This document shows positions 1 to 51,552 of a stretch of 51,552 nt of DNA, in pieces (positions within the stretch are counted from its first letter, which is position 1; each line of letters begins with the position of its first letter). Origin of the DNA: Candidatus Micrarchaeota archaeon (GTDB taxonomy: Archaea; Micrarchaeota; Micrarchaeia; Anstonellales; Bilamarchaeaceae); assembly GCA_016926175.1 (NCBI GenBank), contig JAFGPA010000014.1, positions 1-51,552 on the forward strand, written 5' to 3'. Below the pieces are notes generated by a model. It was not told the DNA's origin and ran no database searches. It was given only the letters and a program-made list of their open reading frames with translations. The position numbers and the translations under genes are program-made.

Positions 1-28
1 AAAAGAGCAAAATAATACAAAATATAGA

Positions 29-41
29 AGCCCTCGGAGGG
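29..41. repeat. 13-bp direct repeat identical to the 3' end of the tRNA-Thr gene (other copy 1546-1558); candidate outer att site or decayed tRNA 3' half
   Basis: agccctcggaggg occurs at 29-41 and 1546-1558 in the same orientation. Bases 42-58 still loosely resemble a degraded T-arm and variable region. Confidence 0.6.
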
Positions 42-140
42 GTGTAACCTCTTCTTACCTATTTTGAAATCCATCGAGATACGAAGCCCTAATCTTAATC
101 CAAGACTATATTTAAATCTCTTTTGTTCTATCATCTACAG

Positions 141-156
141 GTAACAAAATTGTTAC
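141..156 (+). promoter_or_regulatory. Inverted repeat gtaacaa-aa-ttgttac just upstream of the AbiEi-like gene; candidate operator. A TATA-like tatatttaaat lies at about 108-118.
   Basis: Perfect 7-bp arms with a 2-nt spacer, 14 nt upstream of the TTG start at 170. An A/T box lies about 25-30 nt further upstream. Confidence 0.3.
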
Positions 157-169
157 TTGGGTGTGACGA

Positions 170-724
170 TTGAATCTATATGAAATAAAAGAATTGGCTG
201 AAAAAAGTACGAGAGCTGTCTTTAGTGTACAGCAGCTATCAAATCTTATAGGAACATCAAAAGCCAATGCAAAAGTATATATGGAAAGGTTAGTCAAGAA
301 AAAACTTGCAAAAAGAGTTCAAAGGGGGAAAATCAGTTTTTCTTTTGATGATTTTGTAATCTCTACTCAAATTATTGAACCTTCATATGTTTCATTAAGA
401 TCAGCCCTGCTTTTCCATAATCTTATTCAGCAGATTCCAAAGAATATTGAATGTGTAACAACAAAAAATAGTATTAGTATAGATGGAATCAAATATCATA
501 AGATAAATGAAAAGTTGTTTTTTGGATTTAAAAAAATAAAAAAAGCAAATAGTTATTTTTTCATTGCAGAGCCTGAAAAAGCATTTATTGATTTGGTATA
601 TCTGAATATGTTGTCCACTCAAGATATACTTGAAATAAAGGAAAAACTAAATCATTCAATACTTGAGAAGTTTATCAATAAATATCACGGAAAAGGAAGC
701 AAAAAACTAAGGGAATTATTATGA
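170..724 (+). CDS. AbiEi-like antitoxin / transcriptional regulator (type IV TA system), winged-helix N-terminus
   Basis: 184-aa ORF with a TTG start. N-terminus has the pattern VFSVQQLSNLIG...YMERLVKKKLAKRVQRGKISF. 4-nt ATGA overlap with the downstream AbiEii gene. A+T-rich relative to neighbours. Confidence 0.55.
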   Translation: MNLYEIKELAEKSTRAVFSVQQLSNLIGTSKANAKVYMERLVKKKLAKRVQRGKISFSFDDFVISTQIIEPSYVSLRSALLFHNLIQQIPKNIECVTTKNSISIDGIKYHKINEKLFFGFKKIKKANSYFFIAEPEKAFIDLVYLNMLSTQDILEIKEKLNHSILEKFINKYHGKGSKKLRELL

Positions 725-1467
725 TTGACAAAAATGAATTAATTAAAATCTCCAAGCTTTTTTCCCTTAAGCCATGGCAGCAGGAAAAACATTATGTTCA
801 AACATTGACATTGCTTTCTCTTGCTGAGCAACAACTTGTTTTCAAAGGAGGAACCTATCTCTGGTTTGCTCATAATTTGAAAAGATTTTCTGAAGATCTT
901 GATTTTACTGAAACAGGGAGTCTAAGAGAAGATCTTCAGGAAAAAGTATCAGAAGACCTAACATTTTTTGGTCTTGAAAATTCAGTTAAAACAATTAATG
1001 AGGATGATCTAACTCTATCCTTCAGAATAAGTGCAAAAGGACCTTTGAATACTTCGGATACTGATCTTTGTTATATCTATGTAGAAATAAGCCGAAGAGA
1101 AAAAGTGATTGAAAAAACACTGCCAATCAAAATAGATTTTCCTGCATATCATCTTCCAACAAAAATAATCGCTGGCATGTCATTGTCTGAAGTCGCAGCG
1201 GAAAAAGCCAGGGCAATAATAACAAGGAACCGGGCAAGGGATGTTTTTGATCTTCATTTTCTTTCCAATAAGATAAAATTCAATAAAAATCTTGTAAATG
1301 AAAAATTGTCTTTTTATGATCTGGAATTCTCAAATGATCTATTTTTCGAAAAGTTAAGAGAGAAAAAAATATTATGGAAAAAGGATCTTCAATCTCTTCT
1401 TTTTGAAGGTCTTCCAGATTTTGATAAAGTTGAGGATGAGCTGACTAAATGGATTAAAATTTTATAA
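721..1467 (+). CDS. AbiEii/AbiGii-family nucleotidyltransferase toxin (DUF1814, type IV TA system)
   Basis: N-terminal signature QEKHYVQTL...FKGGTYLW...RFSEDLDFT is typical of AbiEii. Translationally coupled to the upstream wHTH gene. Confidence 0.85.
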   Translation: MIDKNELIKISKLFSLKPWQQEKHYVQTLTLLSLAEQQLVFKGGTYLWFAHNLKRFSEDLDFTETGSLREDLQEKVSEDLTFFGLENSVKTINEDDLTLSFRISAKGPLNTSDTDLCYIYVEISRREKVIEKTLPIKIDFPAYHLPTKIIAGMSLSEVAAEKARAIITRNRARDVFDLHFLSNKIKFNKNLVNEKLSFYDLEFSNDLFFEKLREKKILWKKDLQSLLFEGLPDFDKVEDELTKWIKIL

Positions 1468-1487
1468 ACTTAACACTAATGTTAAGT
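1468..1487 (+). other. Perfect 8-bp stem / 4-nt loop hairpin immediately after the AbiEii stop codon
   Basis: acttaaca-ctaa-tgttaagt starts at the base after TAA (1465-1467). Could be a transcript-end structure or a recombination site. Confidence 0.3.
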
Positions 1488-1545
1488 TCATTCAATTAAA
1501 ATAAACTTGATTGAAATCGGATTCCTTTATTTAAAAAATAAGACT

Positions 1546-1668
1546 AGCCCTCGGAGGGATTTGAACCCCCGACCTACTCCTTTCCTGTTTCCTGCAGCCA
1601 GTTTCCGGATCAGGAAACCGTAAACGGGAAACTACAAGAGAGTCGCTCTACCGCTGAGCTACGAAGGC
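1546..1668 (-). tRNA. tRNA-Thr: tRNA-Thr (anticodon UGU) with a 51-nt intron at the canonical 37/38 position (intron 1582-1632)
   Basis: Manual cloverleaf. Acceptor GCCTTCG/CGAGGGC, D-arm GCTC-AGCGGTA-GAGC, anticodon stem ACTCT/GGAGT, loop CU-UGU-A[intron]A, T-arm GGGGG-TTCAAAT-CCCTC, discriminator U. No encoded CCA. Confidence 0.85.
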
Positions 1669-1759
1669 AACGCTGATATTGCGCAAAAGACAGCACTGAC
1701 TATGATTGAAAATATTTTTATACTCTCTTCCCTAAGTTCAAAACAGTTCGGTGGGAATT

Positions 1760-2809
1760 ATGGACATTGAAACAAAGATCGGCCTGGTCAGGAAAAAACC
1801 GGCTGAAGAAATAGTTACAGAGGAAGATCTGAGAAAAATATTCGAAAACTACGAACATCCGCAGCACTATATCGGCTTTGAAATATCCGGAAAAGTCCAT
1901 CTCGGAACAGGACTATGCACTGCTTTGAAGATCCGGGATTTCCAGAAAGCAGGATTGAAAACCAAAATCTTCCTTGCAGACTACCATTCATACATCAACG
2001 GCAAGCTTGGAGGGGATCTGGAAAAAATCCAGAAAGTTGCCGCAGGGTATTTCAAGCACACCTTCCATTCACTGGGGCTGGAAAATGTTGAATATGTTCT
2101 TGCAAGCGATCTGTATGACAAGGAATACTGGAAAGAAGTTCTTACCATAGCAAAGGACACTACAATAAAGCGGATGCTGAGATGCATAACCATCATGGGA
2201 AGAAAGGAATCCGATGTAACCTCCTCAGGCGTTATTTTCTATCCTGCTATGCAGGCAGCAGACATTTTTATGCTGGACGTGCAACTGGCCCACTCAGGAA
2301 TGGACCAGAGAAAAGTTCACATGCTTGCCAAGGAGCTTTCGCACAATTACAAAAAGGATTTTGCCGCACTCCACCATCATCTTTTGCCCGGGCTGCAGGG
2401 GGTGCAGAGGATGAATCCTGATGAAGCCGTTGATCAGAAAATGAGCAAATCAAAGCCTTCAACGGCAATTTTCATCCATGATTCCGAAGAAGAAATCCGG
2501 TCAAAGATAAAAAAAGCATACTGCCCTGAAAAAACAGTTGAAGGGAATCCACTGATTGAATATGCTGAATATCTTTTTCTCAGGGATAAGCCCATGAAAA
2601 TTGAAAGGCCGGAAAAATTCGGCGGGGATCTGGAAATACTGGATGCAAACCAGCTAAAAGAGGTCTTCTCAAAAGGAAAGCTTCATCCAGCGGATCTCAA
2701 AGCAGCAGTGGCCAATGAGCTCATAGAAGCATTAAAGCCATCCCGGGAATATTTTGCAAAGCACCAGGAATACCTGGACCAGCTGCAGGTAAAAGACATA
2801 ACCCGCTGA
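1760..2809 (+). CDS. tyrS: Tyrosyl-tRNA synthetase, archaeal type
   Basis: IGFEISGKVHLGTG (HIGH region), YPAMQAADI, MDQRKVHMLAKEL, KMSKSKP, KKAYCPEKTVEGNPLIEY, ERPEKFGGDL. Closely parallels M. jannaschii TyrRS as I recall it. ATG at 1760; a GTG at 1751 is also possible. Confidence 0.9.
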   Translation: MDIETKIGLVRKKPAEEIVTEEDLRKIFENYEHPQHYIGFEISGKVHLGTGLCTALKIRDFQKAGLKTKIFLADYHSYINGKLGGDLEKIQKVAAGYFKHTFHSLGLENVEYVLASDLYDKEYWKEVLTIAKDTTIKRMLRCITIMGRKESDVTSSGVIFYPAMQAADIFMLDVQLAHSGMDQRKVHMLAKELSHNYKKDFAALHHHLLPGLQGVQRMNPDEAVDQKMSKSKPSTAIFIHDSEEEIRSKIKKAYCPEKTVEGNPLIEYAEYLFLRDKPMKIERPEKFGGDLEILDANQLKEVFSKGKLHPADLKAAVANELIEALKPSREYFAKHQEYLDQLQVKDITR

Positions 2810-2818
2810 AGTGAAATT

Positions 2819-3373
2819 ATGGAAGAGCCAAAAAAAGTTTCAGATGCGTTTCAATCGGTCAATGTTGCACTTGACAGCTATGATGACATCTTCTCAGATT
2901 TTGATCCGTCACAATATCAAACCCGCCTGCTTTCGGCTGATTTTCTCAATGAGCTGAAAAGACGCTATATTGAAACCCCCAAAGGATCGGTTGCGGTTAC
3001 ATTCACATTGCCCGGGTCTGTCCGCTCTGAAAAACAGGAGGCCCTTATAAAAAAGAGGCTGAAGGACTATTTCAGGGGGAGGCTCAAACATCTGCATAAG
3101 GCAGGGCAGGAGCGCCTGAAAAAAGGTTTACTGCGCGTAGCCCTTGGCCTGGCAGTTTCCCTGAGCCTGCTCGCCCTGCCGCCAGAAGTGCAGACATTTG
3201 TAGCTGCCCTGATATCTCCATTGCTCTGGTATCTGATGTGGTCAGGATTTGAATTCATATTTGATGCATCGCAGAAAATAGGAAGGCAAAGGAACTTTAT
3301 GGAAAAATTCCTCAAGGCAGATTATCATTTCAAGAATGAGGAGGACCTCCTGCAGAATGTTTTGAGCCACTGA
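2819..3373 (+). CDS. Hypothetical protein with a C-terminal two-helix membrane region
   Basis: 184-aa ORF. Hydrophobic stretches LLRVALGLAVSLSLLAL and FVAALISPLLWYLMWSGF. No recognised family. Confidence 0.5.
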   Translation: MEEPKKVSDAFQSVNVALDSYDDIFSDFDPSQYQTRLLSADFLNELKRRYIETPKGSVAVTFTLPGSVRSEKQEALIKKRLKDYFRGRLKHLHKAGQERLKKGLLRVALGLAVSLSLLALPPEVQTFVAALISPLLWYLMWSGFEFIFDASQKIGRQRNFMEKFLKADYHFKNEEDLLQNVLSH

Positions 3374-3411
3374 TTGAAACCACTTATATTCTTTTCCATT
3401 GTTTTTTCTTT

Positions 3412-5136
3412 ATGCGCATTTCCCTGATTTTCCTGCTGCTGCTTTATTCCTGCTTTGCATTCACCATTGAATCATACGAAAATCATGCTGCAATTCTTGA
3501 AAACGGCGACGTCCTGATATATGAAAAAATCATTTTTGATCTTGACCAGCAGTACAATGAAGGCTTCAGGTCAATAAGGCCTGCTGAAATCAGTTCTCTT
3601 GATGATATTGTTGTAACTTCCGTGCTTGTTGACGGCAAGCCAAGCGGCTTCAGGAAGCAGATGTATGATGGCAACTATGAAATTGTCTGGACCGAAACCC
3701 GCCCCGGCACAAATACCGTTCAGCTCAACTATACTTTGAAAAACAAAATTGAGATATTTGATGATTTTGCGCGCATCTGCTATGAGCATTATGGCGCAAA
3801 CTGGGATGCTTCAACAAAACAATTCCGGGCAACAATGACCCTTCCGGAATCCTCCCGCAGCAAGGAAATCCATTTTGAGATCTATTCAGAAAAAAAGGGA
3901 AATGCATACCTGGATGATCTTTCCATTGTTGTTGAACTGGAGGGCGTGCCTCCAGGAAATTATGTGGGCGGCTGCTATCTTTTCGACAAGGGCATTCCTG
4001 GAAAAAGAATTGAAGGATCGGCCCTTGAAATCCTTGAAAACGAGCGCGAACTTTATGGCTCCGGGCCTGTAGTTGAACCATCTCCATCGCCATTGTTCTG
4101 CTGCGTTCCTGCATTCCTCCTTTCAGCAATATTTGCGCTTCACGCATATGTGAAGAGAAGGAAGCCGAAATACCAGGAATCCATACTCCCTCCGTCAGAT
4201 GACAATCCAATAGTTGCAGCAGTGCTTGTGAACAACGAAATCCTGGAAAAGAATGCGCTCGCAGCAATAATCCTTGATCTCATCCGTCTCAGGATCATTG
4301 ACATTATCGAACTCCATAAGGATGCCGTTTCAACAGAAAAGCAAAGGACAATACTCATGCTGAAAAAGCAGGAGACGCTCAGTGCCCATGAGCAGGCTGT
4401 GGTTGATATGATATTCTTTGAAAAGAAGGAGGTTGACCTTGATGAGCTTGCCAAAGAATTCAACAAGGTCAGTTCCAAAAGCGCTGCAGAGAAGCATCCT
4501 GTTTCAGAAAAATTCAGCGGGTTCCAGAAGTCACTGAAGGCATTACTTAATTCCACCGGCTCCGAGAAGCTGATAAAATCAAAGAACAACAAAACAGGGG
4601 TACTTGTATTCCCTGCATTCCTTTTCTTTGCAGGCGTGATATTCCTGGCTCCATTTTTCTTCCCCGATGATCTTACGGAACTGATATCTGCGGCAATCCT
4701 GCTCATTGCAAGCATCATTGCCTATTTGTTTGCAGCATTGTCCTACATTGCACCAACCCCTCCGAAAGGCAGCGAGGAGAAGTTTGAGAAATGGGATGCT
4801 TTCAGGCGCGGCCTGCAGTCAAGCAGGATAAAAGAATATCCTCCGTCATCTGTTGCGATATGGGACCGGATACTGGTATATGCAACTGCAATGGGCCTTG
4901 CAAAAAAAGTTGAAAAGCACTTCCCGGAACTTGATGATCTTACAAGGAAGCGCATGGAAAAGATGGAAGGAATCATGGCAAGTTCCTTTGTTTTCTATTC
5001 ATCTGCAACTTCACTCTCCAATCTTTCAAGGCACGGCAACAGGAGCGGATTTTCAAGAAGTTCTTCAGGAGGCTGGAGCTCAGGGGGCGGAGGCGGCTTC
5101 AGCGGAGGAAGCTCGGGAGGCGGAGGGTTCCGCTAG
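3412..5136 (+). CDS. DUF2207-family membrane protein
   Basis: N-terminal signal/TM, beta-rich ectodomain, central TMs, conserved W..F...L....W.R.LVYATAMGL region. Characteristic Gly/Ser tail SGGWSSGGGGGFSGGSSGGGGFR. Confidence 0.7.
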   Translation: MRISLIFLLLLYSCFAFTIESYENHAAILENGDVLIYEKIIFDLDQQYNEGFRSIRPAEISSLDDIVVTSVLVDGKPSGFRKQMYDGNYEIVWTETRPGTNTVQLNYTLKNKIEIFDDFARICYEHYGANWDASTKQFRATMTLPESSRSKEIHFEIYSEKKGNAYLDDLSIVVELEGVPPGNYVGGCYLFDKGIPGKRIEGSALEILENERELYGSGPVVEPSPSPLFCCVPAFLLSAIFALHAYVKRRKPKYQESILPPSDDNPIVAAVLVNNEILEKNALAAIILDLIRLRIIDIIELHKDAVSTEKQRTILMLKKQETLSAHEQAVVDMIFFEKKEVDLDELAKEFNKVSSKSAAEKHPVSEKFSGFQKSLKALLNSTGSEKLIKSKNNKTGVLVFPAFLFFAGVIFLAPFFFPDDLTELISAAILLIASIIAYLFAALSYIAPTPPKGSEEKFEKWDAFRRGLQSSRIKEYPPSSVAIWDRILVYATAMGLAKKVEKHFPELDDLTRKRMEKMEGIMASSFVFYSSATSLSNLSRHGNRSGFSRSSSGGWSSGGGGGFSGGSSGGGGFR

Positions 5137-5717
5137 CTTTTGCACTCAAGGAAATTGGCCAGAATCCTTCCTCCATGGTCAGTGTGCCAAACTTCTGGAT
5201 GGAACTGGACCCCGTAAATATGCCTTTCAAGGTGCTTCATCGCTTCAATGGCGCAGGCATCAGAATGTGCCAGCGCTGCAAACCCTTCAGGGACTTTTAC
5301 TACCTGGTCATAGTGGGAAACCCACACTTTGAGTTTTTTCGGGATATCCTTGAACAGGACATCGCCATCATCAATCTCTATTTCCCCAAAACCATATTCT
5401 GCGGAACTGCCTTTCTCGACCCTGCCTCCAAAAACATGCGCAATCATCTGATGGCCATAGCATATCCCGAGCAGGGGCAGCCTGATTTCATTATCGCGGA
5501 CTTTTTCACATATCTTTGTTCCTATGTTCGGCGCTTCCTCATAAACTGATTTCGGGCCGCCTGAAATTATTATTTTTCCAAGCCCTGTTTTCATCATTTC
5601 CTCTACTATTGAATAATCAGCCTTTGCATAAAGCATCTCGGCATCCTGGCCGAGCTCCCTGCAGTTCCTTTTGATCAGATGAGTGTACTGTGAGCCGTTG
5701 TCAATAATCAAAATCAT
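5133..5717 (-). CDS. guaA: GMP synthase (glutamine-hydrolysing) subunit A, class I glutamine amidotransferase
   Basis: MILIIDNGSQYTHLI, GGPKSVYE, LGICYGHQM (catalytic Cys), FHPEV (His). About 190 aa, as for the archaeal split subunit A. Confidence 0.85.
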   Translation of the reverse strand: MILIIDNGSQYTHLIKRNCRELGQDAEMLYAKADYSIVEEMMKTGLGKIIISGGPKSVYEEAPNIGTKICEKVRDNEIRLPLLGICYGHQMIAHVFGGRVEKGSSAEYGFGEIEIDDGDVLFKDIPKKLKVWVSHYDQVVKVPEGFAALAHSDACAIEAMKHLERHIYGVQFHPEVWHTDHGGRILANFLECKS

Positions 5718-5743
5718 GGGAATTAATAAGGATAATAGGGAAT

Positions 5744-6424
5744 TTAATCCTTGTCAGCAATAATTTCCATTGCAGTAATCAGTTCCCGGTCTTTGGAAAG
5801 GGCTCCGAGCATTTCATAATACTTTGTCCGGCATGAGTTCAGAATCCCTTCTGTTGCCTCTTTAACTCCTGACTTTGCGTTGTTTTCTGCAGGAAGGCGG
5901 CCAAGAGCCAGTTCCAGTGCTTCAGCACATTCAATATTGTCATACCCTTTCTTTACCTTCCTGTCATTGATGACTCTTTCGATAACTGCATTGAGCATAT
6001 CTATCTCTTTGCTGATCATATCCACCATTATTTCAGCACTTTCGCCCTGCTTCCGGAATATGGCATTGTAGGCGGGATCTATGGAGATACTGGGTTCCAT
6101 GCTTATGTAGTGGGCTTTCCTGTCAAAAAGATCGATCAGCACTTTCATCTGGGGCCGGGCGTCCTTCCTGATCATTAGCATCATGTCCCATGTTCCGTTC
6201 TCGTAGCTTTCAGGAGGCTCGCTTTGACCTTTCTGTGCAATGCTGTCCTTAATGAATGACGCAACCAGTGCGCAATTGCCATGGGAAGCACAGAAAACCC
6301 TTCCTATCCTTCCATCATTCCTTCTGTGCAGGGTTCTTTCACTTTTCCAGGATCTGGTATTATCAAATTTTTTGCACAATTCAGAAAACTCTTTTGGTGT
6401 TACTTTCTGGATCATAGACTCCAC
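5744..6424 (-). CDS. Hypothetical protein
   Basis: 226-aa ORF in a compact coding context. No motif recognised. Confidence 0.45.
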   Translation of the reverse strand: MESMIQKVTPKEFSELCKKFDNTRSWKSERTLHRRNDGRIGRVFCASHGNCALVASFIKDSIAQKGQSEPPESYENGTWDMMLMIRKDARPQMKVLIDLFDRKAHYISMEPSISIDPAYNAIFRKQGESAEIMVDMISKEIDMLNAVIERVINDRKVKKGYDNIECAEALELALGRLPAENNAKSGVKEATEGILNSCRTKYYEMLGALSKDRELITAMEIIADKD

Positions 6425-6590
6425 CTTTTGTTTTTTTATGTCAGCTTATGTTTATTAAACACATGCATGGCCAAAATGCATATTGTGCCGGCATCTGGGA
6501 AACTGTTATAAACCTTTCCTTCTAAAGTTCCTTTACTCGGGGTGCTAGCCACATTGCTGGCGTTCTAATTTATATTCTGGGTGGTCCTGC

Positions 6591-6845
6591 TTGGTAAAAA
6601 AGAAAAAACAAGAATCAACTACAATTGACGTTTTGTCTCATAAACTGGTTTCCGAAATGAAAGTTCTTACCGAAGCTGAAAAAGCAAAAGTTCTCAAGCA
6701 GTATGGCATAAATGAGAGGCAGCTTCCAAGAATCCGATCCACTGATCCTGCGGCAGCAGCGCTGAAAGCAGAAACAGGGAATATAATCAGAATACAGAGA
6801 GACGATGGTACAGGAAAATACCTGACCTATCGCGTTGTTGTTTAA
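6591..6845 (+). CDS. rpoH: DNA-directed RNA polymerase subunit H (Rpb5-like)
   Basis: SHKLVSEMKVLTEAE...LPRIRSTDPAA...GNIIRIQR...TYRVVV, plus position at the head of the RNAP operon. The TTG start is uncertain. Confidence 0.85.
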   Translation: MVKKKKQESTTIDVLSHKLVSEMKVLTEAEKAKVLKQYGINERQLPRIRSTDPAAAALKAETGNIIRIQRDDGTGKYLTYRVVV

Positions 6846-6853
6846 TTTTTCGG

Positions 6854-8317
6854 GTGAAGTCCATGGTTGAAGCTTTGATTGAGTCTTACTTTAAATCAAA
6901 CTCTCTGGTGAATCAGCAGATTCTTTCCTACAACAAATTTTTGGATGTTGGAATTCAGCAGGTTGTTGACAGGATTGGAAAGGTGCAAACGAATGTTGAA
7001 GGTTTTGAACTCAAGCTCGGGAAAGTAAGGATTGAGCAGCCCAGGTACTATGAAGTGAAGGGAGGCTACAGGCAGATTTTCCCAAGCGAGGCAAGACTGA
7101 GGAACCTGAGCTATTCGGCCCCCATATTCCTTGAGATAATACCTGTTTTCAACGGAGTGGAAAGGCCGGTTTATTCAGATGTGTTTGTTGGCGAAGTGCC
7201 AGTCATGCTCAAATCCAAGCTCTGCTATCTTTCCAACATGAGGCGCGATGAGCTTATTGAAAACGGCGAAGATCCTGATGACCCGGGAGGATATTTTGTC
7301 ATCAACGGATCGGAAAGGGTACTGACATCCATTGAAGACCTGGTTCCAAACAAGCTTATGGTGACAAATGAAAGAAATGGCATAGTCTCCAAGATATTCT
7401 CCACTCATTATGGTTTCAGGGCCAGGTGTGTTGTTGACAGAACCCAGGATGGCATTTTCAATGTTGAATTTCCGTCAACCCCGGCCGGCATACCGCTTAT
7501 TCAGATGCTCCGCGTTCTTGATTTGGAAACAGATGAAAAAATACTGCATGCATTCTCTGATGAAAGGCGCATCTGCAATGATGTCATACTGAATCTCGAG
7601 AATGAGCAATCCAAGACAAAGGAAGAGGCAATAGACCTGCTGAGCAGGAGGCTTTCACCAGGCCAGCCCCCAGAATTCAGGATGAACAGGATGGAAAATC
7701 TTCTTGACAACTATCTTCTTCCACATATTGGCGTTGACAAGAGTGCACGCCATGACAAGGCAAAGTTCCTGATACTGATGGCTGAAAGGGCGACAAGAGT
7801 TTCATACAAGGAGGTTGCTCCGGATGACAAAGATCATTATTCCAACAAGCGCGTAAAGCTTGCCGGGGATTTGATGGAAGAGCTGTTCAGATACGCATTC
7901 CAGTTCCTGATAAAGGATCTTGTCTATCAGGCGTCAAGGGCAGATGCCCGTGGAAGAAGGCTGCAGGTTCATACCCTGATCCGGCAGGATGTCCTTGGTG
8001 ACCGTGTCAAATATGCAATGGCAACAGGAAACTGGATTGCAGGGCAAACAGGAGTCTCCCAGCTTCTCGATCGTGTCAGCTATGTTTCAACATTGTCTCA
8101 TCTGAGGAGGGTTATCTCCCCGCTGAGCAAAAAGCATCCGCACTTCAAGGCAAGAGACCTTCATGGAACCCATCTTGGAAAACTTTGTCCAAACGAAACC
8201 CCTGAAGGTCCGAGCTGTTCCCTGGTGAAAAACCTGGCCGTTATGGCTGAAGTTTCAATTGGCGTGGATGAAGAAGAGATTGGCCGGGTTTTGAAGGCCT
8301 ATGATGTAAAGGAGTGA
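6854..8317 (+). CDS. rpoB2: DNA-directed RNA polymerase subunit B'' (N-terminal half of split B)
   Basis: 487 aa. YFVINGSERV, NKRVKLAGDLM, THLGKLCPNETPEG motifs. Followed 4 nt later by B'. Confidence 0.95.
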   Translation: MKSMVEALIESYFKSNSLVNQQILSYNKFLDVGIQQVVDRIGKVQTNVEGFELKLGKVRIEQPRYYEVKGGYRQIFPSEARLRNLSYSAPIFLEIIPVFNGVERPVYSDVFVGEVPVMLKSKLCYLSNMRRDELIENGEDPDDPGGYFVINGSERVLTSIEDLVPNKLMVTNERNGIVSKIFSTHYGFRARCVVDRTQDGIFNVEFPSTPAGIPLIQMLRVLDLETDEKILHAFSDERRICNDVILNLENEQSKTKEEAIDLLSRRLSPGQPPEFRMNRMENLLDNYLLPHIGVDKSARHDKAKFLILMAERATRVSYKEVAPDDKDHYSNKRVKLAGDLMEELFRYAFQFLIKDLVYQASRADARGRRLQVHTLIRQDVLGDRVKYAMATGNWIAGQTGVSQLLDRVSYVSTLSHLRRVISPLSKKHPHFKARDLHGTHLGKLCPNETPEGPSCSLVKNLAVMAEVSIGVDEEEIGRVLKAYDVKE

Positions 8318-8321
8318 GAAT

Positions 8322-10151
8322 ATGGCAAAAAAGAAAAGATCAGAAATCACAAACATATTCCTTAATGGCAGGCAGGTTGGCAGCCATCCTGATGGCAGGA
8401 GCCTTGCAAAGCGTCTTCGTGAAAGAAGAAGGATGAATGAACTTTCAAGCCAGGTAAACATATATTATAACCTCCGGCTTAACGAACTTCATATTCTTAC
8501 AGACAAAGGGCGTGTAAGAAGGCCCTATGTGGTAGTTGAAGACGGCAAATCAAGACTTGCCCCCGGCGTTCTTGCAAGAATCAAAAACAACGAGCTTTCA
8601 TGGCATCATCTTGTCAAAATGGGGATAATAGAATATCTTGATGCGCAGGAAGAGGAAAATGCACTGATAGCTCTTGATGAGGAATCGCTGACTTCAGAGC
8701 ACACCCATCTTGAAGTTGATCCTGCCAATATTTTTGGCGTTGTTGCAGGGGTTCTTCCATATCCTGAGCACAATTCCTCTCCAAGAATTACGATGGCATG
8801 CGCCATGGCCAAGCAGTCCCTTGGCATATATTCAACAAACTTTGGCCAGAGGTATGACACCCGCGGGTATGTAATGTACTACCCCCAGGAACCAATGGTA
8901 CAGACCAGGCTGTACAAGGCCCTGAACCTTAAGGAAAAATCCGCAGGCCAGAACTGCATTGTTGCGCTTACAAGCTATCATGGATACAACATGGCAGATG
9001 CAATTGTTGTGAACCGGTCTGCAATCGACCGGGGCCTTCACAGGATTGCAATGTTCAAGACCTACGAAACTGAGGAAAGGATGTACCCTGGCGGCCAGAA
9101 AGACATTATAGAACTGCCTACCCCGGAAGTTGTGGGCTACAGGGGCGAAGAATCATACAAGAACCTTGCAGAAGACGGCATTATAATGCCTGAAAGCGAT
9201 GTTTATGGAAAGGAAGTTCTTGTGGGAAAGACATCCCCCCCGAGATTCCTTGAGGAAATATCTGTTTTCGGAACAGTTGAAGAGAAAAAAAGGGAAAGTT
9301 CTCTTTCTCTGAAAACCGGAGAAAAGGGAAAAGTGGATTCTGTTCTTATCACGGAAGGGCCAAGCGGAAACCGGCTGGTGAAAGTGCGTGTAAGGTCCAT
9401 CAAGGTTCCTGAAATCGGGGACAAGCTTGCGTCCAGACATGGACAAAAAGGTGTTATTGGACTGAAAGTATCACAGGAAGACATGCCGTTTACAAGCAAA
9501 GGCATAACCCCTGATCTTGTTGTCAATCCGCATGCCATACCATCACGTATGACTGCAGGGCATCTGCTGGAAACGCTGGGCGGAAAGGCAGGTGCAATAG
9601 GCGGAATGCTGATGGACGCTACTGCATTCAGTGGAAATACTGAAGAGCAGTTCAAGGCAATACTCAAGAAAAACGGCTTCAATGAATTCGGAGAGGAAGT
9701 CCTCTACGATGGCATTACAGGAAGAATGATCAAATCAAAAATATTTATAGGAAATGTTTACTACCAAAGGCTTCATCATCTTGTTTCAAACAAAATGCAC
9801 GTAAGATCCCGCGGTCCTGTCCAGCTGCTTACGCACCAGCCAACTGAAGGCCGCGCAAGGGAAGGCGGACTCAGGTTCGGAGAGATGGAACGTGACTGCC
9901 TTATTGGTTACGGAGCCAGCATGCTTATCCGTGAAAGGCTTCTTGAAGAATCCGACAAAACAACCCTGCATGTCTGTATTGACAGCGGATGTGTTGCCAC
10001 TCCGGATTTCACACAGAACAAGAACTACTGCAAGCTTGGGCAGTCGGATGATTCCGAACCTGTTGAAATGAGCTATGCATTCAAGCTGCTTCTTGACGAG
10101 ATTCAATCTCTTTGCATATTCCCGAGGATAATCCTCAAGGACAAAAGTTAG
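8322..10151 (+). CDS. rpoB1: DNA-directed RNA polymerase subunit B' (C-terminal half of split B)
   Basis: 609 aa. SRHGQKGV, NPHAIPSRMT, GNVYYQRLHHLV, GGLRFGEMERDC motifs. Confidence 0.95.
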   Translation: MAKKKRSEITNIFLNGRQVGSHPDGRSLAKRLRERRRMNELSSQVNIYYNLRLNELHILTDKGRVRRPYVVVEDGKSRLAPGVLARIKNNELSWHHLVKMGIIEYLDAQEEENALIALDEESLTSEHTHLEVDPANIFGVVAGVLPYPEHNSSPRITMACAMAKQSLGIYSTNFGQRYDTRGYVMYYPQEPMVQTRLYKALNLKEKSAGQNCIVALTSYHGYNMADAIVVNRSAIDRGLHRIAMFKTYETEERMYPGGQKDIIELPTPEVVGYRGEESYKNLAEDGIIMPESDVYGKEVLVGKTSPPRFLEEISVFGTVEEKKRESSLSLKTGEKGKVDSVLITEGPSGNRLVKVRVRSIKVPEIGDKLASRHGQKGVIGLKVSQEDMPFTSKGITPDLVVNPHAIPSRMTAGHLLETLGGKAGAIGGMLMDATAFSGNTEEQFKAILKKNGFNEFGEEVLYDGITGRMIKSKIFIGNVYYQRLHHLVSNKMHVRSRGPVQLLTHQPTEGRAREGGLRFGEMERDCLIGYGASMLIRERLLEESDKTTLHVCIDSGCVATPDFTQNKNYCKLGQSDDSEPVEMSYAFKLLLDEIQSLCIFPRIILKDKS

Positions 10152-10160
10152 GTGATATTC

Positions 10161-12731
10161 ATGGCCGAAGTTCGTAAAATTATTGGACAACTGAAATTCT
10201 CTCTGTTCTCTCCAGAGATGATCCGGAAAATGTCTGTTGCCAAGGTGACAGTGCCGGATACATATGATGATGATGGCTATCCGATTGACGGAGGTCTTGT
10301 TGACCTCAGGCTTGGAGTTGTTGATCCGGGTCTCAGATGCAAAACTTGCGCAGGCACTGTGAAAAACTGTCCCGGCCATTTTGGCGTCATTGAACTTGTG
10401 CGTCCTGTTGTTCACGTTGAATTTGCAAAGCACCTTCTTTATGTCCTTAAAAATACCTGCCCGAGCTGCCACAAACTCCTGAAAAAAGGAGACATAAAGG
10501 ATGTTGAGGTGGAAGCTGAAGAGAAATCCGAGCCGGATAAAAAAGATGCTGCCAAGGCAGAGGCAGCGGTCGAAACCGTTGAAAGAAAGAAAAAGAAAGT
10601 AAGCAAGGCATGCGTCCACTGCAATGCAGAGATTCCTGAAATCAAGCTCATCAAGCCAACCACATTCATGAAAGAAAAGGATATGCTGCTTCCGAATGAC
10701 CTGAGGGACTGGCTGGCAGGAATTTCTGATGCTGATCTCCGCGAACTCAGCTTTGATCCATTGTATACAAGACCGGAATGGATGATCATTACTGCATTGC
10801 CTGTTCCTCCGGTCAATGTGAGGCCTTCCATTACCCTTGAAACAGGTGAAAGGTCAGAAGACGACCTTACGCACAAGCTGGTTGATGTCATCAGGATCAA
10901 CCAGAAGCTCGAGGCAAATATAAACGCAGGCGCACCCCAGCTTATCATTGAAGACCTTTGGGAACTTCTTCAGTATCATGTTACAACCTATCTCGATAAT
11001 GAAACTGCAAACATACCTCCGGCAAGGCACAGATCCGGAAGGCCACTGAAAACCCTGGCACAGAGGCTGAAAGGAAAGGAAGGGCGTTTCAGATACAACC
11101 TTTCAGGAAAGCGTGTCAATTTCTCTGCCAGAACTGTGATATCCCCTGATCCAAGGCTCAGGCTTGACGAGGTCGGAGTTCCCCAGTCAATTGCAAGGGA
11201 GCTTACAATTCCGCTGAATGTTACCGAATGGAATGTTGACTACTGCAAAACTCTCATACTATCGCCGGACTATCCAAGGGCGGTATATATACTCAGGGCA
11301 GACGGAAGAAGAATAAAGGTCGGCGACACCGATGAAATGAGAAAAGAGCAGGCCGAAGCCCTGAAAGTAGGATCCGTAATAGAGAGGCAGATAATTAACG
11401 GCGATATTGCATTGTTCAACAGGCAGCCATCCCTTCACAGGATCTCAATGATGGCACATGAGGTAAGGGTGATGCCGGGAAAGACATTCAGGCTCAATCC
11501 GGTTACTGTTTCACCATACAACGCAGACTTTGATGGAGACGAAATGAACCTGCACATAATGCAGACCGAGGAGGCGCAGGCTGAAGCAAGATATCTTGCA
11601 AAAGTTGAAAAGCAGCTTCTTTCACCAAGACACGGCCATGCAATAATCAAGCCGCAGGAAGACCATGTTTCAGGGCTTTATTTCCTTACCCATGATGATA
11701 CCACATTCTCAAGGGACGAGGCGTCAAACCTGCTTTATCTTGTCGGCATAAACGAGCTTCCAAAGTCAGATGTCAAAGGAGGGAGATATTCAGGAAAGAA
11801 TCTCTTCTCACAGCTCCTTCCTGACGATACCAATCTCAGGGTGATTTCAAAGCTTGGAGATGAAATAATAATAAAGAACGGCGTTCTCCAGAAAGGCGCT
11901 ATTGAAAGCAAGGCAATGGAAGGGGAACTTCTTGAAAGAATGTTCATTGTCCATGGACCGGAATACACAAGAAATTTCATAGACAGCGCAACAAAAATAG
12001 CGCTTGAGGCGCTTTCCTATCACGGCCTCAGCGTATCTCTCAATGATTATACAATATCGCCGAAAGGTGTTGAAAAGATCAACGAAATTGTCGGAAAAAT
12101 GAACCGGGAAATTGACAATCTTATAATGCAATATAAGAACAAGTCGCTTGAGAGATCTCCTGGAATGACACTGCAGGAAACCCTTGAAGGTCTTATCATG
12201 GAAACGACAACAAAGACAAGAATCGACGTCGGTAAGATAGTTGAAAGCGACCTTGGGAAGGACAATCCATCAGTTATCATGGCCAAGATCGGAGCAAGAG
12301 GATCACTGCTTAATGCAATTCAGATGTCAGCACTTGTTGCACAGCAGACTGTAAGGTCAAAGAGGCTTGCAAGAGGCTATAAGGGAAGGCTTCTGCCCTA
12401 TTTCAAAAGAGGGACTCTTACAGGCGCAGAAAAAGGATTTGTTTATTCATCATTCCAGAAAGGGCTTACGCCATACGAGTTCCTTGAGCACTCCATGGGC
12501 GGAAGGGAAGCCCTGGTCAATACTGCCATCAGGACTGCCCGTTCAGGTTACATGCAGAGGAGGCTGATAAATGCACTGCAGGACCTTGTTGTCTACGATG
12601 ACATGTCTGTCAGGAATGCCGACATGAGTGTGGTACAGTTTATTTACGGCGGTGACGGCAAGGACCCGATGTTCTCATCAACAACTGCAGCAGTTGAGGG
12701 AACAAAACAGGATGATGTTGATACTGCATAG
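10161..12731 (+). CDS. rpoA1: DNA-directed RNA polymerase subunit A'
   Basis: CKTCAGT..CPGHFG zinc motif, RPEWMI, NADFDGDEMN catalytic loop. ATG at 10161; the ORF track starts at a GTG at 10152. Confidence 0.95.
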   Translation: MAEVRKIIGQLKFSLFSPEMIRKMSVAKVTVPDTYDDDGYPIDGGLVDLRLGVVDPGLRCKTCAGTVKNCPGHFGVIELVRPVVHVEFAKHLLYVLKNTCPSCHKLLKKGDIKDVEVEAEEKSEPDKKDAAKAEAAVETVERKKKKVSKACVHCNAEIPEIKLIKPTTFMKEKDMLLPNDLRDWLAGISDADLRELSFDPLYTRPEWMIITALPVPPVNVRPSITLETGERSEDDLTHKLVDVIRINQKLEANINAGAPQLIIEDLWELLQYHVTTYLDNETANIPPARHRSGRPLKTLAQRLKGKEGRFRYNLSGKRVNFSARTVISPDPRLRLDEVGVPQSIARELTIPLNVTEWNVDYCKTLILSPDYPRAVYILRADGRRIKVGDTDEMRKEQAEALKVGSVIERQIINGDIALFNRQPSLHRISMMAHEVRVMPGKTFRLNPVTVSPYNADFDGDEMNLHIMQTEEAQAEARYLAKVEKQLLSPRHGHAIIKPQEDHVSGLYFLTHDDTTFSRDEASNLLYLVGINELPKSDVKGGRYSGKNLFSQLLPDDTNLRVISKLGDEIIIKNGVLQKGAIESKAMEGELLERMFIVHGPEYTRNFIDSATKIALEALSYHGLSVSLNDYTISPKGVEKINEIVGKMNREIDNLIMQYKNKSLERSPGMTLQETLEGLIMETTTKTRIDVGKIVESDLGKDNPSVIMAKIGARGSLLNAIQMSALVAQQTVRSKRLARGYKGRLLPYFKRGTLTGAEKGFVYSSFQKGLTPYEFLEHSMGGREALVNTAIRTARSGYMQRRLINALQDLVVYDDMSVRNADMSVVQFIYGGDGKDPMFSSTTAAVEGTKQDDVDTA

Positions 12732-13751
<1,020 letters not shown>

Positions 13752-13763
13752 TGGTGAGCAGAA

Positions 13764-14174
13764 ATGGCAGAGGAAACAGAAGAAGCGGAAGAGACAACCG
13801 AAGAGAACGTTGAAGAAGAAAAAGCACCCAAGAAGAAAAAGTTTGTCAGAAGAAGAAAAACCAAAAAAGAAAGAGAGAATCCCCTGACAACTGCAGTGAG
13901 GCTTGCTGTTGAAAGCGGAAAGGTCGATTTCGGATCAAGAAAAGGAATCAAGACAAGCCTTCTTGGCGGAGCAAAACTTTTTGTCGTTGCATCAAATACT
14001 CCGGATGAAACAAAAGTCAAAGTAGAATATTATGCAAAGATTTCCAAAATTCCCGTAATCGTATTTCAGGGAAGTTCAATGGAACTCGGATCTGTCTGCG
14101 GTCGTCCGTTCCCGATAGCAGTTTTATCCATATTCGATGCTGGAGCTTCCAACATACTGGAACTGGTCAAATGA
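13764..14174 (+). CDS. rpl30e: Ribosomal protein L30e with an N-terminal acidic/basic extension of about 40 aa
   Basis: Core is VESGKVDFGSRKGIKTSLLGGAKLFVVASN...GSSMELGSVCGRPFPIAVLSI. Conserved operon position between rpoA'' and nusA. Confidence 0.85.
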   Translation: MAEETEEAEETTEENVEEEKAPKKKKFVRRRKTKKERENPLTTAVRLAVESGKVDFGSRKGIKTSLLGGAKLFVVASNTPDETKVKVEYYAKISKIPVIVFQGSSMELGSVCGRPFPIAVLSIFDAGASNILELVK

Positions 14175-14178
14175 TTTT

Positions 14179-14613
14179 ATGGTTGAACTGAACGAGGATG
14201 ACCTTAAGATTTTTTCAACTTTTGAAAAAATAACCCATGTGATGCCTACTGATTATGTCATATCCTCATCATCACTGGTTTTTCTTGTGAGCGAAGAAAC
14301 CCTGGGCAAGGCAATAGGAAAACAGGCTTCCAACATAGAGAAACTCAGGAAAATGTTCCGGAAGCGTGTTGTTATTGTTGCAGACAAGGAAACTCCCGAG
14401 GATTTCCTGAAAAGCTTTTTCGGCAATGTCCAGATACTTGACATTGAAGCAAGGAATGTCATGGGAGAAACGGCACTGATGATGACTGTTGATGAAAAAG
14501 ACAGGGGTATTGCAATAGGCCGTGACGGCGAAAGAATTAAGGCCGCAAAATCGCTTTTAAAGAAAAAATTCAATGCAACAGTACACGTAAAAACAAGAAA
14601 GTCCCCGGTGTAA
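14179..14613 (+). CDS. nusA: Archaeal NusA-like KH-domain transcription termination/antitermination factor
   Basis: About 144 aa from the ATG at 14179. KAIGKQASNIEKL and IAIGRDGERIKAAKSL (GxxG KH motifs). Operon position fits. Confidence 0.8.
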   Translation: MVELNEDDLKIFSTFEKITHVMPTDYVISSSSLVFLVSEETLGKAIGKQASNIEKLRKMFRKRVVIVADKETPEDFLKSFFGNVQILDIEARNVMGETALMMTVDEKDRGIAIGRDGERIKAAKSLLKKKFNATVHVKTRKSPV

Positions 14614-14615
14614 TC

Positions 14616-15305
14616 CTAGTTCCTGAGAAACCTGAATTTTCTCAAGTCTGTCAGCTCAAAGGTCACATCAATTGCCGATCCGGGCCTGATAGTGTCTGCA
14701 TTTTCAAAAACCTTCCAGACAACCCCTGCAACGTCTTCAGGCTGATAAGTTGCCGGCCTCTCAAACCGGGATGACCACATTTCTGTCTGGGTATCTGAAG
14801 GGCATACTGAAAATACTTTTATGTCTTTCAGTTCCATGGCCAATGATTCAGTGAATCCAATCACCCCGAATTTTGTTGCGCAGTATACTGCCATCTTCGG
14901 ATATCCGCTTTTCCCTGCACCTGACGCAATGTTTATTATGACGCCTTTTTTCATTTTTGGAATCGCAGCTTTTGTGAACATCATCAGGCCGCGCAGGTTT
15001 ATGTCCAGCATGTAATCAATTTCTTCAGCCGGACTGTCAGCGAATTCCCTGTATCCGAGCACGCCCGCATTGTTGACCAGGATATCAAAGCCATCAGCTT
15101 TTTCCATCAGCTCTTTTATCTGGCTGTCGTCTGATACATCACAGACAAAAGATTGAACATTCACTTTTTTCCCAAGTTCTTTTCTTGCAGTTTCAAGTGT
15201 TTTTGCGTTTCTTCCGATAATTATCAGATCAATACCGTTTTCCGCAAATTTCCTTGCTATGGCAAGTCCTATCCCCCGGCCTCCTCCTGTAATAAGCGCC
15301 TTCAT
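14616..15305 (-). CDS. Short-chain dehydrogenase/reductase (SDR) family oxidoreductase
   Basis: ALITGGGRGIGLAIA (TGxxxGxG), NNAG, YCATKFG (YxxxK). The ATG at 15305 overlaps the surE stop as ATGA. Confidence 0.85.
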   Translation of the reverse strand: MKALITGGGRGIGLAIARKFAENGIDLIIIGRNAKTLETARKELGKKVNVQSFVCDVSDDSQIKELMEKADGFDILVNNAGVLGYREFADSPAEEIDYMLDINLRGLMMFTKAAIPKMKKGVIINIASGAGKSGYPKMAVYCATKFGVIGFTESLAMELKDIKVFSVCPSDTQTEMWSSRFERPATYQPEDVAGVVWKVFENADTIRPGSAIDVTFELTDLRKFRFLRN

Positions 15306-16018
15306 CTGCTCACCCAAAGCGATATCTCGCTTATTGCTATCCTGTTTCTGACCATGACTTCGTGAAGATCAGTTTCTTCTTCAGGAGGGGTATGAATTCC
15401 GCTTGTCCAGAAATACGGCACATTGTTGGGATCGTGGCGTTTTTCAACAACCGTTCTGTAGTTTTTTCTCTGGAGCCTGTTCGTGTAAAATATTTCTGCA
15501 TCCAATGGGTTTTCAGGAAGATTGACATTGAAAAATTTGTCTGTGCCAAGCTTTGGCTTCAGTTCCTTCACCACCCTCAAAACAGCGTCTATAAGGTGCT
15601 GCTCATTTCCCCAGTTCTCATTTTTTCTCCAGTCATGGCCGGTTTTCTGCAATGAAAATGCTATTGAAGGTATCCCTTCAAGAGCCGCCATCCAGCAGGC
15701 GCCCACAGTTCCGGATCCTATTATCGGGCCAAGGCCGCAGTTGTTGCCCCAGTTGATCCCTGACAATATAAGATCCGGCTTTTCGAATTCTCCTGAAAAC
15801 AATGAAAAGACAATGCAGTCTGCCGGGGTGCCGTTCAGTGTGTAAAGGCCATTGCCGGCATCATGCACCCTGAGCGGCTTGTGCAATGTCAATGCCCGCG
15901 AAACAGCGCTTCTCTGCCTGTTTGGGACAATTGCATATGCTTTGCCGAGCTGCTTTGCCGCTTTAAGCAAAGCCCTTGCACCAAAAGAATCTCCGTCATC
16001 ATTGCTTATCAGTATCAT
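15302..16018 (-). CDS. surE: 5'/3'-nucleotidase SurE
   Basis: MILISNDDGDSFGARAL N-terminus, GTPADCV-like GTPADCIVF, GINWGNN. The ATG at 16018 overlaps the aspS stop as ATGA. Confidence 0.8.
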   Translation of the reverse strand: MILISNDDGDSFGARALLKAAKQLGKAYAIVPNRQRSAVSRALTLHKPLRVHDAGNGLYTLNGTPADCIVFSLFSGEFEKPDLILSGINWGNNCGLGPIIGSGTVGACWMAALEGIPSIAFSLQKTGHDWRKNENWGNEQHLIDAVLRVVKELKPKLGTDKFFNVNLPENPLDAEIFYTNRLQRKNYRTVVEKRHDPNNVPYFWTSGIHTPPEEETDLHEVMVRNRIAISEISLWVSR

Positions 16019-17295
16019 GGCATTAACCTTGTTCTGTCTCTGGGAAACATCATGCATTCCCTTATGTTTTCCTGGTTGCAGATCTTCATAACAAGCCTTT
16101 CCAGCCCGATTGACCAGCCTGAATGGGGAGGAGCGCCGGTCCTGAATGCCTTGATATAGAATTCAAAGCCTGCAGGATCAAGCCCTCTCTTTGCCAGTGC
16201 CTTTTCCAGGAGTGCAGGTATGTGTATACGTTTTGCGCCGCTGGAAATTTCCAGCCCCCTGTAAACAAGATCAAATGCATGGCAGATGTTTTCATCCTGT
16301 TCTGTTGGCATGGAATAAAATGCCCTTATCTCCGTGGGCCAGTCATATACGAGATACAGCTCGTCATTAAGGACTTCATCAAGTTTTTTCTCAGCTTCCC
16401 TTGTAAAGTCCCATCCGTGCTTCATCTCAAATCCGTTGCTGTTCAGTTTCCCAATGAGCTCTGTGTAAGTGTATCTTGGAATCTTTGCCGGAACAGTTAC
16501 CTCTTTTTTGAATGCCTCTGCAATTTCATTCCCCACTTCTTTCTTTACCCTTTTCAGAATGTGCAGGGTTGTCTGCTCAAGAATATCCATTGCTTCATTG
16601 TGGTCAGCAAATCCCATTTCAATGTCCATCTGGGTTATCTCATTCAGGTGCGAAGTGGTGTTGTGCTTTTCCGCCCTGAATACCGGCATTGTCATTGTTA
16701 CCCTGTCAAGCCCTCCGATCACTGCCATCTGCTTGTAAAGCTGGGGAGACTGGACAAGGTAAGCTTCATTTTCAAAATACCTGAGTTTGAAAACATCAGC
16801 CCCGCCTTCAGTGGCTGCCCCGGTAATTGCAGAAGGATGAATCTCAATAAATTCCAGCTCTTCAAGCTTTTCCCTGAATGCCCTTGCAGCAATTGATTTT
16901 GTTCTGAATATGAGCGAAATATCCTTTTTCCTCAGGTCAATATACCTGTAATCTATACGGGTATCGAGTTCTGAGGGCACAACTCCTGTGGGGTCTACCG
17001 GAAGCTTTATCTCAACGCTGTTGAGATGCTGATAGTCCTCTGCAGCAATCTCAATCCCCCCGTTCTTTTTTTCCCTTGCCGTTCCAGTAAATTCAACAAC
17101 ATCCTCCCTGTTAGGACTGACCCTGTCCATAAGCTCATCTGAAACATCCCCTTTTTTGAGAATTACCTGGACCACCCCTGTCAAATCCCTTACAAGCACG
17201 AATTTGAGCTTTCCCAAATCCCTGAAATCATGAACCCAGCCGGCTATTTTTACCTTTTCTCCGACTTTAATGTTCCTAATATAGCTTCTTTTCAT
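16015..17295 (-). CDS. aspS: Aspartyl-tRNA synthetase, archaeal type (discriminating status unknown)
   Basis: OB-fold N-terminus KVKIAGWVHDFRDLGKLKFVLVRD, FRAEKHNTTSHLNE, GAPPHSGWSIGLERL, FPRDRTRLMP. Start taken at MKRSY (17295). Confidence 0.88.
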   Translation of the reverse strand: MKRSYIRNIKVGEKVKIAGWVHDFRDLGKLKFVLVRDLTGVVQVILKKGDVSDELMDRVSPNREDVVEFTGTAREKKNGGIEIAAEDYQHLNSVEIKLPVDPTGVVPSELDTRIDYRYIDLRKKDISLIFRTKSIAARAFREKLEELEFIEIHPSAITGAATEGGADVFKLRYFENEAYLVQSPQLYKQMAVIGGLDRVTMTMPVFRAEKHNTTSHLNEITQMDIEMGFADHNEAMDILEQTTLHILKRVKKEVGNEIAEAFKKEVTVPAKIPRYTYTELIGKLNSNGFEMKHGWDFTREAEKKLDEVLNDELYLVYDWPTEIRAFYSMPTEQDENICHAFDLVYRGLEISSGAKRIHIPALLEKALAKRGLDPAGFEFYIKAFRTGAPPHSGWSIGLERLVMKICNQENIRECMMFPRDRTRLMP

Positions 17296-17367
17296 ATTTA
17301 CACTCTCAAAGATTAGCCTTTTTATTCTTATATTCATAAGTATATTATTAAAAATAGGAGATAACTC
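17296..17367. promoter_or_regulatory. A/T-rich divergent intergenic region (aspS operon to the left, membrane-paralog array to the right) with TATA-like boxes and a GGAG ribosome-binding site
   Basis: cctttttattcttatattcataagtatattattaaaaataGGAGataactcATG. The GGAG is at 17357-17360, 7 nt before the ATG at 17368. Confidence 0.35.
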
Positions 17368-18642
17368 ATGGACTTCCTCCTTCCGATACTCATCGCAATG
17401 CCCCCGGCCGCCTTGTCATTCATAGGCGTATCCCTAATGCTCAGCGTGTTTATTGTGGCATTTGCATACATGATCTCATATTTTATGCAAAATCCCCAGC
17501 TTACTGCACTTGCAAAAGAGGAGCTCGCAGCACTTTTTTTCTCGGTTTTCATTATCATGTTCTGGTTTACTTTTGACACTTTTCTAAATTCTATTACTCT
17601 TAATCTTGTGGCCGCGAGCCTGCCTTCGGAATGGCAGGGTTTTGCAGCTGGCGGGGGCCAGATTGGGGGCCTTGCATCAAATCACATTGACCTTGCAATT
17701 GCCAGCATTGAAATAATGATCTCAAAGCTCAAGGATGTATATATCGATCTTTATCTTTATGAAGCGCTTATCGGGTTCCTTTCCACCATCAGCTTCCCGC
17801 TGGGATCTCCGGTTCCAGGACTCAATGTCATATCTTTTTCACTGGCGCCGTTTGTAGGGCTTACCCTTCTGAGCAATGCCCACACAGTTGTTGTCGAATC
17901 AGTGGGGTATCTTATTACCCTGATATGGGCAAAGGAATTCTTCCTTTTATTTGCAAGGGATGCAGTTCCGCTCTTTCTTCTGCCTTTTGGGATAGCCCTG
18001 AGGGCATTCCCATTCCTCAGAAGGACAGGGTCAAGCATAATCGCTCTTTCATTTGCATTCTACTTTGTGTTTCCCTTTGCACTGATACTTTCAAACTACC
18101 TGATATTCGATATCTACAAGCCGGCAGATTTCACTTATAATCCTTCATCGGCAAGTTTCTTTGGATCCGAAGCGACAATAGATGGTGCAGAGGACACAGT
18201 CGAACAGTCAAAGGACCCGACCAGCCATCTGCTTGGGGAGTTTGAAGCTCCAAGCATTGTGGAGACTGCACAGGGCGAAAGCGATAGTGAATGCTATGGG
18301 AACTATCTTACAAGGTTCTTCTGCAGTGCCAAGCATCTTGCAAATACTGCAGTTGACGCAGTAACCGGATTCATCAGCACAATCTGGAATATCTGGAAAT
18401 TCATGATGGGCATGACAGGGGATTTCTTCTTTACCGGCTTCAATAATCCGCTTATGCCTCCAAGCACTTCTGCAGGCCTTTACTATTTCATCATCCGTGA
18501 GCTGACAATATTAAGCCCATTCATAATACTTGTAATGTTTACCACGGTTCTTGAAATAATCATAACAGTCACAATGTACAGGAACGTATCCCTGCTGATC
18601 GGCGGTGAAGCCGAAATAATAGGACTTACAAAGATCGTGTAG
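17368..18642 (+). CDS. Uncharacterised polytopic membrane protein, array paralog 1 (subtype A)
   Basis: 424 aa, multiple hydrophobic helices. Block A QNPQLTALAKEEL. Block B LRAFPFLRRTGSSIIALSFAFYFVFP (from 17998). C-terminus GGEAEIIGLTKIV. Confidence 0.8.
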   Translation: MDFLLPILIAMPPAALSFIGVSLMLSVFIVAFAYMISYFMQNPQLTALAKEELAALFFSVFIIMFWFTFDTFLNSITLNLVAASLPSEWQGFAAGGGQIGGLASNHIDLAIASIEIMISKLKDVYIDLYLYEALIGFLSTISFPLGSPVPGLNVISFSLAPFVGLTLLSNAHTVVVESVGYLITLIWAKEFFLLFARDAVPLFLLPFGIALRAFPFLRRTGSSIIALSFAFYFVFPFALILSNYLIFDIYKPADFTYNPSSASFFGSEATIDGAEDTVEQSKDPTSHLLGEFEAPSIVETAQGESDSECYGNYLTRFFCSAKHLANTAVDAVTGFISTIWNIWKFMMGMTGDFFFTGFNNPLMPPSTSAGLYYFIIRELTILSPFIILVMFTTVLEIIITVTMYRNVSLLIGGEAEIIGLTKIV

Positions 18643-18644
18643 CC

Positions 18645-20159
18645 ATGAAGAAATTATTTTTGTTTTTGCTGACGGTTTCCATTGCGCTGGCGCAGGGCCC
18701 ATCAGAAATACTTATTGAACAGCTTTCCATAATCTATGCAATAGCCGGGGCCATGATAATGCTCATGGTTGTTCTTGCAGCAGCAGCCTATGTTATAGGA
18801 AACTTTTTTGGTGCCGAGACCAGGGCAAAAGCGACCGTGTGGGCGCAGGGAATGCTTGTTGCAGCCGGCATATCAGTTATGGCAATAGTGATGATGAATT
18901 TTATCGTTCCCGGTATCCTGCAGGGCGGATCGCAAGGTGATATAGAAGTGGTTACTCTTGCAGACCAGCTAAGGCAGCTTGGCCAGACCGTACTTGCAAG
19001 CCTGATAGTCCTGCTTGTTGTTCTTTCTGCAGTAGCATATGTTGTAGGGCAGGTTACCGGAGCAGAAACAAGGGCAAAGGCGACTGTATGGGCTACAAAC
19101 CTTCTTACCGGGGCCATTATCGCATCAGTAATCTATGCCCTGCTTTTCATGCTGCTCACAAATTTCAGGGGACTTCTTGCCGGAACACCCGTGGGCCAGT
19201 ATGCTGACGTCATAATAATAGTTGCATTTTTCGTATCTTTCTTCATTCTTATCACATACCTTCTCTCAAAAGTTTTCAAAATCCCTGAATGGGAGGCCTA
19301 TCTTAGCGTGGAGATGTCCAATCTTATATCCTCATTCTTTATTGTTGTTTTCGTGGTCGGACTGTTTGCTGCAGGGACTGCGGTTTCCCTTATGTTCGGC
19401 GCGGATCCAAGCCCGCCCAAGGCTGCAATAGCTTATCTGCGCAACGATGTAATCGAAAGCGTTCTCCAGGGCCTCATAGATGTTTACAAGATCCAGGCAT
19501 GCACCTCAATATTAAACACAATCAGCAGGAGAATAGGCGAATTTGTCCTTACATCCACCTACAAGGTCTTTCCCGGAATCGATACTTTTGTCAATATCAC
19601 CAGCATGCTTGCCATGGGGCTGGTTTCTGTTTATGCAAGCCTCTCGGTGCAGGTAGCGCTTCTTTATCTTGTGGATCAGACAATGGTGAATTTCATCCTT
19701 CCTGCAGGCCTTATCCTGCGGTTCTTCCCGCCTACCCGTGATGCAGGGGCATTCCTTATCTCGCTTGCCTTTGGCTTTCAGATAATATTTCCGACAACCT
19801 ATCTGCTGAACGGAATGATTTTCAATGAAATAGGCGCGACTGTCTATGAGTCGTCAGCCGCCACATTTGTTATACAGGATGTCTGCGGTCCTTTCAAATA
19901 TGGCCTTTACGGTGTTGTGATAAATCCAAGCGTCAATCCGGTCTTCAGCTTCTTTCCCGGCGGACAGGCTGCAGGAACTATACTTGCACAGATCTTCTCA
20001 GAAGGATTGCTGAATCTCATGACAATGGGCCAGTTCACGGTTTTCATGGAACAGATATCAAAGCTTTCACTGCTTTCACTGTTCCTTCCTGCGCTCTCGA
20101 TGCTTGTTACCATAGCTTTCATAAATGCTATGACCAAATTTATTGTTGGAAAGATGTGA
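18645..20159 (+). CDS. Uncharacterised polytopic membrane protein, array paralog 2 (subtype B), with signal-peptide-like N-terminus and duplicated two-helix module
   Basis: 504 aa. N-terminus MKKLFLFLLTVSIALAQG. GAETRAKATVWA occurs twice. Block B LRFFPPTRDAGAFLISLAFGFQIIFP (from 19716). Starts 2 nt after the paralog 1 stop. Confidence 0.8.
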   Translation: MKKLFLFLLTVSIALAQGPSEILIEQLSIIYAIAGAMIMLMVVLAAAAYVIGNFFGAETRAKATVWAQGMLVAAGISVMAIVMMNFIVPGILQGGSQGDIEVVTLADQLRQLGQTVLASLIVLLVVLSAVAYVVGQVTGAETRAKATVWATNLLTGAIIASVIYALLFMLLTNFRGLLAGTPVGQYADVIIIVAFFVSFFILITYLLSKVFKIPEWEAYLSVEMSNLISSFFIVVFVVGLFAAGTAVSLMFGADPSPPKAAIAYLRNDVIESVLQGLIDVYKIQACTSILNTISRRIGEFVLTSTYKVFPGIDTFVNITSMLAMGLVSVYASLSVQVALLYLVDQTMVNFILPAGLILRFFPPTRDAGAFLISLAFGFQIIFPTTYLLNGMIFNEIGATVYESSAATFVIQDVCGPFKYGLYGVVINPSVNPVFSFFPGGQAAGTILAQIFSEGLLNLMTMGQFTVFMEQISKLSLLSLFLPALSMLVTIAFINAMTKFIVGKM

Positions 20160-20160
20160 T

Positions 20161-21543
20161 ATGGCTACTGTACTGGATTTTTGGGGGGCATGGCTGCCTG
20201 TTGCCGGTGCTGCAATGGGACTTACAGTCGTAATCATATCCATTATCTGGATGCTTTCAGAACTCCTGCAGAATGACAAGATGAAGGGCTGGGCCAAGAT
20301 GGAGCTTGTTGAGGTTTTCTATTCTGCAATCATTCTTTCCATGGCAATTACCGGACTTCCTATAATTGACAATGTTATAAAGACTGCCCTTATAGGGGAT
20401 GGCGGCAGTGCAATGACCTGGGTGCAGTATGAAGTTGATGGAGCAGTACAGCCATGGCAGCTTACCAACATCTGCAATTTTCAGGATGACCGCATAGGAG
20501 CGGCAGAAACTTCGGTTTATCACGGCGTACAGTCCTGCCACATGCGGCTTGGCATATGGTATCTGCGGGAGATATTCGATGAGGCAAAAAGGTTTGCATT
20601 TGACATTTATCTCAGCTATATATTCACTTCCATGCTCGCAGAATTTACCATCAACATAGAATTCATTTTTGAAAAGGCAGGGTTCTTTACATTCACCCCC
20701 TGGAAGGGTTTCTTTACAATGGGCAATACAATAAAGGCACAGGTGTTTGACTGGGCCATAAAAATCATGATGATCACCAAATTCCAGGAAATCCTGCTGC
20801 GTTTCATTGCCGTTGCCCTGTTCCCCGCACTGTTTGTGATGGGAGTAATACTAAGGACATTTGCATTTACCAGAAGGCTTGGAGGTCTTCTTCTTGCCAT
20901 GGCACTGGCGCTTTATTTCTTTTATCCTGCTTTCTATGCATTCGGGGCAATAGTGATGATGGACATCAAGAATGATCCGGCTGTCCGCAATGCATGGCTC
21001 TCTCCTGACAATCCCGCCAACCCCGGAAACTACGATATTGATCCATTTACAGGGCCAGAGGATTACCCCAATCCGCCCATAGCAAATACTATGTACATGC
21101 AGGGCAACTTTTCCATGATAGGAGGTGACGGCAATTTCAATACTGAAGAAGCCTCGCGGAGCCTTGAACGGTATGAAGGCTATACTGATGCACAGTATTT
21201 CAATGCCCTGGAACAAAAGGAGGACGGCACCACATTCACATTCAATCTTGGGGACCGCACAGCCTATGAGCAGTCCACTGATGAAGAAAGAAAGGCGGCA
21301 TACCAGAATGCATATTCCAAAGGCCTGGAATGGTTTAATGACGTTTCAAAGGAAAACAAGTTTGACCGATTCGTCACATTTGCATGGGAGCCAAACGGGC
21401 CCATAGATACTCTTTCAAGAATCACATTCTGGTCATTGTTCTTCTCGTTTTTCAGTATAATAGGGACCATAGCGGTAATCCGGTCGCTGTCGATAACCTT
21501 CGGCGGTGACATTGAGATTGCAGGACTTACGAGGCTGATATGA
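20161..21543 (+). CDS. Uncharacterised polytopic membrane protein, array paralog 3 (subtype A)
   Basis: 460 aa from the ATG at 20161 (1 nt after the paralog 2 stop). Block A QNDKMKGWAKMEL. Block B LRTFAFTRRLGGLLLAMALALYFFYP (from 20851). C-terminus FGGDIEIAGLTRLI. Confidence 0.8.
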   Translation: MATVLDFWGAWLPVAGAAMGLTVVIISIIWMLSELLQNDKMKGWAKMELVEVFYSAIILSMAITGLPIIDNVIKTALIGDGGSAMTWVQYEVDGAVQPWQLTNICNFQDDRIGAAETSVYHGVQSCHMRLGIWYLREIFDEAKRFAFDIYLSYIFTSMLAEFTINIEFIFEKAGFFTFTPWKGFFTMGNTIKAQVFDWAIKIMMITKFQEILLRFIAVALFPALFVMGVILRTFAFTRRLGGLLLAMALALYFFYPAFYAFGAIVMMDIKNDPAVRNAWLSPDNPANPGNYDIDPFTGPEDYPNPPIANTMYMQGNFSMIGGDGNFNTEEASRSLERYEGYTDAQYFNALEQKEDGTTFTFNLGDRTAYEQSTDEERKAAYQNAYSKGLEWFNDVSKENKFDRFVTFAWEPNGPIDTLSRITFWSLFFSFFSIIGTIAVIRSLSITFGGDIEIAGLTRLI

Positions 21544-22757
21544 TGGGAAAATCTATCCTGCTGCCGCTTATTCTCCTTTTGCTTATGCCTTTTTCTTTTG
21601 CCGCTTCGCAGGGTGACATGGGCGATTTCTTTGATGAAACCGTTGACAGCATGGAAACACAGGGCCAGCTCTGGCTGGAAGGGCAGGCAGCCGGACTTGG
21701 AACTGGCGGGGCAGTATTCGGAAGCCTTCTTGAGACATTCAGCCCGTCACAGTGCGGCGATTCATGGATTACAACTACGAATATTTTCGGTACATGGATT
21801 GCACCAGTAGCACTGACGATAATGATAGTTGTCATAGGAATCGCAATTCTTTACATGGCAGGGCAGCTTTTCAGCTCCCCGAACCTGATTGCAATATCAA
21901 AGGAGGAGGCGTTCCAGCTTGGCCTTACTGTTTCCAAGCTCATAATAATCATAGCCGTGCTCAACTCCGGCGAACTCTGGTACAGAATCGCAAGCGCCGG
22001 CATTGCAGATCCAGTTTATGCAAACAACAATACCATGATCGATGCCTCCATGGCTTTTTCAAGGCTCATGGCAAAGGAAATGATCGACCACTATTCAATG
22101 CTTCTTATCTACAACATGGTGATCCACACTATATTCTCATCAACGATGTGGTTCGGCGTTACCTGGCGTGCCATGTATTCCTTCAATCTTGGCCCTGTGC
22201 TCAAACCGCTGATAGATATAGTCGGAAGCGCACTCCAGTTTTTATCGCTTGGAGTAAGCGAATGGATGCTGCACATAATAACATTGTGCATCCTGAAAAA
22301 ATGGGCCTGGGGGCTGTTTATCCCAGTCGGAATCCTGCTTCGTTCCATTCCCTATACGCGAGGGGGAGGGGAGGCTCTGCTATCCCTTACATTCGCCCTC
22401 ATACTTTTCTACCCTTTCATGTTTCTTTTTGATTATGAAGTCCACAAAGTCATGAAGTATAACCTTACTGATGCAAAACATGCAATGGGCGCATTCCTTG
22501 AAAAGAGCGGACTGCTTGCAGTTTTCGGAACAGTGCTTATAATGGTATTTCTTCTTGCAGGCGTATTTGTTCCGTTCTTCCTTGGCGGAGCCCTGTCTCT
22601 TGTATTTGAATTGATACGGAGTGCCGTCTATTATATAGTTATAATGAGCCTCCTATTGCCATTCCTGAACATTTTCATTACACTTACGGCAGCCAAAGAA
22701 ATGGCTAACTTCTCGAGAGTTGATGTGAACTTCCTCTCATTCCTGAAGATCATCTGA
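21540..22757 (+). CDS. Uncharacterised polytopic membrane protein, array paralog 4 (subtype B), signal-peptide-like N-terminus
   Basis: 405 aa. N-terminus MMGKSILLPLILLLLMPFSFAASQG. Block B LRSIPYTRGGGEALLSLTFALILFYP (from 22338). C-terminus FSRVDVNFLSFLKII. ATGA overlap with paralog 3. Confidence 0.8.
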   Translation: MMGKSILLPLILLLLMPFSFAASQGDMGDFFDETVDSMETQGQLWLEGQAAGLGTGGAVFGSLLETFSPSQCGDSWITTTNIFGTWIAPVALTIMIVVIGIAILYMAGQLFSSPNLIAISKEEAFQLGLTVSKLIIIIAVLNSGELWYRIASAGIADPVYANNNTMIDASMAFSRLMAKEMIDHYSMLLIYNMVIHTIFSSTMWFGVTWRAMYSFNLGPVLKPLIDIVGSALQFLSLGVSEWMLHIITLCILKKWAWGLFIPVGILLRSIPYTRGGGEALLSLTFALILFYPFMFLFDYEVHKVMKYNLTDAKHAMGAFLEKSGLLAVFGTVLIMVFLLAGVFVPFFLGGALSLVFELIRSAVYYIVIMSLLLPFLNIFITLTAAKEMANFSRVDVNFLSFLKII

Positions 22758-22766
22758 GGGCATTCC

Positions 22767-23858
22767 ATGGCACTTTGCACACCTGATTCAATTGTCGGAT
22801 ATGGCTGCGGCGGGAACGGCCTGGAATTCTTTGCGCTGTCTGCAGGTGCAGCCCTGGTAACATCGGCAGCCCTGCTTGCAGGCATGTATCTCTGGGCCAC
22901 ATTCTTCAGAAACCAGCAGATGGATGCTTTTGTGAAAACAGAGCTTTATGAGCTTTTCATTTCAGCCATTCTTGTGGTCATGCTTGGAATTGCGGTTGCT
23001 GCAATGGTAAATATAAAAGTCAGCACCATCATACCCCAGGCTCTCTGGCCTGAAGACATATCCTCAGATACGACAATATATGCGGCCAGCGGAATGTATT
23101 TTGAAAAAGTAGGGAATGACATGAAGGACTGGCTCAGGGTCAATTATTTCATCAACACATATGTTGACCAGGTGGCGTCTGTAACTCCATATACCCGGCC
23201 TCTGGGGGTTGGTCTTGTAGCATCTCCAATGGCAGGGCTTGCATCGCCAATCAAATCACTGCTTTACAATATGACTGTAGCGCTTTCCATTGCATTCATA
23301 ATAAATTCCGCACAGAGCCTGGTCTATGTTTTTGCATTGCAGGCATTCCTGAAATACTATCTTCCGCTGGGGATATTCTTCCGGTGCTTTACTCCAACAA
23401 GAAGGCTTGGAGGGGCACTGATAGGGGTTGCATGCGCATTCCTTTTTGTTTTCCCGGCGCTTATCACGCTTTCCTACAGCATGTTCTACAACAGGGACAG
23501 CGGCCCTCTGGTTTCCTTCGGAAGCGTTGTCCAGCAGTATTTCTTCACCGACACATCCACAGGAAGCTTTTGGGGGCATTTCAGGGATTTCTATCATTCA
23601 AAGTTCACAGATGTTGGGACAAGCGTTACAGATATCATGGCAGTGGGATTCGGAAGCATAGGAGAACTGTTCCAGAAGCTTCTGGGCAATATATTATTTG
23701 TTATAATGATGTTTCCAATCACCATCGTATCGATGGCATTTGCAATAGGATTTGTAATTCCTGCATTCAATATCCTTATATTCACAGCTGTCGCCAAGAA
23801 TCTCAGCAAAAGTTTTGGCGATGAGATTGATGTGACATCGCTTACGAGGCTGATATGA
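22767..23858 (+). CDS. Uncharacterised polytopic membrane protein, array paralog 5 (subtype A)
   Basis: 363 aa. Block A RNQQMDAFVKTEL. Block B FRCFTPTRRLGGALIGVACAFLFVFP (from 23379). C-terminus FGDEIDVTSLTRLI. Confidence 0.8.
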   Translation: MALCTPDSIVGYGCGGNGLEFFALSAGAALVTSAALLAGMYLWATFFRNQQMDAFVKTELYELFISAILVVMLGIAVAAMVNIKVSTIIPQALWPEDISSDTTIYAASGMYFEKVGNDMKDWLRVNYFINTYVDQVASVTPYTRPLGVGLVASPMAGLASPIKSLLYNMTVALSIAFIINSAQSLVYVFALQAFLKYYLPLGIFFRCFTPTRRLGGALIGVACAFLFVFPALITLSYSMFYNRDSGPLVSFGSVVQQYFFTDTSTGSFWGHFRDFYHSKFTDVGTSVTDIMAVGFGSIGELFQKLLGNILFVIMMFPITIVSMAFAIGFVIPAFNILIFTAVAKNLSKSFGDEIDVTSLTRLI

Positions 23859-24934
23859 TGGGTTTCGGATCAAGCTTTCTGAATACTGCGGATTTTACCA
23901 CTCTTTCCATGGCAGCCGCAGCCATCTCTGTCATAGCTTCATCCATGCTTATCATGATTTCAAGGCTGTTTGCACTAAAGGATCTTGAGCAGGTTGCAAA
24001 AACAGAATTCGTCTATGCAGCATCAACAGTCTTCATAGTCGTGATGGTTCTTGCCATTGTCAACGTTGGAGAGCGGGCCCTTGCAGCTCCGGATTCATCA
24101 CTTGCCAGAAGCCTTTACCTTATATCCTTCGGTTGCCCTGTTAACAGCATTGCCGTCTTTGATGCAAATACCCTGATCGACTGGATGAAACTTTATCTTG
24201 AAACTCCTGCAAAATGCGTGCAGTCATTCATGGTTGTTCTTTACGGCCTCAGCGTGCCTGTTGAGGCAATGGCATCAGTTTACATGGAAATATTCATGAG
24301 CGAGCATGCTTCCGGGTTCGGCGTGAAATGGATTGCAGAGCGTATAACAAACACAACCCAGTCGATGTCATTCTACATGTACATGTTTTACCTTCTTGTT
24401 CATGTCCTTAATTTTGTTAAGGGCTATGCAGGATTCTTCTTTTCCATAGGAGTGATACTGCGTGCATTTCCGCCTACGCGGGGAGGGGGGGCATACCTTA
24501 TGGCCATATCCTTCGGCCTTTATTTTGTCTTCCCGCTGGCATACATACTTGTGGCAACTATGGCGCTGCCGCCTTCTGATATAGTGGTTCCTGAAATGAC
24601 AACCGACATGGCAGGTTCCCAGGTCTGCCAGAGCAGGGACGGCAATTTCCAGTATATCTGCGCCCTGCCTGAAGTTACAAGCCCCCAGGACTACGGCTGC
24701 GGAGCATCCATCGGAAAAATGAACGACTTCCAGGCGCAGCTTGAGGAAAACGCGTCCATCCTTGAAAATATGTTCAATTCCAAGATCCTCAGCTTTACAA
24801 GGCATCTTATTTCTGCAATCTGCATACTGCCAATGATTTCCATGGTGATTCTGCTTACATTTGTGCTCAACGCAACAAATCTTTTTGGCGGCAACATACC
24901 TGAAATCGGAAGAGGGCTTGTGAAGCTCATCTAG
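23855..24934 (+). CDS. Uncharacterised polytopic membrane protein, array paralog 6 (subtype B)
   Basis: 359 aa. Block A LKDLEQVAKTEF. Block B LRAFPPTRGGGAYLMAISFGLYFVFP (from 24458). C-terminus FGGNIPEIGRGLVKLI. ATGA overlap with paralog 5. Confidence 0.8.
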   Translation: MMGFGSSFLNTADFTTLSMAAAAISVIASSMLIMISRLFALKDLEQVAKTEFVYAASTVFIVVMVLAIVNVGERALAAPDSSLARSLYLISFGCPVNSIAVFDANTLIDWMKLYLETPAKCVQSFMVVLYGLSVPVEAMASVYMEIFMSEHASGFGVKWIAERITNTTQSMSFYMYMFYLLVHVLNFVKGYAGFFFSIGVILRAFPPTRGGGAYLMAISFGLYFVFPLAYILVATMALPPSDIVVPEMTTDMAGSQVCQSRDGNFQYICALPEVTSPQDYGCGASIGKMNDFQAQLEENASILENMFNSKILSFTRHLISAICILPMISMVILLTFVLNATNLFGGNIPEIGRGLVKLI

Positions 24935-25040
24935 CCAAACTGATATGTCCGTATGGCTGTTTTGCAAAAGCTTAAGACACTGAATTCCGGGAATATTGCG
25001 CTCACATTAGATTAATAAAAGTTGTTTGAGCATGAGCATC

Positions 25041-25592
25041 ATGAAATACGTAATCGATACTTCGCTGTTTGTGAATCCGATTTCCAGAAGCCACTTTGGC
25101 AAGACGCCTTCTGATGCCGTAAAATCATTCATAAAAAAAGCAGAACAAAAAGGCCTGCAGATATACATGCCGCCTTCTGTTTTTTCAGAACTTGCAAATT
25201 TTGTTGATGCCAAAACAATGAATGCGCTTGATATTGCAATAAAGAAAAGATCACCCAATACCTATGCCATTTATCTCCCTGCAGCAGTGCTCTATGATTT
25301 TATAAATGACATGCGCACGCGCGTCAACAGGGGGATAAGGCTTGCAGAGGATTTTGCAGCGGACAATACGCCGAACAATGATGAAAAAATCCGGAAACTC
25401 AGGGAAAAATACCGGGGCGCAATGCGGGCAGGCATCGTTGATTCAGTAGAGGATTTCGAGATGGTGCTTCTGGCAAAGGAGCTTGAAGCCACCCTGATAA
25501 CATGCGATGAGGGAGCGATAAAATTTGCAAACCAGATAGGAGTTGAATGGCTGGGTGCCGACAAGTTCTATGATCTGATCAAAAAAAGCTAA
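25041..25592 (+). CDS. PIN-domain protein of the RNA-ligase-partner (MJ_0950-like) type
   Basis: MKYVIDTSLFVNP (PIN N-terminal Asp), later acidic residues (DSVEDFE, ITCDEG), about 180 aa. Adjacent to a Pab1020-type RNA ligase gene. Alternative starts at 25026 and 25032. Confidence 0.6.
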   Translation: MKYVIDTSLFVNPISRSHFGKTPSDAVKSFIKKAEQKGLQIYMPPSVFSELANFVDAKTMNALDIAIKKRSPNTYAIYLPAAVLYDFINDMRTRVNRGIRLAEDFAADNTPNNDEKIRKLREKYRGAMRAGIVDSVEDFEMVLLAKELEATLITCDEGAIKFANQIGVEWLGADKFYDLIKKS

Positions 25593-26635
25593 TCTGTCAC
25601 TCCTTTTCCATTTGCATATGAAATCAGCTTCTTGCTCGTTGCCGTATATATTTTCCTGAACCTTATGCGGATTCCGTTTTTTTCTTTCCTTTCGAATATC
25701 TTCTCGACATGCACATCCCTGCTCATATGCTCCATAATATCATCCCAGATTTTGTGCGTGTCAATCAGTATCTCAAATTCCTCGGATATGCTTTCCCCTT
25801 TTTTGGCTGCATGGACCGCCTCTGTCAGGCCGGAATAAAAAGCCTCTCCAAGAAGCGCGGCATGCTTTTTCCTGTCAAGCCTGAAATCAACTATTGAAAA
25901 GGATGAACGGAGCACCCTCTGGTAAAAAAATCCTATTGGCATGTCAAAGAGCATCTTCGAGGCTTTGGAAATGTCATCAATGTCTGCAAAAGGAGTGACA
26001 TATTTGATAACCTCCCTGCCATTTTTCAGTAAAATCCCCTCTTTCTTTCCCTTGTTTAAGTCCAGCATAAGTTTTTTCAGGCCATTTATTTTTTCGAATT
26101 TTCCGAAGCAAGGAACCCCTTCTATGCCATATTTCCTAAGAATCCCGTATCTTTGGCCTGGCTCGATATAACTTCCGTCTCCTGCATCGATATCGAATAT
26201 GAGAAGCTTAACGTCGAATTTTCCGGTGGGCCTGGTGTAGGGAGTATTGCCTATCATCTCCCCGCAGAGAACATATCCGGGATTATCTGCAAAGAATTTT
26301 TCCAGCCTCATTTTCCTTGCCTTCTCAGTAACGAAAAGACTGAGGAACCCGCCCCGTGAAAATGCATATATCCTGCCCCTGACAGATGCGATCCTTACAT
26401 TGAAGCCGTCTATTTTCTCTTCAGCATAGACCGGGAGAGCAATATTTTTCTGAATTCCTTTTTCAAGGGTGAAAATCCTCTTTATATGGGGGTAGCCCCA
26501 GATTACCCTATCGCCTATTACCACGGTTCCGCGTTCGATTTTTTCAAAAGGGCTGTTAACCCTGTAGTACGAAAGCTCCCCATTTATTTCTTCTACCCTG
26601 CCTTTTTTTATTCCACGGAGTATCTTTGATTTCAT
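25589..26635 (-). CDS. ATP-dependent RNA ligase, Pab1020/Rnl3 family
   Basis: Nucleotidyltransferase motif I EEKIDGFNVRIA, LCGEMIG (motif III-like), KKEGILLK (motif IV-like), VIKYVTP (motif V-like). 348 aa. Confidence 0.78.
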   Translation of the reverse strand: MKSKILRGIKKGRVEEINGELSYYRVNSPFEKIERGTVVIGDRVIWGYPHIKRIFTLEKGIQKNIALPVYAEEKIDGFNVRIASVRGRIYAFSRGGFLSLFVTEKARKMRLEKFFADNPGYVLCGEMIGNTPYTRPTGKFDVKLLIFDIDAGDGSYIEPGQRYGILRKYGIEGVPCFGKFEKINGLKKLMLDLNKGKKEGILLKNGREVIKYVTPFADIDDISKASKMLFDMPIGFFYQRVLRSSFSIVDFRLDRKKHAALLGEAFYSGLTEAVHAAKKGESISEEFEILIDTHKIWDDIMEHMSRDVHVEKIFERKEKNGIRIRFRKIYTATSKKLISYANGKGVTD

Positions 26636-26668
26636 TGTTTTTCAAAAAGCAGGCTAAATTAATAAGTT

Positions 26669-27169
26669 TTACCAGGGCACTTTTTTCAGTCCTGCCCGGT
26701 TGGCAAGGAAGTTGGCTGCCGGATGCAGTATTATGGTGAGCCCGAAAAAAAATACAAGGTTGAAAGGGCTATAAAGGTCCTGTACAAACGGCCAGGCAAA
26801 AGCGAGCGCGACAATAAGAAATATGAAAGTGTCAGGGAAAAAAGGGCTTCCGGATTCCATTCCAAGCCTTCTCTTCAGGAAGCTTCCCAGGGAATCCCCC
26901 ACAAGTGTTCCAAGGGCCAGCATAAGCGCCCCTGCCATCTGCTGTTCCATGGATGCGAAAAACGGGAGCGGATAAAACCATGCAACTATGATCCCTGCAG
27001 TTGCCCCCGCAAGGGTGCCACCTGCAAATCCGCGGATTGTTTTTCCTTCTCCAAGAATTCTTTTTCCATTTAGCTTTATCCCAAAATCCAGCGGAGCCCC
27101 GCCTCCAAGCACGACAGGTGAGGAGTTTGCAATATATGCAGGAATCAGAAAAACAAGAAGATCAAGCAT
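26669..27169 (-). CDS. carS: CDP-archaeol synthase (CDP-2,3-bis-O-geranylgeranyl-sn-glycerol synthase)
   Basis: PAYIANSSPVVLGGGAPLDFG...GKRILGEGKTIRGFAGG...GDSLGSFLKRRLG. Five or so TM helices. Start taken at MLDLLVF (27169). Confidence 0.8.
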   Translation of the reverse strand: MLDLLVFLIPAYIANSSPVVLGGGAPLDFGIKLNGKRILGEGKTIRGFAGGTLAGATAGIIVAWFYPLPFFASMEQQMAGALMLALGTLVGDSLGSFLKRRLGMESGSPFFPDTFIFLIVALAFAWPFVQDLYSPFNLVFFFGLTIILHPAANFLANRAGLKKVPW

Positions 27170-27220
27170 TATAGTTGATCTCCGGAAAACCTTTTTATTT
27201 GTATCTTGCGGAACAATACC

Positions 27221-28138
27221 ATGCATAATAAACCAGCCAGAAGCAGGCTGATTCTTGAAACCGGGCTTTTGCTTGTTGCTGTATTCCTTGCAATTGTTGC
27301 AATGTTTTTCGTATTTTCAGCATTTAGCACAAATCTCGTAGGAAAGTGTGTTGCTGTTGTTGATGTAAACGTTCCCCTTACCATAGAAGGCGCTCCGCCA
27401 TCCCTGTTTGATGGAGGGATGCCTGGTTCGGAGGAATATGCAGGCATAATACGTTCGCTCAACAAAAGAGATGATGTTGGAGCAGTTGTTTTTGTTTTCA
27501 ATTCTCCTGGAGGATCTGTTGTTGCCACACGCGAAATATACAATGCAGTAAGGGAACTTGACAAGCCAAGCGTATCATATTTCCGGGAAGTTGCTGCATC
27601 CGGTGCATACTATGTGGCATCAGGGACAGACTACATAGTTTCTGATCCAAATGCCCTGACAGGCAGTATGGGAGCCATTGCAACAGTGACATCAATGAGC
27701 GGGCTTTTTGAGAAACTTGGCATAAATGTTACAACTGTGACATCCGGACGCCACAAGGACATAGGCTCGGCATTCAGGAACGTTACAGAAGATGAACGTG
27801 AAATCCTTCAGGCCCTGATTGATGAAGTTTACCAGGAATTCCGGACAGTGGTCCTTGAAAACCGCAGGGCGGCTCTCAATCAGGAAAAGTTTGCTGAAGT
27901 TAGTGACGGCAGGATACTGAGCGGAAGGCAGGCAAAGGAAGCAGGCCTTGTTGATCAGCTTGGATCAAAGCGGGATGCAATAATGAAGGCAGCCGAGCTT
28001 GCCGGAATTGATGCAGAATCCATAGATGATATCCGGGTATGCCCTATCCAGACAAGAGGCTCTGAAGGCGGCTTGTTTTCAGTGGAATCAATTGCAAGAT
28101 ATTTTGGAACCCAGAATCCTGCAATATCATACAAGTGA
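27221..28138 (+). CDS. sppA: Signal peptide peptidase SppA (S49 family, 36K type)
   Basis: N-terminal TM anchor, NSPGGSVVATREIYNAV, ASGAYYVASGTDYIVSDPNALTGSMG, SGRHKD. Confidence 0.82.
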   Translation: MHNKPARSRLILETGLLLVAVFLAIVAMFFVFSAFSTNLVGKCVAVVDVNVPLTIEGAPPSLFDGGMPGSEEYAGIIRSLNKRDDVGAVVFVFNSPGGSVVATREIYNAVRELDKPSVSYFREVAASGAYYVASGTDYIVSDPNALTGSMGAIATVTSMSGLFEKLGINVTTVTSGRHKDIGSAFRNVTEDEREILQALIDEVYQEFRTVVLENRRAALNQEKFAEVSDGRILSGRQAKEAGLVDQLGSKRDAIMKAAELAGIDAESIDDIRVCPIQTRGSEGGLFSVESIARYFGTQNPAISYK

Positions 28139-28142
28139 TTTT

Positions 28143-28463
28143 GTGAAAAATCCCTATGTCATTGGCTTTTTTCTTGTTTTCCTTATTGCCATAATTCTTG
28201 TAATCGACTTTTCTCCCAGGCAATACCATTATCCTGAACCCGAACAGCCAATATGCATTGATGGTGAAACAAAATCCTGCATTGTTGGATCATGCAACGG
28301 AACAATGGCATGCAGAAACGGAAAATGGAGTGTTTGTAAGTGGGAGATATTATGTGAACCCGGTTCGCGCGTTCCATGTTCCTCAGAAGGCTGCTTTAAC
28401 GGAATAAAAATATGCAATGAATGCGGCACCGGATATGGCAACTGTACTCCAATATTGCCATGA
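28143..28463 (+). CDS. Small membrane-anchored cysteine-rich protein (11 Cys in about 70 residues)
   Basis: A GTG at 28143 lies 5 nt after the sppA stop. TM VIGFFLVFLIAIILVI, then C-x8-C-x4-C-x5-C-x7-C-x5-C-x7-C-x4-C-x6-C-x2-C-x7-C. The upstream part of the tracked ORF overlaps sppA and is discounted. Confidence 0.55.
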   Translation: MKNPYVIGFFLVFLIAIILVIDFSPRQYHYPEPEQPICIDGETKSCIVGSCNGTMACRNGKWSVCKWEILCEPGSRVPCSSEGCFNGIKICNECGTGYGNCTPILP

Positions 28464-28551
28464 ACTACGACTTTTTTCATTTTGTGGCTAAAAAATGAAA
28501 AATACGTCCGGACATATGCCTTTTAAATGATTGCTTCTCAAATGGGATATC

Positions 28552-29253
28552 ATGAGAGCATTCATATTCTCTTTAGATGCCTTTATTGCCTTTACCCTTG
28601 CACTGGTGGCCATTTATTCGCTGATATTCTTTTCAAGCGTGCCATCTTCATACTACTACCTTTTGACACAGGGACACTTCCTTTCACGGGATGTGCTCAT
28701 GGCTTTGTCAACTACAGAATGTACTGATGACTATGGGATATGCGCAGCTTCAGGGTCAGTGCTTGACAATATAGCTTTCCAGAAAAACCAGACCTTCCAG
28801 CAGAATCTTATCATGAATACCGTAGGTGGTATGGTTCCTGACCAGTTTGGCTATCGCGTTGAGATAAGTTCTGATAACGGCAATACGTTTTCCCACATTT
28901 ATGATACGGCCGATAATGCAGATGATCCGCATGCAAAAAGAAGCAGTAAGCTTACCGTTTCCTCCCAGGTTGTTGCATTCGGATATTCAGGAAAAGTGCA
29001 CAAGCTTAATGAGTCGCCATACAACTATCTTTCCTGCAATGGGGGCGGCATAATTGACGAAGACCGGAATCTTATTTATTCAGGAGGTATGTCCGGCTGG
29101 GGCATAATAACCTGCGGAATTCTTGAACTGACCGGAGCCGGAGGAGAAACTGAAAGCATCAGCATAGGAAACATTCATCCGGATAATATTTTTGGAGGGG
29201 AAATAGTGCCATCATCAGATGTGAAAATTGTGAAATTCCTGGTATACATATAA
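28552..29253 (+). CDS. Pilin-like protein with class III (type IV prepilin-like) signal peptide
   Basis: MRA|FIFSLDAFIAFTLALVAIYSLIFF: short charged leader followed by a hydrophobic helix. Cys-containing ectodomain. TATA-like cttttaaatg about 25 nt upstream. Confidence 0.6.
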   Translation: MRAFIFSLDAFIAFTLALVAIYSLIFFSSVPSSYYYLLTQGHFLSRDVLMALSTTECTDDYGICAASGSVLDNIAFQKNQTFQQNLIMNTVGGMVPDQFGYRVEISSDNGNTFSHIYDTADNADDPHAKRSSKLTVSSQVVAFGYSGKVHKLNESPYNYLSCNGGGIIDEDRNLIYSGGMSGWGIITCGILELTGAGGETESISIGNIHPDNIFGGEIVPSSDVKIVKFLVYI

Positions 29254-29260
29254 GGTGATC

Positions 29261-30763
29261 ATGATGGACAAAAAAGGATTTTTATTCACCGTAACTGTCT
29301 TCCTTGTGCTCACCTATATCCTTCTTACCATATCGGTATGGGTAAAGGGCATTGAAGCCTCGGAAAGAACATTTGCGGATTTTTACAAGGAATCTACTGT
29401 TGAGCTTGCCATAGAGCAGATAACACCCGAAAAACTTGACAATGTCACCTACATAATAATGAACCGGAATCTTGCAAGGCTTAATGATCATGTTGTTTAT
29501 GGCCCTGTCAGGGATGCTGAAAGCATAGATCTTGTGCTGGGAGACCTGCTTGCCAACGGCTCCACCAACAGTGATTACTTTTTGGACCGGGGAATTCCTG
29601 ACGAATCAAATTCTTCCCTGGCTGCATGGGCATCAAACCTTAATGCTTCACTTCTTGCAATCGGCGTTTATATAAGCAACTTTGAAGTTTCCAGCTTTAC
29701 AGCATCGCAGAGCGATTACAGGCATTTCAATTATTCATTTAACATAACCCTTCATATGAAGGATTTCACAAACACATCTTCAGTTTCAAGGACATACTCC
29801 ATTGAAAATGAAATCGATATCAGCGGTTATGTTGATGCCGCACTTGCAAGAGAATCAGGCAAATATGGCCAGACAATCTACAGGCAATTCTTCTTCCATG
29901 ATTTCTATGGAAGCCCATCGGACATTGAGGCAAATGAAATCCGGGCAAACATATATGGCGGCCAGGGCTGGCTTTACGGTCCTGTTGCACTTGCAAACGG
30001 AACTGCAGATCATATACAGGAAGCGAGAAACATATTCCCTTCAAACCGGGAACAATATATCCTTGTAGGCACCTTTGACGAAATCAGAGGGCTTGGCCAG
30101 GAATTCTACGGGCAGTTCGGAGGCTACATAATAACAGATGCGCCTGAACAAAGTCCGGACAGCTGCGGCCTTGTTGAAAGCAATACCTTTAGTCCTGTGA
30201 TATGTGATGAAAGCCAGCTTGCAATAGGATTCCCGCGGCTGGACAAGCCATTCATAGTGGCCCCTGGATTCAGGGCTGAAAATGCAGAATTGTGCCCTCT
30301 CCTTGATTCAAGCGGAACCCTGTCAAGATGCCTGCTTTTCATAAACAGCTACGGGATTGATGAAGTTTCACAATCCCCGGAAAGAAAAAGATCTGCCGGT
30401 GATTCAGGTATTTATACTGTTGAAATAGTCCGTGACTATGTTATGTGCGGCTATTACACAAACAATGATGCTGCCCCTTCCTTCCTGCAGAGAATGCTTG
30501 ATGATTCCTATTCCCTTTCAAGTGAACACGGAATCGAGACATTTGTTATTGGCAATTACGCATCTGATGCAGAGGTTTTCGATACCCACAGCAGGCTTGA
30601 CAGGGAACTTTACCATGTTGTCGGGCTTAAGATCCGCGGACTTCCAGGATGCAAGAATGCCCAGTCATGCGACGGCAATGAAATTGTCGGAGTATTCGCT
30701 CTCAGTGAGGATCATCTTGACGATTACGGGCTTGAAGAAATAGCATGCGAGGGGTGCGACTAA
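29261..30763 (+). CDS. Large pilin-like / adhesin-like protein with class III signal peptide
   Basis: MMDKKG|FLFTVTVFLVLTYILL N-terminus. Ectodomain of about 470 aa with several N-x-S/T sites and a Cys-rich C-terminal third. A GTG at 29255 is also possible. Confidence 0.6.
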   Translation: MMDKKGFLFTVTVFLVLTYILLTISVWVKGIEASERTFADFYKESTVELAIEQITPEKLDNVTYIIMNRNLARLNDHVVYGPVRDAESIDLVLGDLLANGSTNSDYFLDRGIPDESNSSLAAWASNLNASLLAIGVYISNFEVSSFTASQSDYRHFNYSFNITLHMKDFTNTSSVSRTYSIENEIDISGYVDAALARESGKYGQTIYRQFFFHDFYGSPSDIEANEIRANIYGGQGWLYGPVALANGTADHIQEARNIFPSNREQYILVGTFDEIRGLGQEFYGQFGGYIITDAPEQSPDSCGLVESNTFSPVICDESQLAIGFPRLDKPFIVAPGFRAENAELCPLLDSSGTLSRCLLFINSYGIDEVSQSPERKRSAGDSGIYTVEIVRDYVMCGYYTNNDAAPSFLQRMLDDSYSLSSEHGIETFVIGNYASDAEVFDTHSRLDRELYHVVGLKIRGLPGCKNAQSCDGNEIVGVFALSEDHLDDYGLEEIACEGCD

Positions 30764-31176
30764 TGAAAGGACAATCATCGCTTGAATTGCTTGTTACAGT
30801 CGGAATAGTTATTGCATTCACGGTTCCTGTGTTGTTTTTGCTTTTATCAGCAACCTCTATGGGATATGACGATACTGCAAAGGCGCAGGCAGATGCATCT
30901 TCAAGGTCCCTTTCAGATACAATGAATTCCGTATATTCCCAGGGCCCAGGTGCAAAAAAAGTGGTTCTGCTTAATGTCCCGGCATCAACGCAGGAAATTT
31001 ATGCGGCAGATGGCGAAGTGGTTGTAACAATAAAAACAGGAGCAGGCGAATTCAATGCAGCTTCCCCGACAATTGCCCGGATAAGCGGAGGTTCGCAGAC
31101 ACTTGGGGGCAAAACAGGACTTTTCACATTAACTGTTCAGACAAACGATCAAGGAAAGGTGGAATTAATTGAGTAG
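30763..31176 (+). CDS. Type IV pilin-like protein (class III signal peptide, Glu at +5)
   Basis: MKG|QSSLELLVTVGIVIAFTVPVLFLLL. TAATG overlap with the upstream stop. Confidence 0.7.
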   Translation: MKGQSSLELLVTVGIVIAFTVPVLFLLLSATSMGYDDTAKAQADASSRSLSDTMNSVYSQGPGAKKVVLLNVPASTQEIYAADGEVVVTIKTGAGEFNAASPTIARISGGSQTLGGKTGLFTLTVQTNDQGKVELIE

Positions 31177-31615
31177 GGGACAGGTAGCAACTGAATTCAT
31201 GGTATATACCGCAGTTTTCATGTTTGTGGCAATTGCAGCATTCCTCATCGTGAATCAGCTGCAGACAAACGAAATTCCTTTGCAGCAAAACAAGGTTGCA
31301 AGGGAAATTGGCGAAGGATTCGCTACCGTAACCACGCTCTCTGTGAAAGGCGGGGAAGGATTTTCATACAAGTACGGCGTTCAAAGGACAATCTTCAATA
31401 TTCCATACACCGTGCATTTCCTTGAAAGCAACGTTATCATACTTGAATGGGAAGGGAGCTATGGAAATTACAGTGCATCCTATGACATTCCGCCCTATAA
31501 TTACAGGTTTGAAGGATGCCTGTCTGACAGGAAGTTTGTGAGCAATGAGTGCTCAAGCACATTAATGTTTGAAAATGATGGTGAGTATCTTACCATAACC
31601 CAGGTGAATCAATGA
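31169..31615 (+). CDS. Type IV pilin-like protein (class III signal peptide, Glu at +5)
   Basis: MSRG|QVATEFMVYTAVFMFVAIAAFLIV. TTG start overlapping the upstream gene by 8 nt. Confidence 0.65.
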   Translation: MSRGQVATEFMVYTAVFMFVAIAAFLIVNQLQTNEIPLQQNKVAREIGEGFATVTTLSVKGGEGFSYKYGVQRTIFNIPYTVHFLESNVIILEWEGSYGNYSASYDIPPYNYRFEGCLSDRKFVSNECSSTLMFENDGEYLTITQVNQ

Positions 31616-32097
31616 AAGGACAATATTTCAGTTTTGATGCAATTATCGCTTCGGTGATATTCGTTTTGGCACTTGTTGCCCTCTTGTCATACTGGCACAG
31701 CGTAATGTCTTTCCTGGAGTTCCAGAATGACGCTCTTTCAAAGGATGCCGTAAAAATTTCAAACAACCTCTTCATGCCGTCTGCACCGTCATCCGAGTGC
31801 AACAGAATAGAAAGGCTTGGTTTTGCCAACAGCTGGAACGACAAAAAGCTCAATGAGTCGATACTTACATGCGCAGCAGGTAAAAATATGGAATGGCTGA
31901 AGAACAGGACCGGTGCGTCTTATGATCTTTCCATAAAAGTGGAAAATCTTGCCGACAACTCAGTAAGAGTTATTGGAGGATCTCCGGAGGATGTGCAAAA
32001 TGCCTATGAAGTTGCCAAGCTCAGGCGGCTTGCAACTGTTCAGAAGGCAAACGGAGAAACATACCTGGCTACAGTTGACATCAGCATATACAGATGA
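31612..32097 (+). CDS. Pilin-like protein with class III signal peptide
   Basis: MKG|QYFSFDAIIASVIFVLALVALL, sharing the FS(L/F)DA(F/I)IA motif with the 28552 gene. ATGA overlap with the upstream gene. Confidence 0.65.
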   Translation: MKGQYFSFDAIIASVIFVLALVALLSYWHSVMSFLEFQNDALSKDAVKISNNLFMPSAPSSECNRIERLGFANSWNDKKLNESILTCAAGKNMEWLKNRTGASYDLSIKVENLADNSVRVIGGSPEDVQNAYEVAKLRRLATVQKANGETYLATVDISIYR

Positions 32098-32202
32098 CCC
32101 TGCCGGAGAGATAAAGCCGTCGAATTCCATAAAGTTCCAGCTCTTGGCTAAATCCGGCTTTGAGCCTGTCGGGGGAATTCCACGAATCCGGAATTGAGCA
32201 TG

Positions 32203-32673
32203 TCAGGATGATTCTGCGGTGCAGCACCTGAGATAGTCCATGACTTCCCAGTTGCTTCTTGATTTTGCATCATCAAGAGCCGATCTGCCCCTAAAATCCC
32301 TTGCATTTATATCTGCGCCTGCTGAAACCAATTTTCTTACGGCTTCAAGTCTGCCATATCTTGCGGCATTCATGAGAGCCGTTTTTCCATAGCAGTCTGT
32401 TGCATTCACACAAGCGCCTGCGCCTATCAGCACATCCATGCACCTGAGCTTTCCAAAAAGAGAAGCCTTCATCAGGTGTGTTTCTCCCATGTAATTTCCA
32501 TTGGGATCTATTGCCTTCTTCCTTATAAGTTCTGACAATCTTTCTGCATTGTCATCCAATATTATCGCTTTTATTTCATGGCAGACATTCATGAGAATTT
32601 CATCAGTTTTTGGTTTTATGGAGTTGTTAATTTTTACTGCACTGGATTCCGGTGATCTTGTCTTTGCTCTCAT
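32203..32673 (-). CDS. Ankyrin-repeat protein (about 3-4 repeats)
   Basis: GETHLMKASLFGKLRCMDVLIGAGACVNATDCYGKTALMNAARYGRLEAVRKLVSAGADINARDFRGRSALDDA matches the ANK consensus (G-TALM-A---G-------L---GA--N). Confidence 0.85.
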   Translation of the reverse strand: MRAKTRSPESSAVKINNSIKPKTDEILMNVCHEIKAIILDDNAERLSELIRKKAIDPNGNYMGETHLMKASLFGKLRCMDVLIGAGACVNATDCYGKTALMNAARYGRLEAVRKLVSAGADINARDFRGRSALDDAKSRSNWEVMDYLRCCTAESS

Positions 32674-32719
32674 GAGAAATTATGATGATTAGAATTATTT
32701 ATAAAATAAAAGAAAAAAA

Positions 32720-34108
32720 TTATTTGGATTTTGTTATTATCTCGATGTTCTCAGGCACCTTGTTGACATTGCCGATCTTCAGGCCTACCAGCATTGTTAC
32801 GCCCTGTCTGGAGGCAAGGTCTGCAAGCCTCTGCGTTATGATTCCGTCAAAAACAATCGCATGCACGTCCTTTTCCTCACCGAGAGCTTTGATAACATCC
32901 CTTACAGCGACTTCTTTTACCCTTTCAAGGTTGCTGTTGTAGAATCTTGCCCTCAGGGAGTTTGAAAGCTCCTCAAGCTCTTTCATGAGATCGTCCTTGC
33001 TTACCTTGACAACCTGGGCAGTTTCTGCCTGCCTGGGCGCCCCTTCCTCTTCCCTTCTTTTTCTTACTGATCTGGGCTCCCGTTTCCTTTCTGCTTCTGC
33101 CTCATCAGGCGCTTTGAATTCCCTTTTCCTTTCAGGCTCCGGTTCTGCCTCATCAGGCGCTTTGAATTCCCTTTTCCTTTCAGGCTCCGGTTCTGCAGCT
33201 GCCGGTTCCTGCCGGGGTTCAGGGATCCTTGGTTCAGATCTTCTGTCCTGGAATCTTTGCGGAGGTTCCCTTCTCTCAGTTTTCTTTCCATTCTGCTCGA
33301 AAGGAATCTTGTTTCTGAGGTATTTGATTATCTCTTTTCTTGTAAGTTCCTCAACCTCTGTTCCTGTAGGTGCCCTTGCAACAAAGTCAATGTCAACGCC
33401 GCCCTGCACCAGTTCGTTCAGGATCATATCGCCGCCACGATCTCCATCAAGGAATACAGTAACCTCTTTTTTCTTTGAGATTTCAATAATTGTCCTTGTG
33501 ACCTTTGCCCCGCCTATTGCAGCTACGTTTGTTATGTCATTTTTAAGAAGATTTATGACATCTGCGCGGCCTTCAACCAAAATGACATCATTTGATCTGT
33601 CAATGGACGGCCCTGCAGGTATCCTGTCAGGTCCATATGTTGAAATTTCAGCAGTCTTTACTTCGTCCCTGACCATCTGTGAGATCTCCTTGCTTTCAGG
33701 AATTTCGGTATTAAGGAGGGTCTTGAGAAGATTCTTGGCGCGGTCGACAAGGTGCTTTCTCTTCATGTTCCTTGTATCCTCAACCTTGCTGATCCTAAGC
33801 TTTGCTTCGCATGGTCCTACCCGGTCCACTGTTTCCAGCGCAGCAGCAATGATGCATGTTTCAACCATGTCAAGGCTGCTTGGTATCTTGATGACACCCA
33901 TTGTCTTCCCGCTTTTTGGAGCGAGATCAACCTCTATTCTTCCGATTCTTCCGTTTTTCTGGAGATCCCTGAGATCAAGCTCGTCTCCAAGCAAACCTTC
34001 GGTTTGTCCGAAAATTGCTCCTACTACGTCCGGCTTTTCAACCAGACCTCCAATTTCTACGTCTGTATAAATCAAGTATTTTACAGTATCTATGTATGTT
34101 TTAGCCAT
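32720..34108 (-). CDS. dnaG: Archaeal DnaG-type primase / Toprim protein, with a charged repeat-containing insertion
   Basis: N-terminus MAKTYIDTVKYLIYTDVEIGGLVEKPDVVGAIFGQTEGLLG is typical of archaeal DnaG. Toprim region ILVEGRADV...FLDGDRGGD. Confidence 0.88.
   Translation of the reverse strand: MAKTYIDTVKYLIYTDVEIGGLVEKPDVVGAIFGQTEGLLGDELDLRDLQKNGRIGRIEVDLAPKSGKTMGVIKIPSSLDMVETCIIAAALETVDRVGPCEAKLRISKVEDTRNMKRKHLVDRAKNLLKTLLNTEIPESKEISQMVRDEVKTAEISTYGPDRIPAGPSIDRSNDVILVEGRADVINLLKNDITNVAAIGGAKVTRTIIEISKKKEVTVFLDGDRGGDMILNELVQGGVDIDFVARAPTGTEVEELTRKEIIKYLRNKIPFEQNGKKTERREPPQRFQDRRSEPRIPEPRQEPAAAEPEPERKREFKAPDEAEPEPERKREFKAPDEAEAERKREPRSVRKRREEEGAPRQAETAQVVKVSKDDLMKELEELSNSLRARFYNSNLERVKEVAVRDVIKALGEEKDVHAIVFDGIITQRLADLASRQGVTMLVGLKIGNVNKVPENIEIITKSK
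33097..33192. repeat. Perfect 48-bp tandem duplication inside dnaG (encodes EPEPERKREFKAPDEA x2)
   Basis: Units 33097-33144 and 33145-33192 read identically, and the next 4 nt (ctgc) begin a third unit. In frame (16 codons per unit). Confidence 0.85.
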
Positions 34109-34526
34109 TTATTTCACCTTTCAATTCTTCATAAGCTCTTTTAGCTTCCTCGAAGAACCTTATGTTCAGGAGATGCGCAATATGTTTCCTTTGTTCCAGA
34201 TCTGCACTTATGGAAAGAGACTCAAGCTCGTTTTTTGCCATTATGGCAAGCTGGTTCCCTCTCCGGTCGAGATCTGTGAGGATAAACACTTTCGTGCTTT
34301 TTACCTTATTGCAGCTTTGGCGAAGGTTTCCTGAAATTGTAAGCACATTACGAAATCCCAGCTGTTTCAGGGCTTCCTTATCGCGCTTGCCTTCAACGAA
34401 AACTGTTTCGCCTCTAAGCTCCTCAAAGATTCTTTCTAGTTTCCTTATTTTTTCATCACTTTTCAAACTATTTCCTCCGGGACCGGAAGAGAGAACAAGT
34501 AACTGTGCACTGTTGACCGCCTCCAA
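34101..34526 (-). CDS. Small stand-alone Toprim-domain protein (UPF0292-like)
   Basis: VFVEGKRDKEALKQLG (Toprim Glu) and FILTDLDRRGNQLA (DxD). 141 aa. Its 3' end overlaps the dnaG start by 8 nt. Confidence 0.6.
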   Translation of the reverse strand: MEAVNSAQLLVLSSGPGGNSLKSDEKIRKLERIFEELRGETVFVEGKRDKEALKQLGFRNVLTISGNLRQSCNKVKSTKVFILTDLDRRGNQLAIMAKNELESLSISADLEQRKHIAHLLNIRFFEEAKRAYEELKGEING

Positions 34527-34607
34527 GAGGCCTTTCTTCCCTTTCGGAAAGCAAGTTCCTTCATAGCTTAAAGCTCAGGTGGCCATCCATGCACAGTATC
34601 GGCATGA

Positions 34608-35033
34608 TTACGATAGCGCAGCTTTTTCTTCTATTAATTCCATCACAACCGGGAATATCTTCATGATATCCCCTTCACTTACTATGCCTACGAGCGTGTT
34701 ATCTTGGTTGACTACTGCCAGGCGCTTCACCTTATTGTCCTTCATTGCCTTTGCAGCATCTTCAATGCTACTATCTGGTTTCACTGCCTTGAGCGGCATC
34801 GACATGATTTTTTCTACTTTCAATGACTTCGGATCGACGTCCCTTGCAATTACTCTTCTTACAAGGTCTCTTTCTGTTATAATCCCATGCGCGTGTTTTT
34901 CCGAATCAATTATGATTACTGATCCTACGTGATCCTTTTTCATGATTTTAGCCACATCAAGAGCAGTTTTGCCGAGCGGAACCATTACAACAGCAACTGT
35001 CATAATGTCTCCTACTCTCAAATCTGATCCCAT
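34608..35033 (-). CDS. CBS-domain pair protein
   Basis: VGDIMT...VGSVIIID...GIITERDLVRRV and KIMS...RLAVVNQDNTLVGIVSEGDIMK. Two CBS motifs in 141 aa. Confidence 0.85.
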   Translation of the reverse strand: MGSDLRVGDIMTVAVVMVPLGKTALDVAKIMKKDHVGSVIIIDSEKHAHGIITERDLVRRVIARDVDPKSLKVEKIMSMPLKAVKPDSSIEDAAKAMKDNKVKRLAVVNQDNTLVGIVSEGDIMKIFPVVMELIEEKAALS

Positions 35034-35404
35034 GTCCTAATGGATGCTTGGAAATCATTATAAATGATCTTGCCAAAACCATTATGACGTTTTTTAACTA
35101 TAAAAAACACATTATATAGAACAAGAGTGCTTAAATACCTTCCCTTTTTACTATTTTTTACCACAACTCCAAAAACAGTCCTGCTGCATCTGTCTGGCAG
35201 TCCAAACGCGTGTAAATATTTTATGGATGATCATTCCATGTTTTCAGGCAACAAATTGCTGCTTTGGCACGATAACCCTGTTTTTACATGAAGGAATTAT
35301 ACTTTTGCCATGCGCAAACAGGTTTAATAAAAGCATAGACTCATTTTTGACCGCTTTTTAAAACAAAATACAATATTTAATCTTTTACTTCCAAATTCCG
35401 TCGT

Positions 35405-38131
35405 ATGGACACTATTGAATCCAAGTGGATCGCTAAATGGAATGAGGCAAAGGCCTTTGAATCCGATCCTGATCCGAAAAAGGAAAAAAGATACCTGACT
35501 GCAGCGTTTCCTTATCCTAATTCGCCCCAGCACATAGGGCATGCAAGGACCTACACCACTACTGACATCTATGCAAGATATCTAAGGCACAAAGGCTACA
35601 ATGTTCTCTTTCCAATGGCATTCCACGTAACCGGCACGCCAATCCTTGCAATGGCAAAAAGGATCGCGAAAAAAGACAAAGGCGTTCTTGATGTTTTTGA
35701 AAATATCTACAAAATTCCGAGAACAACGGCAGAATCCCTTACAGACCCACGCGATCTTGTCACCTATTTTTCAAGGGAAATCGAGCAGGGGATGCGGGAA
35801 ATGGGATTCTCAATCGACTGGAGAAGGAAATTCTACACTTACGATCCGAAGTTCAACAAATTCATACAATGGCAGTTCAGAAAGCTCAAGGATCTTGGCT
35901 ATCTTGTAAAAGGCAAATATCCGATTGCCTGGTGTGCTGCTGACAGCAATGCACTGTCCGCACATGATACAAAAGGCGATGTTGATCCTGAGCTGGAGGA
36001 GGTTACTGTGATCAAGTTCCCGGTTTCCGGGCCTTTGGTTAAAGGAAATGCCTTTCTTGTTGTAACGACCTACAGGCCGGAAACACTTTACGGAGTTACC
36101 AATCTCTGGGTAAATCCGAAGACCGAGCACGTCCTGGCAGAATATCAAGGCGAAAAAATAATCCTGACAAAAAATGCATTTGAGATTTTGAAACTGCAGC
36201 TTGGCCTTGAAAAAGCCGAAGGGATTGACACAAAAAAAATCTTTGAAATGAAGCCTTTCCATCCTATAACCGGCGAAGAAGTGCCGATATTCGAGGCATC
36301 ATTTGTTTCTCCGGATATCGGAACAGGAATCGTCATGAGCGTTCCGGCCCATGCGCCGCTTGATTATCTTGCTCTCAGGGACCTGGGCAAATCTGATATG
36401 AACATGCCCCAGGTTATTGAACTGAAAGGCTATGGCAAAGCTCCTGCAAAGGATGCAGTGGAAAAATTCAAGGTGAAAAACCAGGATGACCCCGAGTCCG
36501 AAAAAGCCACCAAGGAGATCTACACCCGGGAAAACCATGAAGGCATCATGGCGGTAAGCAAGTACAAGGGCATGAAGGTTTCTGAAGCAAAACTAAAAGT
36601 GGCTGAAGACCTTAAATCAGAAAACAAGGCATTCCAGATTGTTACAATCGCAAACGGGCCTGTATTCTGCAGGTGCGGAAATCCTGCAACAGTAAATATT
36701 CTTGATGACCAGTGGTTTATTGATTATGGAATTCCGGAATGGAAGGACAATGCAAAGAAATGCCTGCAGCAGATGAACTGCATTCCTGCCAAATCAAGAT
36801 CTGAATTCGAATATACCATTGACTGGCTGAAAACGAGGCCGACTACACGCTCATCCGGTTTAGGCACGCCATTCCCTTTTGATGAATCCAAGATGATCGA
36901 AGCTTTGTCGGATTCCACATTATATATGGCATACTATGCCATTGCGCATCTGCTTGAAGATGTTGATGCTTCTGAAATGGATGAAAAATTCTTTGACTAT
37001 GTCTTCCTTGGCAGGGGAACCGGAAACCGGAAACTGGAAACTCTCAGAAACAGCTTTCTCTACTGGTATCCTGTTGATTCAAGGCACTCTGCAGGAGACC
37101 TTGTAAGAAACCACCTGACTCTGTACATATTCAATCATGTTGGAATTTTAGAAGAAAAATTCTGGCCAAGGCAGATTGTCACCAACGGCTTTGTCACTAT
37201 GGAAGGGTCCAAGATGAGCAAATCCATGGGAAATATCCTGCCCCTGAGGCATGCAATCAGGGAATATGGTGCAGACATCATCCGGTTTTCAGTTGTATGC
37301 GGAGCAGATCTTGTGAGCGATTCTGATTTCAACAAAAGCGTTGCTGACGGTGTGAAATCCAGAATGGCCCTGATTGAAAAGCTTATAAGTGAAACAAAAG
37401 GGCCAAAGCCGCCGGCAAGAATAGACAAGTGGCTTCATTCCAGGCTCAACAGGAAGATTGAGCGGGCCCGGCAGCTATACGAGGAAGTGGCCATAAGGCA
37501 TCTTGCACTGGAGATATTTTACGATGTTGTTGCAGACCTTCAATGGTATCTGAAAAGGACAGATAACCCAAATCTTTATGAATTTTTTGAAAAATGGGTA
37601 GTGCTGATTTCACCATTCATGCCTCACTATTCGGAAGAATACTGGGAAAGACTGGGCCGCGATCCTTTTGTTTCATTTCAGCCAATGCCAGAAGCCGACA
37701 AATCCAGAATTGACGATTCAATTGAACTTGGAGAGGAACTCATAAGGAAAGTGCATGAGGACATTGAAAAAATATCAGGGATAATCGGAAAAAAACCCCA
37801 AAAAGTGCAGATATTTGTCGCTGCTCCATGGAAAAGAGAGCTTTACAATATTGCCAAACAGGAAAAAAAATTCGAGATTGTTATGAAAAATGCGGCGGCA
37901 AAAGGAATGCCCATGAAAGAAGTTCAGGCAGTAGCCAAACAATTCATGAAAAATGTCCATTCTTTGCCTGAAATAATTTCTTCCGGAGATGAAATGGATG
38001 CATTGCAGGATGCACTGAAGTTCCTGTCAGCAGAGTATTCATGCGAAGTTACGGTGGCCCAGGAGGAAAAAGGAGAACACCCGAAAGCAAAGGCAGCACT
38101 GCCGGGAAAGCCATCTATTGTTCTGGAATAA
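35405..38131 (+). CDS. leuS: Leucyl-tRNA synthetase, archaeal type
   Basis: FPYPNSPQHIGHARTY (HIGH), AFHVTGTPI, editing-domain region, KMSKSMGN. 908 aa. Confidence 0.92.
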   Translation: MDTIESKWIAKWNEAKAFESDPDPKKEKRYLTAAFPYPNSPQHIGHARTYTTTDIYARYLRHKGYNVLFPMAFHVTGTPILAMAKRIAKKDKGVLDVFENIYKIPRTTAESLTDPRDLVTYFSREIEQGMREMGFSIDWRRKFYTYDPKFNKFIQWQFRKLKDLGYLVKGKYPIAWCAADSNALSAHDTKGDVDPELEEVTVIKFPVSGPLVKGNAFLVVTTYRPETLYGVTNLWVNPKTEHVLAEYQGEKIILTKNAFEILKLQLGLEKAEGIDTKKIFEMKPFHPITGEEVPIFEASFVSPDIGTGIVMSVPAHAPLDYLALRDLGKSDMNMPQVIELKGYGKAPAKDAVEKFKVKNQDDPESEKATKEIYTRENHEGIMAVSKYKGMKVSEAKLKVAEDLKSENKAFQIVTIANGPVFCRCGNPATVNILDDQWFIDYGIPEWKDNAKKCLQQMNCIPAKSRSEFEYTIDWLKTRPTTRSSGLGTPFPFDESKMIEALSDSTLYMAYYAIAHLLEDVDASEMDEKFFDYVFLGRGTGNRKLETLRNSFLYWYPVDSRHSAGDLVRNHLTLYIFNHVGILEEKFWPRQIVTNGFVTMEGSKMSKSMGNILPLRHAIREYGADIIRFSVVCGADLVSDSDFNKSVADGVKSRMALIEKLISETKGPKPPARIDKWLHSRLNRKIERARQLYEEVAIRHLALEIFYDVVADLQWYLKRTDNPNLYEFFEKWVVLISPFMPHYSEEYWERLGRDPFVSFQPMPEADKSRIDDSIELGEELIRKVHEDIEKISGIIGKKPQKVQIFVAAPWKRELYNIAKQEKKFEIVMKNAAAKGMPMKEVQAVAKQFMKNVHSLPEIISSGDEMDALQDALKFLSAEYSCEVTVAQEEKGEHPKAKAALPGKPSIVLE

Positions 38132-38187
38132 TTTACAAATAGCCATTTACTAAAACATTTATAAAAACAACCGGTGATTATACTATC

Positions 38188-38901
38188 ATGAGAAACAAAA
38201 ACCCTGAGAAAGGATTTGTTATTTATAGGGGCTGCAGTGCGTCCCAGTTTCATCTTGCGAAAAAAGCAATGCCCCACCACGATCTGTTCCAGGAAGAAGT
38301 TGCAAAGCAGGCTGCAGAAAAATTTGACGGCAAGTCTGTTGTTGTTGAACTTGGGGTCGGCACAGGCGAGACCACCCAAGCTCTTATGAGAATCTGCAAT
38401 ATGCGGAAAATAGGCGCTCTTTATCTTGTGGAGCGGGAGATTGATTTATTGCGTCAAATCCCGGCTGAACAATACAAGAAACATTGCAATGCCACTGTAA
38501 TGCATTTCCGCAATTTTATTGATTCTCTTGATTCTCTTAATCCGGATGTTGTATATTCTGCGCTTACAATCCACAACATGCGGCATGAAGATCAGATTGC
38601 ATTATTCAGAAAAATCCATGAAAAGCTGGCAAAAGGCGGAAGATTTGTTGACGGCGATGTAGTTTCCCATGAAGATCCCCGGAAGCAAGAAGCAGTCTTT
38701 GAAGCTCAAATGGATAGATTCAGGGAGCATCTGCCTGCAAAACTCGCCCAGCAGTGGATTGCCCATTACAGGAAGGATCGTGATGAAATAGGCCATGTTA
38801 CCGTCTCTGAACTGAGACGTAAACTTTCGGAAACCGGCTTCTCAACCCGGGTTACTTTCAGGGAAGGGCTGGAAGCAGTGCTGGTTGCAGACAAGGTCTG
38901 A
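38188..38901 (+). CDS. Class I SAM-dependent methyltransferase
   Basis: VVELGVGTGETT (motif I) and LAKGGRFVDGD. Substrate not assignable. Confidence 0.7.
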   Translation: MRNKNPEKGFVIYRGCSASQFHLAKKAMPHHDLFQEEVAKQAAEKFDGKSVVVELGVGTGETTQALMRICNMRKIGALYLVEREIDLLRQIPAEQYKKHCNATVMHFRNFIDSLDSLNPDVVYSALTIHNMRHEDQIALFRKIHEKLAKGGRFVDGDVVSHEDPRKQEAVFEAQMDRFREHLPAKLAQQWIAHYRKDRDEIGHVTVSELRRKLSETGFSTRVTFREGLEAVLVADKV

Positions 38902-38932
38902 GTTTTAAGGCTTTGGGCTAATAGTTCTTTTT

Positions 38933-39910
38933 ATGCGTTTTCTCAAAATTTTGAAAAACCAGGGAGAGCAGGTGCGGCAGGAGCTTATTGCCAGCAACCT
39001 CCTTTCCAATGACTATCCTATAATAGCAGAAGGCCAGTTTATCCTGATTCCTGTCAAATCCCATTACAAGGATTATGCTGTTGTTGAAATGGACGCAGAA
39101 AAAAGGCCTCCGCAGTATGCAACCCTGAAGGAATCCCTGAAAGATATTCTTACTGAGGAACAACTGAATGATCTTGTCACATCATTTGACATTATCGGTG
39201 ATATTGCAATTGTTGAAATCCCCGAATCGCTGAAATCAGAGGAAAACCAGATAGGTAAAGCATTGCTGAAAGTTCACAAAAATGTGAACTGTGTTTTCAA
39301 GAAGCTGAGTGCAATGGAAGGAGAATACAGGATAAGGAAACTTAGCCATATCGCAGGTGAAAACAGGACAGAAACCACATACAGGGAACACGGCATTGAT
39401 ATGAAGCTTGATGTTTCAAAGGCCTATTTCTCGGTCAGATTGTCCCATGAGAGGGGCAGAATAGCAGACCTCGTCAAGCCCAGGGAAAAAATCCTTGTTC
39501 TTTTTGCAGGTGTCGGTCCATTTGCCCTGGTTATTGCAAAGAAGCATCCCGACTGCCGGATCACGGCAGTTGAGCTAAATCCTGAAGCTGTCAGGTACAT
39601 GAAAGAAAATATTGCGCTGAACAGATTCAATATTGAAGCAATAGAGGGCGATGCAAAACAATTCGCCGGAACCGGCTATGACAGGATAATCATGCCATTG
39701 CCCCATTCAGCCCACGAATTCCTTGATGTTGCAATAAAAGCGGCCAAGCCCAGAGCCACAATTCACTATTATGCCATTGTAGGGAGCGAAGATCCCGTCG
39801 AGAATGCGATGCAAAAAATTCCTCCGGGCCTGAAACTTGTTTCTTCAAAAATAGCAAGGCCTTATTCTGCAGATCTTGTGCAGGTGGTTCTAGATATGAT
39901 AAAATCCTAA
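38933..39910 (+). CDS. Trm5/Taw2 (Met-10+) family tRNA methyltransferase/aminocarboxypropyltransferase
   Basis: FDIIGDIAIVE, ILVLFAGVGPFALVIAKK, VELNPEAVRYMKENIALN, RIIMPLPHSAHEFL. Confidence 0.72.
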   Translation: MRFLKILKNQGEQVRQELIASNLLSNDYPIIAEGQFILIPVKSHYKDYAVVEMDAEKRPPQYATLKESLKDILTEEQLNDLVTSFDIIGDIAIVEIPESLKSEENQIGKALLKVHKNVNCVFKKLSAMEGEYRIRKLSHIAGENRTETTYREHGIDMKLDVSKAYFSVRLSHERGRIADLVKPREKILVLFAGVGPFALVIAKKHPDCRITAVELNPEAVRYMKENIALNRFNIEAIEGDAKQFAGTGYDRIIMPLPHSAHEFLDVAIKAAKPRATIHYYAIVGSEDPVENAMQKIPPGLKLVSSKIARPYSADLVQVVLDMIKS

Positions 39911-40732
39911 CAGGAATCCTGCCAAAAGGAATACTACCATCCCAAATACAATGGGCGGCAGTGCCGGCAGAACCATCTTCTTGTTCCAGACAAAATGAAG
40001 GAATATTGAAAATGAAACCACGGCTCCAATAAAGACAAACACGGTGGCCACCGGGCTGAATGTCATTGCAGAAACTTCCAGCATTACCGGAGCAATCATG
40101 TCGCCCGTTCCAAGATCGATCCTTTTTTTCTCTCCTGGCTTTGCTGTCGGAACCTTGGCAGTTACTGTGAACGCAAGGTTTTTCCTGACAACAAAATTGG
40201 CCATTTCCACCATGTGCTTTGTCTTGAACACTGCAAGGTAATCATATATCGAAAGGAAAACAAGGAATATTATGAGCGGCACCAGGCCAAGGGAAATCCC
40301 GAAAATAACTCCCGCGCCGGCAGTTGCGAATATTGCAGCTGCATTCTTGAATCCCGGCTTTATCAGCTTGAGAGACGATAATGCAAGGCCCATGATTATT
40401 GCCCCCAGGGTGCTCAGCTCCATGCCAAGAAACAGCCTGATGAACGCATAGAAAACAATGGATCCTGCAGTTGCCACGAGCGCAAATTCCATTAAAACAA
40501 AAACAAGCTCGTAATGCCTGAGCAGCCTTATCATCAATATCATGGCCGCTGCTCCCATAAGTATGTATACAATGAAAAACAGTGCATTTGCAGGTTCGTT
40601 AGCGTCTGTTGTAACTATCAGCTCCTGCACATATGGATTATGATCCATGTCCAGCAGTATTGTTACCCCAGTAAAAATACCCAAAAGCTGAGCAACTATG
40701 AACAACGCAATCATTGTAAGGATAAGCCTCAT
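39890..40732 (-). CDS. Presenilin/signal-peptide-peptidase-like intramembrane aspartyl protease (A22 family, archaeal PSH type)
   Basis: YD (SIYDYLAVF), GxGD (LGTGDMIAP) and PAL (VLPALPPI) motifs in a polytopic protein of about 9 TM. ATGA overlap with the mcm stop. Confidence 0.85.
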   Translation of the reverse strand: MRLILTMIALFIVAQLLGIFTGVTILLDMDHNPYVQELIVTTDANEPANALFFIVYILMGAAAMILMIRLLRHYELVFVLMEFALVATAGSIVFYAFIRLFLGMELSTLGAIIMGLALSSLKLIKPGFKNAAAIFATAGAGVIFGISLGLVPLIIFLVFLSIYDYLAVFKTKHMVEMANFVVRKNLAFTVTAKVPTAKPGEKKRIDLGTGDMIAPVMLEVSAMTFSPVATVFVFIGAVVSFSIFLHFVWNKKMVLPALPPIVFGMVVFLLAGFLLGFYHI

Positions 40733-42762
40733 TCGCCCACAATCCTCACATGGCCGTATTCCTTTTCGTAGATTACGCCTTTCCTGAGCATTTCACTGAT
40801 TATCTTTTTTGCAGTTGCATCGTCTATCCCGTAGGATTTGGCATCTGAAATAACTTCTTCCACGTCTGCAGTGTCATTCTTTCTCAGGTGCTCCCTGATG
40901 ATCTCCAGTATTGTGTCCGCCCTCTGCAGTTTTTCCCTGTCTGATTTTGACCTTCCTGTTGCTACAACATCAACATCAAACGCCCCGGTTTCCTTGTCAG
41001 TCATGATCTGGGACATGACATAGTTAAACAGTGCAATTGCAATATCAGCATCTTCCCCGTCTACATCACTGCTTAATCTCAGCTTCGCATGAGCCTCTGC
41101 CAGCCTGACAAGCCCTTCAAGATATCTTGGAGTGATTGCAACTGATCCAACATCCCTGCTTTTTCTTCTCAGGTCAACATAAAATTCCTTTATTTTATCA
41201 GATGCTTCCATGGATAATTTTGGAAACACGGATCTTCTTGCATATGATATGTATTTTCTCAGTAGCTCCTTTCCGAATATGTCTGTCTCTTCTTCGGCTT
41301 CATTTCGGTGTGTTGCCAGAATATGCGATGCCAGCTTGGCATCCTTCTCTTCATCAAGCACATCTACAATTGGGAATATCAGGTCAAATCTTGAAAGCAA
41401 TGTTGGCGGAACATCGAACTGATCTCCAAGATTTTTTGTCTGGTCAAATCTTCCGTATTTTGGGTTTGCTGCCGCCAGAATTGCAGTTTTTGTCCTGAAC
41501 TTGGCAACAATGCCTGCCTTTGCCACTGATATGGTCTGCGTTTCCATTGCCTCGTGCAGAGATGCCCGGTCCTCCTCATCTATCTTGTCAAATTCATCAA
41601 CCTGTGCAGAACCGCCGCTTGCAAGAACGAGGGCTCCTGCCTTCAGTGTCCAGCCGCCATCCCCCAGCTCATCCCTTTCTGCGGCAACAGTAAGCCCGGC
41701 ACCCGATACGCTTTTGCCGCTTACATAAATGCTTTTTGGGGCAATTTCGCTCACGCTCTGCAAAAATCTTGATTTTGCAATACCCGGGTCGCCTATAAGC
41801 AGAATATGAACATCATCCCTGATCGGAGCCCCGCCCTTCATTTCTTTTCCCCTGGTTCCACCGAACAGCTGCAGGGCAATCGCCTTCTTGACCTCAGTGT
41901 GGCCATAGATTGAAGGGGCTATTGACCTTATTACAATGTCAGTTATGTTGGGATCCTTTGAAAGTTCCAGAATCTGCTGTTCATCCTCTTTTGTTATTTC
42001 AATTTCTTCAAAGTCCCTTCTGAGGCTTGTGACGGAATTGACTTCAATATACCTGCTGAATATAAACTCCTGCTTCTGCCTCATTTTCATGGGCGGCTTA
42101 AGCCTCAGAATCCCAGTTATCGTAATGTTGTCTCCCGGAGCAACTTTGTTTACAAGATCGTCCTCGAGAAGGAGTTCAATATGCGCTGCGGGGGCCCCTC
42201 CCTTTACTCTTTCAAGCAGTTCCTGCACTTCCGCCCTCTGGATATCCAGGTATGTCCCTTCATCCTCCATTATCTTAAGGGAGATCTTTCCGCAACTGCC
42301 GCATTTTTTTGGCTGGGTGAAATTTTTACTTACAAAGTACTTGCTTACATTGTCGCAAAGGTCGCACTTGTATACTGCCACCTTCACCCGGTGCATTATT
42401 TCCGCCCTTTTCGTCACGACGCATTTAAATGAAACGAATTCATTGATATTTCTGGATCCGATATTCTGGATCATTTCCTCTGCAGGAAGATTCTCAAATC
42501 TTATATTGGGCTCAAACCTGGCGCCTACAGGCACTTTGAAATCAAGCTGTAAAATTGCTTCCTTTGCAGCTTCTATGACAATGTCCGGCTCCTTTATGAG
42601 AGCATCTGCAAGCTCAGGATCAAGCTTCTCAAGGGAGGCATAGTCTATGTAAAGGCTTTTCTGTCCCGGATACCTGTTCAGGAGATCGTAGATCTTTTGC
42701 CTGTAAGTGGTGTTGAAGAATTCCTGGAATTTAGTTATCTGAGCTGAAAGATCCACCTCCAT
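40729..42762 (-). CDS. mcm: MCM replicative helicase
   Basis: C4 zinc motif CDLCDN...CGSCGK, Walker A LLIGDPGIAKS, Walker B VDEFDKI, arginine finger SRFDLIF, C-terminal wH. 677 aa, no intein. Confidence 0.95.
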   Translation of the reverse strand: MEVDLSAQITKFQEFFNTTYRQKIYDLLNRYPGQKSLYIDYASLEKLDPELADALIKEPDIVIEAAKEAILQLDFKVPVGARFEPNIRFENLPAEEMIQNIGSRNINEFVSFKCVVTKRAEIMHRVKVAVYKCDLCDNVSKYFVSKNFTQPKKCGSCGKISLKIMEDEGTYLDIQRAEVQELLERVKGGAPAAHIELLLEDDLVNKVAPGDNITITGILRLKPPMKMRQKQEFIFSRYIEVNSVTSLRRDFEEIEITKEDEQQILELSKDPNITDIVIRSIAPSIYGHTEVKKAIALQLFGGTRGKEMKGGAPIRDDVHILLIGDPGIAKSRFLQSVSEIAPKSIYVSGKSVSGAGLTVAAERDELGDGGWTLKAGALVLASGGSAQVDEFDKIDEEDRASLHEAMETQTISVAKAGIVAKFRTKTAILAAANPKYGRFDQTKNLGDQFDVPPTLLSRFDLIFPIVDVLDEEKDAKLASHILATHRNEAEEETDIFGKELLRKYISYARRSVFPKLSMEASDKIKEFYVDLRRKSRDVGSVAITPRYLEGLVRLAEAHAKLRLSSDVDGEDADIAIALFNYVMSQIMTDKETGAFDVDVVATGRSKSDREKLQRADTILEIIREHLRKNDTADVEEVISDAKSYGIDDATAKKIISEMLRKGVIYEKEYGHVRIVGE

Positions 42763-42827
42763 AATAGCACCTCAAAAATAGTGGAAGTTTAATATGCAGC
42801 GACCCATTAATAAAGCTAATTCCGCAC

Positions 42828-42842
42828 AAAAATTAAAAAAAA
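42828..42842 (-). terminator. Oligo-T tract (T8-AA-T5 on the minus strand) just downstream of the pilin gene
   Basis: Plus strand reads aaaaattaaaaaaaa, 9-23 nt beyond the pilin stop. Archaeal terminators are typically oligo-T runs. Confidence 0.35.
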
Positions 42843-42850
42843 GCAACAGG

Positions 42851-43399
42851 CTAATTTGCCTGCGTATTGCCTATCAAAGTTGCAATTGCAATTCTTTCAG
42901 GAGCACCCGGCACTTCATCCGAAAACTTATACTTTATTGCAAGCGCTCCCTTGAAATTGGAGCCTGCAGCAAGCATTACCGGGTTTCCGGCACCATCAAC
43001 GCATATTACTTCCTGCGCTATCTCTGCCCCTGTTGCACCTATGCTGATGCTGGATCCTGAAGGCATGGGCTTGTTTATCATCAGTCCATTGTCAAAATCC
43101 TCTCTTCTTATGTCTCCCGTTGCCTCAGATGAGCAGAGCACTCCGGTTATTATTACGGATTTGCCCTGCTGGTTGTCAAGCTGGAATATCAGTTTTACCT
43201 GGTTATTTTGATCAGAAACAAGCACGTGATTTTTGGTACTGCATCCGAATCCCGGCTGGTTAAACTGACATGTTTCAGGTGCCTGCAATGAAGGCAAAAC
43301 AACTGCAACGAGTATTGCGAGCACTATGAGTATTACAAACAGTGCAAGACCATATGTGATGAGGTATTCCATCACCGCCTGTCCTTTTTTGTGGTTCAT
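42851..43399 (-). CDS. Type IV pilin-like protein (class III signal peptide, Glu at +5); likely structural pilin of the adjacent assembly locus
   Basis: MNHKKG|QAVMEYLITYGLALFVILIVLAILVAVV, then a beta-rich ectodomain of about 140 aa. Last gene of the minus-strand operon. Confidence 0.75.
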   Translation of the reverse strand: MNHKKGQAVMEYLITYGLALFVILIVLAILVAVVLPSLQAPETCQFNQPGFGCSTKNHVLVSDQNNQVKLIFQLDNQQGKSVIITGVLCSSEATGDIRREDFDNGLMINKPMPSGSSISIGATGAEIAQEVICVDGAGNPVMLAAGSNFKGALAIKYKFSDEVPGAPERIAIATLIGNTQAN

Positions 43400-43410
43400 A
43401 TTTCAACACC

Positions 43411-44454
43411 TTATGCTATTGCGCTAAAAAACGCATCTACAATGCTGGTTACAAAGAAGTAAACAACATATGATAATATTAATACAAACGGGAAGTATTT
43501 CATTCCCTGGCCCTTTGAGCCGGTTCTGATGGCACTGACTATGAATGATGATATAAGTGCCGTAACAAATATCGTTGGAATTGAAAACCAGAAGAAATCA
43601 GAAGAGCTTATCACAGGCGCACCTGCAAATCCTCCGAATGATGAGAACGGGGTTCCGCCAAGCCCGGATGTTTCAGGTATGATGTTCTCAAAAACCTGTA
43701 TAAGTTTGGCAGCTACTGCAAAAAGGAACGGGGTTCCGGCAATGGCAGCGAACAAAACAAAAATCTCATAAAGGACAAGCGATGCCGCTATCTCCTTTTT
43801 CATAATTATGGTATTCCTGACGTCATCAGAAGTCCTTTCAAGGACATCAGTCAGCTCGCCTCCAGTTGCAGAAGCCTGCTTGAGAAGCATTATTGTTCTT
43901 TTGAAAACCCTTGAATCAAACCGCATGGCAAGCTTGTCCAGCGTATGCTCAAGCGTTTCGCCGCTGAAAGAGCTTTTCACTATTGCCTTTACTTCATCGG
44001 AAAGCACGCCGAATTCAGGCTTTGCAGAATACCACATGGCCTGGTCAAGCGCCATTCCTGCCTTGATATTTGATGCGACCAGCGTGAGGAAATCCGGCAA
44101 TGCAGTTTCAAGCTTGTTTCTTCTGTTTTCTGCATTCATCAGCAGATATGTGGACAGCAGCGCCATTGTTGACAGGTAAACAAATACAAATGAGAATGCC
44201 AGTGCAGCGGCCGCAAACACCGGAAACGGCAGTTCAAATGAAATTATTTCTGTGACTGCATTATATACGGGCGGATAGAAAAGTATCAGCAAAGTGAGAA
44301 AAACTGTTGCAACTATAGCATTCAGCGCTACATAGCCTGCAAATGAGTCTGCAGGCATGTTAATCCCTGCTATGTTGATTTCTTTTTCAAGGTTCTTGAT
44401 CCGGGTTCTTGTAAAGAAAAGCCTTCCAGCGCTTTCAAACATTGTATCTGTCAT
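43411..44454 (-). CDS. Type IV filament platform protein, single T2SSF domain (TadC/FlaJ-like)
   Basis: LPDFLTLVASNIKAGMALDQAM...LDKLAMRF...LLKQASATGGELTDVLERTSDDVR, flanked by TM helices. Confidence 0.78.
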   Translation of the reverse strand: MTDTMFESAGRLFFTRTRIKNLEKEINIAGINMPADSFAGYVALNAIVATVFLTLLILFYPPVYNAVTEIISFELPFPVFAAAALAFSFVFVYLSTMALLSTYLLMNAENRRNKLETALPDFLTLVASNIKAGMALDQAMWYSAKPEFGVLSDEVKAIVKSSFSGETLEHTLDKLAMRFDSRVFKRTIMLLKQASATGGELTDVLERTSDDVRNTIIMKKEIAASLVLYEIFVLFAAIAGTPFLFAVAAKLIQVFENIIPETSGLGGTPFSSFGGFAGAPVISSSDFFWFSIPTIFVTALISSFIVSAIRTGSKGQGMKYFPFVLILSYVVYFFVTSIVDAFFSAIA

Positions 44455-44463
44455 TTTTACACC

Positions 44464-45339
44464 TCAGATAAGATATTTCGGCCTGGAGCTTTCTATGAAG
44501 CCCAAAAACAGGAACTGTATGAGTGCGATCATCACGAATACTACAAGCAGCAGACCGGAAGAAAATCCGAAGCTTCCTCCGCTTATGGCTGCTACTATCA
44601 CTGTTGCAAGGACTACTCCCAGAGACGGAACTATTATTCCGAATACCATGTAGAACATTACTATCGGAGTGAGCTTGTGGCTGTATTCCTTGAGGGAAAT
44701 AAGCTGCTCTTTTGAAATCTGGTCAAGGACACTTTCAAGTGAGTCGCCTATATCAGCTCCGCTTGAAAGGGCATTGGATATCTGCATCAGCATTCTTGTG
44801 AAATATTTTGACGGGTTATACTGTACTACCTCTCTTATGGCCTGGGTTGTCGGGACACCAAGAACGATCCTGTCCACTATCTTTGCAAATTCCCTGCTTA
44901 CAGAGCCATAGCCTGCTGATGTGCCGACAAATGTGTCAAACAGGGGCATGCCGGATTTAAGTGCAATGACGATGTGCCTTCCTGCAAATACTATCTCATA
45001 GTCAAGCTCCTTTTCCCTTCTGATGCGGGCTGCTTCCGGATATAGCATCAGGTATGAGAAAATCAGCAATGGAATTCCTGCGAGAGGCACTATGAGCATG
45101 AGCAGGAACATCACAATGTCAGATGCAAGATTTCCAGCCATAGCATCAAAGAGCATTATGTATGTTAATGTTATCAGGCCTGCAGATATTAGAACCGTTG
45201 ATGAAACAACCTTTTCAAGGAATTCAACCGGGGCCTGGGGCATCTCAGCAAGCTTCAGTTTCTTCTTAAGCTCGGAATCTCGCGATGCCAGCACTTCGGC
45301 AACTGAAGTGAAAATTCCTTTTGGTCTTTTTTCGTTCAT
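44464..45339 (-). CDS. Type IV filament platform protein, single T2SSF domain (TadB-like)
   Basis: HIVIALKSGMPLFDTF...EFAKIVDRIVLGVPTTQAI...ISNALSSGADIGDSLESVLDQISKEQ with N- and C-terminal TM helices. Confidence 0.78.
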   Translation of the reverse strand: MNEKRPKGIFTSVAEVLASRDSELKKKLKLAEMPQAPVEFLEKVVSSTVLISAGLITLTYIMLFDAMAGNLASDIVMFLLMLIVPLAGIPLLIFSYLMLYPEAARIRREKELDYEIVFAGRHIVIALKSGMPLFDTFVGTSAGYGSVSREFAKIVDRIVLGVPTTQAIREVVQYNPSKYFTRMLMQISNALSSGADIGDSLESVLDQISKEQLISLKEYSHKLTPIVMFYMVFGIIVPSLGVVLATVIVAAISGGSFGFSSGLLLVVFVMIALIQFLFLGFIESSRPKYLI

Positions 45340-45340
45340 G

Positions 45341-46705
45341 CTAGTCCTCCGATCTGAAATATTTGCTTATGGCGCTCTCCTTGAGCCCCTTCTCCTTTGC
45401 GAGGAGGATCTTTGCCTGGGATATGGCTTCTGCCTTTGCAATCTGCTTCCTTTCATATTTCTTGTAGTAGTCTGAATTGTGCGAATGCAGGTAATAAAGA
45501 AGAGTTCCCTCGTCCATGTCATTGATCTCCCTTACGATCAAACTTAAATCCTCCCTTTCATCGCTCTTTTGGAATACGTCCTCTCCAGTGACCTCAATCA
45601 GAGTGTCGATCTCTTTTGCAATTATCTTCTTTATCTTTGCAAATTCTGCAGGATACTGGTTTTCTATGAATTCAATGCGCTCTTCAACTTCACGAAGCGA
45701 TTTCTTGTCCTTGCACGATGTCTTTGCCTTTTCAAGCTCTGCAAGATGCTTCTTTTTAGAGAATCCCTCATATTCGCTTATCACCTGGGGCAGCTGCTCA
45801 ACCATGGAAGTCACGGAAAAAACGAATTTCTCATATATCTCTTTTTTCTGCTGTGGATCATCAGCATTTGAAATGTCATCGTAGAATTTCTTTTTTATTT
45901 CCAGTACCTTATTTTTGTATGAATCAATGATTTTGTCTTTCTGCTGTGCTATTTCGGTTTGCTGTGTTGAAAGTATTGTTGCAATCATTGCAGCCCCTCC
46001 AACCTTTGTTCCTTTTGCCGAAACCAGCATGTTTTTCAGAACAGTTATCTGTACCTTTATCTCAGCCCTCCTGTTGTGGCTTTTCTCCTTGAAAAGCTGC
46101 TTGGTAAGCTCGAGCATCTTTTTCTTGAGAGTTAGTTCATCTATTTTTCCTTCAAGCATTTCCTTTATCTTTTCCTCAACATCTCCATATTTCTGATCAA
46201 CTGCTTCTTCCTGTTTTAGAGCGGGAGGTATTGCCTTTACAACCATTTTTTCAGGTTCCCTTTCTATCTTCTGCACAGGCGTTGTCTCAAACTGAATTTC
46301 TGAGGATTTGGGCCTTTCAAATTCAATATCCTGTTTTGGCTTTTCGAATTCTATTACCGGCGTTTCCACCATCTGCTCCGTTTTTGCCACCTGCTCCGCC
46401 GTTTCCAGCGTTTCTGTGGTCATTTCCTTTAATCTTGATTCAACTTCTGCAGTTTCAACTGTCTGCGCTGCTTCCGGAGCTCCTTTTGCATAGATGTCCA
46501 GCTTTCTTGTGCTTAGGATTTTCTGGGACCTTTGATATTCGTTTATCAGGTCCTGGTAATTAATGTCAACATATTCAGCAGGAGAAAGGTCTATTGTTTT
46601 TTCAATATCTATATCGCCCTCATATGAATTGTATTCAACCGCTTTGCCTTCAAGCCTTTTCGCACTTTCTATCGCTGCCCTAAAATCCTCCAAGCTCATT
46701 TTCAC
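45341..46705 (-). CDS. Hypothetical acidic, coiled-coil-rich cytoplasmic protein embedded in the pilus operon
   Basis: 454-aa ORF with no TM. Short internal repeats IEFEKPKQDIEFERPKSSEIQFE. Sits between the ATPase and platform genes. Start is GTG 46705 or ATG 46699. Confidence 0.55.
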   Translation of the reverse strand: MKMSLEDFRAAIESAKRLEGKAVEYNSYEGDIDIEKTIDLSPAEYVDINYQDLINEYQRSQKILSTRKLDIYAKGAPEAAQTVETAEVESRLKEMTTETLETAEQVAKTEQMVETPVIEFEKPKQDIEFERPKSSEIQFETTPVQKIEREPEKMVVKAIPPALKQEEAVDQKYGDVEEKIKEMLEGKIDELTLKKKMLELTKQLFKEKSHNRRAEIKVQITVLKNMLVSAKGTKVGGAAMIATILSTQQTEIAQQKDKIIDSYKNKVLEIKKKFYDDISNADDPQQKKEIYEKFVFSVTSMVEQLPQVISEYEGFSKKKHLAELEKAKTSCKDKKSLREVEERIEFIENQYPAEFAKIKKIIAKEIDTLIEVTGEDVFQKSDEREDLSLIVREINDMDEGTLLYYLHSHNSDYYKKYERKQIAKAEAISQAKILLAKEKGLKESAISKYFRSED

Positions 46706-48216
46706 ACCTTAAACTCCCAATCCCTGTTTTTTGATACTGCCGCCATCACTTCTTCCGGGTCCTGATAATATCTTGATACAATTGCCCCGACCTGATCGAC
46801 ATTTTCATATTCTTTTCCTACCATCCAGTTGAGGATCTTAATTTTTTCATCGACATCGGATTCAATTTCCTTCTCCCCCATTCCAGAATACAGCGAAAGG
46901 GTATTGGCAAGCCGTTGCATTTTTCCTGATCCCTTTACCTTATCGGTTTTCACATCCCACCTGTAAAGAACATTGGGATTTCCGGTGTTGCTGATTTCTG
47001 CAAATTCAAGCACCCTTCTGATGTTGAATCTCCTGTGCCTGAATGTTACAACAACACCTGCAAGCGCATCAAGCATTTCATGAGGGACATTAATCGGAGG
47101 GTTGGTAAGCCTTGATATTGTCTGCTCTGCGTTGTCCGCGTGCACTGTTGCATATACGCTGTGGCCGGTATGCATTGCTTCGAACATGACTTCTGCTTCC
47201 CTCTGCCTTCTTATTTCTCCAACGACTATTCTGTCAGGCCTCTGCCTTAATGCATTGACCATGAGGTCAAGCATTGTTACTTCGCCCTTTCCTTCAGGAT
47301 TGGGCTCACGGACGGTCATTGGAACCCAGTGAAGGAAAGAGGGCAAGGTAAGCTCTCTTGTGTCTTCTATGCTGATTATCCTCTGGTTTGCAGGTATCAA
47401 ACCTGCCATCGCGTTCAGGAAAGATGTTTTACCGGAACCGGTTCCTCCGGAAACAATTAGCGATAGCTCGTTCTGCATACAAAGCCATATCAGTGCAGCA
47501 ACTTCCGGGGAAACTGTCTTTGATTTTATAAATCCTGTGATTGTCCAGGGATTCTTTGAGAATTTTCTTATTGTAATAGTGTTTCCAAAGGAGGATATCG
47601 GGAACAGCGTTGCATTGACACGGTCTCCAGAAGGCAGGTGGGCATCCAGGGTCGGATTAAGTATGTTTATCTGCCGTCCGACTTTTCTTGCAATCATGGA
47701 TGCATAGTCATATACTATCTCCTCATTCTTCAGTTTCAGGTTTGTTTTGCACCATCCGAATTTCTTATGATAAATCCATACCGGATCGCTTGAATTGTTG
47801 ATTACTACCTCTTCGAGATCGTTGTCTGAAAGAAGCGCCTCTATCTCTCCGAGACCAAGTGTTTTCTGGAGAAGATATACTGCAAGGACCTCTTTTTTGT
47901 CGTCCGGCAGTGAAGGGAAATTTCTTGACAATATTATTTTTGCAGTTGCAAGGAACTTTCCCTTTACCTCTTCAAATTTTTTCGGATCGAGTATGTCTGT
48001 TATGTCAAGTTTCACTTCAGTTACGAGTTCCCCCTTCAGCTTTGTTTCAAGGATGAGTTTTGTGCCCTCTGCAATCCCCGGAATGGTGACCTCATAAAAA
48101 GGAACGAATTCGCTCTTTCTCCTGATTATCTTCACTTCAACAGGCAGCCCTTCACTGCTATATCCATATGCTGAAAGCAATGCGACTTTTGGCCTTTCTT
48201 CAGTTTTTTTAATCAT
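46702..48216 (-). CDS. Type II/IV secretion-family ATPase (FlaI/PilB/TadA-like)
   Basis: Walker A SGGTGSGKTSFLNA, IEDTRELTL, Walker B/Asp box RPDRIVVGEIRR, His box AMHTGHSVYATVHA. The ATG at 48216 overlaps the upstream stop as ATGA. Confidence 0.9.
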   Translation of the reverse strand: MIKKTEERPKVALLSAYGYSSEGLPVEVKIIRRKSEFVPFYEVTIPGIAEGTKLILETKLKGELVTEVKLDITDILDPKKFEEVKGKFLATAKIILSRNFPSLPDDKKEVLAVYLLQKTLGLGEIEALLSDNDLEEVVINNSSDPVWIYHKKFGWCKTNLKLKNEEIVYDYASMIARKVGRQINILNPTLDAHLPSGDRVNATLFPISSFGNTITIRKFSKNPWTITGFIKSKTVSPEVAALIWLCMQNELSLIVSGGTGSGKTSFLNAMAGLIPANQRIISIEDTRELTLPSFLHWVPMTVREPNPEGKGEVTMLDLMVNALRQRPDRIVVGEIRRQREAEVMFEAMHTGHSVYATVHADNAEQTISRLTNPPINVPHEMLDALAGVVVTFRHRRFNIRRVLEFAEISNTGNPNVLYRWDVKTDKVKGSGKMQRLANTLSLYSGMGEKEIESDVDEKIKILNWMVGKEYENVDQVGAIVSRYYQDPEEVMAAVSKNRDWEFKV

Positions 48217-49898
48217 TCTTCCCACAACCTTTTTATCAACCGCTTGAGCTCCTCACGCTTTTTCCTGAATTCCAGCTCTTCATCCTTTGTAAGCTCAAGC
48301 CTGGTTCTTATTTCATCTTCTTTTTCCTGAATGTCTGCGCTTTCCATCCCTCCAGTTCTTATCTGGAGAAGTTTTGCTTCCCTGGAAAGCAGTGTGATCC
48401 TCTTACTGAGATTGTCAGAGAGCCCTACCAGCTCGTTTATCTGATCTTTGATTTCGTCAAGCATCTTTTTCTTGTTTCTTACTTCCTCTGCAATCTTAAG
48501 CACATCCTTAAAATCTCCGCCTTTTAACGTTGATTCAAGCTGCTTTGCATCTTTTCTGATGCTTTCCTTCTGTGTAACTGCCTCGATGCCTATCTTCCTG
48601 ATCCGTTCCTCCATGTCATCCAGCTGCTTCCCATAGTTCCTTATGGAAGGAACGATCCTTTCCTTTATTTTCTGGAATGTCAGGTAAGTGTTTTTCTCAT
48701 CCTCCAAAGCCGTTTCCAGCGTGTCGATGTCCCTGCTTGTCTGCTCTATCTTTTCATCCATCTTTTTTGCAAGATCTGCAAATTGCCTGGATGTTACCTG
48801 CTTTCCACCTACTGCTTCAATAAGCGTTTCAAGCGATTCGTATTTCTTTTCAAGCTCATCCTCGCCGCTCTTCAATACCCCCAATTCACTCATAATTTTT
48901 TCCTGGGAGGGGAATCTCTTTATTATGCCCTTTGCAACTGACACGGAATCGTCCAGGCGGCTAACCAGCTCAAGTTCATTTTTTGCCTTTTTTGTAATCT
49001 CTTCCATTTTCCCAAGCATCTTTTCTGCCTGCTCGGACACCAGCGCCACTTCCTCCCTCATCTGATGTATCTTTTCCTCCTGCCCCATCACAGATTCAGC
49101 AACATCCCTGAGTATCTGGGAGCTTTCCTGCAAGCTTATCATGTCTTCCCGCAGGCTCTGATTTCTTGATTTAAGGGTCCTGAATTCACCGTTCAGGGTT
49201 TCCATTTTCTTTTTTATGTCGCGAACAGAAGGAAGGGAAATATCCTCAGGACTTTGGGATTCTGCTTTTTTCCTCAGGTTCCTTATATCGTCCTGCATCT
49301 GCTTTAATTCGTCACGCATGGTTTCAAGGCTGTCAAGATGCTTTTTGCTTTCGGTGCCTTCAACATTTATGCCACCCACATCCTGCTTTACATCCAGGAG
49401 CCCTTTTTTCACAAGCTCCAGTTCCTCCTTCATGCGCTCAAGTTCTTCTCCTCCCATCAGCAGGCTTCCCTGTGTAAGCATTCCGCCTGCCGGTATCGGC
49501 GCAACTTTTTTCTCGAGCTCTTCAATTTTTGAATAAGTTTTTGCATAAAAATCCGTGAAGCTTTTATGGAGCTCATCTATCTCTCCACGCTCATCTGCCA
49601 TTTTTGATTTGAATGCATCTACCTGCTTCTGGATATCTTCCTTTTCTTCGTAGAATGACTCTGTTTCAGTTGCTACTTCTTCTGCAGTGGGCTTGACCCA
49701 GAAAAGGTAAATTTTCGTTAGCCGGTATTCTATTCTAAGAATTCCCTGCTCTTCAAGTACCCTGGACCAGTCTTCAATTGATTCCGGAGGTATGTTAAGT
49801 ATGGAAGATGCATCCTCAAGTTCGATTCTTTGTTTTTCCTTCACAAGACGAACAAGTGCATCTACACCTGTAGTGATGAGCAGCTCGTCAAACTCCAT
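48213..49898 (-). CDS. Hypothetical protein: N-terminal winged-helix-like domain plus about 480 aa of predicted coiled coil
   Basis: N-terminus TTGVDALVRLVKEKQRIELEDASSILNIPPESIEDWSRVLEEQGILRIEY. The remainder is heptad-like and E/K/L-rich with no TM. First gene of the pilus operon. Confidence 0.6.
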   Translation of the reverse strand: MEFDELLITTGVDALVRLVKEKQRIELEDASSILNIPPESIEDWSRVLEEQGILRIEYRLTKIYLFWVKPTAEEVATETESFYEEKEDIQKQVDAFKSKMADERGEIDELHKSFTDFYAKTYSKIEELEKKVAPIPAGGMLTQGSLLMGGEELERMKEELELVKKGLLDVKQDVGGINVEGTESKKHLDSLETMRDELKQMQDDIRNLRKKAESQSPEDISLPSVRDIKKKMETLNGEFRTLKSRNQSLREDMISLQESSQILRDVAESVMGQEEKIHQMREEVALVSEQAEKMLGKMEEITKKAKNELELVSRLDDSVSVAKGIIKRFPSQEKIMSELGVLKSGEDELEKKYESLETLIEAVGGKQVTSRQFADLAKKMDEKIEQTSRDIDTLETALEDEKNTYLTFQKIKERIVPSIRNYGKQLDDMEERIRKIGIEAVTQKESIRKDAKQLESTLKGGDFKDVLKIAEEVRNKKKMLDEIKDQINELVGLSDNLSKRITLLSREAKLLQIRTGGMESADIQEKEDEIRTRLELTKDEELEFRKKREELKRLIKRLWEE

Positions 49899-49967
49899 GC
49901 GCTATATAAAGGTAACTATGTTAATAAACATTTTGCTAGTTATTCTAACGTAATCATTGTGATATTT

Positions 49968-51467
49968 ATGGCAAAAGGGGCAGAGTACAGGATAAAAAAA
50001 TTAGAAAAAGGCCCTCTACAGAGATTCAAGAATCAGAATCATCTCGTCAAGAAATTCGGTGAAGTGGGCATTCAGGTGTATAAAGCCATTACCGGCAAGA
50101 GAACTACTGCCGAGCTTCAGAAAGACCTTGACATTGAAAAGAACCTTTTCGATCAGATAATTTCCTATATGGAAGAAGCCGGCATGGCTGAACTTGAACC
50201 TCTTGGAGAAGCTCCAAAATCCAAAAAAGAGCCAAAAGAGCTGGAGGAGCTTCCTGAAGAGCCTGAAGAAGAAGAGCCTCCCCTTGAGGAAGAGCCTGAG
50301 CATGAGGAAGAACCTGAAGAATCCATACCTGAGAAAAAGCCGAAAAAGCCTGCCAGGAAAGCTGAACCAGATGAATTTGAAATTCAACCTATCGAGTTTG
50401 ATGAAATAAAACCAATTGAAACTGACATTGGGGAAGAACCGCCTGAAGAGCATGAGGAAGAGCCCAAAGAGGAGCCTGAAGAAGAACCAGAAGATGAATT
50501 CAAGCCCATATCTGCAGGGGAACCAGAAGAAGAACCTGAAGAAAAGCCTATGGAAGAATATGATGAAGAACCTGAAGAGAAACCCCTTGAAGAATACGAT
50601 GAAAATTCAGAGGAAGAACCTCCAATTTCAGCTTTTGAGCAGGAAGAGGAGCCGTATGAAGAGGGATCCGACCTGAGTCCTGTTGAGAAAATCATTTCAG
50701 ATAAATATGGCGATATAGGCCTCAGGGTTTATGCCTTAATTGACGGCCAGAGAACTGCAGAAGAAATAATGCAGGATACCGGCCTTACCGAAACCAAGCT
50801 GGTTGAAATTCTTGATTTTATGGATGAGCAGGGCATAATAAAGCTTGATTATCCAAAGAGAACCGGGGGGGGTGCCCAGCCTCCATCGGGAAGGAGCTTT
50901 GCCCAGGCACCGCCGCCTCCAAGACAGGAGGAAAGCAGCATGGGCTTTGTTCCGATGATAGATAATGATGAGCGGCTTGATGATGCAAGAGGGATACTTT
51001 CTCCAGTTGAAATGCCAATAAAAGCTCCTGTTGACATTGTCAAGTCAGTGCAGATGAAGGCAAAGATAATGCTGAAATTCGGCGAAAAAGGCAACAAAGT
51101 TCTTCAGCTCATTGACGGAAAGAATGATACTCTGGATATATCCCTCAAGCTAGAAATTCCGCTTTATGATGTTATGGGAATTCTTACTTTCATGCTGCAG
51201 TCAGGCATGGTTATTATGAAGCCACTTGGCCGTGCGGACGTCAGGAAGAAATATGGAGATGACGGATATTCTGTTTACAAGAAATACGGAAAAGAGGGCC
51301 TCATGCTCTATGAACTGATAGGCAAGGAGATGACGATCAAGCAGATGGCTGACATGATAACAAAGCAAAAGGAAACTGTGATAGACATGTTCATATTCAT
51401 ACACAAAGTCCTTGGAATAGAGCTTCCGATAGATGAAGATGTTCTGAAAAAGCAGCTAGGAATCTAA
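49968..51467 (+). CDS. Hypothetical protein with four repeats of a winged-helix-like module of about 55-60 aa, and a long Glu/Pro-rich linker
   Basis: Modules at about 50013-50192, 50682-50855, 51054-51223 and 51237-51424. They share (K)(F/Y)G(D/E)xGxxV(Y/L)xLIxGxxTxxEI...(F/Y)MxExG. ATG at 49968; divergent from the pilus operon. Confidence 0.6.
   Translation: MAKGAEYRIKKLEKGPLQRFKNQNHLVKKFGEVGIQVYKAITGKRTTAELQKDLDIEKNLFDQIISYMEEAGMAELEPLGEAPKSKKEPKELEELPEEPEEEEPPLEEEPEHEEEPEESIPEKKPKKPARKAEPDEFEIQPIEFDEIKPIETDIGEEPPEEHEEEPKEEPEEEPEDEFKPISAGEPEEEPEEKPMEEYDEEPEEKPLEEYDENSEEEPPISAFEQEEEPYEEGSDLSPVEKIISDKYGDIGLRVYALIDGQRTAEEIMQDTGLTETKLVEILDFMDEQGIIKLDYPKRTGGGAQPPSGRSFAQAPPPPRQEESSMGFVPMIDNDERLDDARGILSPVEMPIKAPVDIVKSVQMKAKIMLKFGEKGNKVLQLIDGKNDTLDISLKLEIPLYDVMGILTFMLQSGMVIMKPLGRADVRKKYGDDGYSVYKKYGKEGLMLYELIGKEMTIKQMADMITKQKETVIDMFIFIHKVLGIELPIDEDVLKKQLGI
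50190..50670 (+). repeat. Low-complexity Glu/Pro-rich coding region (EEPEE-type degenerate repeats)
   Basis: Recurrent gaagaRcctgaagaa-like units. Protein reads PEEPEEEEPPLEEEPEHEEEPEE...EEPKEEPEEEPEDE...EPEEEPEEKPMEEYDEEPEEKPLEEYDE. Confidence 0.7.
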
Positions 51468-51552
51468 AACAAAAATTTCTCCATGTGCTTCTACAGATTC
51501 AAGATCAAGGCTTCCTTTACCGAATAATTGCGACATTATTGTTCTTGACATG

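Follow-up and report, generated by a model that had tools for sequence, protein, structure and literature searches.

Six tandem paralogs of a new membrane protein family in Micrarchaeia, candidate subunits of one envelope complex

What do six consecutive genes for related membrane proteins, set among housekeeping genes of an archaeon, encode? The question is raised by contig JAFGPA010000014.1 of a Candidatus Micrarchaeota archaeon, of which 51,552 nucleotides were analysed (the window). Micrarchaeota, a phylum listed by NCBI as Microcaldota, are DPANN archaea of very small cell size, most of them uncultured, and little is known of how their envelopes are built or of their dealings with other cells.

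The array, P1 to P6, consists of six plus-strand open reading frames filling positions 17368–24934; an earlier note on this DNA had listed them, and all six were recovered with the same coordinates and lengths. P1 (17368–18642, 424 aa) encodes a core of five transmembrane (TM) helices, and P2 (18645–20159, 504 aa) a signal peptide and two 2-TM hairpin modules followed by a 5-TM core. P3 (20161–21543) has 460 aa when read from its ATG, or 466 aa from an alternative upstream TTG at 20143, and its 5-TM core carries the largest outer loops. P4 (21540–22757, 405 aa) begins with a signal peptide and an extracellular segment of ~60 aa that precede the core; P5 (22767–23858, 363 aa) and P6 (23855–24934, 359 aa) complete the array, P6 being the best conserved of the six paralogs. 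The intergenic gaps are, in order, +2, +1, −4, +9 and −4 nt, with ATGA stop-start overlaps joining P3 to P4 and P5 to P6, which reproduces the tight spacing described before (−4 to +9 nt, two overlaps). The region upstream of P1 (17338–17367, plus strand), divergent from the AspRS gene, reads as a putative operon promoter and ribosome-binding site, being AT-rich with a TATA-like TATATTATTAAAAATA and having a Shine-Dalgarno-like GGAG 8 nt ahead of the P1 ATG. The GC content of the array (0.44–0.47) is the same as that of the remainder of the window; this native composition and vertical conservation in at least two Micrarchaeia orders agree with the earlier view that the array is not a recent import.

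When profiles of the six orthogroups were compared with hhalign, all 15 pairs aligned significantly (probability 95–99.4%, E 2e-8 to 6e-22). Pairwise BLASTP gave collinear matches of 31–50 bits for every pair except P2–P3, for which only a 17-bit non-collinear match was found. At the level of sequence comparison P1–P6 are true paralogs, as had been claimed, with relatedness far above chance, and the six orthogroups are ancient. Over 102 family members the (near-)invariant columns, E52, G208, R212, R218, G221 and P236 in P1 numbering, correspond to Blocks A and B, two motifs whose strings in the earlier note were each present verbatim. All six proteins carry both blocks on the plus strand: P1 at 17488–17544 (A) and 17998–18075 (B), P2 at 19278–19334 and 19716–19793, P3 at 20269–20325 and 20851–20928, P4 at 21873–21929 and 22338–22415, P5 at 22908–22964 and 23379–23456, and P6 at 23972–24028 and 24458–24535. 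A third block, the C-terminal Block C, had also been described as common to the six, and here the description holds only in part. P2 ends in ...TKFIVGKM and lacks the motif, both in the window and in every P2 ortholog, and P4 has only a degenerate form of it (RVDVNFLSFLKII, 22716–22754). The remaining tails are GGEAEIIGLTKIV in P1 (18601–18639), GGDIEIAGLTRLI in P3 (21502–21540), GDEIDVTSLTRLI in P5 (23817–23855) and GGNIPEIGRGLVKLI in P6 (24887–24931). P2 excepted, each orthogroup has its own C-terminal signature (GGExEIxGLTKxV in P1) with a conservation of 0.75–0.97, and no protein outside the family was seen to carry the Block C tail, either in the window or across ~65 loci.

The family comprises 2,907 clusters at 50% identity (E≤1e-3). 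Among the best 150 of the 2,907 matches, every named member belongs to Micrarchaeota/Micrarchaeia but one, from a 1.9-kb contig labelled 'Parvarchaeota'. In the genomes examined, from at least two orders of Micrarchaeia, the order P1-P2-P3-P4-P5-P6 was invariant wherever the flank was sufficient (~50 of 57 GTDB species loci), with one member per orthogroup and neither expansions nor losses over the deep lineages. Since the same order holds in two deep lineages, Gugararchaeum (locus L065) and L066, in which all neighbouring genes differ, the array is a self-contained module. In the window and at L001, L003 and L066 the genes are spaced by −4 to +12 nt, and the stop-start overlaps are conserved. 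No partner ATPase or soluble component was found in the operon, and none reliably adjoins it.

Pfam-A (102 family members scanned at E≤1), NCBIfam, PADLOC and PHROGs gave no match above threshold, and a PDB sequence search with family proteins gave no match. Known transporter, enzyme, defence and viral families were set aside as candidates, no curated profile in these four collections having matched. AlphaFold2 models of P6 (pLDDT 84, pTM 0.81) and P2 (pLDDT 73.5) were all-helical, with helices of 36–62 residues that exceed the span of a bilayer. Fold searches with these monomers, as the earlier note had proposed, gave no significant match for either: the Foldseek matches of the P6 model reached E=0.2 at best, with TM-scores <0.32, and those in BFVD E=0.28 at best. 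The family is new, having no detectable relatives among known families or folds, and its description as unrecognised stands against curated profiles, PDB sequences and two predicted structures.

The core is predicted to be N-out and C-in with five TM helices, Block A lying between TM1 and TM2 and Block B (LRxFPxTRxxG) between TM3 and TM4; these two short turns and the Block C tail are where conservation is highest. Predicted inner loops contain 14.8 K+R per 100 residues compared with 5.1 outside, and 0.23 Cys per 100 residues compared with 1.33 outside; their conservation is 0.81 compared with 0.56. The three conserved blocks would thus be cytoplasmic, and the variable, Cys-bearing helical loops would face outward. 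The outer loops show the lowest conservation (0.37–0.66) and vary in length. Signal peptides are present on P2 and P4, and four of the L066 paralogs carry lipobox-type signal peptides. Beyond TM4 the topology of P4 is less certain, since it has a further hydrophobic stretch that could alter the prediction. Large variable outer loops would also be compatible with surface receptors that act independently.

One reading of such proteins is a channel or uptake system of several subunits, which might take in host-scavenged compounds such as lipids, nucleotides or other phosphate-bearing molecules and in which a ring of the invariant Block B arginines would form a cytoplasmic vestibule. The paralogs are polytopic, all have invariant E, R, R and G residues at the cytoplasmic membrane boundary, and charged residues in or near TM2, TM3 and TM5 are consistent with a channel; DPANN archaea depend on host metabolites, which fits uptake. 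Foldseek ranks TTYH1–3 first for both models; these proteins have five TM helices, the same N-out/C-in orientation and an extended, disulfide-bearing extracellular bundle that continues the TM helices. However, these matches are non-significant (E 0.2–0.5, TM-score 0.14–0.21, identity 12–14%), TTYH proteins are eukaryotic homo-oligomers rather than a six-paralog operon, and Pfam Tweety matched neither the six paralogs nor the 102 members. Neither sequence nor fold searches linked the family to a transporter, hallmarks of transport such as an ATPase or a binding protein are missing, and six non-interchangeable paralogs would be unusual for a channel. The Block B arginines, moreover, may do no more than set the topology by the positive-inside rule, in a pairing with the Block A glutamate. 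An uptake system is in our view unlikely.

The 2-TM hairpin bears on how the six proteins relate to one another. P2 of most genomes contains two copies, which in the window are module 1 (18711–18923, plus strand; TM, loop GNFFGAETRAKATVWA, TM; HMM match 83 bits), an internal repeat, and module 2 (18963–19172, plus strand; TM, loop GQVTGAETRAKATVWA, TM; 87 bits). In other genomes the hairpin is fused to P1 (L046, L047, L054) or to P4 and P6 (L055), and it is also found as a standalone small protein; the module is mobile between paralogs across genomes. Its fusion to varying paralogs constitutes Rosetta-stone-type evidence, suggesting that the paralogs share one assembly. The hairpin consists of a signal peptide and two hydrophobic helices with a short basic cytoplasmic loop, both ends being predicted outside with one Cys at each, and it aligns in register with core TM1–Block A–TM2 (hhalign P=6.9e-5, compared with 0.05–0.3 for controls).

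The invariant order, tight coupling, orthogroup-specific tails and hairpin fusions strongly suggest the hetero-oligomeric complex that had been proposed earlier. Wells, Bergendahl and Marsh are said to have found in 2016 that conserved operon gene order tends to match the assembly order of heteromeric complexes. We judge that the six genes probably, though far from certainly, encode the subunits of one obligate hetero-oligomeric membrane complex, apparently specific to Micrarchaeia. Its functional class is most likely that of an envelope conduit or scaffold (translocon-like or an anchoring base) rather than an enzyme or classical transporter.

The hairpin also invites comparison with type IV secretion. 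If the array encoded a strongly diverged T4SS/Ced-like conduit, the paralogs would act as channel subunits of the VirB6/CedA type and the hairpin as a VirB2/CedA1-type pilin, and DNA or other macromolecules would be exchanged with a host or partner cell. The hairpin is pilin-like in anatomy, and T4SS_pilin and TrbC are the only Pfam families matched along their whole length by standalone hairpins (30 and 19 of 63; best E 3.5e-4 and 7.6e-4). All of these matches are sub-threshold (PF04956 or PF18895, 16–20 bits against cut-offs of 26.6 and 27.9), however, and Yip1 and Cyt_bd_II gave as many sub-threshold matches as the pilin families; a PDB sequence search with the hairpin found no pilin, and TrwL aligned with it at an hhalign probability of 2.6%. 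Like VirB6/CedA/TedA with VirB2/CedA1/TedC, the array combines a polytopic protein bearing a large outer loop with a small signal-peptide/2-TM-hairpin protein. The apparent relation of this hairpin to the N-terminal hairpin of the polytopic protein itself parallels that of CedA1 to the CedA N-terminus and of VirB2 to VirB6 (PMC9905601). The long helices extend past the membrane, a feature of the R388 stalk as well; TrwI/VirB6 chains of R388 turn up repeatedly among the top-ranking but non-significant Foldseek matches, and a TrbL-annotated phage protein is among the non-significant BFVD matches. Tandem VirB6 paralogs in the reduced genomes of Rickettsiales (PMC7648143) provide a precedent for the array.

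The earlier note had set the novelty of the family against a possible match to VirB6 or TrbL. Here, a 13-sequence VirB6 profile aligned with each orthogroup and with the family profile at hhalign probabilities of ≤0.6%, a single TrwI sequence aligned with the family profile at 0.1%, and Pfam TrbL (PF04610) matched 0 of 102 members. A missing VirB-type match is weak evidence, because Ced, Ted and VirB components themselves have no BLAST-level similarity to one another (PMC9905601). In Foldseek, the P6 model matched VirB6 chains 7o3v_F, 7o3v_J, 8rt9_F and 8rtd_L with E 1.0–2.0 and TM-scores ≤0.32 (TMq against R388 TrwI chains, 0.14–0.27), and no VirB6 chain was among the top 50 matches of the P2 model. 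A VirB4/CedB-type ATPase is the defining component of every T4SS, Ced and Ted system. None was seen in ~65 loci of ~20 kb: the 51.5-kb window and the Pfam-annotated neighbourhoods of L001, L003, L065 and L066 contained none, the flanking genes recognised by window-derived profiles in ~60 further loci were housekeeping genes, and no such ATPase adjoined the standalone hairpin genes. The array differs from these systems in further respects: no other T4SS gene lies nearby, the family shows no profile or fold similarity to VirB6 or TrbL, there are six fixed, non-redundant paralogs, the array sits in a core housekeeping context and is not carried by a mobile element, and its three conserved cytoplasmic motifs are without T4SS counterpart. 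A T4SS/Ced-like conduit is, on this evidence, improbable.

Similarly doubtful is the view that a type IV pilus-like filament, composed of five pilin-like proteins (encoded at 28531–32097), has the array as its accessory platform or anchor in the membrane. All five have class III signal-peptide-like N-termini, a pilin-like cluster lies ≤10 kb from the array in at least 24 loci, and in L052 and L053, both divergent genomes, it has moved directly upstream of P1 and is transcribed divergently from it. However, the linkage is missing in L065, L066, L040, L048 and others, and in most genomes the array and the pilin-like cluster lie four unrelated housekeeping genes apart, so that the shared synteny may merely reflect collinear genomes. 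Known type IV filament machines depend on a T2SSF platform together with a T2SSE ATPase; the window encodes these at another place, along with a pilin of their own (42.8–49.9 kb). The paralogs resemble T2SSF/PilC/FlaJ in being polytopic and in sharing a genome region with pilin-like genes, but the large helical domains of those proteins are cytoplasmic, whereas the large loops of the array are predicted outside. Pfam T2SSF (PF00482) matched the genuine platform genes, used as a positive control (ORFs 43411–44454, 7e-14; 44464–45339, 3e-16), and 0 of 102 family members and 0 of 6 window paralogs, in keeping with the earlier statement that these are not T2SSF proteins. We also share its caution that a pilin or cell-contact link is unproven: the frequent linkage vanishes in deep lineages, and the connection of the array to pilins is weak.

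That there is no complex, and that the six are receptors or adhesins acting independently at the surface, is very unlikely: tandem duplication and diversification are a common origin of paralog arrays and conservation is lowest in the outer loops, but the single member per orthogroup, the fixed order held without expansion or loss, the conserved tails and overlaps, and the alternative fusion partners of the hairpin, which indicate a common assembly, all argue against it.

In the hetero-oligomeric complex that we favour, each paralog would be present once, at a fixed place in an assembly shaped like a ring or a pseudo-helix. Contacts between neighbours, or the docking of a cytoplasmic partner encoded elsewhere, would be specified by the conserved cytoplasmic face together with the orthogroup-specific tails, and the hairpin, free or fused, would contribute additional helical staves. 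Two large, variable, Cys-bearing helical regions per subunit would reach outward on unusually long helices, the outer helical bundles forming a stalk or conduit into the space beneath the S-layer. By analogy only, this recalls FliP-FliQ-FliR (SctRST), with its related helical-hairpin subunits, a free 2-TM hairpin (FliQ) and larger hairpin-containing paralogs; Kuhlen et al. reportedly described the FliPQR export gate in 2018 as a pseudo-hexameric helical conduit protruding from the membrane. In contrast to FliPQR, the array has no associated FlhA/FlhB or ATPase, Bac_export_1/2/3 (Pfam) match no family member or hairpin, the 50 best Foldseek matches in PDB of the P6 and P2 models do not include FliPQR, and the host domain of life and envelope differ. 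A bolder and tentative proposal, itself unlikely in this specific form, is an archaeal envelope machine of a new class and of independent origin. In such a machine the six non-interchangeable paralogs would make up one pseudo-hexameric, possibly helical, turn of long hairpins that would both gate and template a tube or filament of the ultra-conserved 2-TM hairpin protein, with a VirB6/VirB2- or FliPQR-like function in contact-dependent exchange with partner cells.

Taken together, the array represents a putative six-subunit membrane module that is lineage-wide and strictly conserved, and the fold of P6 is confidently predicted and matches nothing solved. Should it turn out to be a conduit or the base of a filament, it would add a new type to the known archaeal surface machines; a very divergent VirB6/VirB2-like system that lacks a linked VirB4 would instead bring DPANN archaea into the known range of T4SS-derived systems. 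The six-gene signature also provides a clean phylogenetic marker for the lineage.

All six consecutive plus-strand genes described in the earlier note were found in the window with exactly the coordinates and lengths claimed: P1 at 17368-18642 (424 aa), P2 at 18645-20159 (504 aa), P3 at 20161-21543 (460 aa), P4 at 21540-22757 (405 aa), P5 at 22767-23858 (363 aa) and P6 at 23855-24934 (359 aa). The measured gaps (+2, +1, -4, +9 and -4 nt, with an ATGA overlap at two junctions) agreed with the claimed range of -4 to +9, the reported strings of Block A (after the first core helix) and Block B (LRxFPxTRxxG) were present verbatim in the window proteins, and the GC content of the array (0.44-0.47) was the same as that of its flanks, in keeping with the native base composition proposed. 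An identical 20-nt sequence, CTTACGAGGCTGATATGATG, was observed at the P3/P4 (21524-21543) and P5/P6 (23839-23858) junctions. In these 20-mers the codons for the C-terminal LTRLI and the stop also supply an SD-like GAGG and the overlapping stop and start (ATGA), placing the bases under dual constraint. The flanks of the window consist of archaeal housekeeping genes: upstream of the array lie split RNA polymerase B'/B'' and A'/A'' genes, L30e and NusA, with SDR, SurE and AspRS immediately upstream on the minus strand, and downstream lie PIN_5, a Pab1020-type RNA ligase, CDP-archaeol synthase and an S49 peptidase.

BLASTP among the six proteins returned collinear matches of 31-50 bits for every pair except P2-P3, which gave only 17 bits and a non-collinear alignment. 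When orthogroup alignments drawn from about 50 genomes were compared profile to profile, 15/15 orthogroup pairs matched with a probability of 95-99.4% (E from 2e-8 to 6e-22). Moreover, E52 in Block A and G208, R212, R218, G221 and P236 in Block B and TM4 (P1 numbering) were invariant or nearly so across 102 diverse members. Together, the pairwise scores and the invariant positions make the claimed paralogy solid. An exhaustive profile search recovered 2,907 clusters (50% identity) at E<=1e-3, 2,085 of them at <=1e-10, and the best 149 of the 2,907 separated clearly into six orthogroups with distinct C-termini: GGExEIxGLTKxV (P1), AFINAMTKFLVxKV (P2), GGDxEIAGLT[RH]LI (P3), xVDVNFxSFxKxI (P4), GEEIDVxxLTRLI (P5) and GNIPEIGRGLVKLI (P6). 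Block C, the C-terminal tail, had been thought common to all six paralogs; the motif is absent from P2 and degenerate in P4, and holds for the remainder. No Block C-like tail was found on other proteins of the window or of about 65 loci.

The proposal that this is an unrecognised family was borne out, as Pfam-A, NCBIfam, PADLOC and PHROGs gave only noise for the six proteins, as did Pfam for the 102 diverse members searched individually. Against PDB sequences, the P6 profile and the standalone hairpins likewise yielded only noise (dUTPase, and KdpA and proteasome beta-7, respectively), and the profile of the fused hairpin module yielded zero matches. A confident AlphaFold2 model of P6, with 73 orthologs as input (pLDDT 84, pTM 0.81), was all-helical (helix lengths of 36-46 residues) except for a small sheet that bears Cys; the P2 model had a pLDDT of 73.5. 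Foldseek searches with both models against the PDB, and with the P6 model against BFVD, found no match below E=0.2; TTYH proteins were top-ranked in the PDB searches (TM-score <=0.21), and R388 TrwI/VirB6 chains matched at E 1-2 (TM-score <=0.32). VirB6, TrbL and CedA were among the families that the earlier note had named as able to remove the novelty. A profile of VirB6 genes from 13 plasmids (R388 and 12 others) reached a probability of <=0.6% in hhalign against each orthogroup and the family profile, and single-sequence tests on the VirB6/VirB2 side were negative as well; with this 13-sequence profile negative for all orthogroups, VirB6 identity was rejected. T2SSF identity was excluded, with the genuine platform genes of the window as positive control. 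No account of the family turned up in the literature searched, and a cryo-ET paper on Microcaldus ARM-1 assigned intercellular nanotubes to the host rather than to the Micrarchaeon. The array therefore fits no known family by the tests applied, and the cautious reading first given to it stands.

The family is new and, as far as seen, lineage-restricted. Homologs of P6 (47-72% identity, full length) were all labelled hypothetical proteins and every named one came from Micrarchaeota, whose named species NCBI now places under phylum Microcaldota, class Micrarchaeia, orders Anstonellales and Gugararchaeales. The P6 profile, run against a single genome for each GTDB species, hit 57 loci, all from Micrarchaeota or archaeal MAGs without a name, and an outward search from Gugararchaeum P1 added only one relative. 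The order P1-P2-P3-P4-P5-P6 was found in every locus with enough flank, and packing was tight in most genomes (gaps of -4 to +12 nt) and looser in Gugararchaeum. Gugararchaeum (L065) and another deep lineage (L066, with a P1 only ~26-30% identical to other members) possess the same six orthogroups, order and tail signatures among wholly different neighbours, including LeuRS, RtcB, Trm56 and TFIIE. This makes the array an ancient, self-contained and vertically inherited module of six non-redundant paralogs in fixed operon order. One MAG (JBDRIM01) carries a six-gene array on each of two contigs (L026 and L042; P6 56% and 48% identical to the window P6, respectively), reflecting either a two-array genome or a mixed bin. 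Another array (L060, OY970229.1) lies in a Micrarchaeota assembly that was entered in the database as 'chromosome: 1' (1.57 Mb), which is large for a DPANN archaeon and suits phyletic profiling as a reference.

Hydropathy and the AlphaFold2 models define a 5-TM core in which an N-out orientation places Block A, Block B and the C-terminal tail in the cytoplasm. Across orthologs, the predicted cytoplasmic segments differed from the outer loops in K+R (14.8 versus 5.1 per 100 residues), Cys (0.23 versus 1.33), N-x-S/T sequons (0.22 versus 0.49) and conservation (0.81 versus 0.56). Independent support for outside N-termini came from signal peptides on P2 and P4 and from lipobox-like signal peptides (…LLGC, …LAGC, …FAGC) at the start of P1, P3, P4 and P5 in L066 (1847-7780), the latter suggesting lipid-anchored extracellular N-termini. 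Because residue statistics and signal peptides agree, the three conserved blocks form a cytoplasmic face, and most of the mass, the variable part, faces outward. The topology of P4 beyond TM4 is ambiguous.

P2 begins with a signal peptide, behind which a 2-TM hairpin (loop GxxxGAETRA[KR]ATVWA) is present twice, or only once in L049. In other genomes one copy is fused to P1 (L046, L047, L054), and in L055 the hairpin is carried by P4 and P6. It is also found on its own, as a highly conserved protein of 100-150 aa (587 hits, the named ones all Micrarchaeota) in which a signal peptide and a Cys precede two TM helices joined by the near-invariant loop GQVMGAETRARASVWAT, with another Cys at the C-terminal end; no further hairpin genes or family members were found elsewhere in the window. 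The alternation of fusion partner between genomes argues that paralogs and hairpin belong to one assembly. Fusion-free sequences were used for comparing hairpin and core, since hairpin-bearing rows in an earlier alignment could inflate the score; the hairpin profile aligned in register with core TM1-BlockA-TM2 over 60 columns (P=6.9e-5), compared with P=0.05-0.3 for controls (TM3-B-TM4 or reversed columns). This modest signal is suggestive of relatedness and not conclusive, and it parallels the published relations of the CedA N-terminus to CedA1 and of VirB6 to VirB2 (PMC9905601). Membership of VirB2 is not claimed for the hairpin, because its matches to pilin Pfam families were sub-threshold and matches to Yip1 and Cyt_bd_II were just as common. 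The standalone genes (proteins P0273-P0392; gene at 10001 in each of L062, L063, L064 and L079) are syntenic at 3/4 loci with a small KaiC-like ATPase (PF06745/DUF7504), a ~110-aa protein and PmbA/TldD, which directly adjoin the hairpin gene in L079.

Other readings were weighed against a complex of these proteins. A channel or uptake system appears unlikely. That the array is a platform for neighbouring pilin-like proteins is more doubtful. Five such genes (28531-32097, plus strand; 240, 502, 143, 148 and 161 aa) have class III (type IV pilin-like) signal-peptide N-termini, with a weak Pfam match (DUF7287) for the last gene only. The cluster occurs in many Micrarchaeota, usually ~3.5 kb downstream of the array; it lies within 10 kb in at least 24 loci, and in L052 and L053 it directly adjoins the array in divergent orientation. 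The deep lineages and several other loci lack this linkage, and the window holds a separate, complete type IV pilus-type locus (42851-49898, minus strand) with its own 182-aa pilin (KG|QAVMEY), two T2SSF platform genes, a 454-aa protein, a 507-aa T2SSE ATPase and a 561-aa protein. The pilin link, from which the earlier note guessed at a cell-surface or cell-contact role, is regarded as weak. A 156-aa ankyrin-repeat protein, of a type unusual for archaea, is encoded at 32203-32673 (minus strand). The window also encodes a 574-aa DUF2207 membrane protein (3412-5136, plus strand). Positions 1-2000 are low in GC (0.336, compared with about 0.45 in the rest) and encode an AbiEii-type toxin (721-1467) preceded by a 184-aa ORF; this segment may be a small mobile or toxin-antitoxin island. 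A hyper-divergent T4SS/Ced-like system is equally doubtful, given the uniformly negative VirB6 profile and the lack of any secretion or VirB4-type ATPase near the standalone hairpin genes at the four loci. Independent receptors are the least credible reading.

We therefore favour, by a modest degree, a model in which P1-P6 would assemble into a single obligate hetero-oligomeric complex in the membrane; each subunit would probably be present once, at a fixed position, together with hairpin subunits. Our confidence that there is a complex is high and that in its exact function low; in Micrarchaeota such a complex may serve as an envelope conduit or scaffold.

Follow-up and report, generated by a model that had tools for sequence, protein, structure and literature searches.

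Translational coupling probably keeps two junctions of a six-paralog membrane-protein operon of Micrarchaeota close to a single sequence

Translational coupling at overlapping or abutting stop and start codons, with a Shine-Dalgarno (SD) motif located inside the upstream reading frame, is a classical feature of operons in bacteria and archaea. Also well known are operons whose paralogous membrane subunits assemble into a single hetero-oligomer, as in the case of FliP/FliQ/FliR and of the Mrp/complex-I antiporter-like subunits. The locus described here, which lies in a 51,552-nucleotide stretch (hereafter the window) of the genome of a member of the Micrarchaeota (DPANN archaea), is reminiscent of both. 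Six tandem paralogous membrane-protein genes, P1–P6, occupy positions 17368–24934 of its + strand. As in the FliP/FliQ/FliR and Mrp/complex-I-type operons, the genes of several homologous polytopic proteins adjoin one another, with an invariant order and tight junctions; no homology of P1–P6 to these subunits was detected, and assembly into a single complex is, unlike in those systems, something that we infer. The operon also resembles classically coupled ones in the position of GAGG, 9–12 nt before ATG, in the overlap of stop and start codons (ATGA / TGATG), in the presence of SD-like motifs at internal genes and mostly not at the first gene P1, and in selection at synonymous sites. It differs from them in that the SD-like motifs of P3 and P5 lie within the codons for a strongly conserved C-terminal motif common to the paralogs, so that two junctions of one operon converge on the same 15–22 nt. 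The genes are as follows.

17368–18642, + strand: P1, 424 aa, opens the array, 'A'-type, tail GGEAEIIGLTKIV (ORF call)
18645–20159, + strand: P2, 504 aa, signal-peptide-like start, C-terminal motif absent (ORF and hydropathy)
20161–21543, + strand: P3, 460 aa, 'A'-type, tail GGDIEIAGLTRLI, ATG 1 base past the P2 stop
21540–22757, + strand: P4, 405 aa, signal-peptide-like start, acidic N-terminal extension, tail DVNFLSFLKII
22767–23858, + strand: P5, 363 aa, 'A'-type, tail GDEIDVTSLTRLI
23855–24934, + strand: P6, 359 aa, closes the array, tail GGNIPEIGRGLVKLI, stop TAG

These six reading frames agree with those of an earlier sequence-only reading of the window, except that the start of P3 is moved, most likely being the ATG at 20161 and not the TTG at 20143. 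The P1 start is preceded by GGAG at 17357–17360, 8 nt 5' of the ATG, and the P4 stop TGA together with the following GGG creates an SD-like GAGG at 22756–22759, before the P5 ATG at 22767. The hydropathy profiles of P2 and P4 and their predicted N-terminus-outside topology fit putative signal peptides, and the N-terminal extension of P2 contains a hydrophobic hairpin twice, with the motif GAETRAKATVWA at residues 56–67 and 139–150.

Counting only the fetched loci long enough to span P1–P6, the six genes are found in identical order and as 1:1 best hits in 45/45 Micrarchaeota loci, and the order is also kept in eight more distant loci (such as arrays L047–L053, again with 1:1 best hits). All fetched arrays that are complete enough for a judgement consist of six genes in order, none of fewer. 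P1 has 1:1 orthologs at the equivalent position in Micrarchaeota loci, and orthologs of P5 are 46–82% identical in many Micrarchaeota MAGs; overall, orthologous identity is 34–82% versus a paralogous identity to P1 of 23–24%. P1–P6 are ancient paralogs that make up one operon, each of them a polytopic membrane protein, and their order was fixed before the phylum Micrarchaeota radiated. This operon, found throughout Micrarchaeota, is uncharacterised. At 50% identity its protein family falls into about 2,750 clusters, for which Pfam, NCBIfam and the PDB contain no sequence relatives.

The array had been described as three pairs in an A-B-A-B-A-B order. In group consensus sequences from 34 genomes, the odd members P1, P3 and P5 have RR(L/T)G, a block A Asn specific to them and a strong C-terminal G(G)[DE]x[ED][IV]xxLT[KR]xx, and the even members have R(D/G/N)(A/G)G. 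The differences reported for block A, block B and the C-terminus therefore hold. The even tails, however, are not degenerate as had been stated, since those of P4 (DVNF[ML]SFLKII) and P6 (GGNIPEIGRGLVKLI) show good conservation across the respective orthologs; P2 does lack the motif. The best non-self profile is P3 for P1 (34/34 genomes), P5 or P1 for P3 (34/34) and P3 for P5 (33/34), the hhalign scores among the three being 161, 123 and 112, and the NJ point estimate agrees with their clustering. P1, P3 and P5 thus cluster robustly and are a genuine subfamily, within which (P1,P3) or (P3,P5) is favoured by hhalign and NJ. Support for an even clade is mixed, P4 having no stable partner, and the alternation as a whole is supported in part. 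P2 and P6 are reciprocal best profiles but weakly paired (P2 to P6 in 28/34 genomes), and the best non-self profile of P4 is P1 in 27/34. The odd/even split ranks first among the ten three-to-three splits, with an NJ bootstrap of 30% (Poisson) or 68% (score distance), and shared discrete characters give it two columns versus three for two other splits. Two duplications of an ancestral A-B pair would be the most economical history, short of a demonstrated one.

The P3/P4 and P5/P6 junctions had been found by the sequence-only reading to be identical over 22 nt. The parts of both are as follows.

21526–21547, + strand: 22-mer of the P3/P4 junction, CTT ACG AGG CTG ATA TGA followed by TGGG
21531–21534, + strand: GAGG of the P3/P4 junction, with the stop TGA at 21541–21543 and in-frame ATGs of P4 at 21540 and 21543
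23841–23862, + strand: 22-mer of the P5/P6 junction, identical to 21526–21547
23846–23849, + strand: GAGG of the P5/P6 junction, with the stop TGA at 23856–23858 and in-frame ATGs of P6 at 23855 and 23858

The identity is exact: CTTACGAGGCTGATATGATGGG has two copies on the + strand of the whole window, and a search allowing up to three mismatches found no further copy in the window (none expected in shuffles). As previously read, it encodes the L-T-R-L-I-stop of the upstream gene overlapping the ATG ATG GG of a downstream MMG.. start, and ATATGATG is found at the stop/start overlap of both junctions. Double coding does not account for the conservation, as the P4 frame has no start codon 5' of 21540. 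On either side the identity ends sharply: in register, 18/30 positions match immediately upstream, in the stretch coding for the conserved C-terminal motif of the two genes, and 6/30 immediately downstream.

An alignment of the junctions across about 45 genomes shows that each of the two has been kept separately, as ...ACG AGG (C/A/T)TG ATA TGA, with strong conservation at synonymous sites. The last codons of P3 in the relatives are ACG (37/40), AGG (35/35), CTG (29/40), ATA (30/40) and TGA (33/41); those of P5 include ACG (34/44), AGG (44/46) and ATA (30/44), and at P5 codon −2, 29 loci have ATG, 8 CTG, 4 TTG and 5 TTA. It could be argued that selection on the LTRLI peptide combined with codon bias suffices, the peptide tail being conserved in five of the six paralogs. 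This we consider very improbable. Junction usage of 93–100% for ACG and AGG and of 73% for CTG is set against background frequencies in the same genes of 0.24, 0.27 and 0.26 (0.39 for ATA), and conserved residues just upstream (G, D, I, E, A) use varied codons among orthologs. Moreover, the reading is contradicted by P6, an internal control with a comparable tail and no gene downstream: its last five codons show no synonymous bias (all p > 0.07) and its stop codon varies (TAG 23, TGA 15, TAA 8). The binomial p-values count related genomes as independent, and the valid control is therefore provided by the neighbouring codons and P6. Nucleotide-level selection on ACG AGG nTG AT is evident from these data.

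The 22-nt identity had also been taken as a sign that a two-gene unit was duplicated. Both copies do lie at A-to-B junctions and P3 and P5 do belong to one subfamily, but survival of the 22 nt as a remnant of the original duplication is hardly credible. With the order fixed before the radiation and identity at 34–82% between orthologs versus 23–24% between P1 and its paralogs, the duplications are far too old for 22 neutral nt to survive and synonymous sites are saturated; the codons just upstream indeed vary freely among orthologs. The predominance of ATG (Met) at P5 codon −2 in relatives, extending to the distant arrays, further indicates that the CTG of the window is derived and that the identity is convergent.

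In the relatives, an SD-like 4-mer is present at 35/38 P3/P4 and 30/37 P5/P6 junctions, and across the five internal junction types such 4-mers occur at −16 to −7 in 61–92% of cases, compared with 6/37 P1 starts. Within the window, where GAGG precedes the downstream ATGs of both junctions by 9–12 nt, an SD-like motif is found before 13/28 ATG genes versus a background of 9.6% (p = 6e-7). No rRNA was found in the window (Rfam) or in the 45 fetched loci, and pairing of GAGG with the anti-SD would follow from the general conservation of CCUCC and from this enrichment; a role of GAGG in ribosome binding is thus suggested. In most loci the nearest in-frame downstream ATG is at 0 to +3 nt relative to the stop, and the −3 ATG is out of frame in many. 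A preference for ATA (Ile) before the stop is explained neither by SD pairing nor by the −3 ATG. Locus L051 provides a natural control: it has wide intergenic spacers, and its P5 ends in ACA AGA ATG ATT TAG, without GAGG. In locus L053, the P3 end retains ACG AGG even though the called P4 start is about 137 nt downstream, an observation that counts against coupling.

Taken together, the synonymous conservation, the spacing of GAGG, the stop/start overlap and the lack of nucleotide-level constraint in the P6 tail support the suggestion of the sequence-only reading that the junctions are preserved by selection for translational coupling, whereas its two other suggestions, an RNA element and, as a general process, local gene conversion, are not supported. 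A structured cis-regulatory RNA, such as a hairpin controlling access to the downstream start, could be invoked on the basis of the 103-nt regions around both junctions, which fold slightly better than shuffled sequences (z about −2). The source of this stability, however, is the coding sequence on the flanks, which is not the same at the two junctions, and z is +0.2 for the junction cores of 62 nt. The RNAalifold consensus of 35 orthologous junctions has an energy of −1.1 kcal/mol and six pairs, none of them covarying or compensatory, and there is no Rfam match in the array. We regard such an element as very unlikely.

A further possibility is a recent short gene conversion by ectopic repair, copying one junction onto the other in the lineage of the window. 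The window is the sole genome among 42 with a 22/22 match between its two junctions, the others reaching at most 20/22. From the relatives' profiles, treated as position-independent, two random junctions would match in full with a probability of 2.8e-5, and we estimate about 0.002–0.005 for a P3/P4 junction equalling this particular P5/P6 22-mer. However, the two junctions are on average no more similar within genomes (15.46/22) than between genomes (15.23/22), and matches of at least 20/22 are found in 4.9% of within-genome pairs versus 4.1% between genomes. The P5/P6 22-mer of the window is also present, identical, at the P5/P6 junction of L001, and the P3/P4 junctions of L003 and L009 agree with it at 21/22 positions while their own P5/P6 junctions differ. 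Finally, 16 of the 22 positions are fixed phylum-wide, the match stops abruptly downstream and is no higher upstream than the shared motif explains, and a tract of at most 22 nt is unusually short for homologous recombination. Conversion thus seems improbable to us, as an event in this lineage and still more as a general process.

We consider it likely that the identity of the two 22-mers reflects junctions held by common selection, the whole being best explained by translational coupling. Each junction would be kept independently near one optimum by three superimposed constraints, and this would be why the two are identical. The first would be the conserved cytoplasmic C-terminal tail L-T-R-[L/M]-I, visible at the protein level. 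The second would be the SD-like GAGG, possibly extended to GAGGnTGAT, written in the Thr-Arg-Leu/Met-Ile codons as ACG AGG nTG AT, and the third the TGA stop, seen to overlap or abut the next ATG. A ribosome terminating on P3 or P5 could then re-initiate on P4 or P6. The three constraints would fix about 16 of the 22 positions, and the other six would coincide here largely by chance. The coupling explanation does still require this coincidence at about six free positions. The operon may in this way yield equimolar amounts of six distinct proteins that assemble into one hetero-oligomeric membrane complex; the occurrence of SD-like motifs at all five internal junctions, and mostly not at P1, fits with such synthesis. 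We infer that P1–P6 form a stoichiometric hetero-oligomeric envelope complex.

Confident structural models of P3 (AlphaFold, pLDDT 89.2, pTM 0.86) and P5 (pLDDT 83.6) gave only non-significant Foldseek matches, of VirB6-like and TTYH-like type. VirB6/TrbL proteins (TrwI of R388, PDB 8rt9 chain F) and archaeal CedA-type T4SS subunits are likewise polytopic and all-helical, with long extramembrane helices, and 8rt9_F ranks first for the P3 model and fourth for the P5 model among 350,542 PDB chains, in both cases without significance (E 0.2–0.3, precisely 0.23–0.32; TM 0.22–0.36). No hit to Pfam TrbL (PF04610) was obtained at E ≤ 1, and hhalign against TrwI alone, and of all six group profiles against a 9-sequence VirB6 alignment, gave a probability of at most 0.8%, equal to the reversed-sequence null. 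In addition, VirB6 works as a homo-oligomeric platform, whereas P1–P6 are six distinct paralogs and not one repeated subunit. The Tweety homologs (TTYH), a eukaryotic family, provide the top Foldseek matches for P5 and share with P1–P6, from hydropathy, a five-TM core (N-terminus out, C-terminus in) and two large extracellular loops made of helical extensions. The resemblance is limited to shape, E being at least 0.087 and TM no more than 0.25, and no sequence similarity to TTYH was found in Pfam or PDB searches.

The subunits may accordingly be pictured as five-TM proteins, N-terminus outside and C-terminus inside, with extracellular helical bundles, conserved cytoplasmic TRRxG loops and LT[KR]xI tails, and a stoichiometry that coupling would fix. 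In some lineages the extracellular parts contain very large insertions, or giant ORFs adjoin the array, and these features, together with the distantly VirB6/TTYH-like shape, leave room for a complex that acts as a conduit or anchor in host contact. It is tempting, but rather speculative, to suggest that P1–P6 are the six distinct subunits of an envelope machine which is as yet undescribed, which Micrarchaeota cannot do without and which has this role. If this were true, the complex would be a conduit or anchor by which obligate symbionts contact their hosts. No VirB4, VirB2 or VirB5 gene is adjacent to the array, whose neighbours are housekeeping genes (AspRS, SurE, a PIN_5 protein, RNA ligase, CarS and SppA). 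The opposite strand carries a T2SSE/T2SSF (type IV pilus-like) locus at a distance of about 18 kb, and a T2SSE gene abuts the array in a single locus (L049).

Exactly two copies of CTTACGAGGCTGATATGATGGG are present in the 51.5-kb window, both on the + strand (21526-21547 and 23841-23862), and a search of the whole window with up to three mismatches revealed no further copy, the expectation in shuffled sequence also being none. The exact identity reported by the sequence-only reading is thus real. Both copies lie at ORF junctions, the third/fourth and the fifth/sixth, of six tandem ORFs:

17368-18642, + strand, P1
18645-20159, + strand, P2
20161-21543, + strand, P3 (start corrected to the ATG one base past the P2 stop, as in its orthologs)
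21540-22757, + strand, P4
22767-23858, + strand, P5
23855-24934, + strand, P6

P2 to P6 are homologous to P1 yet only 23-24% identical to it. The 22-mer reads CTT ACG AGG CTG ATA TGA (Leu-Thr-Arg-Leu-Ile-stop) and includes two ATGs in the frame of the following gene. Just upstream, 18 of 30 bases match in register, in the part that codes for related C-terminal motifs in the two genes, and just downstream only 6 of 30 do, so that the identity is sharply bounded. The neighbours of the array are housekeeping genes in conserved synteny (RNA polymerase subunits, AspRS, SurE, a PIN_5 protein, RNA ligase, CarS and SppA) and are uninformative. The spacer between the divergently transcribed AspRS and P1 genes (17338-17367, ataagtatattattaaaaataggagataactc) has only 30 nt; it is AT-rich, with a TATA-like stretch and a GGAG 8 nt ahead of the P1 ATG.

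The array is widely conserved. Orthologs of P5 (46-82% identical) are present in many MAGs labelled Candidatus Micrarchaeota, Micrarchaeia or Bilamarchaeum, and P3 orthologs reach 43-74% identity. A scan of one genome per species yielded 45 Micrarchaeota loci, and the order P1-P6 is the same in every one that is long enough. Each gene in these loci has an unambiguous best paralog in the window (34-73% identity to the orthologous paralog, the next reaching bit scores of about 40-60). The more distant arrays L047-L053 also keep the six-gene order, as judged by best profile and C-terminal motif; among them, L047 and L048 are archaeal, L049 could be placed in Micrarchaeia via its FtsZ cluster and L051 has a GC content of 35%. 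No array with fewer than six members was found among the loci examined. This common order across relatives and distant arrays implies that the six-fold paralogy and the gene order are older than the radiation of the group. An exhaustive profile search retrieved 2,756 representative clusters (50% identity, E <= 1e-3) covering all six paralog classes, and a homolog search with a distant 683-aa member gave only two matches. Some distant arrays carry very large insertions, with P3-like genes of 1,145-1,337 aa; overall, P3-like and P4/P5-like members of distant lineages are enlarged by insertions to 690-1,340 aa. Giant ORFs without Pfam domains (1,307, more than 2,469 and 3,195 aa) follow the array in these lineages (L047:14499-22052, L053:12524-19532, L048:784-4638). 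Together with the insertions, they suggest large surface-exposed domains. Two adjoining + strand ORFs of the window, 28531-29253 (240 aa) and 29255-30763 (502 aa), are kept in about 20 Micrarchaeota loci, and neither has a Pfam or NCBIfam match.

Across relatives, the P3/P4 junction follows the pattern CTN ACG AGG CTG ATA TGA and the P5/P6 junction ACG AGG (A/C/T)TG ATA TGA. We examined synonymous choice at these gene ends. Third positions are free in the codons just upstream (Gly, Asp, Ile, Glu, Ala), but not in the last four codons.

Codon choice at the ends of P3 and P5 (codon test; bg, background codon frequency in the same genes)
P3 end: Thr ACG 37/40 (bg 0.24); Arg AGG 35/35 (bg 0.27); Leu CTG 29/40 (bg 0.26); Ile ATA 30/40 (bg 0.39); stop TGA 33/41
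P5 end: Thr ACG 34/44; Arg AGG 44/46; Leu column not applicable, mostly Met; Ile ATA 30/44; stop TGA 27/46

The decisive internal control is P6. As the final gene of the array, it encodes the same kind of tail (GLVKLI) with no gene to feed, and synonymous choice in its last five codons is unbiased (all p > 0.07), its stop codon being mixed. One further preference, for ATA followed by TGA (ATATGA), is seen at the ends of P3, P4 and P5 (21538-21543, 22752-22757 and 23853-23858 of the window, and orthologous positions in L001-L045, the 45 Micrarchaeota loci) and is absent from P6. The ATG at -3 does not explain the choice of ATA, because it is out of frame in many loci, and pairing with a Shine-Dalgarno (SD) sequence likewise fails to explain ATA before the stop.

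The conserved junction bases include GAGG, 9-12 nt upstream of the downstream ATG. We scored SD-like 4-mers at positions -16 to -7 before each start.

Loci with an SD-like 4-mer ahead of array genes
P3/P4 junction: 92%
P5/P6 junction: 81%
P2/P3 junction: 76%
P1/P2 junction: 71%
P4/P5 junction: 61%
ahead of the first gene, P1: 6/37 loci

In the whole window, such motifs precede 13 of the 28 genes that start with ATG, against a background of 9.6% (p = 6e-7). The offset from stop to downstream ATG is 0 to +3 in most loci, meaning that the genes overlap or abut. The distant array L051 has intergenic gaps of 50-155 nt, and its P5 ends in ACA AGA ATG ATT TAG, without GAGG. No 16S rRNA 3' end was present in the fetched loci. 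Double coding could be ruled out: no start codon precedes 21540 in the P4 frame, and the relative frame of the downstream gene varies among relatives.

At two junctions, the same 15-20 nucleotides would encode a conserved peptide tail and also carry a start codon and a ribosome-binding site, and this would produce an exact repeat. The ordinary explanation of the 22-nt identity is probably convergent purifying selection on a putative ribosome-binding site embedded in coding sequence, on the peptide tail and on the stop/start overlap. The sequence-only reading had offered translational coupling, an RNA element or local gene conversion as reasons for the preserved junction; the ACG/AGG bias, the P6 control, the GAGG spacing and the stop/start overlap point to selection for coupling as the right option. 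The same data indicate that Micrarchaeota may use SD-led re-initiation within operons. With P6 as control, these junctions represent a clean natural case, from a DPANN archaeon, of selection on synonymous sites for the initiation of translation.

Gene conversion between the two junctions should make them more alike within a genome than between genomes. They share on average 15.5 of 22 positions in the same genome and 15.2 of 22 in different genomes, and conversion is thus unsupported. Moreover, L001, the closest relative of the window, shares its P5/P6 22-mer exactly, and this 22-mer matches the P3/P4 junctions of two other Micrarchaeota loci, L003 and L009, at 21 of 22 positions, though the P5/P6 junctions of L003 and L009 are quite different. 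Selection fixes about 16 of the 22 positions. The other six (the third base of Leu, the C at position 10 and four bases past the stop) are free, and all coincide in the window; from junction frequencies, we estimate the chance of such a coincidence at roughly 0.2-0.5%, unusual but not extraordinary, and consider a micro-conversion of 22 nt or less in this lineage very improbable. Neither did structure prediction support an RNA element: RNAalifold on 35 orthologous junctions gave -1.1 kcal/mol with zero compensatory pairs, the 62-nt cores of the junctions are no more stable than shuffled sequence (z = +0.2), and there are no Rfam matches within the array. The sobering result is that a striking exact repeat between diverged paralogs requires neither gene conversion nor an RNA element.

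The 22-mer had also been read as a relic of the duplication of a two-gene unit, giving an A-B-A-B-A-B order in which P1, P3 and P5 are A and P2, P4 and P6 are B. However, the CTG codon of P5 in the window is ATG (Met) in most relatives and in distant arrays; the perfect match is therefore derived, not ancestral, and provides no evidence for such a duplication. The alternation itself fared better. The motif differences described between odd and even members hold in a 34-genome consensus. Scores from hhalign are 161, 123 and 112 for odd-odd pairs, 97, 102 and 104 for even-even pairs and 70-125 for odd-even pairs. Of the ten ways to divide the six proteins 3|3, the odd/even one scores highest when sequences from 34 genomes are compared with profiles (249.8, the next scoring 208.8). 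P1, P3 and P5 are mutual best non-self matches in 34/34, 34/34 and 33/34 genomes, and the A subfamily is thus real. The A/B alternation as a whole is only half established: P2 and P6 pair in 28/34 and 16/34 genomes, but the best non-self profile of P4 is P1 in 27/34, and neighbour joining on between-group distances recovers the split with a bootstrap of 30% (Poisson) or 68% (score distance). Discrete shared characters have no discriminating power here (two columns for the odd/even split, three for each of two others). B could be a faster-evolving clade or just what is left over. The closest paralogs are found two genes apart, not side by side, as duplication of a two-gene unit would predict, which makes the pair model plausible but not demonstrated.

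None of the six proteins matches a Pfam or NCBIfam family at E <= 0.01, the few matches up to E = 1 being far below curated thresholds, and a PDB sequence search with all family profiles gave no credible match. Hydropathy reveals a common core in which TM1 and TM2 are joined by a short loop that has an invariant Glu, TM2 and TM3 by a large acidic loop, TM3 and TM4 by a short basic one (TR[R]xG motif) and TM4 and TM5 by another large acidic loop; a tail of 12-19 aa follows TM5. By the positive-inside rule, the N-terminus would be outside and the tail inside, which fits the signal-peptide-like starts of P2 and P4 (N-terminal extensions). One Glu, two Gly, two Arg and one Pro are invariant or nearly so in all six groups. 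The first extracellular loop of P3 (20161-21543) has two cysteines, 105 and 126, that do not vary among 110 orthologs, suggesting a conserved disulfide or metal site. AlphaFold models of P3 (pLDDT 89.2, pTM 0.86) and P5 (pLDDT 83.6, pTM 0.77) are confident and dominated by very long helices. Foldseek found nothing significant for them in the PDB (no match with E < 0.08); human TTYH proteins and, from the type IV secretion stalk of R388, TrwI/VirB6 (8rt9_F) recurred as top matches, at E 0.09-0.3 and TM 0.2-0.36. We compared TrwI and eight plasmid VirB6 homologs with all six group profiles. A relationship to VirB6 at the sequence level was rejected, as hhalign probabilities were at most 0.8%, the same as for the reversed-sequence null, with TrwI alone and with the nine-sequence alignment. 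No T4SS genes were found near the array. The N-terminal extension of P2 (18645-19200, aa 1-185), which has no Pfam match, contains a tandem duplication with a period of 83 aa after the signal-peptide-like start. Each unit consists of two hydrophobic helices, the first of them long, with a basic loop between them (G-A-E-T-R-A-K-A-T-V-W-A, at aa 56-67 and 139-150), a topology reminiscent of VirB2/TrbC-type pilin hairpins.

The more valuable by-product of this work is the operon itself, six paralogous membrane-protein genes in fixed order, in every spanning Micrarchaeota locus examined and without a detectable relative of known function. The literature that we could search contains no account of it. 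Six distinct paralogs, the invariant order, presence in every spanning locus, putative SD-led coupling at every internal junction and large extracellular loops, greatly expanded in some lineages, lead us to infer that P1-P6 could form a hetero-oligomeric envelope complex made in fixed stoichiometry. This uncharacterised, phylum-wide family is the part worth further work, and offers AlphaFold-Multimer, proteomics and cryo-ET a well-defined target in the few Micrarchaeota that have been cultivated.

On the other strand, some 18 kb away from the array, is a type IV pilus/archaellum-like locus (42851-49898, - strand):

43411-44454, and probably also 44464-45339, - strand, T2SSF platform protein
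45341-46705 and 48213-49898, - strand, unannotated ORFs
46702-48225, - strand, T2SSE ATPase, about 22 kb from the array

In L049, a lone T2SSE-family ATPase gene (L049:12448-13764) directly follows P6 on the same strand. We rejected this ATPase as a conserved partner of the array: it abuts only in this one of about 50 loci and is 29% identical to the T2SSE of the window. Finally, Rfam detects a tRNA at 1546-1668 on the - strand (54.8 bits), despite ARAGORN in default mode reporting no tRNA in the whole window; since the match spans 123 nt for a 71-position model, this tRNA probably has an intron.
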